This document shows positions 1 to 64,000 of a stretch of 64,000 nucleotides of DNA, piece by piece. Source of the DNA: Oculatellaceae cyanobacterium bins.114. Lineage in GTDB: Bacteria > Cyanobacteriota > Cyanobacteriia > Elainellales > Elainellaceae. The DNA is taken from assembly GCA_033764315.1 (NCBI GenBank), contig JANRJA010000065.1:1-64000 (forward strand), in the 5' to 3' direction. The notes beneath the pieces are model-generated. The model was given only the letters and a program-made list of their open reading frames with translations, was not told the origin of the DNA and searched no databases. Made by a program: the position numbers and the translations under genes. The number at the start of each line of letters is the position of its first letter. Position 1 is the stretch's first letter.

Positions 1-54
1 CTCATTGAGCTTGGTTTGGCGGTCTTCCCAATCCCAAAAGCCAGGTTGTTTCAT
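1..54 (-). CDS. IS5-family transposase, N-terminal fragment (partial)
   Basis: Manual translation MKQPGFWDWEDRQTKLNE resembles the MxQxGFxDxExR N-terminus of IS5-group transposases; not in the ORF track. Confidence 0.7.
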   Translation of the reverse strand, partial: MKQPGFWDWEDRQTKLNE

Positions 55-140
55 CTCAACTCACCCCGTCACTGCTCCATCACTAGGATCTCATACTTGT
101 CTCGATTTAAGACACTGCTTGATCTATTTTTCGAGGTTCC
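1..140 (-). mobile_element. Left end of an IS5-family insertion sequence (rest lies outside the window)
   Basis: Minus strand begins GGAACCTCGAAAAATAG (IS5-like terminal repeat) at 140 and leads to a transposase-like start at 54. The host reading frame is open from ~141 but stopped at 120-122. Confidence 0.75.
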
Positions 141-1022
141 CAAGAAATAGCTTCTAGACCAAACGTTACTATCTTTGACGACTGGGACGCTATCCGACGT
201 TGGGAAGATTTTGCTGAAGAAGTATGGGCAGCCCACTCAAGAGCTAGCCAAACCCATCTGCCTCTACCTGGATGGTATCGCAGCCATGTGCAAAGAAGGT
301 TTGCGGCATTTGATGGACCCTTTGAAAAATTTGTTTTCTTCGACGCCGACACGTTAGTTATGAAGCCTCTTGACGACGTCATTGAGAAGCTGAATGCTTA
401 CGACTTTGTCTTTAATGACTGGGAGCACCTGAAGCCAGAGCCAGTAGCTGCCTTAAATATCTCCACCATTGAAGAAACAGGTTTATATTCTCCGGGTGAG
501 GTGCGCTCTAAGTTGCACTGCGGTAGTTTCTTTGGTTCAAAGCGAGGTATCTTTAGCCCCGATGAGCTAGCTGTCTTGAAAAAGCGGTTGATTGAAGACC
601 AAGAGATTGAGTGGATTAACGGTAAAGGCTGGTGGGATGATGCTTTCCTCTTTAGCTATCTCAGTCTGCGGAGCGATCGCCCCTTGTTCAATTTCACGCT
701 CAGCCCTAACGCTCAAGAACGGACAGGTAACTGTGCAGATGCTGACCCGTTTGTGAATGTAGATAATGTGCTGTATAACCAGGACGGCATGAAACCCGTG
801 TTGCGAATTCACTACATGGGTTACTCGTCTAAAGACTTTACTCGGTTGAGTCAGGGCGAAGATGTTAACATTCCGCATCGCGATGTTTTCTTGCACTATC
901 GCTTTCTTAAGGAAGCCCACAACAAGCCGAAAAAGTTAGCACCTGCAAGTTTATCTGTCAAAACTAAGCGGATCACTGATCGGGTTGTGCGTAAGGTCAA
1001 AAAAACCTGGATGGTGGGCTAA
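141..1022 (+). pseudogene. IS-interrupted glycosyltransferase-like gene (cyanobacterial Npun_R2821/R2822-like), 3' portion
   Basis: The frame of ORF 288..1022 continues upstream as QEIASRPNVTIFDDWDAIRRWEDF up to the IS end. DxD-type motif FFDADT; no native start in the window. Confidence 0.65.
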
Positions 1023-1147
1023 AGGCTGACTGTCAATCGCTGCCTTATAGCAATACTGGATGAGGGGCGTTTCATGCGACGCCCCTTTCTGGTGTTATAC
1101 CTTTCTGGTGTTATAACAGTGGCGTGAATAGGATGGATATTTGAGGT

Positions 1148-2104
1148 ATGCCGAAAATTAGTGTCTGTATTCCAACGTGTAACCGCTCTCAACTGCTTCA
1201 CTATGCGGTTGAGAGTGCTTTAGGTCAAACGGAAACAGACGTTGAAATCATCGTATGTGACGACGGCTCGACCGATAACACCCCTGACTTGATGGCGACA
1301 CTGATTGCAAATCACCCCGATCGCACGATTCGCTATATTCGCCACCCTCAAAATATTGGTAAAAGCAACAATATGAGGTCTGGCTTTGAGGCAGCAACCG
1401 GGGACTACTTTATTAAATTTGATGATGACGATCGCCTCACCCCTACCTTTTTAGCGGAAACAGGGGCAATTTTAGATCAACATCCTAATATTGATCTGGT
1501 AGGCACCGACCACTGGATTATCGATATTAACAATGTGCGTGACACAGCGGCCACAGATGCTAACTCCCAAAAATGGGGACGTGCTCACTTGCCCGGTGGC
1601 GTGATTCAAAACTTGGTAGAAGTCACGTTTATTGATCAGAGCTTGCAGATCGGGGCAACGTTGTTTCGGCGGCGGGTGCTGCAAGAGGTGAACTATATGC
1701 GCCCCAATATTCAGAATTGCGAAGATAATGACTTGTTGGTGCGATTGGCGATCGCTGGAAAGCAAGCCTATTACCTGCCAAAGCGACTAATGGAATATCG
1801 CGTTCACGCCGGACAGCAAGGAATCGATCGCGCCACTCGCTATTTAAAAGACAAATTGACTTATCTAGAGAATTTTAAGTTTGAAACTGAGCCTCTAGAG
1901 CGGGTGCGTCAAATGCGACTGAGAGAGACTCAGTTGCTGCTGGGGTTGCGCCTGATCGAAACAGGAGAAACGCAGCAGGGACGACAGTTTGCTTTAGCGG
2001 GTCAGTCAGCGTCTCGTGGCAAAGCTTGGGTTGGCTTGTCGTTGTCTTTGTTACCTTTAGGACTTCGCAAGCAAGCATTTCAGCGGCTGCGACAGATCAA
2101 GTAA
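1148..2104 (+). CDS. Glycosyltransferase family 2
   Basis: ISVCIPTCNR, IIVCDDGSTD and KFDDDD GT-A motifs; GAGG RBS. Confidence 0.92.
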   Translation: MPKISVCIPTCNRSQLLHYAVESALGQTETDVEIIVCDDGSTDNTPDLMATLIANHPDRTIRYIRHPQNIGKSNNMRSGFEAATGDYFIKFDDDDRLTPTFLAETGAILDQHPNIDLVGTDHWIIDINNVRDTAATDANSQKWGRAHLPGGVIQNLVEVTFIDQSLQIGATLFRRRVLQEVNYMRPNIQNCEDNDLLVRLAIAGKQAYYLPKRLMEYRVHAGQQGIDRATRYLKDKLTYLENFKFETEPLERVRQMRLRETQLLLGLRLIETGETQQGRQFALAGQSASRGKAWVGLSLSLLPLGLRKQAFQRLRQIK

Positions 2105-2110
2105 TCCTTA

Positions 2111-2363
2111 GATCTTGTACCAATTAAATAACGTGAATTCGGGACAAGGATTTTGGCGGTTGAAACCACAACTACAGGAGCAAAACCGACCTGCGTCGGT
2201 TCACTCAACCCTTGATTCTCCGTAGTTCGCGAAGGCGAACTTCGCTCTGATAGCTGCGAATTTATTCGCTAGGCTCTTAAACCGAACTGACGTTAAATAC
2301 GAAGCTGCGTTAGACAAGGGGCTTAAGCCCCTTGTTTAACATCGATTTATTTAGGACAAGCTC
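2111..2363. mobile_element. MITE-like element with a nested second MITE (2131..2293)
   Basis: Outer imperfect inverted ends GATCTTGTACCAATTAAAT / rc GAGCTTGTCCTAAATAAAT. Inner 163-bp element has ends ACGTGAATTCGG / CCGAACTGACGT and TAAATA on both sides; related copies at 40115 and 48530. Confidence 0.65.
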
Positions 2364-2398
2364 ATTAAAAACGGTATAAGCTCCCCTGTCCTAACAGG

Positions 2399-5300
2399 CT
2401 ATAGCCCCTCACCCTGAAACCGACTGCTAAAATCGGCTAACGTTTCTTCATCTGGGCGATCGCCTTTGATGAGTTTTTGCCGCTTTTGGGATGTCGTTGC
2501 TGGAGTGCTAGGGATCTCCATCTTGGGTTCAGCATCGTAAAAGAATTTCGATAGCGTTTCAATTCCCTGATAGATGGGGGCATCAACTACAGGTTGTGCA
2601 TCCAGATGTTCAGCTAACTCAATCAAGAAATTGGTCTGCTCATCAAAAGGATTGTCTACTTCAGGGCTAGTGTTGACGCTGGCGATCGCCCCTGTTTCCA
2701 ATACTCCTATTTCAGATACCTCTATTTCAGATACCTCTATTTCAGGTACCTCTATTTCGGGTACCTCTATTTCAGATGCCTCTGTTTCAAACCCTGCCAG
2801 CAAATCGTCTTCATCAGTCTTTGCTGAAGTGGGCAAACTCAAGTCCACTGCGGGTACCTCTTCCGCAGACAACAGAGCTTTGTCTTGCTCCACCAAGGGC
2901 AGAGGGGGAGGAGGATTGAGAACTTCAGTAACCGCATCGGCATCCATGATCCCTTGGGCAAGTGGGTTAACCGAGTCAACTGAGTTGCTCGTGGGCGGTT
3001 CAGCATCTTCCTGAGAAGAAGGTTCCAGGGAAAGATCGACAGCTTCTATTGCAGCTGACCCATGACCGTTGGTTGCAGATTTGATGGTGTTGGGGTTCGC
3101 AGGCTCAATAGTGCCTGCTGAGAGAAAAAAACCGTTTTCTGGAGGAACCGTCTCTCTGACTGGAGGAATCGTTTCTAAAGGGGTCGATGGAGGGGATGAG
3201 GTTGGTAAGACCATATCGGGTTGAGCCACTGATTGTTGGCTCAATACGCGTTTTAATTTGGCTACACTTTTTGCCGCTTTTTGGGCATTTGTGGTGTTGC
3301 CACGCTCGGTAAAGAGACGTGCCGCGATTTCAAAGTCAGCGATCGCCCCTCGCAGGTTTTCTAGTTTTTGGTATGCCTGACCTCGGTGATAGTAGGACAT
3401 TGGGGAATCGGGCATAAGCCGAATGACTTCACCAAAATCGGTTGCGGCGGCCAACGGATCATTGTATTTTTGGTCGGCAATGCCGCGATAAAAGTAGGCG
3501 ATCGCTGAGGTTGGTTGTTTCTCAATGGCCAAACTAAAGTCAGAAATAGCCCCCAACTGGTCGCCCTGCTCAGAGCGGATAAAGCCCCGGTTGCAATAGG
3601 CGGCAACTTGATGAGGGTTGAGATGGAGTGATCGGTTAAAATCAGCGATCGCTCCAGCAGGGTCACCGTTGTCGTACCGTGCTAAGCCCCGATAGTTGTA
3701 AGCGATCGCATCATCGGGGTTGATCGATAAAACTTGACTAAAGTCGGCAATGGCTCCCTCGCGATCGCCCAGGTCATAGCGAGTGACGGCTTGATTCCAA
3801 TAGGCGGTGATGTCGTTGAGGTTGGGCACAGGGTGATCAAACTGCGCCATGCATTGCTGAATCACATCTGCATCGTCAGTCCACAACTTCAACTCCATTT
3901 CCGGTAGGCTGTTGGTCGAGACCAGTGCTTCATCAATTGCCATAATGGCAAACGCCTGATCAGAGACCAAAAAGTTGCCACTGGTTCCCAAAACTTTGAA
4001 CTGGAAGTGTTGGGAATAGGTTCGTTTGAGTTGCAACAGCTTTTGCAAGGTCGATTGCAACTCTTTTTGAATGGGATTAATCGACCAGCGGTGATTAATG
4101 GTGCTCAGTAGCCGTTCTTCGTCTCGGCTAGCCTGGTGACACCAACCGACATCTAGCCGTCGTCCCCGTTGCAAAAAAGCCTCTAATTTATTGAGCAAAA
4201 TCTGATCAAGTGGACACTGGCTCGACCACGGCAAGACTAAGATCAGTCGTTCTTGAGTCACATCTAGAGCCTGCTCAAGCGCAGCCCGACTAGAATTTGG
4301 CTTGGTGCCCGTAGATTGTGCCGCTTTGAAGTCAAACACCAACTGATAATGAGGGTTGTTAGGAAATGCTAACAATTGCTCATTGACCTCTTGCAATTCG
4401 CGTTCAACGGTTGCCTCAATCTGAGCTTGTAGCTGTGACCCACTGGGTAACTCGCGTAGCTGTTGGGCGATCGCCTGTAGCTCTTGGTTCAAGACTGTTT
4501 CAACCCGATATTGAAACTCGACTTGAGGGTGAGCTATTGGAGTCTCGGTTGGCAACTCGTGGTGCTCTTGCTCAACGGCTGTGATCAGTGGCTCTGTTGA
4601 GGGGGGCTGGTCTAAAGACCGGATGGGTATCTCTGGGCGATCGCCTGTAGACACGGTTGACAGCGTTTGAAACTGCCGACTCAACTCCTGCAACTCTTGA
4701 CGCAGCGTTGTTTCAAATTGTTTTTGAAACTCTTGTTGTTGTTGTAGAGATTTGATTTGAGCCGTGAGTGCTCCCCAGTCGCGCTTGGGCACCAACTCAC
4801 CTACAGCTTTGACTAGTTGGGCAATCTCACGCTTTAAAGAAGTAGAGTCAAAGGGAGGCGGCAGTTTCTTAATCTGGCGATCGAGGTGATTGATCTGGTT
4901 TTGCAAAGCCGTTAGGCTCGATTTTTCTGGGCGTTTTTGGAGCTGCTGATTGAGTTCTTGTAATTTATAGCGCAACGATTCTTCAGATTGATTGCGAGAT
5001 TCTTGCTGTTGTTGCAAGGCTCTAATTTCAGTTTGCAAGTTGTGCCAGTCTCGTTTGGGCACCAAGTCGGCGACCACCCGAATCAGCTCTGTCACTTCTT
5101 GCTTGAGAGCAGTTGCATCAAACGGTGGTGGCAGCTTTTGAAATTGGCGATTCAGGTGATTAATCTGATCTTGCAGCGAGGTGAGAGTTGGTCGAGTTTG
5201 GTCGGCCAGGGTTTGCAGGTTGTCTCGGAGTTGCAGAGCGTTGGTTTTGATCTTGACGATCGCCCCTTCTACTTCGTCTAACCGTCTTGAGGTCGAAAGC

Positions 5301-5788
5301 TGGCTCAACTGCGTATTTAACTGAGTTACGGCATCGTTAAGTTGGCTATATTGCCCTTGGATGTGTGCCAAATCTTGCCGAACAGACCCCAAATTCTGCC
5401 GATCAAGCAGGGTAAACCGCTCTGACACTTCCTGCTTGATTTTATTAATGTCAGTAGATAGCTCATCCAACACCTCCCGATTTTTGTTCAGCAGTGTCTT
5501 TTTTAGACTGCCCATTGCTTCGACAGTCGGCAGCGACAGCACTTGCTGATTGAGGAGCTCAATATTTTTTGAGAGTTTGCGATCGATATCAGTAACGGCG
5601 ATCGCGGTATTTTGTTCTGCTAATTGTTCAAAGCGGCGGCGATTTGCCAAATTCAAGAGCACCAGCAGTGACAGCGGAGCGGAGGTATAGAGCACTTGCG
5701 AGGAAACAAAGGACGCAACTGACCCTACGCCTAGCCCAACTAGCGATGCGTACTCTGCAAAATCTAACCAATGACGTTGTTTCTTCAA
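2399..5788 (-). CDS. Membrane-anchored coiled-coil protein with degenerate PLD-like domain and TPR repeats
   Basis: N-terminal hydrophobic segments, heptad region with duplicated KLPPPFD...LVPKRDW unit, TPRs (AYNYRGLARY, AYCNRGFIR), acidic low-complexity tail. TTG start uncertain. Confidence 0.8.
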   Translation of the reverse strand: MKKQRHWLDFAEYASLVGLGVGSVASFVSSQVLYTSAPLSLLVLLNLANRRRFEQLAEQNTAIAVTDIDRKLSKNIELLNQQVLSLPTVEAMGSLKKTLLNKNREVLDELSTDINKIKQEVSERFTLLDRQNLGSVRQDLAHIQGQYSQLNDAVTQLNTQLSQLSTSRRLDEVEGAIVKIKTNALQLRDNLQTLADQTRPTLTSLQDQINHLNRQFQKLPPPFDATALKQEVTELIRVVADLVPKRDWHNLQTEIRALQQQQESRNQSEESLRYKLQELNQQLQKRPEKSSLTALQNQINHLDRQIKKLPPPFDSTSLKREIAQLVKAVGELVPKRDWGALTAQIKSLQQQQEFQKQFETTLRQELQELSRQFQTLSTVSTGDRPEIPIRSLDQPPSTEPLITAVEQEHHELPTETPIAHPQVEFQYRVETVLNQELQAIAQQLRELPSGSQLQAQIEATVERELQEVNEQLLAFPNNPHYQLVFDFKAAQSTGTKPNSSRAALEQALDVTQERLILVLPWSSQCPLDQILLNKLEAFLQRGRRLDVGWCHQASRDEERLLSTINHRWSINPIQKELQSTLQKLLQLKRTYSQHFQFKVLGTSGNFLVSDQAFAIMAIDEALVSTNSLPEMELKLWTDDADVIQQCMAQFDHPVPNLNDITAYWNQAVTRYDLGDREGAIADFSQVLSINPDDAIAYNYRGLARYDNGDPAGAIADFNRSLHLNPHQVAAYCNRGFIRSEQGDQLGAISDFSLAIEKQPTSAIAYFYRGIADQKYNDPLAAATDFGEVIRLMPDSPMSYYHRGQAYQKLENLRGAIADFEIAARLFTERGNTTNAQKAAKSVAKLKRVLSQQSVAQPDMVLPTSSPPSTPLETIPPVRETVPPENGFFLSAGTIEPANPNTIKSATNGHGSAAIEAVDLSLEPSSQEDAEPPTSNSVDSVNPLAQGIMDADAVTEVLNPPPPLPLVEQDKALLSAEEVPAVDLSLPTSAKTDEDDLLAGFETEASEIEVPEIEVPEIEVSEIEVSEIGVLETGAIASVNTSPEVDNPFDEQTNFLIELAEHLDAQPVVDAPIYQGIETLSKFFYDAEPKMEIPSTPATTSQKRQKLIKGDRPDEETLADFSSRFQGEGL
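2703..2783. repeat. 15-bp coding tandem repeat (EIEV[P/S])n
   Basis: Repeated TACCTCTATTTCAG[A/G] units. Confidence 0.85.
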
Positions 5789-6205
5789 GATACTCTATGC
5801 CCCAGATTTAATAACCTCCGACCGACAACTCGCTCAAAACTCTTTCAAACCTGCTTAAAGGGTTTAGCCAAAAACTATCAACGATTTAGATAGGTTTTGA
5901 GCGTGCAGAGTTGCAATCCAGAGAGAACTATATCCATTTATTCCTCCCCTACCCACTCGATCAGGAAATCTTGCCAAGGGAATGATTTTCGTCGTCAGTA
6001 AAATTTCGGAGTTTCTGATTTTGAACCTCAAGATCTTGCAGTACTTCAATTGAACCCCCAGTTTTATTGTTATTGGGTGGCAACTTCAAACGGTCTCAAT
6101 TGAAGTTCATCAAAACTTTAATCAAAGGTAGAAAAATACACACTGGGAATCCGGAGAAAACCAGAGCCAAAAGAAAACATAAATAAGGTCTGGAAGAGGT
6201 GTTAT

Positions 6206-6496
6206 ATGAGTCAGTCAAATCTTTTTGATATCAGCCAAAAATTGGTCAAAATTATTGAAACAAAAGATGCAGAGCGAGTAAGGCACTGGTCGAAAGTTTT
6301 AGAAAAGCAAAAAAATCCGATGGTAACGGTTGAAGTTTTTGCTTTAATTCGTCGGCAACTCGCTCAAAAAGATGAAGATTTGAATCGTTGGTTTCAAACC
6401 ATTTACTTTGAAGAATATAACCCCGAAGTGAAAACATTATGGCTCGATTTTGTTGATCTTTGTAGCCTGAGTCTTGAAGAAAAGAAAATGGCTTGA
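6206..6496 (+). CDS. Hypothetical protein (96 aa)
   Basis: GAGG RBS, ATG start, downstream terminator-like hairpin. Confidence 0.7.
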   Translation: MSQSNLFDISQKLVKIIETKDAERVRHWSKVLEKQKNPMVTVEVFALIRRQLAQKDEDLNRWFQTIYFEEYNPEVKTLWLDFVDLCSLSLEEKKMA

Positions 6497-6564
6497 TCAT
6501 CTCAAAATCTGAGTTATACGGTAATTTTTTAACGAATAGCGATCTTTTTTTCATGGAAAGATGA

Positions 6565-6597
6565 GAGCCTGAAGAATTACTTTCAGGCTCATTTTTT
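6565..6597 (+). terminator. Putative intrinsic terminator
   Basis: GAGCCTGAA...TTCAGGCTC stem followed by ATTTTTT. Confidence 0.55.
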
Positions 6598-6891
6598 ATC
6601 TGTTATGAAATTAGATTGTTGGGTTGTCACTTGGTTTGCCCTTCAGGTTTTCTAGCTCTACTGTTCTTTGAGACAGGTGCCCAATCGTGTGAGGTGATGA
6701 GTGGGCTGTCTTAGCCAGTCTGGTTTGGATTGTTAAAACGTGAGATATCGGGTATGTCTCAAATAGCAGGAGATTGAAGTTGCCCAGAAACAGTTTGATG
6801 AGGTGCAACATGATTTGTCTGAGCCATTTGAACCATCAGATCTGCCTAGGAAACCCCTAGAATATTGAATGTTGAGATCGCACTTTAAGAT

Positions 6892-7857
6892 ATGACTGCT
6901 TTTGTAAAACCGTCCCCTAGAATAATGTCTCGCGTGGTTAACGGCATTTTGTCGATCAAACCGTTAGCTGCGTTAGCCAAAAACCAGGCACGCAATATGA
7001 TGATTCAACGGGCAGAGTCAATCGGTGTATATTGGCGGCAAGAAGTTCAGAAGTTGCGATCGCGCCAGACAGCAGTGGAGTTCTCCCCGGATTGGGAGGC
7101 TGAGCTATCCAACATTCAAAATCCTGATTTAACCTATCCAAACTATTACCTCAAGTCGTTTCATGCTTACGACGAAGGCAATCTGGGTTGGGAGCCAGCA
7201 ATGGAAGTCGAAGTCGCAGCTCAAGCGGTTCATGCTCGCATCTGGGCAGAGGCAGGGGCACAAGGAGATGCGTGGTTACGCCAAAGCTATCATGCGGCTT
7301 TAAAGGAACACCTGTCCCAGGATCCGCAGACAATCTTGGATGTCGGGTGCAGTGTTGGCATGAGCACGTTTGCCATGCAGGCAATCTATCCTCAAGCTCA
7401 GATCACGGGTGTGGATTTGTCTCCTTATTTTTTGGCGATCGCCCAATATCAAACAGAGATGCGATCGGCTACTAGCACAGCGAGTGATGCACCGAAACCA
7501 ACCTGGTTGCATGCTGCTGCTGAAGCCACAACGTTGCCAACCGCATCGTTTGACTTAGTCTCTGCCTTTTTAATATTTCATGAGTTACCCCAAACGGCTG
7601 CCATAGGAGTGCTGCAAGAGGCGCGGCGATTGCTCAAGCCGGGTGGCTATGTGGCGTTGATGGATATGAACCCCCACTCTGAGATTTATGCCAAGATGCC
7701 ACCTTATATCTTGACGTTGCTCAAAAGCACAGAACCCTATCTCGACGAATATTTTGCTTTGAATCTGGAGCAAGCCATATATGATGCGGGGTTTGAGTTC
7801 CCCAAGGTGGTGTGCAATAGCCCTCGTCACCGCACTGTGATTGCCCAAGTTCGCTAA
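6892..7857 (+). CDS. Class I SAM-dependent methyltransferase
   Basis: ILDVGCSVG motif I, GVDLSPY, RLLKPGG. Confidence 0.9.
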
Positions 7858-7912
7858 CCCAGTTCCTCGGTCTATTCAAACAACCGGGGATCTCGTATCT
7901 AAGGAGAGTTTG

Positions 7913-8953
7913 ATGAGTCCGATTACCCAGTTGCCGATTCCAACTCATTTTGATCCCGCTCAGGTGGGAGATGTGTGGCGAGTGCCTTACCAAACAAGAG
8001 CGATCGAAGCCAAAGCATGGGCAAAACAGCAAAGAATACCTCCTGCCGCTAATGATCGCTTCCGCGTTTGCTTACTGGCCATCGATGTACAAAACACCTT
8101 TTGCATTCCCCAGTTTGAGTTGTTTGTGGGTGGGCGATCAGGTACGGGTGCGGTGGATGACAATGGGCGGTTGTGTGAGTTTGTCTACCGCAACTTGAGC
8201 AAAATTACGACCATTGTGGCGACGATGGATACCCACAGTGCTATGCAGATTTTTCACTCGGTGTTTTGGGTAAATCAAGCAGGGGAGCACCCCCCAGCGA
8301 TGACGATGATTTCCTTAGAAGATGTAGAACGAGGGATATGGCAGGCCAATCCGGCGATCGCCCCTGATGTGACTCAAGGCAATGTAGAACGGCTCCAGTC
8401 CTATGCGTTGCACTATGTTCGCAAGCTGAGTCAACAGGGTAAATATTTGTTGACCATCTGGCCCTATCACTCGATGTTGGGCGGTGTGGGTCATGCCCTC
8501 GTTTCATCTTTTGAAGAGGCTTGCTTTTTTCATGCGATCGCACGTCAGAGCCAAACTCAGTTTGAGATTAAGGGCGGCAATCCCCTGACCGAAAACTATT
8601 CGGTACTGAAGCCAGAGGTCTTGACCGATCATGAAGAGCAGGCGATCGCCCAAAAAAATACGCCCCTTTTGGAAAAATTGCTAACCTTTGATGCCGTCAT
8701 TATTGCGGGTCAGGCCAAGAGCCATTGTGTCGCCTGGACTATTGATGACCTGTTATCAGGCATTCAAGCCACCAACCCTCTGTTAGCTCAAAAAGTGTAT
8801 TTGCTAGAAGATTGCACCTCACCTGTCGTTGTTCCTGATGTAGTGGATTTCACAGAACAAGCCGATGCTGCGTTTCAACGATTTGTTGAGGCGGGCATGC
8901 ATGTCGTGCGATCGACTGAGCCAATCGAGACTTGGCCAGGAATGAGGCTGTAA
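7913..8953 (+). CDS. Isochorismatase/nicotinamidase-family cysteine hydrolase
   Basis: [27 protein letters not shown]. Start moved to ATG 7913 after AAGGAG. Confidence 0.85.
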
Positions 8954-8988
8954 ATTGAGTCGTGATGTGAGGGCTAACGACACCTGAC

Positions 8989-9465
8989 TTACTCTCGGAG
9001 CCACTCATCAATCGCAATGATTTTGCTCGGCAGATTTTGCATCTCGATCCGTTGAAACATCAACGTGATGTCTTCTAAATCGCAGGTGCTGTGCTCATCG
9101 TCTAAACTGCCTGTGTATTGGCGGATGTGGGAAATCATGGCATTAGTCAATTTGACAATGTGATAGACCTCCGTTTCACCAACAGAGTTAGGGCGCACAA
9201 ATTCGATGAAGACGGTTCTCAATACCTCATTGCTAATCAATGCTTGAAACAGTTGTGGAGTGGCTGATCCCCAAGCTTTGGTAATCACAATAGGGGAATG
9301 TTGTCGTTTACCCGTTGCCATACCACTGGTGCGATCGCGCGGAGATTGAACCTCGTAGGTGAAGTGCAAACCCACTAATTTGTCTGGGTATGTTTCTTGC
9401 TCTGCTTCGCCTTTAAATTTGCCCTGAACCGTTCCCTCAATTGAAACGTAGAACTCGCGGGTCAT
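8989..9465 (-). CDS. hcp: Type VI secretion tube protein Hcp (TssD), orphan
   Basis: IEGTVQGKFKGE, SPRDRTSGMATGKRQHSPIVITKAW..TPQLFQAL, KLTNA, EDITLMFQRIE. ATG at 9465 after GGGAG; 158 aa. Confidence 0.9.
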   Translation of the reverse strand: MTREFYVSIEGTVQGKFKGEAEQETYPDKLVGLHFTYEVQSPRDRTSGMATGKRQHSPIVITKAWGSATPQLFQALISNEVLRTVFIEFVRPNSVGETEVYHIVKLTNAMISHIRQYTGSLDDEHSTCDLEDITLMFQRIEMQNLPSKIIAIDEWLRE

Positions 9466-9566
9466 ATCGTTTCTCCCGTAACAACCCTTGTAGAAACGCA
9501 TTGGCTCCTTCGGTTTACGGATAGAACCTTGGCAGATTAACAATTAGTAGTCATACCGATTAGTCA

Positions 9567-10043
9567 TACCGATTTAATTCCAATTTAAACGTGAACCTTG
9601 CACTTGACCCCACCGTGGCTCGACGGCTCGACTGAGCATCGCCGAACGTCTGGGCATCGCCGAACGTCCTACGGCACCGTTCGGCTGAAGCTCACGACGA
9701 AGCCTCTCCTTGTAAAGCTACCGTGTATACAGATCTCTGTTTCTTCAATGAGTTTGAGAACCAGGCATTGGGGGAGTCTCCCCCAAACCCCCATTGGGGG
9801 ACGCCACTGCCTCCCCCAAACCCCCTAGCAGACGGTGTTTTGGTTCACCCAAAGACGCGCTTCGCATCGGTTCCAAGTCCGGGTGTTTTGGGTGAGGGCA
9901 AGACCCTTGGTAACGGCTCAAGGTTCCCCAAAATTAGGGATTAGGGGCTAAGAGGATTTGTGTATACACGGTTAGCCTTGCCAAGGAGAGGTTGGGAGGG
10001 GTCACATTTGCACCATTTGTACTGTTTTCAAATCAAATTAGTA
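9567..10043. mobile_element. Nested MITE/palindrome cluster
   Basis: Outer ends TACCGATTTAATT / AATCAAATTAGTA. Inner element 9718..9975 has ends CTACCGTGTATACA / TGTATACACGGTTAG, flanked by CCTTGTAAAG / CCTTGCCAAG. Part of the inner sequence is related to 27975-28130. Confidence 0.7.
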
Positions 10044-10126
10044 TAATTTTTGATTGTGGCAGATAGCCAGGTAAGGGCATTTCGCAAAACGCTTGAAATG
10101 ATTCTCACCTTCCTACTCATCCCGCT

Positions 10127-12544
10127 TTAACGTTGCATGTGTTGCTCTAACAACGCCTGTGCTCTGGGCTTAAACAGCAGATAAAACAACGACTCCAGAT
10201 ATCGCAGAATGTCTTCACGATTTTCTTGCGAGGTATAGTTCCAGAAGCCATAGATGCGTGCCAGTGAGAGCAATCGGGTGGTGTGAATTTTCCAGGTATA
10301 GGTGCTCAAGACGCGAGCGATCGCTTGTTGTGAAATCTCAGACCAGTACTCTGGATTGGCGTCACATGTGGCGACGAAATCGAGAATGGTGGTTGCCATC
10401 TCTTCGGGTTGAGTGGGGTTAATGTAGAAACCATTCACTCCGTCTTGAATAATTTCGAGAGGCCCCCCAAAACGGGTAGCAAAGGTAGGCAAACCCGTGA
10501 TCATAGCTTCTAAAACGGTTAATCCAAATGCCTCAAACAGAGCAGGTTGGACAAAAACTCCCTGGCGATCGCCAATAATTCGATAGATTTCTCCAGAGTC
10601 AGTTTTAGAGAGCCGCACACCCAACCAGCGAATTTTGCCATGTAGGTTGTACTGCTCAATGATGTGATACAACTTCTCAATCTCGCTCGCTTCTTCGTGA
10701 TCGGCGGTGTCTTGGGTGCGAAGTTTGCCAGCAATCAAGATTAAATTGCACTGGTCTTGCAGGGCTGCACTCTTGCCAAAGCATTCTGCTAATCCGGTCA
10801 AATTTTTAATGCGATCGAGCCGTGCCATTGAAAACAACGGACGTTTATTGGGATCAGCCAACGTCCCAAAAATCTGGTTAGGATCAGAATCTGTAAACAG
10901 CAAGGCTTCTAATCGCTGCTGTTCGCCTGACAACCGATCTTGAGTTTGGGTATACGGGAAGAAATAGGTTTCGTTTACCCCCGGTGGCACCACATTAAAT
11001 TTAGGGCTAAACAGCTCTATGCCATGCACAACGTGATATAGCTCTGGCATAGTAAACGATTGGTAAGACTCATATTGCCCGACACTATCGGTCGTGCCCA
11101 CAATCTCTTGATAGGTGCTGCTAATGACGAAATTGGAAGCATTCATCGCAATCAAATCTGCCGTAAATTGCAATGAAAAGTGATATTTGTCCTCTAACTC
11201 ATGCCAGTAGAGGTTACTGAAGAGATACTTTGACTTCTCTAGGGCATGAGCCACGATACATTGAGTCACTTTGAGGCGACGGGCTAACAAAAAGGCTACC
11301 AAGTTACCATCGGAGTAGTTGCCCACAATCAGGTCAGGACGGGCTTGAAACTCGGCTAACAAAGCTTTTTCGGCATCGATCGCATAACTCTCGACATAGG
11401 GCCAGATTTCAAACCGCGAGATCCAGTTTTGCGTCACTTTGGGGTTAAATTCGCGGAAGGGAACTCGCAAAATCCAGGCGTTATCTGTCCCATACACTTT
11501 TTCTAGAGGTTGGTTACAACGGGTGCCATCGCTATTAGGAATCAGGCGTGTCAGAATAATCACCTTGGGATGGACTGCTAAAACGCTTAAGCCTGATAAC
11601 TCAACATCTTCTTGCATCTGCTTTTCCAGGCTTTTAGCTTGATCCAGCACATACACCACCTGTCCACCCGTATCAGGTCTGCCCAATACGCCTTCTTGCC
11701 CAAACCAACCGTGGGGTGACACCAGCACAATCCGGAAGATCATCGGAATGCGCGATAGAAAAGCCTCTAAGGTTTGGGGATCGGGCGAATCAATGAGGGA
11801 ATCTAGCAGTTCCAACGTCTCTCGAACTCGCTCAGCGGTGTTGCCCCATCCCGGTTCAAACCCGATGGATTGCAGCTCAAAGCGAAAGTTGGCATAGGGT
11901 TCATTGTTGGGGCGATCGCCCACAACCGTTAATGCCCGTTTGACGCATGCTGAGAGTGCTTGCTGCGTTTTGATGCGCTCGTTAATCAGCAGTTGACTGC
12001 CATCGTAACGGTGCAAACTGAGAAATTTATAAAGTGCCTCTAACCACTGCTGCGAATCCAGTAGTTTGCTAGACAGATAACGGTTGAGGAATTGCACTCC
12101 CTTGCCAATGTTTTTGGGATCGCGAATGAGCGGAGAGTAGTCGTAAAACGGTTGCAGATCGATTTCCAGAATGCCGCCTTCATTAGGGTGCGATCGCTTG
12201 ACATAGCGATCGCGCGTTTCTAACAACTCCTGAACGGTCATCGCCTCCACTGTCAGATCCTCTGTCACCCAAAAAGAGTGCGATCGGGCAATCTCAGGGC
12301 GAACGACCACACAAAAACTACTCTCGTCTAAGATGATTTCCTGCGTATAAAAAATTAGCTTTCCCAAACGGGATGACCGTTGAAATGATTCTGGCTTGTG
12401 TTGAGTGGCACAATACTCAGCAAACGCAATTTCAATGTCGTTACGCAACCAATATTGTTTATCTTGCTGACGTAACTCCCGCAAAAATTGCCGCAGATCG
12501 GCTCTTTCGTCACTCTCGACGACGGCATAGATCAGTTCAGACAT
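10127..12544 (-). CDS. susA: Sucrose synthase
   Basis: GVQFLNRYLS, VLGRPDTGGQVVY, AHALEKSKY, MARLDRIKN, EAFGLTVLEAM; 805 aa from ATG 12544. Confidence 0.95.
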   Translation of the reverse strand: MSELIYAVVESDERADLRQFLRELRQQDKQYWLRNDIEIAFAEYCATQHKPESFQRSSRLGKLIFYTQEIILDESSFCVVVRPEIARSHSFWVTEDLTVEAMTVQELLETRDRYVKRSHPNEGGILEIDLQPFYDYSPLIRDPKNIGKGVQFLNRYLSSKLLDSQQWLEALYKFLSLHRYDGSQLLINERIKTQQALSACVKRALTVVGDRPNNEPYANFRFELQSIGFEPGWGNTAERVRETLELLDSLIDSPDPQTLEAFLSRIPMIFRIVLVSPHGWFGQEGVLGRPDTGGQVVYVLDQAKSLEKQMQEDVELSGLSVLAVHPKVIILTRLIPNSDGTRCNQPLEKVYGTDNAWILRVPFREFNPKVTQNWISRFEIWPYVESYAIDAEKALLAEFQARPDLIVGNYSDGNLVAFLLARRLKVTQCIVAHALEKSKYLFSNLYWHELEDKYHFSLQFTADLIAMNASNFVISSTYQEIVGTTDSVGQYESYQSFTMPELYHVVHGIELFSPKFNVVPPGVNETYFFPYTQTQDRLSGEQQRLEALLFTDSDPNQIFGTLADPNKRPLFSMARLDRIKNLTGLAECFGKSAALQDQCNLILIAGKLRTQDTADHEEASEIEKLYHIIEQYNLHGKIRWLGVRLSKTDSGEIYRIIGDRQGVFVQPALFEAFGLTVLEAMITGLPTFATRFGGPLEIIQDGVNGFYINPTQPEEMATTILDFVATCDANPEYWSEISQQAIARVLSTYTWKIHTTRLLSLARIYGFWNYTSQENREDILRYLESLFYLLFKPRAQALLEQHMQR

Positions 12545-12864
12545 ACAACACCCCAAAACTAACAGTTCGGGGTAGTCCTCTAAAAGTCATGATTTTTGAG
12601 CAAGGACTACCCAGTTTGGCTTCTTCCCTATTGAACTGTTTGCCCCCAGGTTTAGTTCCCTGTCTCCATGAGGAATTTAACGCGACAGCGGAGTCAACTG
12701 GGTGAAAGGGGTTTCCTGGCTCCCTCTCTTTTCTTAACCTCAAATCGGTAGATCGAGTCTCACACTTTGTAGTAGGGTAAGCCTGCCAGGGGTAAGTCTT
12801 GTTTCACAGTTGCCCCAGAGGGTTAATCGCCCCATTAACACAACCGCGTGGAGAGTGATGTATA

Positions 12865-13611
12865 GTGGCGACATTTTTGCTGGTGACAGATCTAGATCAC
12901 ACTCTGGTCGGTGATGACGATGCGCTGGCAGAGTTAAATCAACAGTTGAGTCAATATCGAGAGAGTGATGGCACCAAAATTGTCTACTCCACTGGGCGAT
13001 CGCCTACGTCTTATCGGCAACTCTGCTCTGAAAAAACACTCCTCCCCCCTGATGCTCTGATTACTGGGGTTGGCACAGCCATCTATTACGCCGATCATTC
13101 TACCCCTGACTTCTCCTGGGCAACCCAACTCGCTACCCAGTGGGATCGCGATCAGGTGGTGGCGATCGCGGCTCATTTTGCAGACTTGGTGCCTCAACCC
13201 GACTCCGAACAAGGCGCATTTAAGGTCAGTTTTTATCTGGCAGAGGCGATCGCCAGTGATGTTATTGCTGAACTTGAAACCAGTCTTAAGCAACAGGAAT
13301 TAGAGATCAAAATTATTTACAGTGGCGGCAAGGATTTAGACATCTTGCCAATTCAAGCGGACAAAGGGCTAGCAATGACCTTTGTGAGAGAAAAATGGCA
13401 ATTTGAACCGAGTCAAACCGTAGTTTGTGGCGATTCAGGTAATGATCGTGCTTTGTTTAACATGAGCAACGAACGTGGCATTATCGTCGGCAATGCCATG
13501 CCTGAGTTGTTGCAGTGGCACCAAGCCAATCCTCAACCCCACCATTACTTAGCAAAAGCTCATTGTGCGGGTGGCATCTTAGAAGGATTGCAGCATTTTG
13601 GCTGGTTTTAA
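12865..13611 (+). CDS. spp: Sucrose-phosphate phosphatase (HAD IIB)
   Basis: LVTDLDHTL, STGRS, CGDSGND, GILEGLQHF; divergent from sucrose synthase. Confidence 0.9.
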   Translation: MATFLLVTDLDHTLVGDDDALAELNQQLSQYRESDGTKIVYSTGRSPTSYRQLCSEKTLLPPDALITGVGTAIYYADHSTPDFSWATQLATQWDRDQVVAIAAHFADLVPQPDSEQGAFKVSFYLAEAIASDVIAELETSLKQQELEIKIIYSGGKDLDILPIQADKGLAMTFVREKWQFEPSQTVVCGDSGNDRALFNMSNERGIIVGNAMPELLQWHQANPQPHHYLAKAHCAGGILEGLQHFGWF

Positions 13612-13769
13612 GCCAAGCACACCTGAGCATTCAGCCTGATCGAGTGGCTCGCTGCTAGGGTTGATTACAAAGTTTCAAATCCTTCTACGATATGGGTTAG
13701 TGTCTGTTAACCCACCCTACCCAAAAGGCCAAATCAGCACTCAGCCTGATGGCATTAGTCGTTTCAGGT

Positions 13770-13991
13770 TTAATCGTTGTCCCACTCTTCGCGTCCGAGC
13801 AGATCACCCACTCTGTCTCTAAGCAAAAAGTTGCTTTTTTCTAATTCACACTCTACATACGCCCACTCACGAGCAGGGATGTATTTGCAGAGGGCATAAA
13901 TAGGCTGTTGACGGCTGATCACACCTTCTTGCACAAGGTGACGAGCCTCATCTTTGATGAGATCCATAGAGTATTGAATAGATTGGAGCAT
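13770..13991 (-). CDS. DUF4327 family protein
   Basis: IKDEARHLV..G.ISRQQPIYALC.YIPAREW...E.ELE...FLLRD pattern. Confidence 0.85.
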   Translation of the reverse strand: MLQSIQYSMDLIKDEARHLVQEGVISRQQPIYALCKYIPAREWAYVECELEKSNFLLRDRVGDLLGREEWDND

Positions 13992-14103
13992 GATTCACCC
14001 TCGATCCGTAGTGGCTAAAAAAACTGTTGAGTTGTGTTGAGTTAAGAAACTAAACTTTTTATATAAACAATTGTATAGATTTAAAAGCTAAAAAACCAAT
14101 TTC

Positions 14104-14117
14104 GTAGTGATATATAC
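14104..14117. promoter_or_regulatory. Possible NtcA box (GTA-N8-TAC)
   Basis: GTAGTGATATATAC in an AT-rich divergent intergenic region; no canonically spaced -10 confirmed. Confidence 0.3.
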
Positions 14118-14415
14118 CGAATTCATTTTAGCCCCACGCTAAGCAACCTATCAAGTATGTTAATAACTATCACAAAAGTCATAGAACTTTGATATGTATT
14201 CGGGATACTCGATGTTTAGGTACGTTATGTGATATCAGAGCGATTCTTTGATTTGATTCGTTTGCTTATCTTAGAACTCCCCCCTTATGCTGATTAAGGC
14301 AAAAAAGCATTCTAAAGATTTTTGTAATATTCGGGTGCAGATGTTGTCTACAAAACCTGACTTTTTGCCATAAATCAGCTACATCTAGCAGCAATACGCT
14401 AAAAACTAAATCCCC

Positions 14416-16326
14416 ATGATGCCGTTCCGTTGGTCTGATCTTCTGGAATCTTGTATTGGCTGGTGGAAAAGCAATCGTGCTGACCCAAAAGTTACATTAA
14501 TTGCGATCGCAACCCTGCCTCTATTTGCTTTGCTTTTAGGGTTTGTCTCTAATGTAGCCGCTACCGACAGAACGAGCACAACTGAAGCCACGACTTCACC
14601 CAATGAGCTAATTCAAGACTCCTCTGTGGCATCGGGTGATGAAACAACCCCAGTCAATCTTGAGGTTGCTCAAGCCTCTCCATTGGAGTCAAGCTGTGCC
14701 GCCGGACAGGAAGTTGCGACTGACTCAACTGCTAAACCGAGCGATCGCCTGACGGAGTTGCTGAATTGGGCGGTCAGCCCTGAAACAAGCTTTACATCTC
14801 TGGTCAGCCAGGTAGGACCTGTCGTCGCGGCTCAACTGGCTGCCCGTCCGTTCCCTGAAATTCAGGAGCGAGCAAGACTGTCGAGGGTGCCTGTGTTGAT
14901 GTATCACGACATCCTGGCAGAAAAGGAAGTGTTCTTTGATGTCACCCCAGAAGAGTTTGAAGCCCATTTGAAGCTGATTCAGCAGAATGGGTTACATCCT
15001 ATCAGCCTCGACCAACTGGTGGCCCATTTGTCTACTGGGGTGCCACTCCCTGAAAAGCCTGTGTTGTTGACGTTTGATGACGGCTACGCAGGGCACTACA
15101 CCTATGTCTATCCGCTACTGCGCAAATATGGCTACCCCGGCACGTTTGCCATCTACACCGACAAAGTTGGCAGAAATTATGGGCGATCGAGCCTGACTTG
15201 GGATCAACTCCGGGAAATGGCAGCCGACCCCCTTGTGACGATCGCCTCTCACAGCCTCAGCCATCCCCGCGATTTGGGAGACATTCCCGATCAGCAGTTG
15301 CGGCGTGAGGTAGTAGAGTCAAAGCGCATTTTAGAGGAACAGTTAGGCATCCCCATTGACCACTTCGTTTACCCTGAAGGCAACTACAACGATCGCGTCA
15401 AATATTGGGTGCAATTGGCGGGTTATCACTCTGCCCTGACCATGAACGACGATGAAAACAAGTTTGCTGGTGAGTCAAACGATTTGTTGAGCATTGAGCG
15501 GATTGGTCAATCGCAAATTGCTGAGGTGATCACTCAAGTCTACGGAGGCCCACCCCTGCCGACTTGGGGCACTAATTTTAATTTCAATAATCCGGTTCAG
15601 GTCAACCAAGTTACCCTAGAAGGAACTCCGTTGATTTTGATTTCAGGGGGTAAGCCGATTACGATTCACGCTGACAGCCGTTACCAGGTTCCTGAGATCA
15701 TCTCAAACACTCGTGCGATCGCGGCAGTCGATGGAGGGTTCTTTTCGCTCAAATACCTCGATTCCAATGTCATGATTGGCCCTGTTTTGAGCCAAAACAC
15801 AGAAACCTTTACTCCTGGAAACGCCAGCGAAAATCCTCGATTAAACAAACGCCCATTGGTCTTGATTAGCGATAGCACCGTTAAGTTTGTGCCCTTTGAT
15901 GCGGCTCTTCACAACACGCTGGAAGGCGTTCAAACCGAGATGGCGGATGTCACTGATGCCTTTGTCGCGGCTGCGTGGCTGGTCAAAGATAGTCAACCCC
16001 AACCGGATGAAGCGTTTGGCACGTTGTTTGACTTTAATGCAGCTCGTCATCGGGCGTTTTGGGGCATTGACCAAACAGGACAACCCGTAATCGGTGTCTC
16101 TGTTGAACCCATTGGTTCGGTTGATTTAGGCAAGCTTTTAGCTCAAGCTGGTTTTCGAGATGCAGTGATGTTAGATTCGGGTGCGAGTACCTCTCTGGCC
16201 TATCAAGGAGAGTCTCTTGTGGGCTATCTTCCCCGTCCTGTGCCCCATGTTGTGGCTCTGGTGCCGCCTGAAGTGGCTGCGGCTCCAGGCTGTGCCCTCG
16301 TGTCTGATCGACGTGCTAAGGATTAA
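14416..16326 (+). CDS. Polysaccharide deacetylase (CE4) fused to phosphodiester-glycosidase-like domain
   Basis: PVLMYH, LTFDDGY, SHSLSH, YPEG; C-terminal AAVDGGFF and AVMLDSGAST. Confidence 0.85.
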   Translation: MMPFRWSDLLESCIGWWKSNRADPKVTLIAIATLPLFALLLGFVSNVAATDRTSTTEATTSPNELIQDSSVASGDETTPVNLEVAQASPLESSCAAGQEVATDSTAKPSDRLTELLNWAVSPETSFTSLVSQVGPVVAAQLAARPFPEIQERARLSRVPVLMYHDILAEKEVFFDVTPEEFEAHLKLIQQNGLHPISLDQLVAHLSTGVPLPEKPVLLTFDDGYAGHYTYVYPLLRKYGYPGTFAIYTDKVGRNYGRSSLTWDQLREMAADPLVTIASHSLSHPRDLGDIPDQQLRREVVESKRILEEQLGIPIDHFVYPEGNYNDRVKYWVQLAGYHSALTMNDDENKFAGESNDLLSIERIGQSQIAEVITQVYGGPPLPTWGTNFNFNNPVQVNQVTLEGTPLILISGGKPITIHADSRYQVPEIISNTRAIAAVDGGFFSLKYLDSNVMIGPVLSQNTETFTPGNASENPRLNKRPLVLISDSTVKFVPFDAALHNTLEGVQTEMADVTDAFVAAAWLVKDSQPQPDEAFGTLFDFNAARHRAFWGIDQTGQPVIGVSVEPIGSVDLGKLLAQAGFRDAVMLDSGASTSLAYQGESLVGYLPRPVPHVVALVPPEVAAAPGCALVSDRRAKD

Positions 16327-16332
16327 ACAAAG

Positions 16333-17793
16333 ATGAGTTCGACGACCCAACAATCGAATCAATCTCCTTCCTCAGCTTTATCAGAAACGATGAAATCTGA
16401 GCAAGCTTCGCTGCAACCACCCACTCCAGAGCCGTCAAAGCCGGAGCAAGCTCCACCCGAATCAAAGTCTTTAGAAGGAGATCGAGGGCAATTGGGTCAA
16501 CTGCCGCTAAAGACCAATACTCTGCCCAACCCGCCTAAGCCAGGTCAACTGTCAGGCTCAACGTCAAACCCTCTAGGATCGTCTAACCCCAACCCAAGTC
16601 AGGCAACGGTTGGTCAGTCACCTACTGCTCAGCCAGAAGTGACTCAAGTAGAAGTCACGCAGAAAACCGATCGACAGCCAAACGCCGATCAAGCAAAAGC
16701 TACTCAAGTCAAGGCTGCTCAGGACAAGGCTGCTCAGGCCAAGGCTGCTCAAGTCAAGGCTACTCCGACAAAGGCTGCTCCGACAAAGGCTACTCAGGCC
16801 AAGGCTGCTCAGGCAAAGGCTACTCAAGCAAAAGCTACTCCGACAAAAACTGCTCCGATAGACGAGAGAAAGCCTGACCTCGCCCCATCTCAGCAAACAC
16901 CTGCTCAAGCGGTACCTCCCAAACCCATTAAGCCCGTTGTTAAACTGCTGCATTCTCCACTGTTGCGTCCTCGGTTGCGCTCAAAGTGGTGGGGGTTTGC
17001 AGGGGCGATCGCCATTGTGAGTCTGTGGATCATCTCCCTCCACATTGTGCTTACCCAACTGGGTCTACCAGCCCCTACTCCGGTTCAAACTGCCCATTCA
17101 GGCTTCCTTCAATCGCCTCAATTGCTAGCTTTGGCTAAACCAGAGGTGACCCCTAAACCCCTTCCGGCTCAATTTCCCCCTACTCCTGACGAGTTGACTC
17201 CTCAGCCCCCAGGCTATGGTCATTTTTTATATGGCGAGATCAGCCCAGACCAGTTAATGATTGTGGGAAGCTATTCTCAAGCCATTGAAGAACGATTTGA
17301 GCGTTTGAGTGAAGCGGCTGGATTAGCCCTGTTGAGAATGATTGATGCGGCTCGGCAGGATGGAGTCTGGCTGGTGCCAATTTCAGGATTTCGCGATTTT
17401 GCACGGCAAGAAATGCTGTTTCAAATTCAAATTGAGCAAGTTGGGTCAGCGGTGGCGGCGGCGCGATCGGTGGCACCTGCTGGCTATAGTGAACACCATA
17501 CGGGATATGCGGTGGATCTGGCTGATGGGCTGGCACGCGCGATGGATCTCAGTCTTGCCTTTGGCAACACCCCAGCCTTTGAATGGTTAACTCGTCATGC
17601 TGTCGAGTTTGGCTTTGAGTTATCGTTTCCTGAGAACAATACTCAAGGGGTGATGTATGAGCCCTGGCACTGGCGTTTTGTGGGTTCCCCTGCGGCTACT
17701 CAAACGTTTGCTCAAGCACGAAATCAGGAGCAGTCTCGTCATTCTGCCGACTGTTCTTTTGCTTTTGAGGTTAATTGCGACGTCAATCGATAA
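16333..17793 (+). CDS. D-Ala-D-Ala carboxypeptidase (M15B/VanY-like) with long low-complexity N-terminus and one TM
   Basis: SGFR, SEHHTGYAVD, YEPWHWRFVG. Confidence 0.88.
   Translation: MSSTTQQSNQSPSSALSETMKSEQASLQPPTPEPSKPEQAPPESKSLEGDRGQLGQLPLKTNTLPNPPKPGQLSGSTSNPLGSSNPNPSQATVGQSPTAQPEVTQVEVTQKTDRQPNADQAKATQVKAAQDKAAQAKAAQVKATPTKAAPTKATQAKAAQAKATQAKATPTKTAPIDERKPDLAPSQQTPAQAVPPKPIKPVVKLLHSPLLRPRLRSKWWGFAGAIAIVSLWIISLHIVLTQLGLPAPTPVQTAHSGFLQSPQLLALAKPEVTPKPLPAQFPPTPDELTPQPPGYGHFLYGEISPDQLMIVGSYSQAIEERFERLSEAAGLALLRMIDAARQDGVWLVPISGFRDFARQEMLFQIQIEQVGSAVAAARSVAPAGYSEHHTGYAVDLADGLARAMDLSLAFGNTPAFEWLTRHAVEFGFELSFPENNTQGVMYEPWHWRFVGSPAATQTFAQARNQEQSRHSADCSFAFEVNCDVNR
16690..16860 (+). repeat. 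15-bp coding tandem repeat (KA[A/T]Q[A/V], KA[A/T]PT)
   Basis: About 11 units of AAGGCT(G/A)CTC.... in frame. Confidence 0.85.
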
Positions 17794-17813
17794 AGGCTAA
17801 GGCGGTTAATATA

Positions 17814-17923
17814 ACGCGATGTGCAACTTAAAGGTGTTAGATCCCCGGTTGCTCGTTCAGCACCCTTAGAGTAGTCTGATTTGCGTCACAGCAACCGGGG
17901 ATCTGGGGAAAGTCGCACACGGG
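17814..17923. mobile_element. ~110-bp MITE with 9-bp target-site duplication
   Basis: Ends ACGCGATGTGCAACTT / AAGTCGCACACGGG, flanked both sides by GTTAATATA; internal CCCCGGTTGCT...AGCAACCGGGG stem; second copy at 48280. Confidence 0.85.
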
Positions 17924-17928
17924 GTTAA

Positions 17929-18006
17929 TATAGCAATTGTCAAGGCTGTTGATGCAAGGGGGTGGAACCTCTGTACCCCATCCTCACTAACCCTTCGATG
18001 GCTATA
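17929..18006. repeat. Small element with TATAGC...GCTATA ends (IS630-like MITE?)
   Basis: Terminal inverted TATAGC; a similar end at 1046. Confidence 0.4.
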
Positions 18007-18097
18007 ATCCTGATGGAAAAATTGGGGATCTGCTGATGTGAAAGGTTAGCATTTTCTTTAAGGGTGCTATTGCGATAAACTCCATGTGCGATCGACC

Positions 18098-20560
18098 ATG
18101 AAGCAACCGACCCAACCTGATGCTCACTCTACAACCCCTGACCCCCTTTCTTCAGAGTTAGATGAATCAACTCTAGCCACCGATAAGCCAAACTCAACGC
18201 TGTTGCAAGCGCAGTTTGACCGTCTGCAACCCCGATGGCGATCGCGTAGTTTTATTGGATTGTTGCTGTTTGTTGGGGTAACGGCCATTGTTGCTGTGAC
18301 TGCCTTCACAAGCTATAAGGTTGTGCATCTGTTGTTGTTGAAGAATCTAAAACAACAGGCACTCTCTGATGTGCAACAAGGCAGAAGTGAGCTGGATGCC
18401 TGGATCTCGACCCGCAAAGCTGAAGTTGTCGCCTTGGCCAATACTCCCACGGTGCGATCGCTAGATTGGGCTGTCACCGAACCCTATTTGCACACCGAGA
18501 TAGACCGGATTTCTCAATTTCACCTGTTTGTTGTGGCTCGTCCAGATGGGTCGTTTGCCAATACCGTCGTGGGGCGTGCTCACGCCACTGTGAGCGATCG
18601 GGAATGGTTTCAACGGGGCATGGCTGGAGAAACCTGGGTGTCTAGTCCACTGGTGGGGCGCACTGCCAAAGTGACATTGATTAATGTGGTGACTCCGATT
18701 ACTCAGCCCGGTCACGCTCAACCTGTCGGAGTGTTTGCTGGAGCCATCACCATCAATCGGTTGGTACGCATTGTCAAACAATTGGATGCTGGCCCTGGCA
18801 GCTATGCTTTTGCGTTAGATGCGAATGGAGTGCCAATCGCCCATCCTGACTCGCGCTTGATTGGCACCCCCGAACGACCCGCCCCTAGTTTTTTAGACTC
18901 TGAGAATGCAGACCTAGCGGCGATCGCCCATCGCATGGTTGATCTAAATGAAGGCATTGATTTGGTCTATCTTGACGGTCGCTGGCAATACGTTGCCTAT
19001 GCCCCTCTAAAGCAGGTTGATTGGGCGATCGCCTTAGTGATTCCACGAGAGAATATTGAGTCTCAATTGGGCGCACTAAATCTACTGGCGTCTGTGTTAG
19101 GGGGCTTAATTGTGATCGCCTTGATTGGGGTTTGGCGACAATTGCAACTTTTAGAACAGACGCGCACCCGTGCGGCTCAAGAAGCTCTGCTCAACCGCTT
19201 GACCAACCGCATTCGGGCATCTCTTGATTTACGAGTCATCGTTCAAACCACCATTACAGAGTTGGCGACTCTGTTAAAACTCAAGCGCGTGTTATTTGGT
19301 TGGTATGATCCTCAAACTCAACAATTTGAGTTGGCTTCCATGTTTCCTCAAAAAGCCTTTGTTGAGGGAACGCGCTTTCAACCCAGTATCGATCTGGATC
19401 TGCCACAAGCCTTGCAAGACGGAAAATTTGTCTGTCTGGTGCCTGTGGGTTTTACACCAGAGACTAAACCTTTTGGATTTTTAAAGTTGCAAGCCAGAAC
19501 CTACCTGTCGATCGCCATTCCCACTCAAGAAGAACGCTCTGGTTATTTAATTGGGTTAGACAGCCATCCCTTGAGCCGAGACGATCAAGAACTGCTCAAT
19601 GTTGTAGCCGATCAACTGGCGATCGCCATTACCCAGTCTCATCTCTATAGCCAGACCCAAGCCCAGGTGCAACTGCTCAATGAAACCCTGGAAACTCTAA
19701 AAAAGACTCAGTTACGGTTGATTCAAAGTGAGAAGATGTCGAGTCTAGGGCAACTGATTGCTGGCATTGCCCACGAAATCAACAATCCGGTTAACTTTAT
19801 CTATGGCAACCTGGCTCATGCCAACCAATACATTCAAGAGTTGCTAGAGCTAATCGAACTATATCAACTGCACTATCCTCGGTCACCTCAAGACATTCAA
19901 GACAAGACTGAGTTTATCGATTTAGAGTTCATCCGGGATGATTTGCCCAAGCTTTTGGCATCGATTCAAGTGGGGGCTCAACGGATTCGAGAGATCGTCA
20001 AGTCTTTACGCATTTTTTCTCGTCTCGACGAAGCCGAAGTTAAAGGGGTCGATATTCACGAAAGCATTGATAGTGCGTTGATGATCTTACAAAATCGGTT
20101 TAAACCTAGACCCCATTTTCCAGGCATTCAGGTGGTTAAAGACTATGGGCGGTTGCCCCCAGTGGAATGTTATGCAGGACAACTCAACCAGGTGTTTATG
20201 AATATTTTGAGTAATGCGATCGATGCGCTTGAAGAATTTCACCTGAAAAATACCCATCCCCACTTCGATCACCCGGCCACCATTACGATCAATACTCGTC
20301 TAACTCAAGATCAAGAAGGGATTGAGCAAATTATGATTTGCATCGAAGATAATGGACCAGGCATTTCTGAAGCAGTTCAAAAACGCTTGTTTGACCCATT
20401 TTTTACCACTAAACCCGTGGGCAAAGGCACAGGGCTGGGCTTAGCGATCAGCTATCAGATTGTCACTGAGCGACACAATGGCGAGTTGCACTGTCATTCC
20501 ATCGTGGGACAAGGGACTAAGTTTTTGATTCAAATTCCGGTACGGCAATCTAAAGTATGA
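18098..20560 (+). CDS. Sensor histidine kinase (TM-Cache-TM-GAF-HisKA-HATPase)
   Basis: H-box AHEINNP, N-box NILSNAIDA, DNGPG, FFTTKPVGKGTGLGL. Start ATG 18098 or GTG 18086. Confidence 0.92.
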   Translation: MKQPTQPDAHSTTPDPLSSELDESTLATDKPNSTLLQAQFDRLQPRWRSRSFIGLLLFVGVTAIVAVTAFTSYKVVHLLLLKNLKQQALSDVQQGRSELDAWISTRKAEVVALANTPTVRSLDWAVTEPYLHTEIDRISQFHLFVVARPDGSFANTVVGRAHATVSDREWFQRGMAGETWVSSPLVGRTAKVTLINVVTPITQPGHAQPVGVFAGAITINRLVRIVKQLDAGPGSYAFALDANGVPIAHPDSRLIGTPERPAPSFLDSENADLAAIAHRMVDLNEGIDLVYLDGRWQYVAYAPLKQVDWAIALVIPRENIESQLGALNLLASVLGGLIVIALIGVWRQLQLLEQTRTRAAQEALLNRLTNRIRASLDLRVIVQTTITELATLLKLKRVLFGWYDPQTQQFELASMFPQKAFVEGTRFQPSIDLDLPQALQDGKFVCLVPVGFTPETKPFGFLKLQARTYLSIAIPTQEERSGYLIGLDSHPLSRDDQELLNVVADQLAIAITQSHLYSQTQAQVQLLNETLETLKKTQLRLIQSEKMSSLGQLIAGIAHEINNPVNFIYGNLAHANQYIQELLELIELYQLHYPRSPQDIQDKTEFIDLEFIRDDLPKLLASIQVGAQRIREIVKSLRIFSRLDEAEVKGVDIHESIDSALMILQNRFKPRPHFPGIQVVKDYGRLPPVECYAGQLNQVFMNILSNAIDALEEFHLKNTHPHFDHPATITINTRLTQDQEGIEQIMICIEDNGPGISEAVQKRLFDPFFTTKPVGKGTGLGLAISYQIVTERHNGELHCHSIVGQGTKFLIQIPVRQSKV

Positions 20561-20572
20561 GAATTGATCAGC

Positions 20573-21769
20573 TTAAGATTGACAGAGTGCAGCGGAATGC
20601 TTTTGGATGCAGGATGCTTGCTCTTGCGGAGTCAGATCACTCCAGTTAATATCACGCCGAAACACAACCCCGTTGTGCCCCACAATCAAGCGAGGCAATT
20701 CATTTTGCTCTAACACTTGCATTGTCTCAATATCGTAGGTGGTGTAGACGGTTGAGACTGACTCTAAATTGATGTCTACCACCGTCAGGGTTTTGATGCG
20801 GGGCAGCTCACCCGCCAGCAACAATCGAGGTCCATCGCCCATCGCCCCAGCATGTAGCATTTCCAACCTGCCTCGATGGGCTGGATAGTAAGCATGGTGA
20901 TGGCCGCTGATGTAGGTATGAACGTTGTATCGCTCTAGTAGCGATCGCAATTCATCGGCATCATCTAGCACTTCGCCCACCTTGTCGCGCTCTTGTGCTA
21001 CGGCATAGAGCGGCAGATGCCCAATCACAATGCGCAGTTTGGCCGCTTGCGCTGTGTCACTGGCTAAGCTTTTTTCGACCCAGGCAAGGTTTTCGGCAGG
21101 CATTGGCAATCCACTGGTCGCATCCCAGACCAAAAAGAACACCTCTCCCTTCTGAAAGGTGTAGTAGAAGGGAAATTGGTAGCGATCGACAAATTCGACA
21201 GCGGGAGTGTGAGCTGGGTCATTCCAATAGGCGGCTGCCAGGTCTCGCTCTTGACGATAGATCAAACCATTTACCCCGGCGGCACGAGAGGCATCATGAT
21301 TGCCTAATGTAAACCCCAATGGCAGATTTGCCTGACGCAGAGGAGCCGCAATCGATCGGTCAAAGCCTGCCCACATTTCTTGAATCTTGGCACGGGTGAG
21401 GGTGCGATCTTGACCTGCCACCATGTCTCCACTGGCAATCACCAGATCGGGCTGCCACGAGGGAATCAGGGCGATCGCCCGATTCACTTCTTCGCTATAC
21501 GTTGTCGCTCCATAAGGGCCATTGATGTCGCTGATCACCACTAACCGCACATCCCCTCGTGGTGGATTGGGAATACCCTGGGCTAACAACTGATCGTTTG
21601 CGACAGGTGAGGGAGAGGCGATCGCTGAGGGTGATGTTGTTGGAATCGAAGTTGCCGCTACTGACGTCGGAGCGGGTTCAGAAGTCGCAAGTTGTCGCAC
21701 ACAAGCGGCTAGACCAAAACCAGTCGTGGCTCCTGCTAGCATCAAAAATTGACGACGTTTCAAACTCAT
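20573..21769 (-). CDS. Calcineurin-like metallophosphoesterase, Tat lipoprotein
   Basis: KRRQFL twin-arginine, LAAC lipobox, SDIN, GDMV, GNHD, GHHH. Confidence 0.88.
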   Translation of the reverse strand: MSLKRRQFLMLAGATTGFGLAACVRQLATSEPAPTSVAATSIPTTSPSAIASPSPVANDQLLAQGIPNPPRGDVRLVVISDINGPYGATTYSEEVNRAIALIPSWQPDLVIASGDMVAGQDRTLTRAKIQEMWAGFDRSIAAPLRQANLPLGFTLGNHDASRAAGVNGLIYRQERDLAAAYWNDPAHTPAVEFVDRYQFPFYYTFQKGEVFFLVWDATSGLPMPAENLAWVEKSLASDTAQAAKLRIVIGHLPLYAVAQERDKVGEVLDDADELRSLLERYNVHTYISGHHHAYYPAHRGRLEMLHAGAMGDGPRLLLAGELPRIKTLTVVDINLESVSTVYTTYDIETMQVLEQNELPRLIVGHNGVVFRRDINWSDLTPQEQASCIQKHSAALCQS

Positions 21770-21934
21770 GGGTAGTTCGCGCAACGAGGAATCATGTCAA
21801 CCACCAGAATAGACTAATCACCCGGTTGGATCGTTAACTATGGATGATCAATTGGTAATTGTCTAACCCCAATTTGAATTGGCTTTGCTGCACATGACTC
21901 TATCGAGTATGCCTGGATTCGGTTTACTATCACT

Positions 21935-22036
21935 TTTTCCCTCTTCTTTTTTCCCTCTTCTCTTATCCTTTATCCTTCATCGTTTTATCCTTCCCTCTTC
22001 CCTCTTCCCTCTTCTCTCTTCCCTCTTCTCTCTTCT
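21935..22036. repeat. Pyrimidine-rich heptamer STRR tract
   Basis: (TCCCTCT/TCCTTTA)-like units; creates the spurious N-terminal extension of ORF 21879. Confidence 0.7.
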
Positions 22037-22073
22037 GCTATGCTTGAGCCTTGAAAACCTCCTCATACCCAGT

Positions 22074-23435
22074 ATGTTCATACGCTACAGGCTAAGATGG
22101 GCAAGTCGTTTCGGCGTTGCCTTGCTGATTGGAATGTTAACGTTTAGTCTGGTTTTGACAACGGCTCCCACCCGCGCTCAAGGCGCGATCGCCCAAGCAA
22201 CGGCAGCGGCTCGGCAGCAACAACGAGATCAGCAGGTGCGGCAGGTGCGGGCTGAAAACTATGATGTCAACCGCTATCCGGTGACGGACGCTAATGAGCG
22301 ACACTGGCGTAATATCTTGTGGACAACAGCCGTGGTGGAGCCGCAGGAGCCTTATGTGGCAGAGGCGATCGCCCGCATCTTATCTCTGGCTGCTCAAACG
22401 GGTCTGTCTCGTCCTCAACAACATACGGTTGAGATGGCACTACAAATCGGCACTCAACTCTATTTCAGTAACCCTACTGGGTATGCGGCAATTGGGCAAC
22501 AGTTGCGGCAAGTGGTTGAACGCAGTCCTAATGCAGAGTGGGCAGCGATGTCACTGTCAGCCCTAGCCAAAACGGGGCTTGATCCCCAGCAACGCCAATC
22601 TCTAAGCGATCGCTTACGACAGCGGTTTCCCCAATGGACTCAGGATGTCTATCTCTATACGACCCTGCGCGATTTGGCTCTGTTGGATCAAGCACCTGCA
22701 ACCCCTCCGTTGAGCGATCTGTTGCAGTGGGCGATCGCCCCCAATCAAGTCCATCTCTATGTGGTCTGCCGACCCGATCGCGGTGTATTGTGTCAGACCG
22801 TGGTCAAAGACGGCAATGGTGAATTTTTGCGGCAAAATGGTCAACTGTGGTCAATGCCGCTGTTGTTGCGATCGCTGCATGAGTTGTCCTGGAACTTTAC
22901 ACGTGGGCAAACCCCTCAGGGCATTTACCGGATTGAGGGAGTCCGGACTGCTGACCTGACAACCTTTAGAGCCTATGGTGCCTATGATCTGGTGAAACTT
23001 TTTGCACCCTATGAAGAGGGTGTGCGGGAGTTTATTCCCGGTCGCCCTGGTCAACTACCTGCGACGTTAACCGCCTATCAAGCTCTTTTGCCCCCTTCGT
23101 GGCGCAGTTACTATCCTATTCAACAAAGCTATTGGGCAGGCAAAGCGGGACGAGGTTTATTTCGGATTCATGGCAGTGGTGAAGATCCGGGGTTCTTTAC
23201 CAATAACAACCGCTATCCCAACAGTCTGGGCTGGAATCCGGCGATCGGGTGCCTCTCTGCTTTAGAGCTTTACGACGACACAGGCTACTTGCAACAAGCC
23301 CATATGCCATCTCTTTTAAGCGTCTTAACCCGTTTAGGAGGGCGATCGTTTACGGGATATCTCACCGTTGTCGAAGTGCCGGGATCAAATACACCGATTT
23401 CGATGGCAGAACTGGAAGCGGCGATCGCGCGATGA
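22074..23435 (+). CDS. Secreted hypothetical protein with possible L,D-transpeptidase-like C-terminal domain
   Basis: Signal peptide; GQTPQGIYRI, FRIHGSG and AIGCL resemble YkuD His/Cys motifs. Confidence 0.6.
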   Translation: MFIRYRLRWASRFGVALLIGMLTFSLVLTTAPTRAQGAIAQATAAARQQQRDQQVRQVRAENYDVNRYPVTDANERHWRNILWTTAVVEPQEPYVAEAIARILSLAAQTGLSRPQQHTVEMALQIGTQLYFSNPTGYAAIGQQLRQVVERSPNAEWAAMSLSALAKTGLDPQQRQSLSDRLRQRFPQWTQDVYLYTTLRDLALLDQAPATPPLSDLLQWAIAPNQVHLYVVCRPDRGVLCQTVVKDGNGEFLRQNGQLWSMPLLLRSLHELSWNFTRGQTPQGIYRIEGVRTADLTTFRAYGAYDLVKLFAPYEEGVREFIPGRPGQLPATLTAYQALLPPSWRSYYPIQQSYWAGKAGRGLFRIHGSGEDPGFFTNNNRYPNSLGWNPAIGCLSALELYDDTGYLQQAHMPSLLSVLTRLGGRSFTGYLTVVEVPGSNTPISMAELEAAIAR

Positions 23436-23439
23436 GGAA

Positions 23440-23485
23440 TTTAGGTTTGGAGTTTGGATTTTAGATTTTGGATTTTGGATTTTGA
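23440..23485. repeat. Heptamer STRR tract (TTTTGGA)n
   Basis: Directly visible tandem heptamers. Confidence 0.8.
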
Positions 23486-23672
23486 GTAAAACTGTGGGGA
23501 AGGACTCATACCAAATTAAACAGTAATCGTTGCACATGACCTCACCGCCTGGGGCACCTGCCCTTGCCAAGGCGAGTTCATTCCTGCCGCAGGGATGTTT
23601 CGCGAAACGCCCTTACAAAATTCCTAGCCTCATCTCCTCACTTTTTGCCTTTTGTTGAGGCTTGGTGCTACC

Positions 23673-25154
23673 TTACGATTGCGAATCTGATGGGTTAGAG
23701 GGTTTTGGGGGAGTCTCGTTTTCTTCCATAGCGCGCCGTTCTCGAATGGTTTTTGCCCGCACCATCAAATCTTGAAAATATCCCGACTCAGTAATCTCAG
23801 ACACTTGCTTGGCGCGTTTTTCTTGGTCGATCTCAATTTTGGGTTTGAGGACGACTTTAACCTGGTCGCGCACCTGTTCATAAATGGCCTGAGTATAGCC
23901 GCCTTTGGTGGCTCGATCGACTAACACAACTCCCACAGCACTCCCCACAAGGGCGATCGCCGGAGGCACCAGCGGCACCCATCCACTTTTGAGGAAGATG
24001 AAATAACAGGCTCCGTACAGCACGCCCAGAGCAACTCCCTCTGAAACGATAAAGACGAGCGTTTTGCGCACTGACCAGGCTACGACACCACCCACAACTG
24101 CCCAGCCCACAATCCACAGCATCTCAATGCCTTCTGGCCAATACCACAGCAGAGGCCGCTGATCAAGCACTGCCCGCAAAATTTGACTGGTTGCGTGGGC
24201 ATGAATGACGACTCCTGGGATCTCTTCACCCAACGGGGTTAGAAATACATCATTGGCGATTTGGGAGGTATAGCCAATCAACACAACGCGATCGCGCACC
24301 CAATTGGGGTCAATCCGATTCTCTAAAACATCGGTCAACGTGACCTGTCGGATGCTATCCAGGGAGCCGTAATTTAATAAAACCTGATAATCGGGTGTAT
24401 CTGCATTGCGATATCCCCCGGCATTGGGTTGCAAACGATTAAAGACCACCGAGCCAATCTGAATGTCTCCATTCGGGGCTTCTGTGGCCGCAATTCCCTC
24501 TCGCTCTAGATACATCAGAGATAAGAGCAAGCTTAATGACGGAGGTTGAAGATCGGCGTTAACGTCACTACAAAGGCTGGGGTTGACGATAGGGTAATCA
24601 GAAATTCCGGGGCTTGACACCAAGGCAATGCGACGGATCACCCCCAGATTGTCTTTTGGAAAATCTGCAAACCCCACCCGATCGTCGGGGACTCCTGGAG
24701 GAGGGGCTATACCGGGGTCGTCTTTAGAACTCAAGACACAGGTGGCGGCAATGAGATCACTCTCTTCTAAAATTTGCAGCAGTGCATCTCGATTGTTGCC
24801 CTGGGGCACATCTCTGGCGATGTCAATTCCAATGGCACGGGGTTGGTTTTCGAGAAGTCGATCGAGCAATTGTGCTAGAGTGCCGTCTTGAATGGGGAAT
24901 TCGTTACGGGTTTGGATATCGGTTTCACTAATACCAACGACTAACAACCGATGATCAAAGTCTTTGCTCTGGCGCGATCGCACCAACTGATCATAAGCAT
25001 TCAGCTCTGCTCCTTCGAGTCCCCCCAGTTGCCGCAAGAGCAACACGCATCCTGCGACCCCCAGACTGGTTAGCAAAACAGTGCCCCCCAAAGACTTTAG
25101 GAGCGATCGCCAACGTTTAGGGTTAGTAAACCAAGACCGAAAATGTTGCACCAT
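23673..25154 (-). CDS. CHASE2 domain membrane sensor without enzymatic output domain
   Basis: ELNAYD, PRAIGIDI, VLIGYT, PGVVIHAHATSQIL, three TMs, short cytoplasmic tail. Confidence 0.88.
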   Translation of the reverse strand: MVQHFRSWFTNPKRWRSLLKSLGGTVLLTSLGVAGCVLLLRQLGGLEGAELNAYDQLVRSRQSKDFDHRLLVVGISETDIQTRNEFPIQDGTLAQLLDRLLENQPRAIGIDIARDVPQGNNRDALLQILEESDLIAATCVLSSKDDPGIAPPPGVPDDRVGFADFPKDNLGVIRRIALVSSPGISDYPIVNPSLCSDVNADLQPPSLSLLLSLMYLEREGIAATEAPNGDIQIGSVVFNRLQPNAGGYRNADTPDYQVLLNYGSLDSIRQVTLTDVLENRIDPNWVRDRVVLIGYTSQIANDVFLTPLGEEIPGVVIHAHATSQILRAVLDQRPLLWYWPEGIEMLWIVGWAVVGGVVAWSVRKTLVFIVSEGVALGVLYGACYFIFLKSGWVPLVPPAIALVGSAVGVVLVDRATKGGYTQAIYEQVRDQVKVVLKPKIEIDQEKRAKQVSEITESGYFQDLMVRAKTIRERRAMEENETPPKPSNPSDSQS

Positions 25155-25423
25155 CTTGCACTGCTAATACTGATTCTGCTTATGCTCCATCGTTCCACGA
25201 GAGTCGTCTAGAGCAAATTCCTAATTCTTAATTTTCTGCCACTCCTGATAGGAGCGTAGCAAGCATCACACATTTTGGCACAATTTTTTTTTGCAGCTAT
25301 CCTAAAGGCATCTCAAAATTATTTGATGTCAGTAGAATCCAATCTTAAGAATCCAATCTCACTTAGAAGCCAGTTCTCAGCAAATTTAGCGTCTTAATCG
25401 ATCTTAATTTAGAGGATAGTCTG

Positions 25424-27868
25424 ATGGTTGACCCGATAGCGACCGATGCATCTGCGATCGCACCAGAATCTCAGGGGGCGATCGCGCAGAGATACCCGCA
25501 AGGGGGCGCGCTTGATCAGTTTATCCTTCAGCCCGTTATTTTAGCAGGAGATCCCAACGGCAATCCTCCTGACTCTCCCGATCAGCGAATTGACCCCAAT
25601 ACGCGCACTTCTCCCTATGCCGGAGTCGGCAGCGTTGGCGTTTCGCTTCCGGGCACGGGTGACTTTTTAGGCTCAGGCACGGCCATTAGTCGTCGCCACA
25701 TTCTCACGGCGGCTCATCTGCTCGATATTGTCAACGAAGATGGGGTCATTGATCCCTCTCCTGAAAATGTCATCTTTAACCTCAACTTTGGACGCATTCT
25801 CTCCGATCGCATCCCCGCTGAGTCGTTACAAATCTTTCCAGGCTATCAAGGATTTGACAATACCGTTAGTAATGATCTGGCTATTATTACCCTCAGTCGT
25901 GATCTGCCAGAAGGGGTGCCGATTTACGACCTCTATCGCCAACCTCTGACAACTGGCACCACCCTGACCCTCGTAGGATATGGCACGTCAGGAGATGGCA
26001 TGAATGGACAAACCCCTGGCACAGCGAGCTTTGACCAAAAACGAGTCGGGCAAAACCAGGTCGATCTCACCCTGGAAGGGGCTTTTGTCTATGACTTTGA
26101 TGGCTCAGATGCATCTAGCAATCTGTTTGCTGGGGTTGGCTCAGGGCTGACGTTGGGCAACACCATCGAATCCTCAGTCGGGCCAGGTGACTCTGGCGGG
26201 CCCAGTTTTATCCAAAACGGCAATACCCTCTTGTTGGCGGGGGTGAATACTTTTGCGTTTGCCCTGCCTGAAGGTTTTGGTTTACCTGGCACGATTCAAG
26301 GGGTGTTTGGCACTGGAGGGGGTGGCGTCATTGTCTCAGACTCTGACAAGCTAGCCTGGATCGATGGCATCTTGGCGACCTTGCCGAGTACAACCGGGAC
26401 GGTGTCGGGTACGGTCTGGGAGGATGTGAATGGGGATGGCGATCGCGACACTGACGAAACTGGACTCTCCGGTTGGACGATCTATCTCGATCTAAACCAG
26501 GATGGGCAGTTGACCGCCAACGAACCCACCAGCATCAGCACTGCCCAAGGAACTTATCAATTTACGGGGTTAGCGGCAGGCAGTTATACGGTCGCTGCCC
26601 TGACCCAATCTGGGTGGGAGCAAACCTTTCCGGTCGGTCGCACCGTTGAATTGCTCAACGCCGACTTTAGTGACAGCAGTGGCAATGCCAGTTTGGATGG
26701 ATTTACCATCGACAATACTGGAGCCTCTGCTGCTGGGCTATGGCATCTCTCGACGGGACGCGGCAACCAAACCGGACACTCCGCCGATGACAGCCTCTAT
26801 TTTGGTACGGGTGAAGGAGTGGATGGTGGTGGCAATTACAATGTGGGTCACACGGCTGGTCGAGTCACCTCTGGGGCGATCGCTCTTCCCGCAGGCTCTA
26901 ACGTGGAACTGGCCTTTAACTATTTTTTGAATGTCGAGATTCCAACCACGACGGATCAGGTGCGCGTCCAGATTTCTCAAAACGGGGGAGCCTTTCAGTC
27001 AATTGGCACTAAGGGCACGACCTTATTGTCGGTGATCAACCCCACCTGGCGCAGTGCCACGCTGGACTTAACCCCTTATGCAGGGAGTACGGTGCAACTC
27101 CGGTTTGAGCTGGATACGCTCGATGCCTCCTTCAATCGCTTTGAGGGATGGTATATCGACGATGTGGCAGTTCGGGCAACCAGCACCAACACGCATCGGG
27201 TGCAACTGGTGAATGGAGCAACCCTGGGCGATCTCAACTTTGGTTATCGTCAAATCAGTGCCCCTACTCCCACGCCAACTCCAGCTCCAACTCCGACTCC
27301 GGCTCCGACTCCAGCCCCCACTCCGGTTCCTGCCCCGGCCCCCACCCCAAACCTGATTCCGGGCACCGACAGTAACGATACCCTGTTGGGGACAGATGCG
27401 GCTGACGTCGTTAATGGCGGCACTGGACGCGATCGCCTCTCAGGAGCCGGGGGCAATGACGAACTCAACGGTGAAGCGGGTAACGACACCCTGTTTGGCG
27501 GAGACGGAGTAGACATCCTCAATGGTGGCAGTGGCAACGATGTGTTAGTCGGCAACAGTGGCAGAGACGTCCTCACAGGTGGCGCAGGGCGCGATCGCTT
27601 TGTGTACCTTGCTGCCTCAGATCGAGTCGATCGGATCACCGATTTTGAGGGCGATCGCGATGTACTTGACTTAAGAGTCCTATTTGCTCAACCTGGTTTT
27701 AACAGTGTCACCCCTATTGCAGACTACATCCGTCTCACCCAAATTGGGGTGCACACGGTTGTTAGTGTTGACTTTAACGGCGACATCGGCGGCAATCGAT
27801 TTAACCGATTGGCCATCCTTGAAAATGTTGTTGCCACCACCGTGGGTAATAACAGCTTTTGGGTCTAG
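25424..27868 (+). CDS. Secreted trypsin-like serine protease with SdrD-B-like domain, beta-sandwich, PT linker and RTX repeats
   Basis: Triad motifs ILTAAH / NDLAII / GDSGGP; SGTVWEDVNGDG; GWYIDDV; (PT/PA)n; GGxGxD nonapeptides. Confidence 0.88.
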   Translation: MVDPIATDASAIAPESQGAIAQRYPQGGALDQFILQPVILAGDPNGNPPDSPDQRIDPNTRTSPYAGVGSVGVSLPGTGDFLGSGTAISRRHILTAAHLLDIVNEDGVIDPSPENVIFNLNFGRILSDRIPAESLQIFPGYQGFDNTVSNDLAIITLSRDLPEGVPIYDLYRQPLTTGTTLTLVGYGTSGDGMNGQTPGTASFDQKRVGQNQVDLTLEGAFVYDFDGSDASSNLFAGVGSGLTLGNTIESSVGPGDSGGPSFIQNGNTLLLAGVNTFAFALPEGFGLPGTIQGVFGTGGGGVIVSDSDKLAWIDGILATLPSTTGTVSGTVWEDVNGDGDRDTDETGLSGWTIYLDLNQDGQLTANEPTSISTAQGTYQFTGLAAGSYTVAALTQSGWEQTFPVGRTVELLNADFSDSSGNASLDGFTIDNTGASAAGLWHLSTGRGNQTGHSADDSLYFGTGEGVDGGGNYNVGHTAGRVTSGAIALPAGSNVELAFNYFLNVEIPTTTDQVRVQISQNGGAFQSIGTKGTTLLSVINPTWRSATLDLTPYAGSTVQLRFELDTLDASFNRFEGWYIDDVAVRATSTNTHRVQLVNGATLGDLNFGYRQISAPTPTPTPAPTPTPAPTPAPTPVPAPAPTPNLIPGTDSNDTLLGTDAADVVNGGTGRDRLSGAGGNDELNGEAGNDTLFGGDGVDILNGGSGNDVLVGNSGRDVLTGGAGRDRFVYLAASDRVDRITDFEGDRDVLDLRVLFAQPGFNSVTPIADYIRLTQIGVHTVVSVDFNGDIGGNRFNRLAILENVVATTVGNNSFWV

Positions 27869-27974
27869 AGGGAGGAGGGGGTTGGGGACAGGGGGTTCAG
27901 CTAGGGTGACGATCGCCAATTGTTGATCGACCTTGGATCTTGACGATTGACCAGCGACCAGCGATCCCAAAAAA

Positions 27975-28130
27975 TAGGGGCACCCGTACTGGGAACAGAT
28001 GCGAAGCGCGCCTTCCTTCTGTTCCTACACACTATGCGGAGGGAGTCTGAGGGACGTGCTTCGTCTCTCAGCGAGGGGGGGTGGGGGAAGCTTCCCCCAA
28101 GGCTCGGTTTCCCAGGCACTCCAAAATGAT
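27975..28130. repeat. Intergenic palindromic repeat related (inverted) to 9755-9890
   Basis: rc GGCGCGCTTCGCATCTGTTCCCAGTACGGGTG versus GACGCGCTTCGCATCGGTTCCAAGTCCGGGTG; GGGGAAGCTTCCCC hairpin. Confidence 0.6.
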
Positions 28131-29078
28131 TCACGCCAACTGAGACAGCCGTTCCACCAATAATCTGTGAAAGCCATCGGCATCTCCCGATAACACCACA
28201 TTGACATTGGGGTGGTGGTTGCTCCCCCCTAACCCATCTACCACCGTCCGCCCCAACGACAACTCACTAGCAATCTCCACATCTACCCGCATTTTGCGGC
28301 TAGTGAATAAATCTGGCTGAATCAAGTAGGCAATCACACAGGGATCATGCAATGGATTGCCTGCGAAACCGTGTTGCTCGACCTCAAAGGTGTAATCGCT
28401 CAGCAACGCAGCCGCAATTTGACCCACAGGAGTGGCGATCGCCCGAATTGCCGCTAACCGCTCTGGAGTCGTCAAAATTTGGTGGGTCACATCCAGCCCA
28501 ATCATCGTCAGGGGAATGCCACTGGTGAACACAACATGCGCCGCATGGGGATCAACAAAGATATTAAACTCAGCCGATGAGGTGACATTTCCTCGACCGA
28601 TCGCCCCTCCCATCAACACCACCTCAGGGATTTTGAGCGCAATACGAGGTTCCTTGATCAGAGCGATCGCCACATTAGTGAGGGGGCCTAGCGTCGCCAG
28701 GGTAATCGGTTCTGAGGCGGTCATTAGCGTCTCAATCAAAAAATCGACCCCATGTTGCGGCTGCAATGGCATTGTCGGTTCTGGTAAATGCACTGTTCCC
28801 AATCCGGTCTTGCCATGCACCTCTTCAGCCGTTGCCAGAGAACGCATGATCGGACGTGAACATCCGGCATATACGCCTAAGTCGTTGCATCCGGCTAATT
28901 CACAAATACGGCGAGCATTTTTTTGGGTGAGTGCTAAGGGCACATTACCCGCAACCGTTGTGATCCCTAATAGATGCAACTCTGGTGCAGCAAAGGCCAA
29001 CAACAGGGCGATCGCATCGTCTACCCCCGGATCACAATCAATCACGATCGGCTTTGCAGCCTGCATTCCATCTGTCAT
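28131..29078 (-). CDS. Inosine-uridine preferring nucleoside hydrolase
   Basis: IDCDPGVDDA, GPLTNVA, AEFNIFVDP, LHDP. Confidence 0.93.
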   Translation of the reverse strand: MTDGMQAAKPIVIDCDPGVDDAIALLLAFAAPELHLLGITTVAGNVPLALTQKNARRICELAGCNDLGVYAGCSRPIMRSLATAEEVHGKTGLGTVHLPEPTMPLQPQHGVDFLIETLMTASEPITLATLGPLTNVAIALIKEPRIALKIPEVVLMGGAIGRGNVTSSAEFNIFVDPHAAHVVFTSGIPLTMIGLDVTHQILTTPERLAAIRAIATPVGQIAAALLSDYTFEVEQHGFAGNPLHDPCVIAYLIQPDLFTSRKMRVDVEIASELSLGRTVVDGLGGSNHHPNVNVVLSGDADGFHRLLVERLSQLA

Positions 29079-29148
29079 TTGGAATCCCCTTATCGACTCA
29101 TGCCAATCTACGTTAGCGTAGGGATGGAAACTTGATGCTCAGTGTACT

Positions 29149-30513
29149 GTGTTGTTCTCCAAAAAAAGTGTTATTTTAGCGGGTCTAGTGTTCACATTGC
29201 TGCCGTTGGCATCGTGTGCCAATACACCGTTTGCAGAACGGTTTGAGCGATCGCTGGCGGCTGATCCGCGTTTAACCAATACTCCCAATGCTGGGCCATC
29301 CAGTCCTACTCCCACGGGCGACAATGTTCAGCTTCCGGCTGACTTTCCTAGTGATATTCCCCGTTATCCTGGAGCCGAATTATTAGCGGTTATTCCTGCT
29401 GACCTATCAACGACCGCTGCGTCGGGTCAAGCGACAGAGTCACGATGGCGAACCCCTGATAGAGCAGACCAGGTACAGCAGTTTTATCGGGATATTTTGC
29501 GGTCAAACGACTGGCGCATCTTGCAACCTACTGCCGATAACCCCACACCTGAGAGTGCCGATGAGAGTGCTGACATTGTCGCTGAACGCAGTGGCATCCG
29601 GCTCACATTAAGCGTTACGCCATCATCTACTCCAGTTCCGGCTCCTGGCAGTGGCACCGACTTTACCCTCAGCTATAGCCAAAGTGATCCTAATTTAGCT
29701 AGCTCTCCTACCCCCACCCCTACTTCAGGGGGAGTGATTGCTTCTAGCTCAGTGCCCCAACCCGGTGATCCTAACTTTGTTGGCCCGCTGCCTCAATCGG
29801 GGGCTACGCCACGACCGACTCAATCTGAACCTGCTACTCCTACGGCTGCCCCTCAAACCTTTAGTGACCTCAGCCAAGCCCCAGAGGAATTGCGCTCTTA
29901 TATTGAAGATCTTGCTAAGCTCGGTGTCCTTAGCACAAACAGCTCTAGTCGAGAGTTTAAACCCAACGCGATCGCCACTCGTCGCGACTATGCTCGTTGG
30001 TTAGTGGCGGCAAACAACGCGATCTATCGCGATCGCCCTGCCCAAAAAATTCGCTTGGGGGTCAACACCGATGAACCCGTGTTTCGCGATGTGCCTCGCA
30101 ATGACCCTGACTTTGCGGCTATTCAAGGCTTAGCCCAGGCAGGCTTAATTCCCAGTCCATTGTCGGGCGATGCCACCACCCTCACCTTTCGCCCTGATGC
30201 GCCGCTTACCCGCGAAAACTTGATCCTCTGGAAAGCTCCAGTCGATGTCCGGCAAACCCTCCCTAACGCAACCGTACAGGCGATTCAGGAAACCTGGGGG
30301 TTTCAAGATGCTAACCGCATTGACTCTAGGTCGCTTCGAGCTGTTTTAGCTGATTTTCAAAATGGGGATCTCTCCAATATTCGCCGTGCCTTTGGCTATA
30401 CCACCTTGTTTCAACCCAAAAAAAACGTGACTCGCGCCGAGGCGGCAGCGGTGCTCTGGTATTTTGGCACTCAAGGCGATGGTCTGTCGGCTAAAGATGC
30501 CCTGGCTGAGTAG
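29149..30513 (+). CDS. S-layer homology (SLH) domain lipoprotein
   Basis: LASC lipobox; FKPNAIATRRDYA, FRPDAPLTRE and FQPKKNVTRAEAAA SLH motifs. Confidence 0.88.
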   Translation: MLFSKKSVILAGLVFTLLPLASCANTPFAERFERSLAADPRLTNTPNAGPSSPTPTGDNVQLPADFPSDIPRYPGAELLAVIPADLSTTAASGQATESRWRTPDRADQVQQFYRDILRSNDWRILQPTADNPTPESADESADIVAERSGIRLTLSVTPSSTPVPAPGSGTDFTLSYSQSDPNLASSPTPTPTSGGVIASSSVPQPGDPNFVGPLPQSGATPRPTQSEPATPTAAPQTFSDLSQAPEELRSYIEDLAKLGVLSTNSSSREFKPNAIATRRDYARWLVAANNAIYRDRPAQKIRLGVNTDEPVFRDVPRNDPDFAAIQGLAQAGLIPSPLSGDATTLTFRPDAPLTRENLILWKAPVDVRQTLPNATVQAIQETWGFQDANRIDSRSLRAVLADFQNGDLSNIRRAFGYTTLFQPKKNVTRAEAAAVLWYFGTQGDGLSAKDALAE

Positions 30514-30610
30514 ACTATTTGCTTTTTGTCTCGTCAAGGATCTCCTGAATAAGACCAAAATAAAGTCCTTAATTGGGCTAGGATATTCAACTTGAGTCTT
30601 AATTCAATGA

Positions 30611-31621
<1,011 letters not shown>

Positions 31622-31649
31622 GTATTCCAGATCAAAAATCTAATTCCTA

Positions 31650-32813
31650 ATGACGGCTTTCATTCCCTACGGACGGCAAGACATTACTCAGCACGATATT
31701 GATGCTGTGGTTGAAGTACTGCAATCGGATTGGATTACCCAAGGCCCAACAATTGATCGTTTTGAACAGGCAGTTGCCGCTTATTGTAGAGTCCAATATG
31801 CAGTTGCTGTTTCGAGTGCTACAGCCGCATTGCATATCGCTTGTCTTGCCGCTGGATTAGGCAATGGAGACTATCTCTGGACTTCACCTAACACCTTTGT
31901 TGCCTCAGCAAACTGTGGTTTGTACTGTGGGAGCAAGGTCGATTTTGTCGATATTGACCCCCAAACCTATAATCTGAGCGTTGCTGAACTAAAACGGAAA
32001 TTGAGATGGGCGGAGGAACAAGGCTGTTTACCCAAACTTGTGATTCCAGTTCATCTGGCAGGCCAATCGTGTGAGATGGAGGCGATCGCCTCTCTTGCCC
32101 AAAAATATCAGTTTTGTGTGATTGAAGATGCCTCTCATGCGATTGGTGGACGGTATCAGCAACAACCCATTGGCTCCTGTCAATTTTCAGATATGACGGT
32201 ATTCAGCTTTCATCCTGTGAAGATTATCACGACGGGTGAAGGTGGCATGGTGTTGACCAATCGGGCCGACCTGTACGAAAACCTAATCCGCTTGAGGACG
32301 CATGGCATCACCCGCAATCCCAACTTGATGCAGGGAGAGTCGCATGGCCCCTGGTACTACCAACAAATTGAGTTGGGCTTTAATTACCGCATGACGGATA
32401 TTCAAGCGGCGTTAGGGTTAAGCCAATTGCAACGGCTTGACGAATTTGTGCGGCGACGACGATTTTTAGCCGATCGCTACAACCAATTACTGCAAGATTT
32501 GCCGATTATCTTGCCCTGGCAACATCCCGACACAGAATCTAGCTTTCACCTCTATGTCATTCGTCTCAAGCTCGACAAGATTGAGAAAACCCATCGGCAA
32601 GTGTTTGAAGCATTGCGTCGCTGGAATATTGGAGTTAATCTCCATTACATTCCCATTCACATCCACCCTTACTATCAGCAATTGGGGTTTCAATGGGGTG
32701 ATTTTCCCACAGCAGAACACTACTATCAAGAAGCCATTACCCTGCCCATCTATTCTGGATTAACTGAGGACGATCAAGATAGAATTGTCGCCATCTTGCG
32801 GGAGATTTTATGA
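31650..32813 (+). CDS. pseC: UDP-4-amino-4,6-dideoxy-N-acetyl-beta-L-altrosamine transaminase
   Basis: IPYGRQDI, EDASHA, FSFHPVKIITTGEGG; follows pseB. Confidence 0.93.
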   Translation: MTAFIPYGRQDITQHDIDAVVEVLQSDWITQGPTIDRFEQAVAAYCRVQYAVAVSSATAALHIACLAAGLGNGDYLWTSPNTFVASANCGLYCGSKVDFVDIDPQTYNLSVAELKRKLRWAEEQGCLPKLVIPVHLAGQSCEMEAIASLAQKYQFCVIEDASHAIGGRYQQQPIGSCQFSDMTVFSFHPVKIITTGEGGMVLTNRADLYENLIRLRTHGITRNPNLMQGESHGPWYYQQIELGFNYRMTDIQAALGLSQLQRLDEFVRRRRFLADRYNQLLQDLPIILPWQHPDTESSFHLYVIRLKLDKIEKTHRQVFEALRRWNIGVNLHYIPIHIHPYYQQLGFQWGDFPTAEHYYQEAITLPIYSGLTEDDQDRIVAILREIL

Positions 32814-33559
32814 TGAAAACCGCTGCTATTATTCAGGCACGTATGGGGTCAACTCGTCTGCCAGGAAAGGTAATGAAGTCGCTCTGTGGAAAGACGGTTT
32901 TGTCTCATGTCATCACACGAGTGAAAGCTTGTTCTCTGGTGGATGAAATTATTGTGGCTACGACAACCTCTGATGATGCTGAGGCAATTGTTTTAGAAGC
33001 AGAAAAAGCAGGTGTTAATTGGTTTAGAGGCAGCGAAGATAATGTTTTGGAGCGGTATTATTTAGCTGCACAGCACTATCAAGTAGATCTCATTGTACGA
33101 GTCACCTCTGACTGCCCACTGTTTGATCCAGAAGTGTTAGAAAGTTTGCTGGATTATTTTCATATGATGACGGATGTAGGGTTATTCATTGACTATACCA
33201 GTAACACACTGACTCGCAGTTATCCTATTGGCTTAGATGCGGAGGTGTTTACATTTAGCACTCTAGAAAATGCTTACAATAATGCTACAAAACCTTATGA
33301 AAAGGAGCATGTGACTCCTTATATTTATCAACATCCTGAAATTTTTGCATTACACAATCAACACTACGATGAAGACCTATCTAGTTATCGTTGGACGCTA
33401 GATACGCCTGAAGACTTTCAATTTATTGAAGCTGTTTATCAGGCGTTATATCAGCCCGATCGCCTCTTTACAATGGATGATATTTTGGAGTTGTTGGAGA
33501 AAAACCCCAGTCTAACCCAAATCAACGCCCACATTCGACAGAAGAAATTAGGAGAGTAA
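32810..33559 (+). CDS. SpsF-type acylneuraminate cytidylyltransferase (PseF role)
   Basis: IIQARMGSTRLPGKV, RVTSDCP, EHVTPY, RWTLDTPED. Confidence 0.85.
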   Translation: MMKTAAIIQARMGSTRLPGKVMKSLCGKTVLSHVITRVKACSLVDEIIVATTTSDDAEAIVLEAEKAGVNWFRGSEDNVLERYYLAAQHYQVDLIVRVTSDCPLFDPEVLESLLDYFHMMTDVGLFIDYTSNTLTRSYPIGLDAEVFTFSTLENAYNNATKPYEKEHVTPYIYQHPEIFALHNQHYDEDLSSYRWTLDTPEDFQFIEAVYQALYQPDRLFTMDDILELLEKNPSLTQINAHIRQKKLGE

Positions 33560-34173
33560 TGAGATCTAAAACAGAACAAGAACTCTTTTGGGAAGGGCAG
33601 TTTGGTAATGATTATACTCAACGCAATGATGTTTTATGGGAACAACGGCAACCCTTTTTTGCGACTGTTTTAAGCAAAACGTTTGGAGTCAAAACTATTT
33701 GTGAATTAGGAGCAAATCGGGGACATAACCTTGAAGCGATCGCCCATCTTAGCTCCAATTTCGAGTTAACTGGAGTTGAGCTAAATCCATCTGCGTTAGC
33801 AAGTTTAAAGGCTATCCCAACTGTGAATGCAGTTCATTCATCGATTCAAGAATTTCAGCCAAACCAAACGTTTGATCTGGTTTTCACCTGTGGTGTCCTA
33901 ATTCACATCAATCCAGATGATCTACCCCTGGTTTATCAAAAGATTTTTGACCTTTCGAGCCGATATATTCTCATCAATGAATACTTCAACCCTGCCCCTG
34001 TAGAGCTAAGTTATCGCGGGCATTCGGAGAAGCTATTCAAACGAGATTTTGCCAAAGAATTCATTGACCAAACCCAACACGTATCTGTTGTGGATTATGG
34101 TTTCTTGTGGCAACAAGTTAATCCCTCCTGGGACAATACCACCTGGTTCTTAATGGAGAAAACCGCTGAATGA
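33559..34173 (+). CDS. Pseudaminic acid biosynthesis-associated methylase
   Basis: TEQELFWEGQFGNDY, ELGANRG, GVLIHINP, LFKRDFA, TWFLMEK. Confidence 0.88.
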   Translation: MRSKTEQELFWEGQFGNDYTQRNDVLWEQRQPFFATVLSKTFGVKTICELGANRGHNLEAIAHLSSNFELTGVELNPSALASLKAIPTVNAVHSSIQEFQPNQTFDLVFTCGVLIHINPDDLPLVYQKIFDLSSRYILINEYFNPAPVELSYRGHSEKLFKRDFAKEFIDQTQHVSVVDYGFLWQQVNPSWDNTTWFLMEKTAE

Positions 34174-34176
34174 GTT

Positions 34177-34809
34177 ATGGCTGAAAATCAACGACTAGTC
34201 GGTATTGTCAACTATGGCATGGGCAATCTTCGCTCAGTGGCCAATGCGATCGCCTCCCTCCAGTTTCCTGTTCAAATTGTTGATCACCCTACCGAACTGA
34301 GCCAATTCAGCCATATTATCTTGCCTGGTGTTGGGGCATTTGGGGATGCAATGAACAATCTGCAAACTCAAGGTTGGATTTCTGCTTTAGAGCGGGAAGT
34401 TAGGGAGAACAAAAAGCCATTTTTAGGAATTTGTTTGGGGATGCAGCTATTAGCCACCGTGGGTAAAGAACACGGTAGTCATAAAGGATTGGATTGGGTT
34501 TCTGGCACAGTAGAGCGGCTCCAATCTGATGATCCAGATATTCGGATTCCCCATATCGGTTGGAATGATGCTCAGATTTTGAAATCAGAAAGTCTGTATG
34601 CTGGGTTTACCAAAACACCTGCCTTTTACTTCGTCCATAGCTATGTGTTGATACCTAGCGATCGCACCATTGTCAGTGCCACTACGTCTCATGGAACGGA
34701 GTTTGTCACCAGCATCGAATTTGATAATATCTATGCCACCCAGTTTCATCCTGAAAAGAGCCAAAAAGCAGGATTAGCGTTGCTCAAAAACTTTCTAGGT
34801 AGCACCTAG
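34177..34809 (+). CDS. hisH: HisH-like glutamine amidotransferase (glycan cluster paralogue)
   Basis: NYGMGN, LPGVGAF, GICLGMQ, QFHPEKS. Confidence 0.9.
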   Translation: MAENQRLVGIVNYGMGNLRSVANAIASLQFPVQIVDHPTELSQFSHIILPGVGAFGDAMNNLQTQGWISALEREVRENKKPFLGICLGMQLLATVGKEHGSHKGLDWVSGTVERLQSDDPDIRIPHIGWNDAQILKSESLYAGFTKTPAFYFVHSYVLIPSDRTIVSATTSHGTEFVTSIEFDNIYATQFHPEKSQKAGLALLKNFLGST

Positions 34810-34869
34810 CTCCCCGGCTGCTCGAAGCAGCCGGGGAGCTAAAAGACACCTCTCTAGTTGATAAAAACC

Positions 34870-35658
34870 ATGCTTAAAAAACGTTTGATCCCAATTCTTC
34901 TATTAAAAAATGGATTACTCATTCGCAGTGAGCTATTCAAAATTCATCAAATCATTGGCAACCCTATTCATGAAGTGCAACGGTTTAATGAATGGAATGT
35001 CGATGAATTAATTTATTTGGATATTAGCCGCGACGATCAATACGATTCACGACGCGATGATCACAAAATTAAGAACCTAACCAATCCCCTTGATATTTTG
35101 GACGAGGTGAGCAAAACCTGCTTTATGCCGTTGACCTGGGGTGGTCGCATTCGCACTGTGGATGATATGCGGCAACGCATTAGCCGAGGAGCTGACAAAA
35201 TTACGCTGAATACAACGGCTGTGCGATCGCCAGAATTAATGACCCAAGGAGCCACTGTTTTTGGGAGTCAGGCGATCGTCGTCAGTATTGATGTCTTACG
35301 TCACCCTGATGGACAAACCGAGGTTTTTATTGATGGGGGGCGGGAAGCAACGGGCAAAAAGCCTGAAGAGTGGGCACGAGAGGTAGAGCAACGCGGAGCA
35401 GGGGAAATCTTACTCAACAGCATCGATCGCGATGGCACAGGCAAAGGCTATGATCTTGCTTTGATTAGTAGCGTTGCAGCAGCTACCACAATTCCGGTGA
35501 TCGCTTGCGGTGGGGTTGGACGCTATGAACACTACGCCGAGGGCATTCGGGCTGGGGCGGCAGCGGTTGCCGCTGCTAATATTTGGCACTTTAAGGAACT
35601 ATCAGATAAAGGCGGCAAACGAGCCTTAGCCAAAGCAGGAATTGACGTCCGGCTCTAG
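34870..35658 (+). CDS. hisF: HisF-like cyclase (WbuZ/AglZ type)
   Basis: [37 protein letters not shown]. Confidence 0.88.
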
Positions 35659-35771
35659 CTTATCTAAAGCTCTACAAAAAGCGGTATGATTCCCGCAGTA
35701 TTTGGTAGGGTGCGTTGCTCAACGCACCAACACACCCAAGTTTTGATGCACTCATCAATCTATATCCACCC

Positions 35772-36950
35772 ATGCCAGTCCAATACTGTACTCGATGTGT
35801 TTATCCTGCTGTTAGCGCGGCTCCTCTCACCTTTGATGAACATGGCGTGTGTTCGGGTTGTCGAGTCCACGACCAGAAAAAAAATATTGACTGGGAGCAA
35901 CGCTGGCAGTGGCTCAAAGAGTTAGCCGATGAATATCGCAGTAGCAGCAACTACGATATTGTGATTCCCGTCAGTGGTGGCAAAGACAGCTATTTTCAAA
36001 CCCATGTGGCGGTCAAAGAATTGGGGCTAAAGCCTTTGCTCGTCACCTATCACGGTAATAACTACTTGCCGGAAGGTGAGTACAACCTCTATCGGATGCG
36101 CGAGGTATTTGATTGCGACCACATCATTGTGCGCCCTGGTGTAGACACCCTCATCAAGATGAATCGCTTGGGTTTTAAGCTTCAGGGTGATATGAATTGG
36201 CACGGTCACTGTGGCATTTTTACAGTACCGATTCAGGTGGCAGTGCGCTATAAAGTACCGCTCATGCTGTGGGGTGAACATGGATTTATGGATTTGGGTG
36301 GCATGTATTCCTACAACGATTTGGTAGAATTTACTGCCAAGTTTCGCTTAGAACATGCGCTGCGGGGCTATGACTGGGATGATTTTACAGATGAAGGTTT
36401 AGAGACATTAGGACGAGCTGAACTCAAAGAGGGGTTGACCGCTAAAGATTTGTTGTGGGCACAGTATCCCTCCGACGACGAAATTGATGAAGTGGAGGTA
36501 CGGGGGATTTACCTCAGCAATTTTGTTAATTGGGAGGCCAACGAACACTCGAAACTTGTCATGCAGCATTACGGCTGGAAACCGGCTCAACAACCTTTTG
36601 AACGCACCTACCGAACAATTTCTAACCTGGACGACATGCACGAAAACGGCATTCACGACTATCTCAAGTTCATCAAGTTTGGCTATGGACGTGGCTCTGA
36701 TCATGCCTGTAAAGACATTCGGGCAGGGGCGATGACTCGTGAACAAGGTATCGAAATGGTTCGCCAGTATGATCATGTCAAACCCCGACGCGATCTGGAG
36801 CGATGGCTAGAGTATGTCGGGATGGCCGAAGAGGAGTTTGATACGATCTGCGATACCTTCCGCGATTCGCGAGTCTGGCGTATCGAGGATGGGCAGTGGG
36901 TCAAAGACAATATTTGGGGCGAACCCTCTGGCTATGGTGTGGTTCACTAA
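35772..36950 (+). CDS. N-acetyl sugar amidotransferase (WbuX/PseA-like)
   Basis: YCTRCVYP, GVCSGC, PP-loop SGGKDS, KFGYGR; ATG 35772. Confidence 0.9.
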   Translation: MPVQYCTRCVYPAVSAAPLTFDEHGVCSGCRVHDQKKNIDWEQRWQWLKELADEYRSSSNYDIVIPVSGGKDSYFQTHVAVKELGLKPLLVTYHGNNYLPEGEYNLYRMREVFDCDHIIVRPGVDTLIKMNRLGFKLQGDMNWHGHCGIFTVPIQVAVRYKVPLMLWGEHGFMDLGGMYSYNDLVEFTAKFRLEHALRGYDWDDFTDEGLETLGRAELKEGLTAKDLLWAQYPSDDEIDEVEVRGIYLSNFVNWEANEHSKLVMQHYGWKPAQQPFERTYRTISNLDDMHENGIHDYLKFIKFGYGRGSDHACKDIRAGAMTREQGIEMVRQYDHVKPRRDLERWLEYVGMAEEEFDTICDTFRDSRVWRIEDGQWVKDNIWGEPSGYGVVH

Positions 36951-37039
36951 ATTCTTAGATCCTCCCTAACCCTCCTTAAAAAGGAGGGGATCGGAAGTCC
37001 TCTTCTAAAAATCTTTTGTACTTATTCAAATGTATAACC

Positions 37040-38035
37040 ATGCTCAAAGAATCAGAGATTCGACCCGATGAATTGATGAAGGATCAAGCTGCACGACTTG
37101 CGGCTGATATTCGACGCTTGTTACAGCACAAGCATGAGTTTGTTATTGTGAATTGTCCAGCATGTGATTTTGCTCAGAGCCATAAAATCTACGAAAAATA
37201 CGAGATTCAATTCGTGAGTTGTGAGGTATGCGAGACGGTGTATGCTAACCCTCGACCTCAACCTGAACATTTAGACGAATACTATCGAGAATCGGAAAAT
37301 TACGCTTATTGGAATCAATACATTTTTCCAGCTTCTGAAGCGGCTCGACGTGAAAAAATCTTTAAGCCACGAGTGCAAAAAGTGCTCGATATTTGTCGTC
37401 GCTTTGATGTACCGACCCATACCCTTTTAGAGGTTGGTGCAGGGTTTGGCATCTTTTGTGAAGAGATACAAAAAACAGGAGTATTTCAACAAGTTATTGG
37501 AGTTGAACCGACGCCAGATCTAGCTCAGACGTGTCGCGATCGCGGTCTTACCATTATCGAAAAGCCGATTGAGCAGATTCACTTTGGCTCTGAACCCATC
37601 AATGTAATTGTTAACTTTGAGGTAATTGAGCATCTATTTTCACCACGCGAATTTTTGGTGAAATGCTATGAATTACTATCTCCTGGTGGCATCTTTATTG
37701 TTACTTGCCCTAATGTCAAAGGATTTGATATTGTTACCCTCAAAGAGCAGTCAAGCGCGGTAGATAATGAACACTTGAATTTATTTAACCCTAACTCTTT
37801 ATCTCAGCTATTAGCATCTTGTGGCTTTGAGGTGATTGAGCAGCAAACCCCCGGACGCTTAGATGCAGAACTAGTCCGTAAAAAGGTTTTATCGGGTGAG
37901 TTTGATATTAGTCAGCAACCGTTTCTCAAGCAAGTATTAATTGACGAATGGGAAACTAAAGGTGAAGCATTTCAAAATTTCTTATCGGATAACAACCTCT
38001 CGTCTAATATGCTGCTAGTTGCTAGAAAATATTAG
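37040..38035 (+). CDS. Class I SAM-dependent methyltransferase with N-terminal Cys motifs
   Basis: CPAC..CEVC, LEVGAGFG, EVIEHL. Confidence 0.85.
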   Translation: MLKESEIRPDELMKDQAARLAADIRRLLQHKHEFVIVNCPACDFAQSHKIYEKYEIQFVSCEVCETVYANPRPQPEHLDEYYRESENYAYWNQYIFPASEAARREKIFKPRVQKVLDICRRFDVPTHTLLEVGAGFGIFCEEIQKTGVFQQVIGVEPTPDLAQTCRDRGLTIIEKPIEQIHFGSEPINVIVNFEVIEHLFSPREFLVKCYELLSPGGIFIVTCPNVKGFDIVTLKEQSSAVDNEHLNLFNPNSLSQLLASCGFEVIEQQTPGRLDAELVRKKVLSGEFDISQQPFLKQVLIDEWETKGEAFQNFLSDNNLSSNMLLVARKY

Positions 38036-38038
38036 AGG

Positions 38039-39064
38039 ATGGTTATTCTGATTCGAGCCGATGCATCAGTGGCAATCGGCACAGGTCATATCATGCGCTG
38101 TCTGGCTCTGGCACAAGGTTTACAGTCAGCAGGTCATTACCCGATTGTTGTCGCGGCTCAAATCACCCCCAATTTAGTCAGCCGTCTTCAAACATTAGAC
38201 ATTCAGCTCATTAACATTCCGCATGAACTGGGTAGTTTGGATGATGCTCAGGCAACGATCGCCCTGGCTCGTCTACAGCAAACCAGTTGGATGATTGTCG
38301 ATGGCTATCACTTTGGCGCAGAGTATCAACGCTGGATCAAATCGGCAGGCTTGAACCTACTGTTTTTTGATGACTATCAACATGCCACTCATTACTATGC
38401 GGATCTGGTGCTGAATCAAAATGTCTATGCTCACCCAGAGCTTTATGCTAACCGTGAGCCTGACACTCAACTGCTATTAGGCACTCGCTATGCCCTACTC
38501 AGGCCAGAGTTTTTGCAATGGCAGGGTTGGCAGCGATCGCCCAATCCTGCCGCAAACAAGATTTTGATCACGATGGGAGGGGCTGACCCAGACAACGTAA
38601 CGCTAAAGATTTTGCAAGCCATTCAGCACATCAACTGCAAGTTGGAGGTCATTGTTGTCATTGGAGGCAGCAATCCTCATCGGGAGTCGCTTCAACAGGT
38701 GATTCAATCATCTCGCCACTCGGTTCATTTGAAGCAAAATGTGACCAATATGCCCGAACTGATGGCATGGGCAGATGTGGCGATCGCCGCAGGGGGCACA
38801 ACCTCTTGGGAACTCGCCTTCATGGGTCTGCCAACGTTAATGCTGATCTTGGCAGAGAACCAACGGGCGATCGCTGAAAAATTGGGCGAATTAGGAGTTG
38901 TGGTCAACCTGAGGTGGCATCAGGATGTAACAACGGAGGCGATCGCGACGACATTGACTGAGCTTCTTTCTAACCCTGCCAAATGCCGTGACATGACGCA
39001 GCGAAGCCAAAGCCTGGTAGATGGCAAAGGGGTTGAACGAGTTTTGGAATGTTTGGTGAACTGA
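38039..39064 (+). CDS. pseG: UDP-2,4-diacetamido-2,4,6-trideoxy-beta-L-altropyranose hydrolase
   Basis: IRADAS..IGTGHIMRCLALA, VDGY, TMGGAD, AGGTTSWE, AENQ. Confidence 0.92.
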   Translation: MVILIRADASVAIGTGHIMRCLALAQGLQSAGHYPIVVAAQITPNLVSRLQTLDIQLINIPHELGSLDDAQATIALARLQQTSWMIVDGYHFGAEYQRWIKSAGLNLLFFDDYQHATHYYADLVLNQNVYAHPELYANREPDTQLLLGTRYALLRPEFLQWQGWQRSPNPAANKILITMGGADPDNVTLKILQAIQHINCKLEVIVVIGGSNPHRESLQQVIQSSRHSVHLKQNVTNMPELMAWADVAIAAGGTTSWELAFMGLPTLMLILAENQRAIAEKLGELGVVVNLRWHQDVTTEAIATTLTELLSNPAKCRDMTQRSQSLVDGKGVERVLECLVN

Positions 39065-39168
39065 GGTTTATCCAGAGAGACGCGATTAATCGCGTTTGTC
39101 CTACTGATGGTTTGTCCTAACTGAATGGGCTATGGCTACAGTTAGCGATAAGTTAGCTACAACGATAT

Positions 39169-39430
39169 TTTGAGTGTGATTCAGATCACTTAGAGTTCCT
39201 TCGTTGCGGCTCAGAGTCCTTTCATTGCCACTTTGAGTGTGATTCAGATCACTTGGATTCCCTTCGTTGTCTTGTCGAGTTCTTCCGTTGCCGCTTTGAG
39301 TGTGATTCAGATCACTTGGATTCCCTTCGTTGCCGCTCAAAGTATCTTCGTTGGGAGTCAAAGTAACTCCGTTGACACTCTCGGCTGCTTCGATGGCATT
39401 CAAAGAGGCTTCATTCCCGCTCGACATCAC
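39169..39430. repeat. 21-bp-periodic degenerate array containing three 63-bp higher-order units
   Basis: TTTGAGTGTGATTCAGATCACTT at 39169, 39232 and 39295; TTCGTTG-like core every 21 bp; minus frame is stop-free (ORF 39101..39439). Confidence 0.85.
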
Positions 39431-39570
39431 AAAATTCACTGAGTCTCTATCTCTAATGAGATGTTTTTCCAGTGCTGCTACGGAGTTACTGATCTACTAA
39501 TTAAGGGAATTTCAAGAGATAGGTAACGCACCCATAAACGGTGCATCTCAACATTCCAAGGAGTCAATTC

Positions 39571-40044
39571 ATGACCATTCGTACAATCGATGCAACCCTA
39601 TCCTCAACGGATGTTGCAGAGGTTCTCACTGCTCTAGAAACAGTTCGCCAAAAGCTCTCATTTTTAATGGGTTTGACTCCAACTGAACGACGCCAATTGG
39701 CGAAATTAGGACTTAAATCGCAAACCTTTGTCGTTAAAGCTCTTGATGTTGCTACTCAATATTCCAATTTAATGCCTCGTTGCCTTAACATTGACGAAGC
39801 TCGTCGAGATTTAGCCCTGTTTGAAGCTTTAAACCCTGTCCTACAATCGCTGAGCCAACTACGAGAATTGGTTGAAGATACGCAAATGGTGGCAGGCAGT
39901 GAAGCCTATGCCGCTGCACGAGTTGCCTATAGCTCCATCAAAACGGTTGGTAAAAGCATGGGTCTGGATGAAGTTAAAGATGACCTAGCACAGCGGTTTC
40001 GTAAGACTCGTAAAGTTCAGCCTCAAACTGAACCACAACATTAG
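39571..40044 (+). CDS. Conserved-looking helical hypothetical protein (157 aa)
   Basis: AAGGAG RBS; motifs L.FL..LTP.ERR.L.K.G.K and DT...AGSEAY.AA...Y. Confidence 0.8.
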   Translation: MTIRTIDATLSSTDVAEVLTALETVRQKLSFLMGLTPTERRQLAKLGLKSQTFVVKALDVATQYSNLMPRCLNIDEARRDLALFEALNPVLQSLSQLRELVEDTQMVAGSEAYAAARVAYSSIKTVGKSMGLDEVKDDLAQRFRKTRKVQPQTEPQH

Positions 40045-40112
40045 AGATAGAAGTTAAAGATGAATAGGGGCGATCGCTTGATAATGGGGGAGCGATCGCT
40101 TTTTTGTTCTCA

Positions 40113-40310
40113 TTAACCTGATACCCATTTGAATTGGCTTCGCTGCATATGATTCCGTAAGGGCGTTTCGCGAAACGCCCCTGCCCAAGGATCTGCCACA
40201 ATCAAAAATTAAATCGGTATGAGTTTGGGATAAGGATTTTGGCGGTTGAAACCGCTGCTACACGAGCAAAACCAACCTGAGTCGGTTCAGTAAATCTTTG
40301 ATTTTGGTGG
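40113..40310 (+). mobile_element. Truncated MITE (2131/48530 family) with a 98-bp element (40122..40219) inserted in its terminal repeat
   Basis: TAACC-TGA-[TACCCATTTGAATT...AATTAAATCGGTA]-TGA-GTTTGGGATAAGG; 3-bp TGA duplication; inner REP-like GGGCGTTTCGCGAAACGCCC. Confidence 0.75.
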
Positions 40311-40332
40311 CATTTGGGGCAGCGACTATAAT
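40304..40332 (+). promoter_or_regulatory. Candidate sigma70-type promoter for mod
   Basis: TTGGTG-17 bp-TATAAT ending 33 bp before the ATG; -35 lies in the MITE remnant. Confidence 0.35.
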
Positions 40333-40364
40333 TGAGGGCAGATGTTTGATCCTCAGTGCTTTCT

Positions 40365-42509
40365 ATGACCCAACCGCCCACCTACGGCCCCCACAACCCG
40401 CACCCGCTGTCAACGCTACGGACGGAACTGGTGTGGGAGGGCAAGTATGACGAGTATGGGCAGCGGCGGGAAGTGGATATTGCTGGGTGCGCCATGCCGA
40501 TGCAGCGAATTGAGAGCATTGATGAACCGCGACGGGCAGCGGCGGCAACGGGGCAGTTGGAGCTGTTTGAACAGCAAAACCCCAAGCAGGATGACTTTCG
40601 CAATCGGCTGATCTGGGGTGACAACAAGCTGGTGATGGCATCGCTGTTGCAAGAGTTTAAGGGCAAGGTGGATCTGATTTATATTGACCCACCGTTTGAT
40701 GTAGGTGCAGATTTTTCGATGAGTGTGGCGATCGGGGATGAGCAGGAAGCGATTGAAAAAGAGCAATCAACATTAGAAATGGTTGCTTATCGAGATATTT
40801 GGGGAAAAGGAACCGATTCTTTTCTGCAAATGATCTATGAACGACTTGTCCTTGCTAGAGAATTACTCACCGACAAAGGTTTGATATTTGTTCATATCGG
40901 TTGGTTTGTATCTCATCAAGTCAAAGCAATAATTGATGATGTTTTTGGCAATAGCCAGTTCTTAAATCAAATTATTTGGAAAAGGCAAACAGCCCATAGT
41001 GATGTTGGTCAAGGTTCGCAGCATCTTGGACGTATTCATGATGTTATATTTCTGTATTCCAAGTCTGAGAATTTTACATGGAATATGCAGTACCAGCCAT
41101 ATTCTGAGGAGTACATAAATTCTTTCTATAAACACATAGAGCCAGAAACAGGACGCAGATATCGACTTAGCGATACAACTGGCCCCGGAGGTGCTTCAAA
41201 GGGTAATCCGCGCTATGAATTCTTAGGAGTAACACGATATTGGCGATTTAAACAAGAACGCATGGAGGAGCTTTATAAACAGGGACGCATAGTTCAAACT
41301 AAACCAGGAACCGTTCCGCAACAAAAACGCTATTTAGATGAGATGTCAGGAGTACCTATCCAGGACCTATGGTTAGATATCAATACTGTCCAGCCTCAGT
41401 CATTAGAAAGACTTGGATATGAAACTCAAAAGCCAGAAACTCTTCTCGAACGAGTGATTTCTCTAGCTTCCAACGAGGGCGATCTGGTGGCAGATTTCTT
41501 TTGTGGCAGTGGCACGACCGGGGCGGTTGCCGAGCGGTTGGGGCGCAGGTGGCTGATGTGTGACTTGGGGCGGTTTGCCATTCACACGTCGCGCAAGCGG
41601 ATGATTGAGCTACAGCGCAAGCTGCACGGTGAGGGCAAACCCTATCGCGCCTTTGATGTCTATAACCTGGGACGCTATGAGCGGCAGTGGTGGCAAAAGG
41701 ATCGCTTGCAGGGGGCAGATGCAGAACATCGACGGGTGATTCTGGAGTTCTTCAAAGCGGAGGTGCTGACCAACCCACCCTCTCCCTTGCTGCATGGGCG
41801 CAAAGCCGGGGCATTTTGTCATGTGGATGGCATCGACTCGATGTTTACCCGCGAAGAAGCGAAACAGGTGGCGCAGGCAACGGCGCAGGCGGGTGGGCGC
41901 GAGTGTTATTGCCTCGCCTGGGAGTTTGAGATGGATTTGCATTTGCTGGTCAATGCCCTGACGCACGAGTTGGGCGTGAAGCTGAAGCTGGTGCAGATTC
42001 CCCGCGAGATTATGGAGAAGAATCGCAAGGCTCCACCGCCGTTTTTGGAAGTCGCTGTCCTCGCCGCCGAACCCGTCTACCGTAAAGCAACGACTGAAGT
42101 CGTTACTACAAACAAGGCTCGTAGTGAGGACTTTAGACCTCAAACCGTTACTACAAACAAGGCTCGTAGTGAGGACTTTAGTCCTCAAACCCACAGCGTA
42201 GATATCAAACTCACCCAGTTCCTCCCCTCCCTCGCCGAAGTGCCCACCAAAGAACTGGAAGCGATCAAAGAACGGGCGATCGCAAGCGGTTTTGATTTTA
42301 TTGACTTCTGGGCGATCGATTTCCACTGGCAACCGGGCAAACCCTTTACCCACGACTGGCAAGACTACCGGACACGGAAGGATCGATCGCTCAAAACCAT
42401 CAGCGATGCGAGCTACACCTATCCTGCTCCGGGCAAATACACCGCCTGCGTCAAAGTCGTCGATACCTTCGGCTGCGACACCTCGATTACCGTAGAGGTA
42501 GAAGTATGA
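40365..42509 (+). CDS. mod: Type III-like DNA methyltransferase (Mod, beta class)
   Basis: NRLIWGDN, IYIDPPF, YETQKPE, DFFCGSGTT; in-frame REP-derived insert near the C-terminus. Confidence 0.9.
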   Translation: MTQPPTYGPHNPHPLSTLRTELVWEGKYDEYGQRREVDIAGCAMPMQRIESIDEPRRAAAATGQLELFEQQNPKQDDFRNRLIWGDNKLVMASLLQEFKGKVDLIYIDPPFDVGADFSMSVAIGDEQEAIEKEQSTLEMVAYRDIWGKGTDSFLQMIYERLVLARELLTDKGLIFVHIGWFVSHQVKAIIDDVFGNSQFLNQIIWKRQTAHSDVGQGSQHLGRIHDVIFLYSKSENFTWNMQYQPYSEEYINSFYKHIEPETGRRYRLSDTTGPGGASKGNPRYEFLGVTRYWRFKQERMEELYKQGRIVQTKPGTVPQQKRYLDEMSGVPIQDLWLDINTVQPQSLERLGYETQKPETLLERVISLASNEGDLVADFFCGSGTTGAVAERLGRRWLMCDLGRFAIHTSRKRMIELQRKLHGEGKPYRAFDVYNLGRYERQWWQKDRLQGADAEHRRVILEFFKAEVLTNPPSPLLHGRKAGAFCHVDGIDSMFTREEAKQVAQATAQAGGRECYCLAWEFEMDLHLLVNALTHELGVKLKLVQIPREIMEKNRKAPPPFLEVAVLAAEPVYRKATTEVVTTNKARSEDFRPQTVTTNKARSEDFSPQTHSVDIKLTQFLPSLAEVPTKELEAIKERAIASGFDFIDFWAIDFHWQPGKPFTHDWQDYRTRKDRSLKTISDASYTYPAPGKYTACVKVVDTFGCDTSITVEVEV
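42089..42190. repeat. In-frame REP cluster inside mod (3 hairpins, 45-bp duplication)
   Basis: rc GTAGTAACGACTTCAGTCGTT (42089-42109), GTAGTGAGGACTTTAG(A/T)CCTCA at 42121 and 42166; encodes TTEVVTTNKARSEDFRPQTVTTNKARSEDFSPQ. Confidence 0.9.
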
Positions 42510-42723
42510 ACATCGCCCGTAATGAGGTTCGTAGTGAGGACTTTAGTCCTCATGTTCCGGAGAGGTGGAAGTATGAACATCACTCGTAATGAGGTTCGTA
42601 GTGAGGACTTTAGTCCTCATGTTCCGGAGAGGTGGAAGTATGAACATCGCTCGTAATGAGGTTCGTAGTGAGGACTTTAGTCCTCATGTTCCGGAGAAAA
42701 CGACTAAAGTCGTTACTACGAAC
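42494..42723. repeat. Three 67-bp tandem REP units ending in a REPIN doublet
   Basis: GTTCGTAGTGAGGACTTTAGTCCTCA with GTAG at 42531, 42598 and 42665; inverted partner AACGACTAAAGTCGTTACTACGAAC at 42699-42723. Confidence 0.92.
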
Positions 42724-42745
42724 GTTGAGGTTGGAGGTACTTGCC

Positions 42746-43480
42746 ATGTATGAGTATCGTCGGCTAACACCAGAGCAACGAGCCGAAATTGTTCAACAAC
42801 GCTTAGCTAAGGGCTATCCACCCCACAGCCCACCTCACCCCATTCAGGATCAAGCGTTTTACTTGTTGACAGCAGCTTGCTACGAACATAAATGCCATAT
42901 TAAGAGTGAAGAACGACGCAAACAGCTTTTGGATTTGCTGTTTGAGCAGTTTACAGATCGTGGTGTTGAGCTACGAGGCTGGGTAATCTTGCCCAATCAC
43001 TATCATGTGTTGGTTTATTTGGGTGATTTTGATGAGGGCTTAAGCCCTCACTACAAACAAGATAAACACGCTTGTAGTAAAGGCTTTAGCCCTTATGAAC
43101 AAATAGGGAAAGTTTTACAACGAGTACACGGCTCTACATCTCGACAGTGGAACTTGGAAGATCACGCAGTCGGTCGGAAAGTTTGGTATGCCTATAGCGA
43201 TCGCGCTATTCGCTCTGAACGGCATTACTACACGACACTAAATTATATTCACTACAACCCAGTTAAACACGAATGGTCAAAATCACCCTATGAGTGGATT
43301 TGTAGTAGTGTGCATTGGTATTTGGAGCAGCAAGGACGTGATTTTTTACGGGATGCTTGGGTGCGCTATCCCATCAAAGACTATGGAAGAGAATGGGATG
43401 AATTTTTAATGCCTGAACATGCCTCGCTAAAGCGAGAACTACAAACCTATTCAGGAGAAGACCTATGGCAGAGCGAATAA
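42746..43480 (+). CDS. REP-associated tyrosine transposase (RAYT/TnpA-REP, Y1 HUH)
   Basis: FYLLTAAC, WVILPNHYHVL (HUH), SDRAIRSERH, NYIHYNPVKH, W.CSS; GGAGG RBS before ATG 42746; REPs at both ends. Confidence 0.9.
   Translation: MYEYRRLTPEQRAEIVQQRLAKGYPPHSPPHPIQDQAFYLLTAACYEHKCHIKSEERRKQLLDLLFEQFTDRGVELRGWVILPNHYHVLVYLGDFDEGLSPHYKQDKHACSKGFSPYEQIGKVLQRVHGSTSRQWNLEDHAVGRKVWYAYSDRAIRSERHYYTTLNYIHYNPVKHEWSKSPYEWICSSVHWYLEQQGRDFLRDAWVRYPIKDYGREWDEFLMPEHASLKRELQTYSGEDLWQSE
43033..43095. repeat. In-frame REP pair inside the RAYT gene
   Basis: TGAGGGCTTAAGCCCTCACTAC and GTAGTAAAGGCTTTAGCCCTTA; another REP (rc GTAGTTCTCGCTTTAGCGAG) at 43423-43442. Confidence 0.85.
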
Positions 43481-43689
43481 AAGTTTGGTTTGACCCGGAA
43501 GCTGATTTTTTAGAGGTGATTTTCTCGGATGCTCCAGGCTATATGCAGGAAACCGAAAACGATGCCGTTATGGAGCGTGTCGATTTAGAGGGCAACCTGC
43601 TCGGCTTCTCCATTTTGGCGGTTAGTCAGCTTGCCAAATCAAAACCATTGATTGCGGAGTTGTTATCAGAAAGAGGAAGTGCGGCTTAG
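43465..43689 (+). CDS. DUF2283 family protein
   Basis: IKVWFDPEADFLEV..., D.EGNLLGFSIL pattern; AGGAG RBS. Confidence 0.8.
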   Translation: MAERIKVWFDPEADFLEVIFSDAPGYMQETENDAVMERVDLEGNLLGFSILAVSQLAKSKPLIAELLSERGSAA

Positions 43690-43702
43690 AGGAGATGATG
43701 CA

Positions 43703-44044
43703 GTGGATAAGCTAGAAAACTATCGTCAGATCATTCAAAAGCTTCTGACTGACTATCAGCACTGGGCAATGGGTGCCAATCAGCCTGGAATTCAGCAATG
43801 TGTTGGCTTTGATGAAGAACACGACCACTATTTCTGGTTTCATGTGGGCTGGGATGGTAAGCGGCGAGATTTTGGAGTGACCGTTTACCTCCGCCTTGAA
43901 AACGGCAAAATTTGGATCGAAGAAGACTGGACAAAACAGGGCATCGCCAATGATGTACTAGAAGCTGGAGTCCCTGCCGAAGACATTGTTCTGGGCTTTC
44001 AGCATCCCAGCAAGCGTCCCCTGACAGAATTTGCTATTGCTTAA
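43703..44044 (+). CDS. xisI: XisI family protein
   Basis: DKLENYRQIIQ, FDEEHDHY, GKIWIEEDWT, GVPAEDIVLGF.HP..RP.TEFA; GTG start after GAGGAG. Confidence 0.9.
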   Translation: MDKLENYRQIIQKLLTDYQHWAMGANQPGIQQCVGFDEEHDHYFWFHVGWDGKRRDFGVTVYLRLENGKIWIEEDWTKQGIANDVLEAGVPAEDIVLGFQHPSKRPLTEFAIA

Positions 44045-44073
44045 TATTCACAATAATTGCAAGGAGGTAATTC

Positions 44074-44655
44074 GTGTCTACAGCAATCGAATTAAAAACT
44101 GATAAAAAGGTTTGGACAGATGAAGAATTTATGGCATTGCCTAAAGATGGGCATCGCTATGAGATCGTGAACGGAGAATTGGTTGACATGGGAAATTCAG
44201 GAGCATTGCATGGCAATCTTGCTATTATTCTAAGCTCTGCTCTTTTTGCTACTGTTAATGCTCAAAAACTAGGATCTTTGTTTGATTCTAGTACCGCCTT
44301 CAAGATGAAAAATGATAATAAACGCTCTCCTGACATTTCCTTCTTTGCCAAAGAGCGTTTACAAGGCATGACCGAATTGCCAACTGGCTTCCTAGAAGGC
44401 GCACCTGATCTTGCGGTGGAAATTTTATCTCCTGGCAACACAGTAGAGGAGATAGAAACAAAAATTACTGAGTATTTTGACAATGGTGCCCGCTTAGTTT
44501 GGATGATTAGCCCAACTCAGCACTATGTCCTTGTCTACCGCTGTGCCCAAGAACCCGATCGCCTGCTGAAATCGGTTGATTCTCTGGATGGAGAAGAGGT
44601 GATTCCCGGATTTACGTTCCCCGTGGCTGATCTATTTCAAAAGCTCTCATTCTGA
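44074..44655 (+). CDS. Uma2 family (DUF820) putative endonuclease
   Basis: RYEIVNGEL, RSPDISF, APDLAVEILSP, YFDNGARLVW, GEEVIPGF. Confidence 0.92.
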   Translation: MSTAIELKTDKKVWTDEEFMALPKDGHRYEIVNGELVDMGNSGALHGNLAIILSSALFATVNAQKLGSLFDSSTAFKMKNDNKRSPDISFFAKERLQGMTELPTGFLEGAPDLAVEILSPGNTVEEIETKITEYFDNGARLVWMISPTQHYVLVYRCAQEPDRLLKSVDSLDGEEVIPGFTFPVADLFQKLSF

Positions 44656-44660
44656 TTTTC

Positions 44661-47600
44661 ATGACCTCCTCCACCCTCAACCCCACCGTTCTCGAACCCC
44701 TGTTTGCCCCCTGGCAGGAACCCAACACCCATCGCGTTCGGGCAGAAAAATCCGGCGACCCCGCTGTAGTGAAACAGGGACGCAGAGCCTCCCCGATTGA
44801 GGTGGTCAATAACCTGCGAGCAGCCGTGCGAGAGTGGCGGGAAGCCTTTTACATCGGAGCCAGCGACACCACGATTCAACTGCTCAACCACTGGTTTAAC
44901 CGCGCCCATCGCAAAATCACCCCCGATGGTGAAGAATTTGAGTTTCGTTACTACTTCTGTCAGCGAGAAGCTGTCGAAACCCTGATCTACCTTAAAGAAG
45001 TCCGTCGTATCGAATGCCTATCCCAAATCATTGCCGAATTTGGCGGCGTGAATGCCGAATTGCAGGCATTGGGCATCACCGAAGACGAAGATGCCTGGAG
45101 CCGCTATGCCTTCAAACTGGCAACCGGGGCAGGCAAAACTAAAGTCATGAGCCTGTGCATCGTCTGGAGCTACTTCCACGCCCTGCGAGAATCTGACTCG
45201 GAGATGGCGCGGCATTTTGTCGTGATCGCCCCCAACCTGACCGTTTACGAACGGCTCAAAGACGACTTTGCTAACGGGCGCGTGTTCGATGAAGACCCCC
45301 TGATTCCCCCAGAGTGGCGCGGCGACTGGAATTTATCTGTTGTTCTCCAGGACGAAGCCAGTGGTGCGGCAACGGGTGGAACCCTCTATCTCACCAATAT
45401 CCACCGCCTCTACGACACGTCTAAACGCAAAAAGAACGCTGACGAAGACAATTACACCTGGATGGGACCTGTGGTGTCTAAGTCAAAAGCTCTCGATACC
45501 GGAGCCGCTTTACGAGACAGAATCACCGCCCATCGTCGGGTCATGGTTCTCAACGACGAAGCCCACCACGTCTGGGATTCTGGCTCCGCCTGGAACGAAG
45601 CCATCCGTACCCTGCATGAAACCATCCTGGCTCGCAGCGGTTGCAAGCTGGTGGCACAACTCGACTTTTCCGCCACCCCCAAAGATAACAAGGGGCTATT
45701 GTTCAAACACATCGTTTGCGATACGCCCCTCGGTGAAGCAGTGGATGCCGGAATTGTCAAAACCCCACTAATTGGGCAAGCCAGCCGCAAGCTGGTCGAA
45801 CAAGCCGACGACAACGCCGCCTATCGCTGGGAGCAGCATTTACTCTTGGGCTACGAACGCTGGAAAGCCAGCCAAGCCGAATGGCAAGCCAGTGGCAAAA
45901 AGCCGCTCCTGTTCATCATGTGCGATGACACCGATGCCGCCGATCAGATTACTCAACGCTTCAACACCGACCCACTGTTTGAGCAACTCAACGGCAAAAC
46001 CATTAACTTGCACACTAACCTGAAGGGCAAGTTGAAAAAAGTGGGACGGGGGAAAGAGGCGCGATATGAATTTGTGGAAGACGAAAAAGCCATCAGTGAC
46101 GATGACCTGAAGGCATTGCGAAAACTCAGCCGAGAACTGGATAGCAACGCCAGTCCTTATTTCTGCATTGTCTCAGTGCTGATGCTGCGGGAAGGCTGGG
46201 ACGTGCGAAATGTGACGACGATCGTGCCTCTGCGTCCCTATAGTTCCAAAGCCAACATCCTACCCGAACAAACCCTGGGGCGAGGCTTGCGCCGCATGAC
46301 TCCCCCTGGTCAAGCCAATGAACTGGTGACGGTGGTAGAACATCCCGCCTTTGCCAGCCTCTATCAGCAAGAACTGGCACAGGAAGGCTTGCCCCTGGAA
46401 ATTGTGGAACTCGATCGCGTTCCGGCTACAACGATTTCTATCTTCCCCGACGAAGTCCACAAGGATGTGAATACCCTGAATATCCAGATTCCCACCCTTT
46501 CCGCTGGCTTTCGGATTGTTCCCAAGCTGGAAGGCTTAACGATTCAGGATGTGAAAAAAGCCTTTAAACCCTACAAACTGTTGCCGTTGGGGATGACTAA
46601 AGTCATCACTACGAACGAGTTTGTAGTAACCACTCCAGTGGTTGATGAGACTACTGATGAGACGACTAAAGTCGTCACTACGAAAGAGTTTGTAGTAACC
46701 ACTTCAGTGGTTGATGAGACTACTGATGAGACGACTAAAGTCGTCACTACGAACAATACGATCGCGTATGAGGGGCGGCATCTGTTTACGGGGGAAGTCG
46801 TCGAAAAAATGCAGTTGAATTTGCCGCTCCTGGAGTCGGGCATTGGCGCGGTTTCCTACTATGTCAAACAACTGGAAACTATTTGCAAGCTGCGGGGACT
46901 CCATCCCATCCTCGCTCCCCTGATTCAGACCTTTTTAGAAGAGATCTTGTTTGAGCAGAAAACTACATTGTTTGATCCGGTTCTGGTGGCTCGGTTAGCC
47001 GACTCTGATGTGGGCGAACATCTGCGGGCAGTGTTTGTGCCTCTAATTCGCAGCCGCACTACTACCTCAGAAGAACGGCTGATCGTCGAACCGCCCAAAT
47101 CTCTCAACGCCTGGAAACCCTTTCAAGTCACCCTCAGTGAACGCCGTCCTGCCCTGGAAGCCGCAAAGACCCTGTTTAACCTCGTCACCTGCAACCGAGA
47201 GTTAGAAGTAGCCGTAGCAAAGTTTTGCGATCGCGCCCCCGATGTGGCTGCCTTTGCCAAAAATGCCGGATCGCAGTGTTTGCGAGTGGACTATCTCGCC
47301 AATGGCGATCGCCTCGCCTTCTATACCCCAGACTTCTTCATTCGTACCCTTGATAGTCACTACTACCTGGTCGAAACCAAAGGGCGAGAAGATCGGGATG
47401 TGCCGTTGAAAGCCAAAGCGGCGATCGCTTGGTGCGAGGCTGCTTCTGGGGTGACGACTGAAGTCGCCACTACAAACCAAAACGTTCGTAGTGCTGACTT
47501 TAGTCAGCAAAAAGCAGGCACATGGCACTATCTCTACATTCCTCAAGGGGTCTTTGAACGGATGGCAGGTGATACCATTGCCGAACTTGCCCGCGCCTGT

Positions 47601-48272
47601 GCCCCCGCCTTACAAAACCTGCTCCAATCTGAGGAGTTTCAAGACTTGCCGCTGTTTGTAAATTTGGGACAGGTGGATGAAGAAGCCTCCGCTGTCGATA
47701 GCCTGATTGATCCAGCGATTCTCAATGCTCTGCCTTCTCGCTATCGCCGCGCCGCCGATCAAGCCGTTATGCTCTATCGCTTTTTTGAAAACAAAGAGGG
47801 CATGAATTATGCTCCTGTCTTTACCGCTCTACTCGGCTCGATTGACGAGGTGGCTAAAGGTTTCCTGGTAAGGCGATTGCAGCCAGAAATGCCCGTCACC
47901 GTGGATAGCCAAAAAGCCTGGTTTACTCCCTATTTGGGCAACGTAGACCGCAAATCAGAGGACTATTACCGCAAACTGGCACAAAATTTGAAACGGACGT
48001 TAGTCTTCAATAATGGCTTGTCGCTGATTGGTTTGCTGCGATCGTGTCTAGACTATGCGCTGAATGACACCACAAAAATCGGGGGTGTATTCGAGGCGTT
48101 GCAAACTCAGTTACGGGTTCAGGGCGGACGCAAGTTTTTAGAAACTGTCACCCGTATCAACGACTTTCGGAACACCTACATTGCTCACCAGGAACAAGAG
48201 TTAACCGATAAAAATTTAGCCGAGCAAGAACTCAAAATCTGGATCGAGGCATTGCATATGATTGGAAAATAA
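44661..48272 (+). CDS. res: Type III-like restriction subunit: SF2 helicase, PD-(D/E)XK nuclease and C-terminal HEPN-like domain
   Basis: KLATGAGKT, NDEAHH, FSATP, LREGWD, EQTLGRGLR, YTPDF..VETKG, terminal RNTYIAH; two in-frame REP inserts. Confidence 0.88.
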   Translation: MTSSTLNPTVLEPLFAPWQEPNTHRVRAEKSGDPAVVKQGRRASPIEVVNNLRAAVREWREAFYIGASDTTIQLLNHWFNRAHRKITPDGEEFEFRYYFCQREAVETLIYLKEVRRIECLSQIIAEFGGVNAELQALGITEDEDAWSRYAFKLATGAGKTKVMSLCIVWSYFHALRESDSEMARHFVVIAPNLTVYERLKDDFANGRVFDEDPLIPPEWRGDWNLSVVLQDEASGAATGGTLYLTNIHRLYDTSKRKKNADEDNYTWMGPVVSKSKALDTGAALRDRITAHRRVMVLNDEAHHVWDSGSAWNEAIRTLHETILARSGCKLVAQLDFSATPKDNKGLLFKHIVCDTPLGEAVDAGIVKTPLIGQASRKLVEQADDNAAYRWEQHLLLGYERWKASQAEWQASGKKPLLFIMCDDTDAADQITQRFNTDPLFEQLNGKTINLHTNLKGKLKKVGRGKEARYEFVEDEKAISDDDLKALRKLSRELDSNASPYFCIVSVLMLREGWDVRNVTTIVPLRPYSSKANILPEQTLGRGLRRMTPPGQANELVTVVEHPAFASLYQQELAQEGLPLEIVELDRVPATTISIFPDEVHKDVNTLNIQIPTLSAGFRIVPKLEGLTIQDVKKAFKPYKLLPLGMTKVITTNEFVVTTPVVDETTDETTKVVTTKEFVVTTSVVDETTDETTKVVTTNNTIAYEGRHLFTGEVVEKMQLNLPLLESGIGAVSYYVKQLETICKLRGLHPILAPLIQTFLEEILFEQKTTLFDPVLVARLADSDVGEHLRAVFVPLIRSRTTTSEERLIVEPPKSLNAWKPFQVTLSERRPALEAAKTLFNLVTCNRELEVAVAKFCDRAPDVAAFAKNAGSQCLRVDYLANGDRLAFYTPDFFIRTLDSHYYLVETKGREDRDVPLKAKAAIAWCEAASGVTTEVATTNQNVRSADFSQQKAGTWHYLYIPQGVFERMAGDTIAELARACAPALQNLLQSEEFQDLPLFVNLGQVDEEASAVDSLIDPAILNALPSRYRRAADQAVMLYRFFENKEGMNYAPVFTALLGSIDEVAKGFLVRRLQPEMPVTVDSQKAWFTPYLGNVDRKSEDYYRKLAQNLKRTLVFNNGLSLIGLLRSCLDYALNDTTKIGGVFEALQTQLRVQGGRKFLETVTRINDFRNTYIAHQEQELTDKNLAEQELKIWIEALHMIGK
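46592..46754. repeat. In-frame cluster of five alternating REPs (69-bp period) in res
   Basis: GA(T/C)GACTAAAGTC(A/G)TCACTAC at 46592, 46661 and 46730; GTAGTAACCACT(C/T)CAGTGGTT at 46623 and 46692. Confidence 0.92.
47453..47509. repeat. In-frame REP pair in res after the nuclease motif
   Basis: GACGACTGAAGTCGCCACTAC and GTAGTGCTGACTTTAGTCAGCA; encodes TTEVATTNQNVRSADFSQQ. Confidence 0.88.
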
Positions 48273-48279
48273 ATAAGAT

Positions 48280-48387
48280 ACGCGATGTGCAACTTAGGGG
48301 TTTAGATCCCCGGTTGCTCGTTCAGCATCCTCAAATTGGTCTGATTCGCGTCATAGCAACCGGGGAGCTGGGAAGGTCGCACACGGG
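48280..48387. mobile_element. ~108-bp MITE with 9-bp target-site duplication (copy of 17814 family)
   Basis: Flanked by AAATAAGAT at 48271-48279 and 48388-48396. Confidence 0.85.
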
Positions 48388-48529
48388 AAATAAGATGCAA
48401 TTGCCAAGCAAGGCAACCAATCGATTTTTGACACCAGTTTTTTGTTTGCGTTGACTGCTTAGAGCGATCGCCCCTTGTTGATTCCAGGCTTAAAACGTCC
48501 TAATGATCATAACTAACGCTATAACTCTA

Positions 48530-48692
48530 ACGTCAGTTCGGTTTAAGCAGCCCAGCGAATCAATTCGCGACTACCAGAGCAAAGTCCGCCGTCGCGGACT
48601 ACCAACATCAAAGATTGACTGAACCGACGCAAGTCGGTTTTGCTTGTGTAGCAGCGGTTTCAACCGCCAAAATCCTTATCCTGAACTCAGGT
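48530..48692 (-). mobile_element. 163-bp MITE (2131 family), inverted
   Basis: Reverse complement aligns with 2131..2293; flanks TAACTCTA / TAACGCTA. Confidence 0.8.
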
Positions 48693-48835
48693 TAACGCTA
48701 TGTAAAGGCAAGACCTGAAACTCAGCCTCAGACCTGTTGCAAAGAGCGATCGCCTTTTTTACCTACTTCCAGAAATACCTTTAAGCTCTGCAATGATGGG
48801 AAAGTGAATAGAAGCGAGTCCAATTACCCCTAACT

Positions 48836-49405
48836 ATGCAGGTTTTGTTTCTGGGTCCACCTCATCCAGCGTTACAACATTTTCTAGAGAGCTGTGGCGA
48901 TCGCGTTACAACTACAGAAGAGAAAATCAGTACTAGTTCTGAATTCCTTGCCAAGACCGATTTCATCGTCAGTTATCGATATCGACATATCCTAAAACAG
49001 GATGTGCTGAGCCAGTTTTTGAATCGAGCGATTAACATCCATATTTCATTCCTTCCCTGGAATCGCGGGTCTGATCCAAACCTATGGAGTTTTCTGGAAG
49101 ACACTCCAAAAGGCGTGACGATTCACTATATAAACTCCGGGATTGATACTGGGGATATCTTAGTGCAACAAGCAGTTAGTTTTTCTGACCAAGACACATT
49201 ACGAACCAGTTATGAGAAACTAACACAGGTAGCTGAGGCGTTATTTAAAGCTCATTGGTTAGCCATTCGAGATGGAACGCTTCAACCATGTCCTCAGGTA
49301 GGGGAAGGTTCTTATCATCGCACCCGCGATCGCGCTCCCTATGAACATCTTTTAACCCAAGGTTGGGATACTCCTGTTTGTAGTTTGATTGGAAAAGCTC
49401 TTTAA
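48836..49405 (+). CDS. Formyltransferase (probable sugar N-formyltransferase)
   Basis: SYRYRHIL, INIHISFLPWNRG, GVTIHY..GIDTGDI. Confidence 0.88.
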   Translation: MQVLFLGPPHPALQHFLESCGDRVTTTEEKISTSSEFLAKTDFIVSYRYRHILKQDVLSQFLNRAINIHISFLPWNRGSDPNLWSFLEDTPKGVTIHYINSGIDTGDILVQQAVSFSDQDTLRTSYEKLTQVAEALFKAHWLAIRDGTLQPCPQVGEGSYHRTRDRAPYEHLLTQGWDTPVCSLIGKAL

Positions 49406-49428
49406 GATACTCCTTTTTATCCTCCGTT

Positions 49429-50484
49429 ATGATGCAACAGCCGATTCACATCGCTAATCGAACCGTTGGGCAAGAACACCCTCCGTTCATTATTGCGGAG
49501 ATGTCAGGCAACCATAACCAATCGTTAGAACGGGCATTAGATTTAGTTGAAGCCGCGGCCAAAGCTGGAGCACACGCCCTAAAGTTGCAAACCTACACGG
49601 CTGATACGATTACCCTTGATGTCAAAGAGGGGGAGTTTTTTATTGCTGACCCCAATAGTCTGTGGAAAGGCAACTCTCTGTATCAGCTCTATCAGCAAGC
49701 TTATACCCCCTGGGAGTGGCACAAACCGATCTTAGAGCGATGCCGTGAACTGGGCATGATTGGCTTCAGTACACCTTTTGACGAGACAGCGGTAGATTTT
49801 TTAGAATCCCTGGATGTGCCGCTTTACAAAATCGCCTCGTTTGAGAATGTCCACCTGCCCCTGATTCGCAAAGTGGCACAAACGGGGAAGCCGATGATTA
49901 TCTCAACGGGCATGGCAGCGATCGCCGAACTGGATGAAGCCGTTCGTGCTGCACGAGAGGCAGGATGTCAAGACTTAGTCCTGCTGAAATGTACCAGTTC
50001 TTATCCCGCAACCCCAGAGAACTCTAATTTGCTCACTATTCCCCATCTACAACAGTTGTTTGACGTGCAGGTGGGGCTATCCGACCACACGATGGGCATT
50101 GGGGCGGCGATCGCCAGTGTCGCTCTGGGAGCTACCGTGATTGAAAAACACTTTACCTTGAGACGGGCTGACGGTGGGGTAGACTCAGCTTTCTCAATGG
50201 AACCGGAAGAAATGCAACAACTCGTGATAGAGTCCGAAAGAGCATGGCAGGCGTTAGGTAAAGTGCAGTATGGATCCACTGAAGCTGAGAAAAAATCGAT
50301 GGTATTCAGGCGATCGCTCTATGTGGCTCAAGACATGAAAGCGGGCGATCGGTTTACCCCGGAAAATTTGCGAGCGGTGCGACCGGGTTTTGGATTGCCA
50401 CCCAAGTACTATGAAATGCTCCTGGGTAGAGCCATTAAACAGGATACCAAGAAAGGAACTCCCCTAAACTGGGGTCTGCTTTAA
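49429..50484 (+). CDS. pseI: Pseudaminic acid synthase
   Basis: IAEMSGNHNQ, KLQTYTADT, KIASFE, GLSDHT, IEKHFTL, C-terminal SAF domain. Confidence 0.95.
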   Translation: MMQQPIHIANRTVGQEHPPFIIAEMSGNHNQSLERALDLVEAAAKAGAHALKLQTYTADTITLDVKEGEFFIADPNSLWKGNSLYQLYQQAYTPWEWHKPILERCRELGMIGFSTPFDETAVDFLESLDVPLYKIASFENVHLPLIRKVAQTGKPMIISTGMAAIAELDEAVRAAREAGCQDLVLLKCTSSYPATPENSNLLTIPHLQQLFDVQVGLSDHTMGIGAAIASVALGATVIEKHFTLRRADGGVDSAFSMEPEEMQQLVIESERAWQALGKVQYGSTEAEKKSMVFRRSLYVAQDMKAGDRFTPENLRAVRPGFGLPPKYYEMLLGRAIKQDTKKGTPLNWGLL

Positions 50485-50518
50485 CTTAAGAATAAAGGTT
50501 AAAACAAACGATTGTTCT

Positions 50519-52948
50519 ATGGAAAATATTAACAACAGTAAACTGCTATTCATCAGTGGAGATGAAAAAGTTGGTGGTGAAGAAGAACTTCGTTTGCTAA
50601 TTCAAGCTATTTTCGAGACTCCTAAATTGGACACCCTTGAAGAAAGAATTGTCTGTCATTTATTAGATAAGGGAAAGGAATTTTGCTCCCAAGATGAAAT
50701 TATTAAGGAAGTCAAAATTTACCTACTCAAACAACAAGAATCATTGAATTCTTACAACGAGGTTCAACAGAATCAACTGATCAATGCCCTAAATAGCGTT
50801 ACTAAACATGAAATTACAGTTGAAAGAAACCGAACTACTTACTCTCCTTCTCAAAAGCTAAATCCAAACGCCGTCTTTTGGCCTAATCCTACTTATCAAG
50901 CTAATCCTCGCTCTATATACAATGAACTTCCTTACGCCCAAAAATTTAATTTCCTAAATAAACAAACTCCAGTTGGTTCTGCGGGAAGTTGCTTTGCAAT
51001 GGAAATTGCAGATCGATTGAAAACAGAGGGATACAATTATGTCGTAACGGAACCAAATCCGTATTCCTGTGCAGCATGGGGAACTTTATTTAATGCTCCC
51101 AGTTTTCGTCAGCTTATAGAGAAAGCCTTTGGTCTTCGGCAACTTCCTCGTTTACTTTACTCCGTAAAACACTTTGATAAGACCCTATACTACGATCCTT
51201 TTAGGGAAGAAATCAGTTTTGATTCAGTAGAAGAATTTGAGGTAGATTACGAGAGGCACATAGAACGAGCAAGGGAAGCCCTCCTTAAAGTCAAAGTATT
51301 TATTATTACTTTAGGGATGAATGAAATTTTGTACTTGAAATCGGATGGCTCAATTCTTTCACGATTTCCTTGGAGACTAGGTTCCTCTCTAGTTAATCGA
51401 AAAGTATTGACGGTTGAGGAAAATATTGCTGAACTACAGAACATGCTCGACATCTGGCGTAGCTATAATCCTGATTTGAAGTTGATTATTAGTGTTTCAC
51501 CAGTTCCATTACATGCAACCTTTAGGGCAGAAAATCATCATGTTATTACAGCTAACTCTCACTCTAAGTCAGTTTTAAGAGTAGCAGCAGAGGAATTCAT
51601 ATCTCGCAACTCCGATGTTTATTACTTTCCGTCCTATGAAACAGTACTATATTGCACAAAGAACGCTTGGGAGAAAGATCAACGCCATGTCTCCCAAGAG
51701 GCAATCAGTAATGTTATGAAATTATTTAATGTAATGTTTTTAGAGGAATCTTCCGATGAATCAGATGCCCCTTTTAAAATGTCGTCAGAGTCATCACAAG
51801 AACAGTTGATACAAAACTCATTGTTTTCCAATGAAGCCTCTCAATCAACTAATGTATCTATTTCTCAGCTATTAGAAAGAGTTTTGCTGAGTTGGCTAGA
51901 GAGTGTCAATGAGGAAGAAGATAAAACTGCTAATCTGAAAAAGCATATTAATACCTTTCTTGAGGGTTATCAATCCTTTGAAGCAACTAGCAAAACTCCC
52001 TTTGGAGCTTATCTTAGTTTAAGGGAACTGTATTGTCTGACAAATGGTGAATTTAACGATTTTATCTCTAATGTATTAGGGATTTACTATCCAGAATATT
52101 CTTTAAGACAAGTGAAAGGTTTGCTGGGGAAACTAGATGATCGAGCGATGGATGAAGTTGTACAATCGCTCCAAAAAGATGGTTTCTATCAGTTTGAATA
52201 CAAGCTATCAAAGCAACATTGTGAAGAACTCAAAAACTTTGCGCTTACTAATCCATGTAGACCAAATTCCCTAGATGCAGAATCAGACGTAAGAACACTC
52301 TATGATCGCCAATCTGCATTAGCAACTCTCTATTATTTTGATGAAAAAGTTCTAATTAACAATCCTTTAATTCAAACACTGGTAGCTGATCAATCATTGT
52401 TAGGAATTGCTCAAGCTTATCTAGGGTGTAAGCCTATCTGTGACAGTGTTGCGCTGTGGTGGAGTACACCTAATTCTCATACAGATGCAGACAAGGCAAA
52501 AGCAGCACAACTCTATCATTTCGATATGGATCGAATCAAGTTTCTTAAATTCTTCATCTATTTAACAGACGTTAGCCCACAAACTGGCCCTCATTGTTAT
52601 ATTAAAGGGTCACATCAGAGAAAACCCGCTCCTTTGTTAAGAGATGGAAGGATCGCTGATGACGAGCTTGCTTGCTACTATACCCAAAATAGTTTTATGG
52701 AATTGCTTGGAGAGGCAGGAACTATCATTGCGGTTGATACACGGGGTTTTCATAAAGGTAAACCACTAGATAAGGATGAAAGATTGATACTTGAAATAGA
52801 GTTTTCTAATAGTTTGTTTGGTACAACTTATAGCAATCATCAATTAACAGAACCATTGGAATTGGAATTCAGGCAAGCTATCCAGAACTACAAACATACC
52901 TACTCAAGATTTGCATTGATGAATTCACCCAGTCAAAACCATTCTTAG
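50519..52948 (+). CDS. GSCFA-domain (SGNH-like) protein fused to PhyH-type 2OG-Fe(II) dioxygenase
   Basis: SAGSCFAM, ITLGMNE, SVSPVPL, YFPSYE, D.RHV; C-terminal YHFDMD and DTRGFHKG. Confidence 0.8.
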   Translation: MENINNSKLLFISGDEKVGGEEELRLLIQAIFETPKLDTLEERIVCHLLDKGKEFCSQDEIIKEVKIYLLKQQESLNSYNEVQQNQLINALNSVTKHEITVERNRTTYSPSQKLNPNAVFWPNPTYQANPRSIYNELPYAQKFNFLNKQTPVGSAGSCFAMEIADRLKTEGYNYVVTEPNPYSCAAWGTLFNAPSFRQLIEKAFGLRQLPRLLYSVKHFDKTLYYDPFREEISFDSVEEFEVDYERHIERAREALLKVKVFIITLGMNEILYLKSDGSILSRFPWRLGSSLVNRKVLTVEENIAELQNMLDIWRSYNPDLKLIISVSPVPLHATFRAENHHVITANSHSKSVLRVAAEEFISRNSDVYYFPSYETVLYCTKNAWEKDQRHVSQEAISNVMKLFNVMFLEESSDESDAPFKMSSESSQEQLIQNSLFSNEASQSTNVSISQLLERVLLSWLESVNEEEDKTANLKKHINTFLEGYQSFEATSKTPFGAYLSLRELYCLTNGEFNDFISNVLGIYYPEYSLRQVKGLLGKLDDRAMDEVVQSLQKDGFYQFEYKLSKQHCEELKNFALTNPCRPNSLDAESDVRTLYDRQSALATLYYFDEKVLINNPLIQTLVADQSLLGIAQAYLGCKPICDSVALWWSTPNSHTDADKAKAAQLYHFDMDRIKFLKFFIYLTDVSPQTGPHCYIKGSHQRKPAPLLRDGRIADDELACYYTQNSFMELLGEAGTIIAVDTRGFHKGKPLDKDERLILEIEFSNSLFGTTYSNHQLTEPLELEFRQAIQNYKHTYSRFALMNSPSQNHS

Positions 52949-53014
52949 ATACCTCTTTCATAGTTGTCTTCCAAAAAAACATTTTAAGCTTCAACACACG
53001 TTACATAGCCATCC

Positions 53015-56000
53015 ATGCAAGATTCTAAAATACCTCATAATCACCCTCAAGATGAGATAGGAAATACTCATTTAGAAAGCTCTCAAAGTGCTGGAAATCC
53101 TTACACTAAGTGGCTACAGTTAGCGGCTAAGCACTGTAATGGTTTTGCGGGCAAGCGAGTGTTAGATGTAGGTTGTGACCTCACTGGTGTCACTGTTCAA
53201 GAATTGATTGAACAATATGGAGTGGTCGAAGCAGTTGGACTCAATTTAGCAATTGAACCTCAAGCTATCTCTCAAAACGGTCGCCTTGAGAGAGGTGATA
53301 TTTGCGAAACATTTTATCCAGATAACTACTTTGACGTTATTCTTTCCATTTCTGCCTTTGAACATATCCAAAATTTTGAAGTTGCTTTGCAGGAGATGCA
53401 CCGTATTTTAAAGCCGGGAGGTCGCTTATATGCTGATTTTAGTCCTATTTGGTCTGCCAGCTATGGTCATCATCTTTGGTTAAGTTTTAGCGGCGAACTC
53501 TATAATTATTGGAACGTTATGTTGCCTCCTTACTGCCATTTATTAATGACAGAAGAGGAGGTTTTTGATTGGTGTTCTCAACGATTTGATACTGACTTAA
53601 GCCAAGCCATTACTAATTTTGTTTTTCATTCTGCCGACCAAAATCGGCTATTCTTCGAAGATTACCTAAACCTAATTGATCAGAGTGATTTTGAAGTGTT
53701 TCTGTGGAAGGGATATCAGCTAGAGTTGGGCGATCGCTATCAACAATGTGTCACCCCTGAGTTATCGGAGCAATTGCATCAGAAATTTTCTAATCAAGAT
53801 GGATTTCTCTATGAGGGAATTGAAGTTTTGCTACAGAAGAAATCTGCTGATCTTTTGCCTTCAGAACAGCCAAAAAACCAACACAAAGTCCTCTTCTTTT
53901 CTCCATTTGGAGAATGGCTAGTTCATAGTCAAGTTGATGCCGTTTTAGCACTGAGATTGCGACAACAGGGAGAAGAGGTACTTGTTATCGGTTGTGATGG
54001 TCTTTATCAAGATTGCATTGTCACGTCGCGTGCTGATAAATACAGCATTGATGCATCTGTTCTCTGCCAAAGATGCGCTCAGTCGGGCAGGCAATTCTTC
54101 AACTCATTCAATCTGCCCCATATTCAATTCAACAAATACATAATCCCAGAAGATTATGAAGTAGCACACCAATGGGTAGAAACGGTAGACCCTCGTCATT
54201 ATGCTGATGCGACTTATCAAGACCTTGCCATTGGAGAATGGGTTACTTCGTCAGTTAACTCCTACTTTCGTCTCTCCTCAGTACGTGAGTTGCTTAAACC
54301 TGAAGTTCAAGAAGTCCATCGAAAATATTTGATCGATGGTTTGGTAACTTATCTGGCGTTTTCCAGGCTGTTAGATACTTATCAACCCACTAATCTTATT
54401 ATTTTTAATAGCCGCTTAACCCCTTATCGCATTGCCTTTGAAGTGGCTCGTCAACGTCAAATTGATGTGATCACACATGAGCGTGGCTTTATCGATGACA
54501 GTTTTAGCTTTTTTGACAATACCCACTGCTTAAGCCCAAAATCTGCCGAGGCTTGTGTTGATGATTGGCAAAATATTCCACGGCTCCCATCTGAGTTATC
54601 AGAAGTTAGTGAATACTTCAAGCAACGAGAAGCAGGATCAGGTTTGAATTGGAAACCTTTCTTTGACTTTCAGACCGACTACGGAAAAGTACGTCAAAAA
54701 CTTAATATCCCTCAAAAGGCAAAAATTGTCACAGTTTTTACGTCTAGTCCCGATGAATTAGCTGCTTTTAACGAATATGAGGGAATCACTGAGCAACTTG
54801 AGCTAATCGATCGGTTGATCCAAGTTTTTGCAAATCGTGAGGAATATCTTATTATTCGTCATCATCCTTGGATCGGTGGCAATGCGTTCCATCCAGCCAA
54901 TATGGATTTTCTGACACTGGCGTATCAACAGGCACGCTCAGTTCCCAAAAATGTCAGGATTGTGATGCCGAATGAACAAATCACCTCGTACGCCCTGCTT
55001 TGGAATACAGATGCAGCGATCGCCTTTTTTAGTACTGTTGCCATTGAGGCGGTTGCGAGGGGCGTCGCTACTGCTCCGCTGGAATCCTCTCCTTACCGCA
55101 AAGCGTTTCATCAATTAATTAGCACTTCAGATGTAGAACCTTCATCCTTGCACCAGTTAATTGACGTATTGTTATCTGAATCAGTATTTTCTGCGGCTGA
55201 ATCTTATATCGAGATCTTGCGTAAGCTTTATCGATTTACCGATGCCTACTTCTTCAGATTTTCGAGACGGTTTAATTCATTTGGAATTAAGGACTATCAT
55301 TCCCCTGATATACGATTTCAGTCCTTAGAAGAATTGCGTCCGGGTGTTGATCTAACCCTCGATCAAGTTTGCGACCGCGTTATCTACAAAACATCTCTCC
55401 ATGAATTGCCAAGTAGCGATCGTCGTAATGACTCGACCTCTGAAGAAGATACTTTTCTTCAAAAAGAACTGGCTGAGATTTTAAAGATACGGCAAGTTGT
55501 TCATGAGAAGAGTGAACAAGAATTGAGCAAGAATACTGCGATATCAGTTGGTGTTATCTGTTTACAATATAACGATTCTAGACATAGTGATTCTGACAAC
55601 AACGATGAGATTTTATCCTCCTGGATAGAGCATTCAAGGCATCATCGAATCACTCTACACCCTTGCCAAGTCTCTTCAAAATGGGAAGACCACATTGCAA
55701 CCGTTAATACTATTTTGCAATGTTTAAAGTCTTGTTCAGAGCAGTATTTTTTAGTGACTGAACCTCATATTCAGTATGATGAATCATTCCTCTCCATTGC
55801 CTTAGAGCAATTAACTGCTGAGGATAACTCAGATATTCAAGGGGTGCTGGCAGGAGCATGGATCACTGATTCAGCTCAACAACAAATTACTCACTCCGTT
55901 TTCACCCCTGCCCACCCTTGTAAAACCTATCGTGATGCTGCTCAAGTTCTTGTGTCAGTTCAACACCCTATTTCACTTCTGGCATTTACCCTCCTGGACA

Positions 56001-56614
56001 AAAGGTTATTAGTCAAGCTGCTGAACACGATTCGTCAAATTTCCTCTTTGACCGCAGCAGCAGAGAGTCTTTTCTTAATGCTAAGTGCCCCTGTGGTCAG
56101 CAGGTTAGAAGTGCCCATGATGGTCATCTATAGCAACTCTGAAATGCAGACACGAGATTTACGTCTAAAGCCATTGAGATTAGAGTACGATTTGGGTCGG
56201 GCGAGTCAGCAACTGCGAGAGCGGCAGGCAGAATTGGAGCGATCGCAGGCTCAACTTCAAGCCTCTCAAACCGAATTAGAGCAATATCAGACAGCACTCA
56301 AGGCAGCACAGGTAGAGGGGGGACGCTTTTTATATGAATTGCAGGCGGCTCAGGCGGAGATGGAACGATTGCAGGCAACCTTATATCAAATGCAAGGAGC
56401 ATTAGAGGCTACTAATAATAAGCTTGCCAGAACTGAAAATAGACTGAACACGAAAGAAAAGACTCTGAAAAAAGTCCAAAATAACCTCAAGAAATTGCGG
56501 GAAAATTTGAGGCAAACTCAGGAGACGGTTACCGCTATGGAAAGCAGTAAGTTTTGGAAACTGAGAGGGAAATGGATAAAGCTGAAAAAAATCTTTAGAC
56601 TTGACTCGGATTAG
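53015..56614 (+). CDS. Methyltransferase / capsule-biosynthesis GT-B-like / coiled-coil fusion
   Basis: VLDVGC, SAFEHI, RILKPGG; HERGF, IIRHHP, FSTVAIEA; terminal AMESSKFWKLR. Confidence 0.75.
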   Translation: MQDSKIPHNHPQDEIGNTHLESSQSAGNPYTKWLQLAAKHCNGFAGKRVLDVGCDLTGVTVQELIEQYGVVEAVGLNLAIEPQAISQNGRLERGDICETFYPDNYFDVILSISAFEHIQNFEVALQEMHRILKPGGRLYADFSPIWSASYGHHLWLSFSGELYNYWNVMLPPYCHLLMTEEEVFDWCSQRFDTDLSQAITNFVFHSADQNRLFFEDYLNLIDQSDFEVFLWKGYQLELGDRYQQCVTPELSEQLHQKFSNQDGFLYEGIEVLLQKKSADLLPSEQPKNQHKVLFFSPFGEWLVHSQVDAVLALRLRQQGEEVLVIGCDGLYQDCIVTSRADKYSIDASVLCQRCAQSGRQFFNSFNLPHIQFNKYIIPEDYEVAHQWVETVDPRHYADATYQDLAIGEWVTSSVNSYFRLSSVRELLKPEVQEVHRKYLIDGLVTYLAFSRLLDTYQPTNLIIFNSRLTPYRIAFEVARQRQIDVITHERGFIDDSFSFFDNTHCLSPKSAEACVDDWQNIPRLPSELSEVSEYFKQREAGSGLNWKPFFDFQTDYGKVRQKLNIPQKAKIVTVFTSSPDELAAFNEYEGITEQLELIDRLIQVFANREEYLIIRHHPWIGGNAFHPANMDFLTLAYQQARSVPKNVRIVMPNEQITSYALLWNTDAAIAFFSTVAIEAVARGVATAPLESSPYRKAFHQLISTSDVEPSSLHQLIDVLLSESVFSAAESYIEILRKLYRFTDAYFFRFSRRFNSFGIKDYHSPDIRFQSLEELRPGVDLTLDQVCDRVIYKTSLHELPSSDRRNDSTSEEDTFLQKELAEILKIRQVVHEKSEQELSKNTAISVGVICLQYNDSRHSDSDNNDEILSSWIEHSRHHRITLHPCQVSSKWEDHIATVNTILQCLKSCSEQYFLVTEPHIQYDESFLSIALEQLTAEDNSDIQGVLAGAWITDSAQQQITHSVFTPAHPCKTYRDAAQVLVSVQHPISLLAFTLLDKRLLVKLLNTIRQISSLTAAAESLFLMLSAPVVSRLEVPMMVIYSNSEMQTRDLRLKPLRLEYDLGRASQQLRERQAELERSQAQLQASQTELEQYQTALKAAQVEGGRFLYELQAAQAEMERLQATLYQMQGALEATNNKLARTENRLNTKEKTLKKVQNNLKKLRENLRQTQETVTAMESSKFWKLRGKWIKLKKIFRLDSD

Positions 56615-56654
56615 AACCTGAGATAACCTCCTACTTTGGAGCTATAGATCGACG

Positions 56655-58745
56655 ATGTCTCATTTTGTCTGCCCTATGTCATTAACGACACCCGTTGCTT
56701 TCCTTATATTTAACCGCCCCGAACTAACTGCACGGGTGTTTCAGGCGATCGCAAATGCGAAGCCCAAGAAGCTTTTGGTTGTCGCAGATGGTCCGCGTTT
56801 TCCGGAAGAGGCAGAAAAGTGTCGCATGGCAAGAGAAGTCATTAATCAGGTTGATTGGGATTGCGAGGTTCTCACTAACTTTTCAGAGCATAATTTAGGT
56901 TGCAAGCGACGAGTATCAAGTGGCATCAACTGGGTGTTTTCTGAAGTTGAAGAAGCTATTTTGCTCGAAGATGATTGTCTGCCCGTCCCTTCGTTTTTTT
57001 CCTACTGTCAAGCTCTGTTAGAGCGGTATAGAAATGACAGTCGGATTATGCATATTAGCGGCAATAATTTTCAATTTGGAATTGAACGCACTAAATATAG
57101 TTATTACTTCTCAAGATATCCCCACATCTGGGGATGGGCGACTTGGAGGCGAGCCTGGCAGCACTACGATGTTGATATGCAGGGCTGGCTCGACTTTAAG
57201 GAAGCAGGCTTAATTAGTAATATGTTTGAGCATCCTCAAGAGCAAATCTTGTGGACTCAGCTGCTTGACCAGGCTTATCAAGGTGAGGTAGACACCTGGG
57301 ATTATCCCTGGGGCTACACGGTTTGGTCACAAACAGGGCTTTCCATTCTGCCCCGTGTTAACCTGGTCACCAACATTGGATTTGGGGCTGATGCAACCCA
57401 TACTACCCCTGGCTCAAATAACCCCCTTGCTAATTTGCCAACGGAAGACCTCTGGGAACTGGAGCATCCCCCCTATGTAGCAATGAATCGTGAGGCAGAC
57501 CTCTATACCTACGAAAAAGTCTTTGGGGGTAAGGTAGAGCAGGGCGATCGTCAACAAATCATTGACCTAAAAGCCCAACTAGAACAGAAAGAGCACCAAC
57601 TCCAGGAATTGAGCAAAGTCAGGAAACGTCTCCAACAGGTGAAGGCAAATTTGGAGGATGTCCAAGGTACTATTACCGCAATGGAGTCCAGCAAATTCTG
57701 GAAGTTGCGTCAGAAATGGATGGGGTTAAAAGGTTCTGTAGTACAACCCTTGAAAAAATTTGAGGGTCTGGGTAAACCAGAAATCAGTGTTAGAGAACAA
57801 GGGAAGTTGTTAGCTAGACAGCGTGGACACCAACCCAAGCAACCCGTTGTTAGTCCGCTCACGGGTTCTAGTCAAGTCAAATTAATTGAGGTTTTTCCTT
57901 CAAGTCAACTCATTAATGATTGGAAGAATGGCTTTCGGATTGATATAACCAGTGAATTGCATAATCACCCAGAAATCTGCCTCTATGAGTGCCTTGAAAC
58001 AGGGTTAAAATTCTTTTTACCCTCTGATACAACTGGCTCAGACAAACTCTATGAGCAACTCTGTGAGCTGAGTTGGTATTACATGCCCGAAAAATGGGAA
58101 TATCAGGTTGCTCTTGAAGATTTAAAGGGGCACCAAAACATTATTGAAGTTGGTTCGGGCTATGGCTACTTTATCCAGCAATGTAAACAAGCTGGCCTAC
58201 AAGCACGGGGAATTGAGTTAAACGAAAGCGCGGTTAAAGCTGCACAAAAGCAAAACCTCCCGATTGAACGGGTTGACTTAAAGGATCTGGTTGAGCAGTA
58301 TTCGGAAAGTTTTGATGCCGTTTGTAGTTTTCAGGTTTTAGAACACGTTTCAAACCCAAAGGATTTTCTGGACTGGTCTATTCAACTGTTAAAAAAAGAT
58401 GGCAAACTGGTTCTTTGCGTCCCCAACTCAGAGAGTTTCTTAAAGCATGAATACTGTCTGTTGGACATGCCACCACATCACATGTTCCAATGGTCTAGAA
58501 AGTCATTCAAAGCTCTCGAAAAGATTTTTCCAATCAAGCTTGAAAAAGTTAAATTGGAGCCACTAGCCAGTTATCACGTTATGGGCTATTTAACAAGCTA
58601 TAGAGATTATTACCGTTCTGTCTCCCCATTAGGGAAAGTTTTGTTTAACCGTCACACGTTGGGCTTGTACCAGAAAGTCCTAAACACGGGTTTAAGGCAA
58701 TTTGTTACAGGTCAAAGTTTATACGTCGAGTTTCGTAAGTTATAG
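56655..58745 (+). CDS. GT-A glycosyltransferase fused to class I methyltransferase
   Basis: FLIFNRP, ILLEDDC, IWGWATWRRAW; internal AMESSKFWKLR; EVGSGYG, FQVLEHV. Confidence 0.82.
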   Translation: MSHFVCPMSLTTPVAFLIFNRPELTARVFQAIANAKPKKLLVVADGPRFPEEAEKCRMAREVINQVDWDCEVLTNFSEHNLGCKRRVSSGINWVFSEVEEAILLEDDCLPVPSFFSYCQALLERYRNDSRIMHISGNNFQFGIERTKYSYYFSRYPHIWGWATWRRAWQHYDVDMQGWLDFKEAGLISNMFEHPQEQILWTQLLDQAYQGEVDTWDYPWGYTVWSQTGLSILPRVNLVTNIGFGADATHTTPGSNNPLANLPTEDLWELEHPPYVAMNREADLYTYEKVFGGKVEQGDRQQIIDLKAQLEQKEHQLQELSKVRKRLQQVKANLEDVQGTITAMESSKFWKLRQKWMGLKGSVVQPLKKFEGLGKPEISVREQGKLLARQRGHQPKQPVVSPLTGSSQVKLIEVFPSSQLINDWKNGFRIDITSELHNHPEICLYECLETGLKFFLPSDTTGSDKLYEQLCELSWYYMPEKWEYQVALEDLKGHQNIIEVGSGYGYFIQQCKQAGLQARGIELNESAVKAAQKQNLPIERVDLKDLVEQYSESFDAVCSFQVLEHVSNPKDFLDWSIQLLKKDGKLVLCVPNSESFLKHEYCLLDMPPHHMFQWSRKSFKALEKIFPIKLEKVKLEPLASYHVMGYLTSYRDYYRSVSPLGKVLFNRHTLGLYQKVLNTGLRQFVTGQSLYVEFRKL

Positions 58746-58777
58746 GTAACTTAATCTGAGAAACTATTGATTATTGA

Positions 58778-59473
58778 TTGAGGAGTGGAAGAGTGCCGAC
58801 TTTAGATTGGTTACAAAAAGAGTTTAATTACGGATATGACAGTGGTAATGTCTTATCCCTTTTTCCAGACCCGACTCGTCGCCAAGAAGAGAAGATTATT
58901 GGCGGTTCCTACCGCAAAGTTTTCTACAAAGCGGCATTTCCCCATATCAAAGCAAATTTTAAGGTGCTTGAACTGGGGCCAGGAAAAGGTTCATGGACCA
59001 GAGCTATTTTGAAATACATTCCTCAAGGTCAGTTGCACGTTGTCGATTTTCAGAAGGTTGAGCAATGGCTTAACCCCGACCAATACAACGGCAGGTTGGT
59101 GTGTCACATGGTGACTGATAACTCCTTCTCCTGTCTTGAAGATGACAGTTTTGATTTCTTTTGGTCGTTTGGCGTTTTGTGCCATAACAACATAGAGCAA
59201 ATTGAAATGATTCTCCGCAATGCTCTATCTAAAGTCAAGCCTGGCGGAATGGCGGCGCATCAGTATTCAGATTGGAATAAGTTAGAGGCGTTTGGTTGGG
59301 TCAAGGGAAGTGTTCCGTTAGAGTTTAAAAACCTCCCGGATGACAAGATTTGGTGGCCCAGAAACAACCAAGAAACGATGGCAACTGTTGCGAAAAAAGC
59401 AGGTTGGACGGTGATCAAGCCTGATCTAGGAATTGTGCAACGTGACTCTATTATTTTGCTACGACGTGACTAG
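58778..59473 (+). CDS. Class I SAM-dependent methyltransferase
   Basis: VLELGPGKG, FDFFWSFGVLCH, KPGG. True start may be GTG ~58793. Confidence 0.8.
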   Translation: MRSGRVPTLDWLQKEFNYGYDSGNVLSLFPDPTRRQEEKIIGGSYRKVFYKAAFPHIKANFKVLELGPGKGSWTRAILKYIPQGQLHVVDFQKVEQWLNPDQYNGRLVCHMVTDNSFSCLEDDSFDFFWSFGVLCHNNIEQIEMILRNALSKVKPGGMAAHQYSDWNKLEAFGWVKGSVPLEFKNLPDDKIWWPRNNQETMATVAKKAGWTVIKPDLGIVQRDSIILLRRD

Positions 59474-59511
59474 TTTGAACTATATTATTCAAAGTTCATC
59501 AATTCATATTC

Positions 59512-62010
59512 ATGGATTACCTTAATTTAGGTTGTGGCTATCATTTTCACCCCAATTGGACTAATATTGACTTCATTTCAACTGGTGAAGGAGTAATAGC
59601 CCATAATCTGCGGCAAGGTATTCCATTCCCCGATGCTTCCTTTGATGTGGTTTACCACTCTCATGTTTTAGAGCATTTTGCCAAGGAAGAAGCCAAGCAA
59701 TTTTTGTACGAGTGTCATCGTGTTTTACGTCCCAAAGGGCAAATTCGGGTGGTTGTCCCCGATCTAGAGCAGATTGCTCGTCTCTACCTCAAGGCTCTTG
59801 AAGAAGCCAGTCAAGGCTCACAGGAATGGGCTGCAAACTATGACTGGTTGATGCTGGAAATGTATGACCAGACAGTCCGCAATCGGTCTGGCGGTGATAT
59901 GGCTGTTTATCTCGCTCAAGAGGAGATTCCTAATGAGAAGTTTGTCATCGAACGGATTGGGGCTGAAGGCGAAAATTTAATTAAGTTGTTACGTCCACAA
60001 CGCCAGCAAATCCTGTCAAATCTTAGGGCAACTCATTCATCAAAAACGCCTGAAGACATTGCTAAAGAGATTGGTCAGTTTCGACTCGGTGGTGAAGTGC
60101 ATCAATGGATGTACGATCGCTATTCTTTGTCATCATTGTTGGCAAAAGCTGGATTTACTGATGTTAGAGTTTGCAAGCCAAATGAGTCTAACATTCCTAA
60201 TTTTGATGATTATAGGCTTGATGTAGAACCAAGTGGTCGAGTTCGTAAGCCTGATTCTTTGTTTGTAGAGGCGATCGCCTCTCGTCCTAATCTTTGGAGA
60301 CAACAATTTAACGTTAATCGTGCTCACAATTTTGTCTCTGCCCCACTTAAAATCATTCAAGCTAATACGGTAGATTTTGGTGGAGGTGCTGCCAGAGCTG
60401 CTTATCGGCTCCACAAAGGATTGAATAAGATTGGCCATCAGTCATTGATGTTGGTTAACAATAAACAATCGTTTGATGACACCGTATCTGCCGTTAAGCC
60501 AATTCATCGCGATGGGGATTCTAACCGCAAGCTGATTTCAATTCTTCAGAAAAATTATATCGATTCCAATAGAACTCCGATCTCTAACACATTGTTTTCC
60601 TTTCCCTATCCTGGGTTTAATTTAAGTCAACTTGATGAATTGCTTGAAGCAGATGTTATTAATCTACATTGGGTTACACAATTTCAATCTCCACTAACGA
60701 TCAAACAACTTATTGGATTGCAGAAACCTATTGTTTGGACGCTTCATGACATGTGGGCGTTCACAGGGGGATGCCACTATACGGCGGGTTGCACAAAATA
60801 CACTTCTGATTGTATTGATTGTCCCCAATTAAAGGAAGATCCCCATAATTTAGCGGCTGCAATTTTGGCAGATAAAATTGCAAGCCTTGCAGATGCTCAT
60901 TTAACAATTGTTACTCCTAGCCATTGGTTGGCAGAGTGTGCTAAGCAAAGCCAACTATTTAAACATCAACGGATTGAAGTCATCCCTAATTCGCTTGAAA
61001 CAGATGTTTTTGTACCTGTAGACAAAGCAAAAGCAAGAGAATTGTTGAGGTTAGAAGCAAATATTTTTACATTACTAATTGGGGCTGATAATGGTAACGA
61101 ACGCCGAAAAGGCTTCATGGATCTCTTGAATGCTCTAAGGCTTTGTCTGAAATCAAATCAATTCCAAAATATGGCACAACAAAACAAAGTTCAACTCCTT
61201 TGTTTTGGCTTACCAAATGAAGAGTTAAAATCCTTAAATATTCCATTAAAAAGCTTTGGTCGTGTTGACTCTGATGAAATACTGAAACTGATTTATTCCG
61301 CCGCAGATATTTTTGTTCTACCGTCATTGGAAGACAATTTGCCCAATACGATGTTAGAGGCAATGAGCTGTGGCACACCTGTTGTTGCTTATGATGTTGG
61401 GGGTATTCCAGACTTGGTAAAGGAAGGAGTGACAGGTCGTTTGGTCCGACTAGAAGATACCTCGCATTTGGCTGAAGTGATCCTGGAATGCTCCTCTTCC
61501 CCAGGGGATCTTCAAAAGATGGGCAAACAATGTCGCCAATTAATTGAAGCGGAGTATGGCTTAGAGTCGCAGGCAAAACGATATCTGGAGCTTTATCAAG
61601 ATTTGCTTGGAAAACGAGATTTTGCGTCACCTGTAGAGCAGGTAGGCATTTTGTCGAATGGAAATGATTCAAAGCGATCGAATCATCTCAACCCGCAAAC
61701 TATCTCGGTTGCAGTTCCTCTGGAAACAATGTTTGCAACCCTCGACAACCCAACCTTTGAACGAGCCTCCCTTAAAGCGGCTCTCATGGAAATGGAGTTG
61801 ATGCGATCGCTCCCCACCCATACTGACTCTCAAGAGCCACCACAGCCAGCCCAAGCTAAGTTACAAAAAGTGAGAACGCAATTAAAGTCATCGCAAGAAA
61901 AGATTCAAGAATTGCAAGCAGAAGTGGAGGCAATGAAAACGAGTAAATTTTGGAAATTGCGGAGTTTGTGGTTTAAGTTGAAAGGTCTTGTAGGCTTACG
62001 GCAGGATTGA
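59512..62010 (+). CDS. Methyltransferase fused to GT4 glycosyltransferase
   Basis: LNLGCG, HSHVLEH; GGAARAAYRLH, WTLHDMW, EDNLPNTMLEAMSCGTP; terminal AMKTSKFWKLR. Confidence 0.88.
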   Translation: MDYLNLGCGYHFHPNWTNIDFISTGEGVIAHNLRQGIPFPDASFDVVYHSHVLEHFAKEEAKQFLYECHRVLRPKGQIRVVVPDLEQIARLYLKALEEASQGSQEWAANYDWLMLEMYDQTVRNRSGGDMAVYLAQEEIPNEKFVIERIGAEGENLIKLLRPQRQQILSNLRATHSSKTPEDIAKEIGQFRLGGEVHQWMYDRYSLSSLLAKAGFTDVRVCKPNESNIPNFDDYRLDVEPSGRVRKPDSLFVEAIASRPNLWRQQFNVNRAHNFVSAPLKIIQANTVDFGGGAARAAYRLHKGLNKIGHQSLMLVNNKQSFDDTVSAVKPIHRDGDSNRKLISILQKNYIDSNRTPISNTLFSFPYPGFNLSQLDELLEADVINLHWVTQFQSPLTIKQLIGLQKPIVWTLHDMWAFTGGCHYTAGCTKYTSDCIDCPQLKEDPHNLAAAILADKIASLADAHLTIVTPSHWLAECAKQSQLFKHQRIEVIPNSLETDVFVPVDKAKARELLRLEANIFTLLIGADNGNERRKGFMDLLNALRLCLKSNQFQNMAQQNKVQLLCFGLPNEELKSLNIPLKSFGRVDSDEILKLIYSAADIFVLPSLEDNLPNTMLEAMSCGTPVVAYDVGGIPDLVKEGVTGRLVRLEDTSHLAEVILECSSSPGDLQKMGKQCRQLIEAEYGLESQAKRYLELYQDLLGKRDFASPVEQVGILSNGNDSKRSNHLNPQTISVAVPLETMFATLDNPTFERASLKAALMEMELMRSLPTHTDSQEPPQPAQAKLQKVRTQLKSSQEKIQELQAEVEAMKTSKFWKLRSLWFKLKGLVGLRQD

Positions 62011-62019
62011 GAACTGTTC

Positions 62020-62988
62020 ATGAAGATCTCGATTATCACAGTTTGTAGAAACTCGGAAGCCTACATCGAGAAGGCTATCAAAAGTGTGCTCTCTCAGACC
62101 TATAATCAGATTGAATATATTGTCGTAGATGGTGCCTCTACAGACAAAACGGTTGATATTATTTCCCAATACGCAAAATCAATACAAAAATTTGTTAGTG
62201 AGCCAGATTCAGGCATCTATCAAGCCATGAACAAAGGGCTTTGCATGGCTACTGGCTCCTATATTTATTTTTTGAATTCAGATGATTATTTAGTAGATGA
62301 TGTCGTCATTGAGGATGTTGTCGCTTTTCTCCATAAAAACCCTTTCTGTCACATTTTGTATGGAGATCTTGAGGTCAGAAATGCATCCGGTAAGACTAAA
62401 ATTTTTAAGCCACCTGCTCCACGGCATATCAAAGATTTCATGATTTATGGGAGTATGCCGCATCAGGCAACTTTTGCCAGTGCTGAGGTATTTGCAAGAT
62501 TGGGTCTTTTTAATGAGTGCTATAAAGCTGTCGCAGATGCGGAATGGTACTTAAAGATGCTGTCCGATGACAGCATCCATTGGTGTTACTACCCTCGAAT
62601 CATTGCATCCTATTATTTAGAAGGTTTTTCAGCCAGAGATGTACGTTCAATTAGAGTAGAATTTTGGGAAGTTCAAAACAATGCATCGCTCTATCAAACA
62701 AATGATTGGCTAAAAGCTCGAATTAAAAAATTTCAGACTGTAATTACCGATTTTGAGGAACAGCTCGAAACTCAAAAGTATGTTTCTGAGCAAGCCCAAG
62801 AGCTAGTACAATCCCTCAACAAAGCTCGACAACAAGTAAATCACTTAGAAACAGAACTAAAACTCACTCAAGAGGAGCTAAACACCGCTAAAGAGCGGAT
62901 TTTCGCCATGGAAACTAGCAAATTTTGGAAGCTAAGAAAACAATGGTTTCAAATTAAAAAGAGATTAGGGTTACCCCTGAATGAATAG
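62020..62988 (+). CDS. Glycosyltransferase family 2
   Basis: ISIITVC, VVDGASTD, GIYQAMNKG, LNSDD; terminal AMETSKFWKLR. Confidence 0.9.
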   Translation: MKISIITVCRNSEAYIEKAIKSVLSQTYNQIEYIVVDGASTDKTVDIISQYAKSIQKFVSEPDSGIYQAMNKGLCMATGSYIYFLNSDDYLVDDVVIEDVVAFLHKNPFCHILYGDLEVRNASGKTKIFKPPAPRHIKDFMIYGSMPHQATFASAEVFARLGLFNECYKAVADAEWYLKMLSDDSIHWCYYPRIIASYYLEGFSARDVRSIRVEFWEVQNNASLYQTNDWLKARIKKFQTVITDFEEQLETQKYVSEQAQELVQSLNKARQQVNHLETELKLTQEELNTAKERIFAMETSKFWKLRKQWFQIKKRLGLPLNE

Positions 62989-63034
62989 ATCTTGAAAAGT
63001 GTTTTAATCCTTAGTGAGAATTGATCCTGAAGTT

Positions 63035-64000
63035 ATGATCGAGACGATTACAGATCAGGTTGCTACTAATCAATTAATGGGTTCCTCCGTCGATCAACCC
63101 TTAGTATCGGTCGTGATGCCCTGTCTTAACGAAGAAAAGGCGATCGCCAGTTGTATTCAAAAGATTCAAACTGCTTTTTCGACGGCAGGGGTCGTGGGTG
63201 AGATTGTTGTAGCTGACAATGGCTCGACAGATAACTCAATCGCGATCGCTGAAAAAATGGGTGCCCGTGTTGTGCATCAACCCCTGCGCGGCTATGGTAA
63301 TGCTTATATCAAAGGATTTAGTCATGCCAAAGGTGACTACCTAATCATGGGGGACGCGGATGACACTTATGACTTCCTACAAATTCCTCAATTCTTGGAC
63401 TGTCTTCGCAATCGTGGCTATGATTTTGTAACAGGCAGTCGGTATCTTCAAGGTGGACAGAGTACAATTCCTGTCCTGCACCGTCTGTTTGGCAATCCGG
63501 CTTTAACTGCACTCCTGAACTTTTTGTTTGGAACCAAATATACCGATGTTTATTGCGGTTTTCGGGGCTTTACTCGTCAAGCTTATGATTTAATTCAACC
63601 TGTCAGCCCAGGGATGGAATTCAACTTAGAGTTGGCGATTAATGCCGGACTAACACGTCTCAATATTACTGAAATTCCAATTCGGCTCCATCCGCGCAAA
63701 GGCGAGTCCAAATTGCGGACTTTTCGGGATGGTTGGCGCAGCTTAAGAATGATGCTTATTTATTGCCCTAATAAAGTTTTTCTTTTGCCCGGATTGTTTT
63801 TATTAATTTTGGGTCTTCTAATTCATGCGATTGTTTTGTTAAATTTGATGAAATATCAGGATCGATCAGTCGGGGCGGTAACCAGTGTTTTTGCAACGAT
63901 TTTTAGTGTGGTTGGGTTTGAAGTACTAAGCCTTGGCTTACATGTTAAAACCTATTCATGGAGTCGTCGTTTTGATCGCGATAATGCTTTACTCAAATAT
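63035..64000 (+). CDS. GT2 (polyprenol-phosphate glycosyltransferase-like), truncated by window end
   Basis: Manual translation: VSVVMPCLNEE, VADNGSTD, MGDADDTYD, GESKLRTFRDGWR; absent from the ORF track because there is no stop in the window. Confidence 0.88.
   Translation, partial: MIETITDQVATNQLMGSSVDQPLVSVVMPCLNEEKAIASCIQKIQTAFSTAGVVGEIVVADNGSTDNSIAIAEKMGARVVHQPLRGYGNAYIKGFSHAKGDYLIMGDADDTYDFLQIPQFLDCLRNRGYDFVTGSRYLQGGQSTIPVLHRLFGNPALTALLNFLFGTKYTDVYCGFRGFTRQAYDLIQPVSPGMEFNLELAINAGLTRLNITEIPIRLHPRKGESKLRTFRDGWRSLRMMLIYCPNKVFLLPGLFLLILGLLIHAIVLLNLMKYQDRSVGAVTSVFATIFSVVGFEVLSLGLHVKTYSWSRRFDRDNALLKY

What the first reader, a model, noticed from the sequence alone, without database searches (positions are those of the whole stretch)
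40365..48272. RAYT transposase embedded in a type III-like RM operon whose genes carry translated, in-frame REP insertions
Seen: a RAYT gene sits co-oriented between mod and res. About 17 hairpins of the form GTAGT-arm-2 nt loop-arm lie between 42089 and 47509, and I did not see this exact form elsewhere in the window. Four clusters are inside coding sequence (mod 42089, RAYT 43033, res 46592 and 47453) and all keep the reading frame. Tandem periods are 45 and 69 bp inside genes but 67 bp in the intergenic array. Established: RAYTs (Y1 HUH) bind GTAG-REPs and cut ssDNA, and REPs are usually extragenic. Inference: this may be a RAYT/REP-driven system that diversifies, shuffles or regulates a defence locus, or a REP family that survives in tolerant protein loops.
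Basis: partly seen in the sequence, partly recalled or inferred. Interest (0 to 1): 0.9.

Follow-up and report, generated by a model that had tools for sequence, protein, structure and literature searches.

The report
RAYT and REP hairpins inside restriction operon
A small domesticated transposase gene sits between the two genes of a cyanobacterial restriction-modification operon, and its hairpin repeats have colonised that operon, surviving inside the genes only as in-frame pieces in loops that tolerate extra residues.

Summary
There are 17 GTAGT-tagged hairpins, all between 42087 and 47509; the tag pattern gives 13 hits against 0.03 expected by chance. 13 of the 17 lie in frame inside mod, the RAYT gene and res. 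Tandem periods are 45 and 69 nt inside genes and 67 nt between genes.

The RAYT is an intact TnpA-REP of the cyanobacterial subclass 2.8. Three more small genes (DUF2283, XisI, Uma2) lie in the same mod-res gap.

In 32 evaluable homologous loci the RAYT recurs at the same place in 5. At least 3 family REPs occur in 5 of 5 RAYT-bearing loci and in 0 of 27 RAYT-less loci, always inside the operon.

The same three protein loops carry unrelated palindromic elements in other homologues, so they are permissive loops. Nothing supports diversification of target specificity or frame-shift switching.

Intragenic REPs, REPs inside RAYT genes and REP clustering near a RAYT are all in print. What I did not find in print is the recurrent embedding in a mobile Type III operon and the visible confinement of the REPs to it.

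Best reading: a selfish REPtron that seeds REPs locally, filtered by selection. Whether this REP family also occurs genome-wide stayed unchecked.

The parts
40356..42509 (+). mod: Type III-like N6-adenine DNA methyltransferase, 717 aa from the GTG start (the database form starts at 40365, 714 aa). Motifs DPPF-111 and FCGSG-382 are intact.
42087..42191 (+). In-frame REP insert in the Mod linker loop (ATTEVVTTNKARSEDF...). It holds three hairpins (42087-, 42121+, 42166+) and a 45-nt unit x2. Relatives carry one unit, none, or a different element at the same loop.
42490..42723 (.). Intergenic REP array: a 67-nt unit x3.1 that also duplicates the last ~20 nt of mod, holding three + hairpins (42531, 42598, 42665), followed by one inverted hairpin (42699-). 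This is the left border of the REPtron.
42746..43480 (+). RAYT / TnpA-REP, 244 aa, with a GGAGG ribosome-binding site 9 nt upstream. HYH-85 and YIHYNP-167 are intact and the N-terminus is proline-rich. A longer ORF from 42656 would read through two REPs, but homologues start at MYEYR.
43033..43095 (.). REP doublet inside the RAYT coding sequence (residues ~95-114), in the loop after the HUH strand. It is shared, with length variation, with the closest RAYT relatives. pLDDT is below 50.
43423..43446 (-). REP at the 3' end of the RAYT gene, translated as SLKRELQT. This is the right border of the REPtron. Homology to RAYT-less loci resumes about 6 nt downstream (~43452).
43465..43689 (+). DUF2283 gene (antitoxin-like). 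It is orphaned here: in RAYT-less relatives a DUF4258/PBECR2-like gene precedes it, and the last 8 codons of that gene now end the RAYT.
43652..44044 (+). XisI-family gene. No XisH partner is present here, although XisH-XisI pairs occupy this slot in relatives.
44074..44655 (+). Uma2-family (restriction-endonuclease-like) gene. It matches the PADLOC candidate defence family PDC-S03.
44661..48272 (+). res: Type III-like helicase-nuclease, 1203 aa (relatives are typically 1131-1133 aa). GAGKT-156, DEAH-299 and a D...ETK stretch at 883-907 are present.
46590..46754 (+). Res insert site 1 (residues ~644-700): five alternating hairpins, a 69-nt unit x2.3, in frame. Copy number differs between genomes.
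47451..47509 (+). Res insert site 2 (residues ~931-954): one REP doublet, +60 nt, replacing a 5-aa linker just after the nuclease core.

Best explanation
This is a REPtron: a RAYT (TnpA-REP, HUH/Y1 enzyme, cyanobacterial subclass 2.8) with its cognate GTAG-tagged REP hairpins. It is lodged in the accessory-gene slot between mod and res of a conserved cyanobacterial Type III-like restriction-modification operon that is not syntenic between genomes.

Shown:
- In cyanobacterial relatives that slot holds toxin-antitoxin-like pairs.
- In the window the RAYT plus its flanking REPs (~42510-43451) replaces the body of a DUF4258-like gene, and the RAYT reading frame runs through the 3' REP into that gene's last 8 codons.
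- Family REPs are numerous only in loci that carry the RAYT, and there only inside the operon.
- Every intragenic copy is in frame and free of stops. Each sits in one of a few loops that most homologues keep short and that other palindromic elements have also entered.
- REP number and positions differ between RAYT-bearing genomes.
- RAYT and Res are under purifying selection.

Inferred:
- The RAYT is co-expressed with the operon.
- It binds and cuts REP hairpins on single-stranded DNA, as E. coli TnpA-REP does, and seeds REP doublets mainly into nearby DNA.
- Selection removes every insertion that shifts the frame, brings a stop or hits a structured part. Only intergenic copies and 3n-long copies in permissive loops remain.
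- Replication slippage between hairpins then expands them into the 45-, 69- and 67-nt arrays.
- The inserts are tolerated passengers rather than an adaptive device.
- The RAYT travels with the operon and is often lost.
For: RAYT identity. NF047646 scores 78.6 bits. The alignment profile hits PDB 4er8 TnpA-REP at E=3.3e-10. The AF2 model's best Foldseek hit is 4er8_A at E=7e-8, followed by IS200/IS605 transposases. HYH and YIHYNP are intact. The motifs, the length of insert-free relatives (~198 aa) and the Pro-rich N-terminus fit subclass 2.8 of Quentin 2018 (passages).

Inserts against homologues.
- Mod loop, 120 homologues, 105 parsed: 54 have no insert, 12 this REP family, 30 a CCCTC/GGGAG-type palindrome, 9 other.
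- Res site 2, 121 rows: 92 none, 12 REP, 16 the other palindrome, 1 other.
- Res site 1: 5 REP and 4 the other family of 121.
- The other family folds as nested palindromes, -26 to -81 kcal/mol.

Locus comparison. 32 of 55 loci were evaluable. The RAYT is at the same place in 5. At least 3 REPs occur in 5/5 RAYT-bearing against 0/27 RAYT-less loci (Fisher p=5e-6). No family REP lies in 34.8 kb of flanks of the RAYT-bearing loci or in ~56 kb of the window. The tag-only pattern gives 13, 9, 14, 2 and 2 hits in the RAYT-bearing loci and at most 2 elsewhere; 43 of 55 loci have none.

Other points.
- The junction with the ancestral gene is shown.
- The slot contents of relatives are shown.
- Among the 76 hairpins, 5 of 8 stem pairs vary with compensatory changes.
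- In the RAYT model residues 95-114 and 215-244 have pLDDT below 50.
- dN/dS is 0.09-0.19 for the RAYT and 0.06 for Res.
- There is no synteny of flanks.
- Precedent for local multiplication near tnpA-REP exists in Marinomonas.
Against: - The RAYT/REP association is not phylogenetically independent. Four of the five RAYT-bearing loci and the window share several insertion sites, so common descent explains part of the 5/5 against 0/27 contrast.
- Some RAYT-less loci and proteins carry relic REPs at the same loops: L025, L027, L031, L049 and L053, and 7 Res proteins with the site-2 insert only. Inserts can therefore persist or spread without an adjacent RAYT.
- Tandem expansion needs no RAYT.
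- L024 has the RAYT but no REP in Mod or Res.
- The hairpins aligned were selected for being hairpins, so the 95% pairing is partly circular.
- No whole genome was available, so a dispersed population of this REP elsewhere in the genome is not excluded.
- Reuse of the same loops could reflect a target-site preference rather than selection.
- No activity of RAYT, Mod or Res was or could be tested.
- The Res tree is shallow and poorly resolved, so gain and loss of the RAYT cannot be told apart.
Confidence: 0.62

Rival explanations
1. The RAYT/REP module is a working part of the defence operon. REP hairpins in the mRNA or DNA, above all the 67-nt array between mod and the downstream genes, would tune the Mod:Res ratio or transcript stability. 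Alternatively, RAYT-mediated cutting at REPs would rearrange or switch the locus.
For: - The RAYT keeps the same position and orientation in 6 genomes (window plus 5 loci) and stays under purifying selection, dN/dS 0.09-0.19.
- The REPs seen are confined to the operon.
- In RAYT-bearing loci the gene that follows the RAYT's 3' REP differs: DUF2283, XisI, XisH or Uma2. This would fit REP-bordered deletions.
- Roles of REPs in mRNA stability are a classical proposal (abstract text of Di Nocera 2013).
Against: - 27 of 32 homologous operons have no RAYT, and the RAYT-less loci with full-length Res still show uninterrupted Res reading frames of 1000 aa or more.
- Slot content varies equally in RAYT-less loci.
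- The inserts lie outside the methyltransferase core and are multiples of 3, so no frame switching is possible.
- No terminator-like or promoter-like site lies at the array.
- No alternative mod or res cassettes and no long inverted repeats lie inside the operon apart from the REPs.
- Unrelated elements occupy the same loops in other lineages.
Confidence: 0.12
2. The REP inserts are inherited relics. They entered an ancestral allele once, from a RAYT now irrelevant or located elsewhere, and have since spread with the operon by vertical descent, horizontal transfer and recombination between alleles. The adjacent RAYT is a co-inherited neighbour and not the present cause.
For: - Insertion sites are shared across loci and also occur in RAYT-less proteins. 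Res site 2 is filled in 12 of 121 rows, including 7 (P0243-P0249) that lack the site-1 insert.
- Relic REPs occur in RAYT-less loci.
- dS differs widely between neighbouring genes for the same pair of genomes (DUF2283 0.09 against Uma2 0.84, window against L001), which suggests mosaic recombination.
- The six RM-embedded RAYTs fall in one subtree of the RAYT tree (24 rows, SH-aLRT 80).
Against: REP content differs between RAYT-bearing loci at sites that tandem slippage cannot explain:
- There is an extra REP near Res residue 30 in L001 and L023.
- There is an extra doublet in L001 at site 2.
- There is a doublet at 3946/3973 in L023.
- Stem variants differ at orthologous sites.

In addition, REP counts of 3 or more occur only where the RAYT is present, and the RAYT is conserved as a protein.
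Confidence: 0.18
3. This is an ordinary genome-wide REP family. The operon is simply where the genome's single RAYT happens to sit, and the cluster is the usual REP decoration of a RAYT gene plus a few chance intragenic copies.
For: - RAYT genes are normally flanked by their REPs while most copies are dispersed (passages of Corneloup 2021; Quentin 2018).
- Zero copies in ~56 kb only bounds a uniformly spread population to roughly fewer than 300 copies in a 5-6 Mb genome. This is my arithmetic, and the genome size is assumed.
- A second, dispersed mosaic repeat with GTAG-tagged hairpins does exist in the window.
- One spurious 85-aa database ORF (P0363) reads through a tandem array of a similar REP somewhere else.
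Against: - No family copy lies in ~56 kb of the window or in 34.8 kb of flanks in five other RAYT-bearing genomes, while the operons hold 3-17 each.
- 13 of the 17 copies are intragenic, the reverse of the usual extragenic bias.
Confidence: 0.2

Closest known systems
REPtrons: TnpA-REP/RAYT genes flanked by their GTAG REPs (E. coli; Marinomonas sp. MWYL1 REPtrons Ma and Mb)
   Same: - It is an HUH/Y1 enzyme with intact HUH and Tyr motifs whose fold matches 4er8.
- The gene is bordered by GTAG-tagged hairpins in inverted orientation.
- In Marinomonas the REPs are concentrated near tnpA-REP and are read as recent arrival with local multiplication (passage of PMC8266576).
   Different: - Here the REPtron sits inside an operon, between mod and res, at the same place in six genomes.
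- 13 of the 17 REPs are translated.
- The junction shows that the RAYT gene itself arrived by replacing another gene, whereas the 2021 paper states there is no evidence of tnpA-REP mobility.
TnpA-REP subclass 2.8 of Quentin et al. 2018 (PMC6006769)
   Same: It shares the NHYH HuH motif, the YIHYNP Tyr motif, W followed by Y, and the proline-rich N-terminus. Relatives are about 199 aa and cyanobacterial, and their genes are flanked by canonical GT[AG]G REPs. [quoted passage not shown]
   Different: The paper had 8 members, and the passages I saw make no mention of a restriction-modification context. Its supplementary figures were not seen.
Intragenic GTAG/CGTC REPs (Di Nocera et al. 2013, PMC3733652) and Rickettsia palindromic elements
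   Same: REP singles, dimers (20-30 aa) and clusters (43-82 aa) lie in frame within known proteins. They are frequent in DNA repair and replication enzymes, and the authors propose location in flexible linkers or loops. REPs overlapping the ends of RAYT ORFs are also listed (passages).
   Different: - That work describes genome-wide families. Here the visible copies are limited to one operon that also encodes the RAYT.
- The same loops are hit by several unrelated element families across homologues.
- The paper's cyanobacterial families GTAG-12, -15 and -16 could not be compared with this one. Consensus sequences were not in the passages, and Additional file 3 is an old .xls that was not read.
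Phase-variable Type III mod genes (phasevarions) and shufflon-type restriction-modification diversification
   Same: Repeats lie inside a Type III mod gene, and a DNA-cutting enzyme gene is next to it.
   Different: - The repeat units are 45 and 69 nt, so copy-number change keeps the frame.
- The inserts are outside the methyltransferase core.
- There are no alternative cassettes and no long inverted repeats.
- The description of phasevarions is recalled and comes from no call.
TnpA-REP association with prochlorosin genes in marine picocyanobacteria (Laurenceau et al., bioRxiv 10.1101/2020.03.09.984088)
   Same: A cyanobacterial TnpA-REP is found repeatedly next to one particular gene family, and a diversifying role has been proposed.
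   Different: It is a different RAYT subgroup without REP-like sequences, with facing rather than co-oriented genes. The authors' post-submission note says they found no strong evidence for or against causality (abstract and passages).

Membership tests
RAYT / TnpA-REP (HUH Y1 transposase-like) | HUH motif and catalytic Tyr motif in the right order | tested here: met
   HYH is at residue 85 and YIHYNP at 167. Both are invariant in the 17-sequence alignment A1 and align to the E. coli TnpA-REP motifs.
RAYT / TnpA-REP (HUH Y1 transposase-like) | Sequence and fold match to the family | tested here: met
   - NCBIfam NF047646 scores 78.6 bits, E=4e-22, just under the curated cut-off of 80.
- Pfam Y1_Tnp is only weak, 15.1 bits.
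- The profile hits PDB 4er8 at E=3.3e-10.
- The Foldseek top hit is 4er8_A at E=7e-8, TMt 0.67.
- The model's mean pLDDT is only 68.
RAYT / TnpA-REP (HUH Y1 transposase-like) | Gene flanked by GTAG-tagged REP hairpins | tested here: met
   There are four REPs upstream (42531-42719) and one at the 3' end (43423-43446). The same layout is seen in L001, L015, L023, L024 and L046.
RAYT / TnpA-REP (HUH Y1 transposase-like) | Single copy per genome; cuts and joins its REP on single-stranded DNA | not testable with these tools
REP / REPIN elements | Conserved 5' GTAG tag next to a palindrome whose stem varies with compensatory changes | tested here: met
   - GTAG, the CT..AG loop-closing pairs and T3 are invariant in 76 hairpins from 13 sources.
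- 5 of 8 stem pairs show changes on both sides, 116 cells against 32.6 in shuffles.
- The rows were chosen as hairpins. The tag-only pattern is the less circular check.
REP / REPIN elements | Extragenic, dispersed, high copy number | tested here: not met
   In the DNA available, 13 of the 17 copies are intragenic and all lie within 5.4 kb. None lies in the other ~56 kb. The genome-wide count was not testable.
REP / REPIN elements | Inverted doublets able to pair with each other (REPIN) | tested here: inconclusive
   Head-to-head doublets exist at 42087/42121, 43033/43074, 46590/46623 and 47451/47488. Only the RAYT-internal doublet folds as one long hairpin. In the others each REP folds on its own, because the two stems differ.
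Type III restriction-modification system | Mod: N6-adenine methyltransferase with motif IV (DPPY-like) before motif I (FxGxG), related to Type III Mod | tested here: met
   DPPF is at 111 and FCGSG at 382. PADLOC MTase_III scores 714.9 bits. PDB hits are 6k0w Mod and EcoP15I Mod 4zcf.
Type III restriction-modification system | Res: SF2 helicase motifs plus a C-terminal PD-(D/E)xK nuclease | tested here: inconclusive
   - GAGKT is at 156 and DEAH at 299, and Pfam ResIII matches.
- A D...ETK stretch lies at 883-907, and there is a weak TnsA-like nuclease hit.
- PADLOC REase_III scores 81.6 bits.
- The NCBIfam BPTD_3080 family scores 275.7 bits against a cut-off of 800.
- There is no PDB relative by sequence.
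Type III restriction-modification system | mod immediately followed by res in one operon | tested here: not met
   Here the gap is 2151 nt and holds four genes. In the non-cyanobacterial relatives L039, L041 and L042 the gap is 10-14 nt. All 29 evaluable cyanobacterial loci have gaps of at least 692 nt.
Phase-variable mod (phasevarion) | Short repeat tract whose copy-number change shifts the reading frame | tested here: not met
   The only repeats in mod and res have periods of 45 and 69 nt, plus sub-periods of 12.

The most novel reading that the evidence does not exclude
This would be a RAYT-REP lineage whose whole REP population lives inside a single, horizontally mobile Type III restriction-modification operon. 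It would move between cyanobacteria as a passenger of that addictive module. The RAYT would be kept by selection because it does something for the operon, such as setting Mod:Res expression through the REP array or promoting turnover of the toxin-antitoxin cassettes in the mod-res slot.

That would contradict two current views: that REP-RAYT systems are genome-wide and strictly vertically inherited, and that RAYT genes do not move.
Probability: 0.22. Interest if true: 0.75.

Novelty: new variant of a known kind. Interest (0 to 1): 0.5.

Why it matters
How REPs spread, and whether RAYT genes ever move, are open questions. A 2021 study states there is no evidence of tnpA-REP mobility (passage).

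This operon family offers a natural comparison. The same mod-res operon exists with and without the RAYT in many cyanobacteria. REPs are numerous only where the RAYT is present, and the insertion junction of the RAYT gene can be read. That makes local, RAYT-dependent REP seeding directly testable.

The locus also marks three loops in a large helicase-nuclease and its methyltransferase that accept 20-60 extra residues, and in some relatives a whole DUF559 domain. This is useful for engineering these enzymes and for annotation, because such inserts split or lengthen gene calls.

If the inserts or the RAYT turn out to affect restriction, it would be a new way for a mobile element to interact with a defence system.

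Tried and rejected
1. The REP-encoded peptide (35 aa, P0361) was searched against 1.84 billion representatives, to see whether other protein families carry this REP. It gave 2 hits: an unrelated Gram-positive repeat protein, and an 85-aa spurious ORF through a REP array. The query was too short, so the result says nothing about absence.

2. AlphaFold of Res 560-1203 with a 54-row alignment (A3) was meant to place the two inserts. No model was obtained, so the 'loop' status of the Res and Mod inserts rests on alignments only.

3. RAYT and Res were searched against PLSDB plasmids. There is no close relative there, which says nothing about mobility.

4. Rfam was searched over 39000-49500. It gave only sub-threshold chance hits.

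5. The promoter and terminator scan found nothing at the REP arrays.

6. The 89-nt inverted repeat bracketing the operon was considered as the ends of a mobile cassette. It was rejected as specific, because it belongs to a dispersed ~170-nt repeat with a third copy at 2129-2295.

7. The Res tree included 24 rows; L015, L023 and L046 were left out because Res is broken or partial there. RAYT-bearing rows are scattered and at least 2 changes are forced, but the cyanobacterial part is too shallow to tell gain from loss.

8. In the RAYT tree the context of 54 of the 60 rows is unknown, so the count of changes is meaningless. Only the placement of the six known rows in one subtree is used.

9. The regex count for Res site 1 was faulty because the left anchor matched too early. 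It was discarded in favour of the alignment.

10. The number of stop-free frames in the REP units (1-3 of 6, against shuffle means of 1.1-2.3) shows no clear coding adaptation.

A collection-wide REP pattern scan and the contexts of the other RAYT homologues therefore stayed unchecked.

Full report
**1. What is in the sequence**

The region holds six co-oriented genes with short gaps:
- mod, 40356/40365-42509
- a RAYT gene, 42746-43480
- DUF2283, 43465-43689
- XisI, 43652-44044
- Uma2, 44074-44655
- res, 44661-48272

Mod is a Type III-type methyltransferase. Pfam N6_N4_Mtase scores 7.5e-43 and PADLOC MTase_III 715 bits. PDB relatives are 6k0w and EcoP15I Mod. DPPF-111 and FCGSG-382 are present.

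Res carries ResIII helicase motifs (GAGKT-156, DEAH-299) and a nuclease-like D...ETK stretch. It scores 81.6 bits on PADLOC REase_III. It falls far below the NCBIfam BPTD_3080 cut-off (275.7 against 800) and has no PDB relative by sequence.

GCGATCGC is frequent in the sequence, and all close relatives are cyanobacterial.

**2. The hairpins**

- A perfect-stem scan found 14 GTAGT/2-nt-loop hairpins between 42089 and 47509, and 7 unrelated GTAG hairpins elsewhere.
- With one mismatch allowed there are 17, all within 42087-47509.
- A pattern that fixes only the tag and the loop-closing bases gives 13 hits against 0.03 expected, all in that interval.
- 13 of the 17 are inside coding sequence and in frame: 3 in Mod, 3 in the RAYT gene and 7 in Res.
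- TRF periods are 45 and 69 nt inside genes and 67 nt in the intergenic array. That array also duplicates the last ~20 nt of mod.
- An alignment of 76 such hairpins from the window and 12 loci has invariant GTAG and CT..AG. 5 of 8 stem pairs change on both sides. The rows were picked as hairpins, so the pairing percentage is partly circular.
- As single-stranded DNA the clusters fold better than shuffles, z -2.0 to -5.9.
- No Rfam family matches.

Two things were missed: a fifth intragenic REP position, at the 3' end of the RAYT gene, and the three other genes in the gap.

**3. The RAYT**

- NCBIfam REP_Tyr_transpos scores 78.6 bits against a cut-off of 80.
- The alignment profile hits E. coli TnpA-REP 4er8 at E=3.3e-10.
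- The AF2 model (mean pLDDT 68) has 4er8_A as its best Foldseek hit, followed by IS200/IS605 transposases.
- HYH-85, YIHYNP-167, W-Y and the proline-rich N-terminus match subclass 2.8 of Quentin et al. 2018. [quoted passage not shown]
- Hits below about 65% identity are mostly 196-206 aa.
- In the 17-row alignment, 5 rows have no insert after the HUH strand and 12 have inserts of varying length. The window and its closest relatives also share a C-terminal extension that reads through a REP.
- In the model, residues 95-114 and 215-244 are coil with pLDDT below 50.
- dN/dS against five orthologues is 0.09-0.19.

**4. Inserts compared with homologues**

| Site | Rows | No insert | This REP family | CCCTC/GGGAG-type palindrome | Other |
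|---|---|---|---|---|---|
| Mod loop (after AEPVYRK) | 120 (105 parsed) | 54 | 12 | 30 | 9 |
| Res site 1 | 121 | 112 | 5 | 4 | 0 |
| Res site 2 | 121 | 92 | 12 | 16 | 1 |

- Three of the 30 palindrome inserts in the Mod loop carry a whole DUF559 domain inside. The 9 'other' rows include a KGDLGGS-type repeat.
- At Res site 1 the REP copy number differs between genomes.
- The other family is a nested palindrome of 50-125 nt, -26 to -81 kcal/mol.
- At the DNA level the inserts replace 5-7-residue linkers between conserved flanks.

These are permissive loops that several unrelated elements have entered independently. A shared target-site preference is not excluded.

**5. Related loci**

- In 32 of them both the end of mod and the start of res are visible.
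- The three non-cyanobacterial loci have a gap of 10-14 nt.
- All 29 cyanobacterial loci have gaps of at least 692 nt, filled with small genes in a fixed order: RAYT, then DUF2283, then XisI, then Uma2, in varying subsets.
- Where ORFs were examined, these are toxin-antitoxin-like pairs:
  - a DUF4258/PBECR2-like gene (weak match) with DUF2283
  - XisH with XisI
  - a nucleotidyltransferase with HEPN
  - PIN with a small ORF
- The RAYT is present, always directly after mod, in 5 of the 32 loci (L001, L015, L023, L024, L046).
- Homology between the window and RAYT-less loci resumes at about 43452, just after the REP at 43423-43446. The RAYT's last residues (GEDLWQSE) are the tail of the DUF4258-like gene.

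So the RAYT with its REPs replaced that gene's body.

**6. REPs follow the RAYT**

- Family hairpins number 17, 10, 16, 3 and 5 in the five RAYT-bearing loci and 0-2 in the 27 RAYT-less loci. At least 3 REPs occur in 5/5 against 0/27 (Fisher p=5e-6).
- The tag-only pattern gives the same picture, and 43 of 55 loci have no hit.
- All copies lie within the operon. None lies in 34.8 kb of flanks of the RAYT-bearing loci or in ~56 kb of the window.
- L024 has REPs only around the RAYT and none in Mod or Res. L001 has extra copies in Res, and L023 has one more doublet in a broken Mod.
- Several RAYT-less loci keep single REPs at the same loops.

The contrast is not phylogenetically independent.

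**7. Mobility**

- None of the 16 ORFs flanking the window's operon has a counterpart next to any locus, apart from one 36% hit on the wrong side.
- Flanks of RAYT-bearing loci share only ~130 nt 3' of res.
- The Res tree mixes cyanobacterial families on very short branches, and RAYT-bearing rows are scattered. There were 24 rows; L015, L023 and L046 were left out.
- The six RM-embedded RAYTs fall in one subtree of the RAYT tree. The context of the other rows is unknown.
- In the window the operon interrupts a glycan-biosynthesis cluster.

**8. Literature**

| Point | Source | What I saw |
|---|---|---|
| Intragenic GTAG REPs: dimers 20-30 aa, clusters 43-82 aa, often in DNA repair genes, possibly in linkers; REPs overlapping RAYT ORF ends | Di Nocera 2013 (PMC3733652) | passages; supplements not read |
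| REP insertions inside tnpA-REP genes | Quentin 2018 (PMC6006769) | passages |
| REP concentration near tnpA-REP, read as recent arrival | Corneloup 2021 (PMC8266576) | passages |
| A RAYT-gene family association with a diversification hypothesis that the authors later weakened | Laurenceau preprint (10.1101/2020.03.09.984088) | abstract and passages |
| Group 4 RAYTs common in cyanobacteria | Bertels 2017 (PMC5581495) | passages |

Searches for RAYT with restriction-modification, REPIN/RAYT/intragenic, REPtron, and Type III RM/cyanobacteria/XisI listed no paper that describes a RAYT inside a mod-res operon. This covers only the held library.

**9. Verdict**

The best reading (0.62) is a selfish REPtron lodged in a permissive slot of a mobile restriction-modification operon. 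It seeds REP doublets locally, and selection leaves only intergenic copies and 3n-long copies in tolerant loops. Later tandem expansion accounts for the arrays.

The rivals are a regulatory or rearranging role (0.12), inherited relics with an irrelevant RAYT (0.18) and an ordinary genome-wide REP family (0.2). The genome-wide distribution, all enzyme activities and the structural placement of the Mod and Res inserts stayed unchecked.

Noticed in passing
window 40220-40308 and 48601-48689; also 48528-48694 and 2129-2295: An 89-nt inverted repeat (91% complementary) brackets the whole mod..res locus. It belongs to a dispersed ~170-nt mosaic of GTAG-tagged hairpins of a different type (GC-rich stems), with a third copy near 2.2 kb. 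It is either a second REP-like family or a MITE. Whether it marks the ends of an inserted cassette is open.
   Followed up: partly
loci L001-L055, mod-res interval (e.g. L045 8509-9026, L018 9252-9994, L005 770-1475, L020 9315-9978): In all 29 evaluable cyanobacterial relatives the gap between mod and res holds toxin-antitoxin-like pairs (DUF4258-like/DUF2283, XisH/XisI, MNT/HEPN, PIN) and Uma2, in a fixed order but in varying subsets. Non-cyanobacterial relatives have mod and res 10-14 nt apart. I found no description of this slot in the library searched.
   Followed up: partly
proteins P0022, P0026, P0061 (Mod homologues): A whole DUF559 (Vsr-like endonuclease, PF04480) domain is nested in frame in the same Mod loop, flanked on both sides by the CCCTC/GGGAG palindromic element.
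   Followed up: no
L024 8017-8154; P0007, P0013, P0052, P0075: A third repeat family (translated ...PLxKGDLGGS...) occupies the same Mod loop, including in the RAYT-bearing locus L024.
   Followed up: no
L006 5745-5882, L008 1957-2103, L018 6390-6509, L023 3031-3429, L049 5816-6043, L051 5597-5815: A short extra copy of the mod 5' end lies about 650-800 nt upstream of the main mod match in six loci. This suggests another insertion, or a split, near the start of mod.
   Followed up: no
L032 6574-16968: Two copies of the operon's front part lie in tandem: a second mod-XisI-Uma2 set starts ~300 nt after the end of res.
   Followed up: no
window 39151-39380 (ORF 39101-39439, minus strand): There is a 63-nt tandem repeat (2.9 copies) with an internal palindrome (TGTGATTCAGATCACT), inside a small minus-strand ORF that has no Pfam match.
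   Followed up: no
window 16675-16858 and 27266-27348: In-frame tandem repeats (15/30/45/60-nt periods; TP-rich 6/12-nt periods) lie inside long ORFs 16333-17793 and 25424-27868. The latter has trypsin, SdrD_B and RTX repeat domains.
   Followed up: no
window 37016-39064 and 48836-64000: The operon sits between methyltransferase and glycosyltransferase genes on one side and a formyltransferase-NeuB-methyltransferase-glycosyltransferase cluster on the other. G+C falls to about 0.40 downstream. This looks like an insertion into a surface-glycan gene cluster.
   Followed up: partly
The window's Mod is in the protein collection as an exact sequence (P0001, contig of 85,793 nt), but no exact match was listed for its RAYT or Res (best hits 87% and 93%). 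Separately, the RAYT P0123 and the insert-free Res P0270 both report a longest contig of 28,706 nt, so there may be a further RAYT-bearing locus. This was not verified.
   Followed up: no
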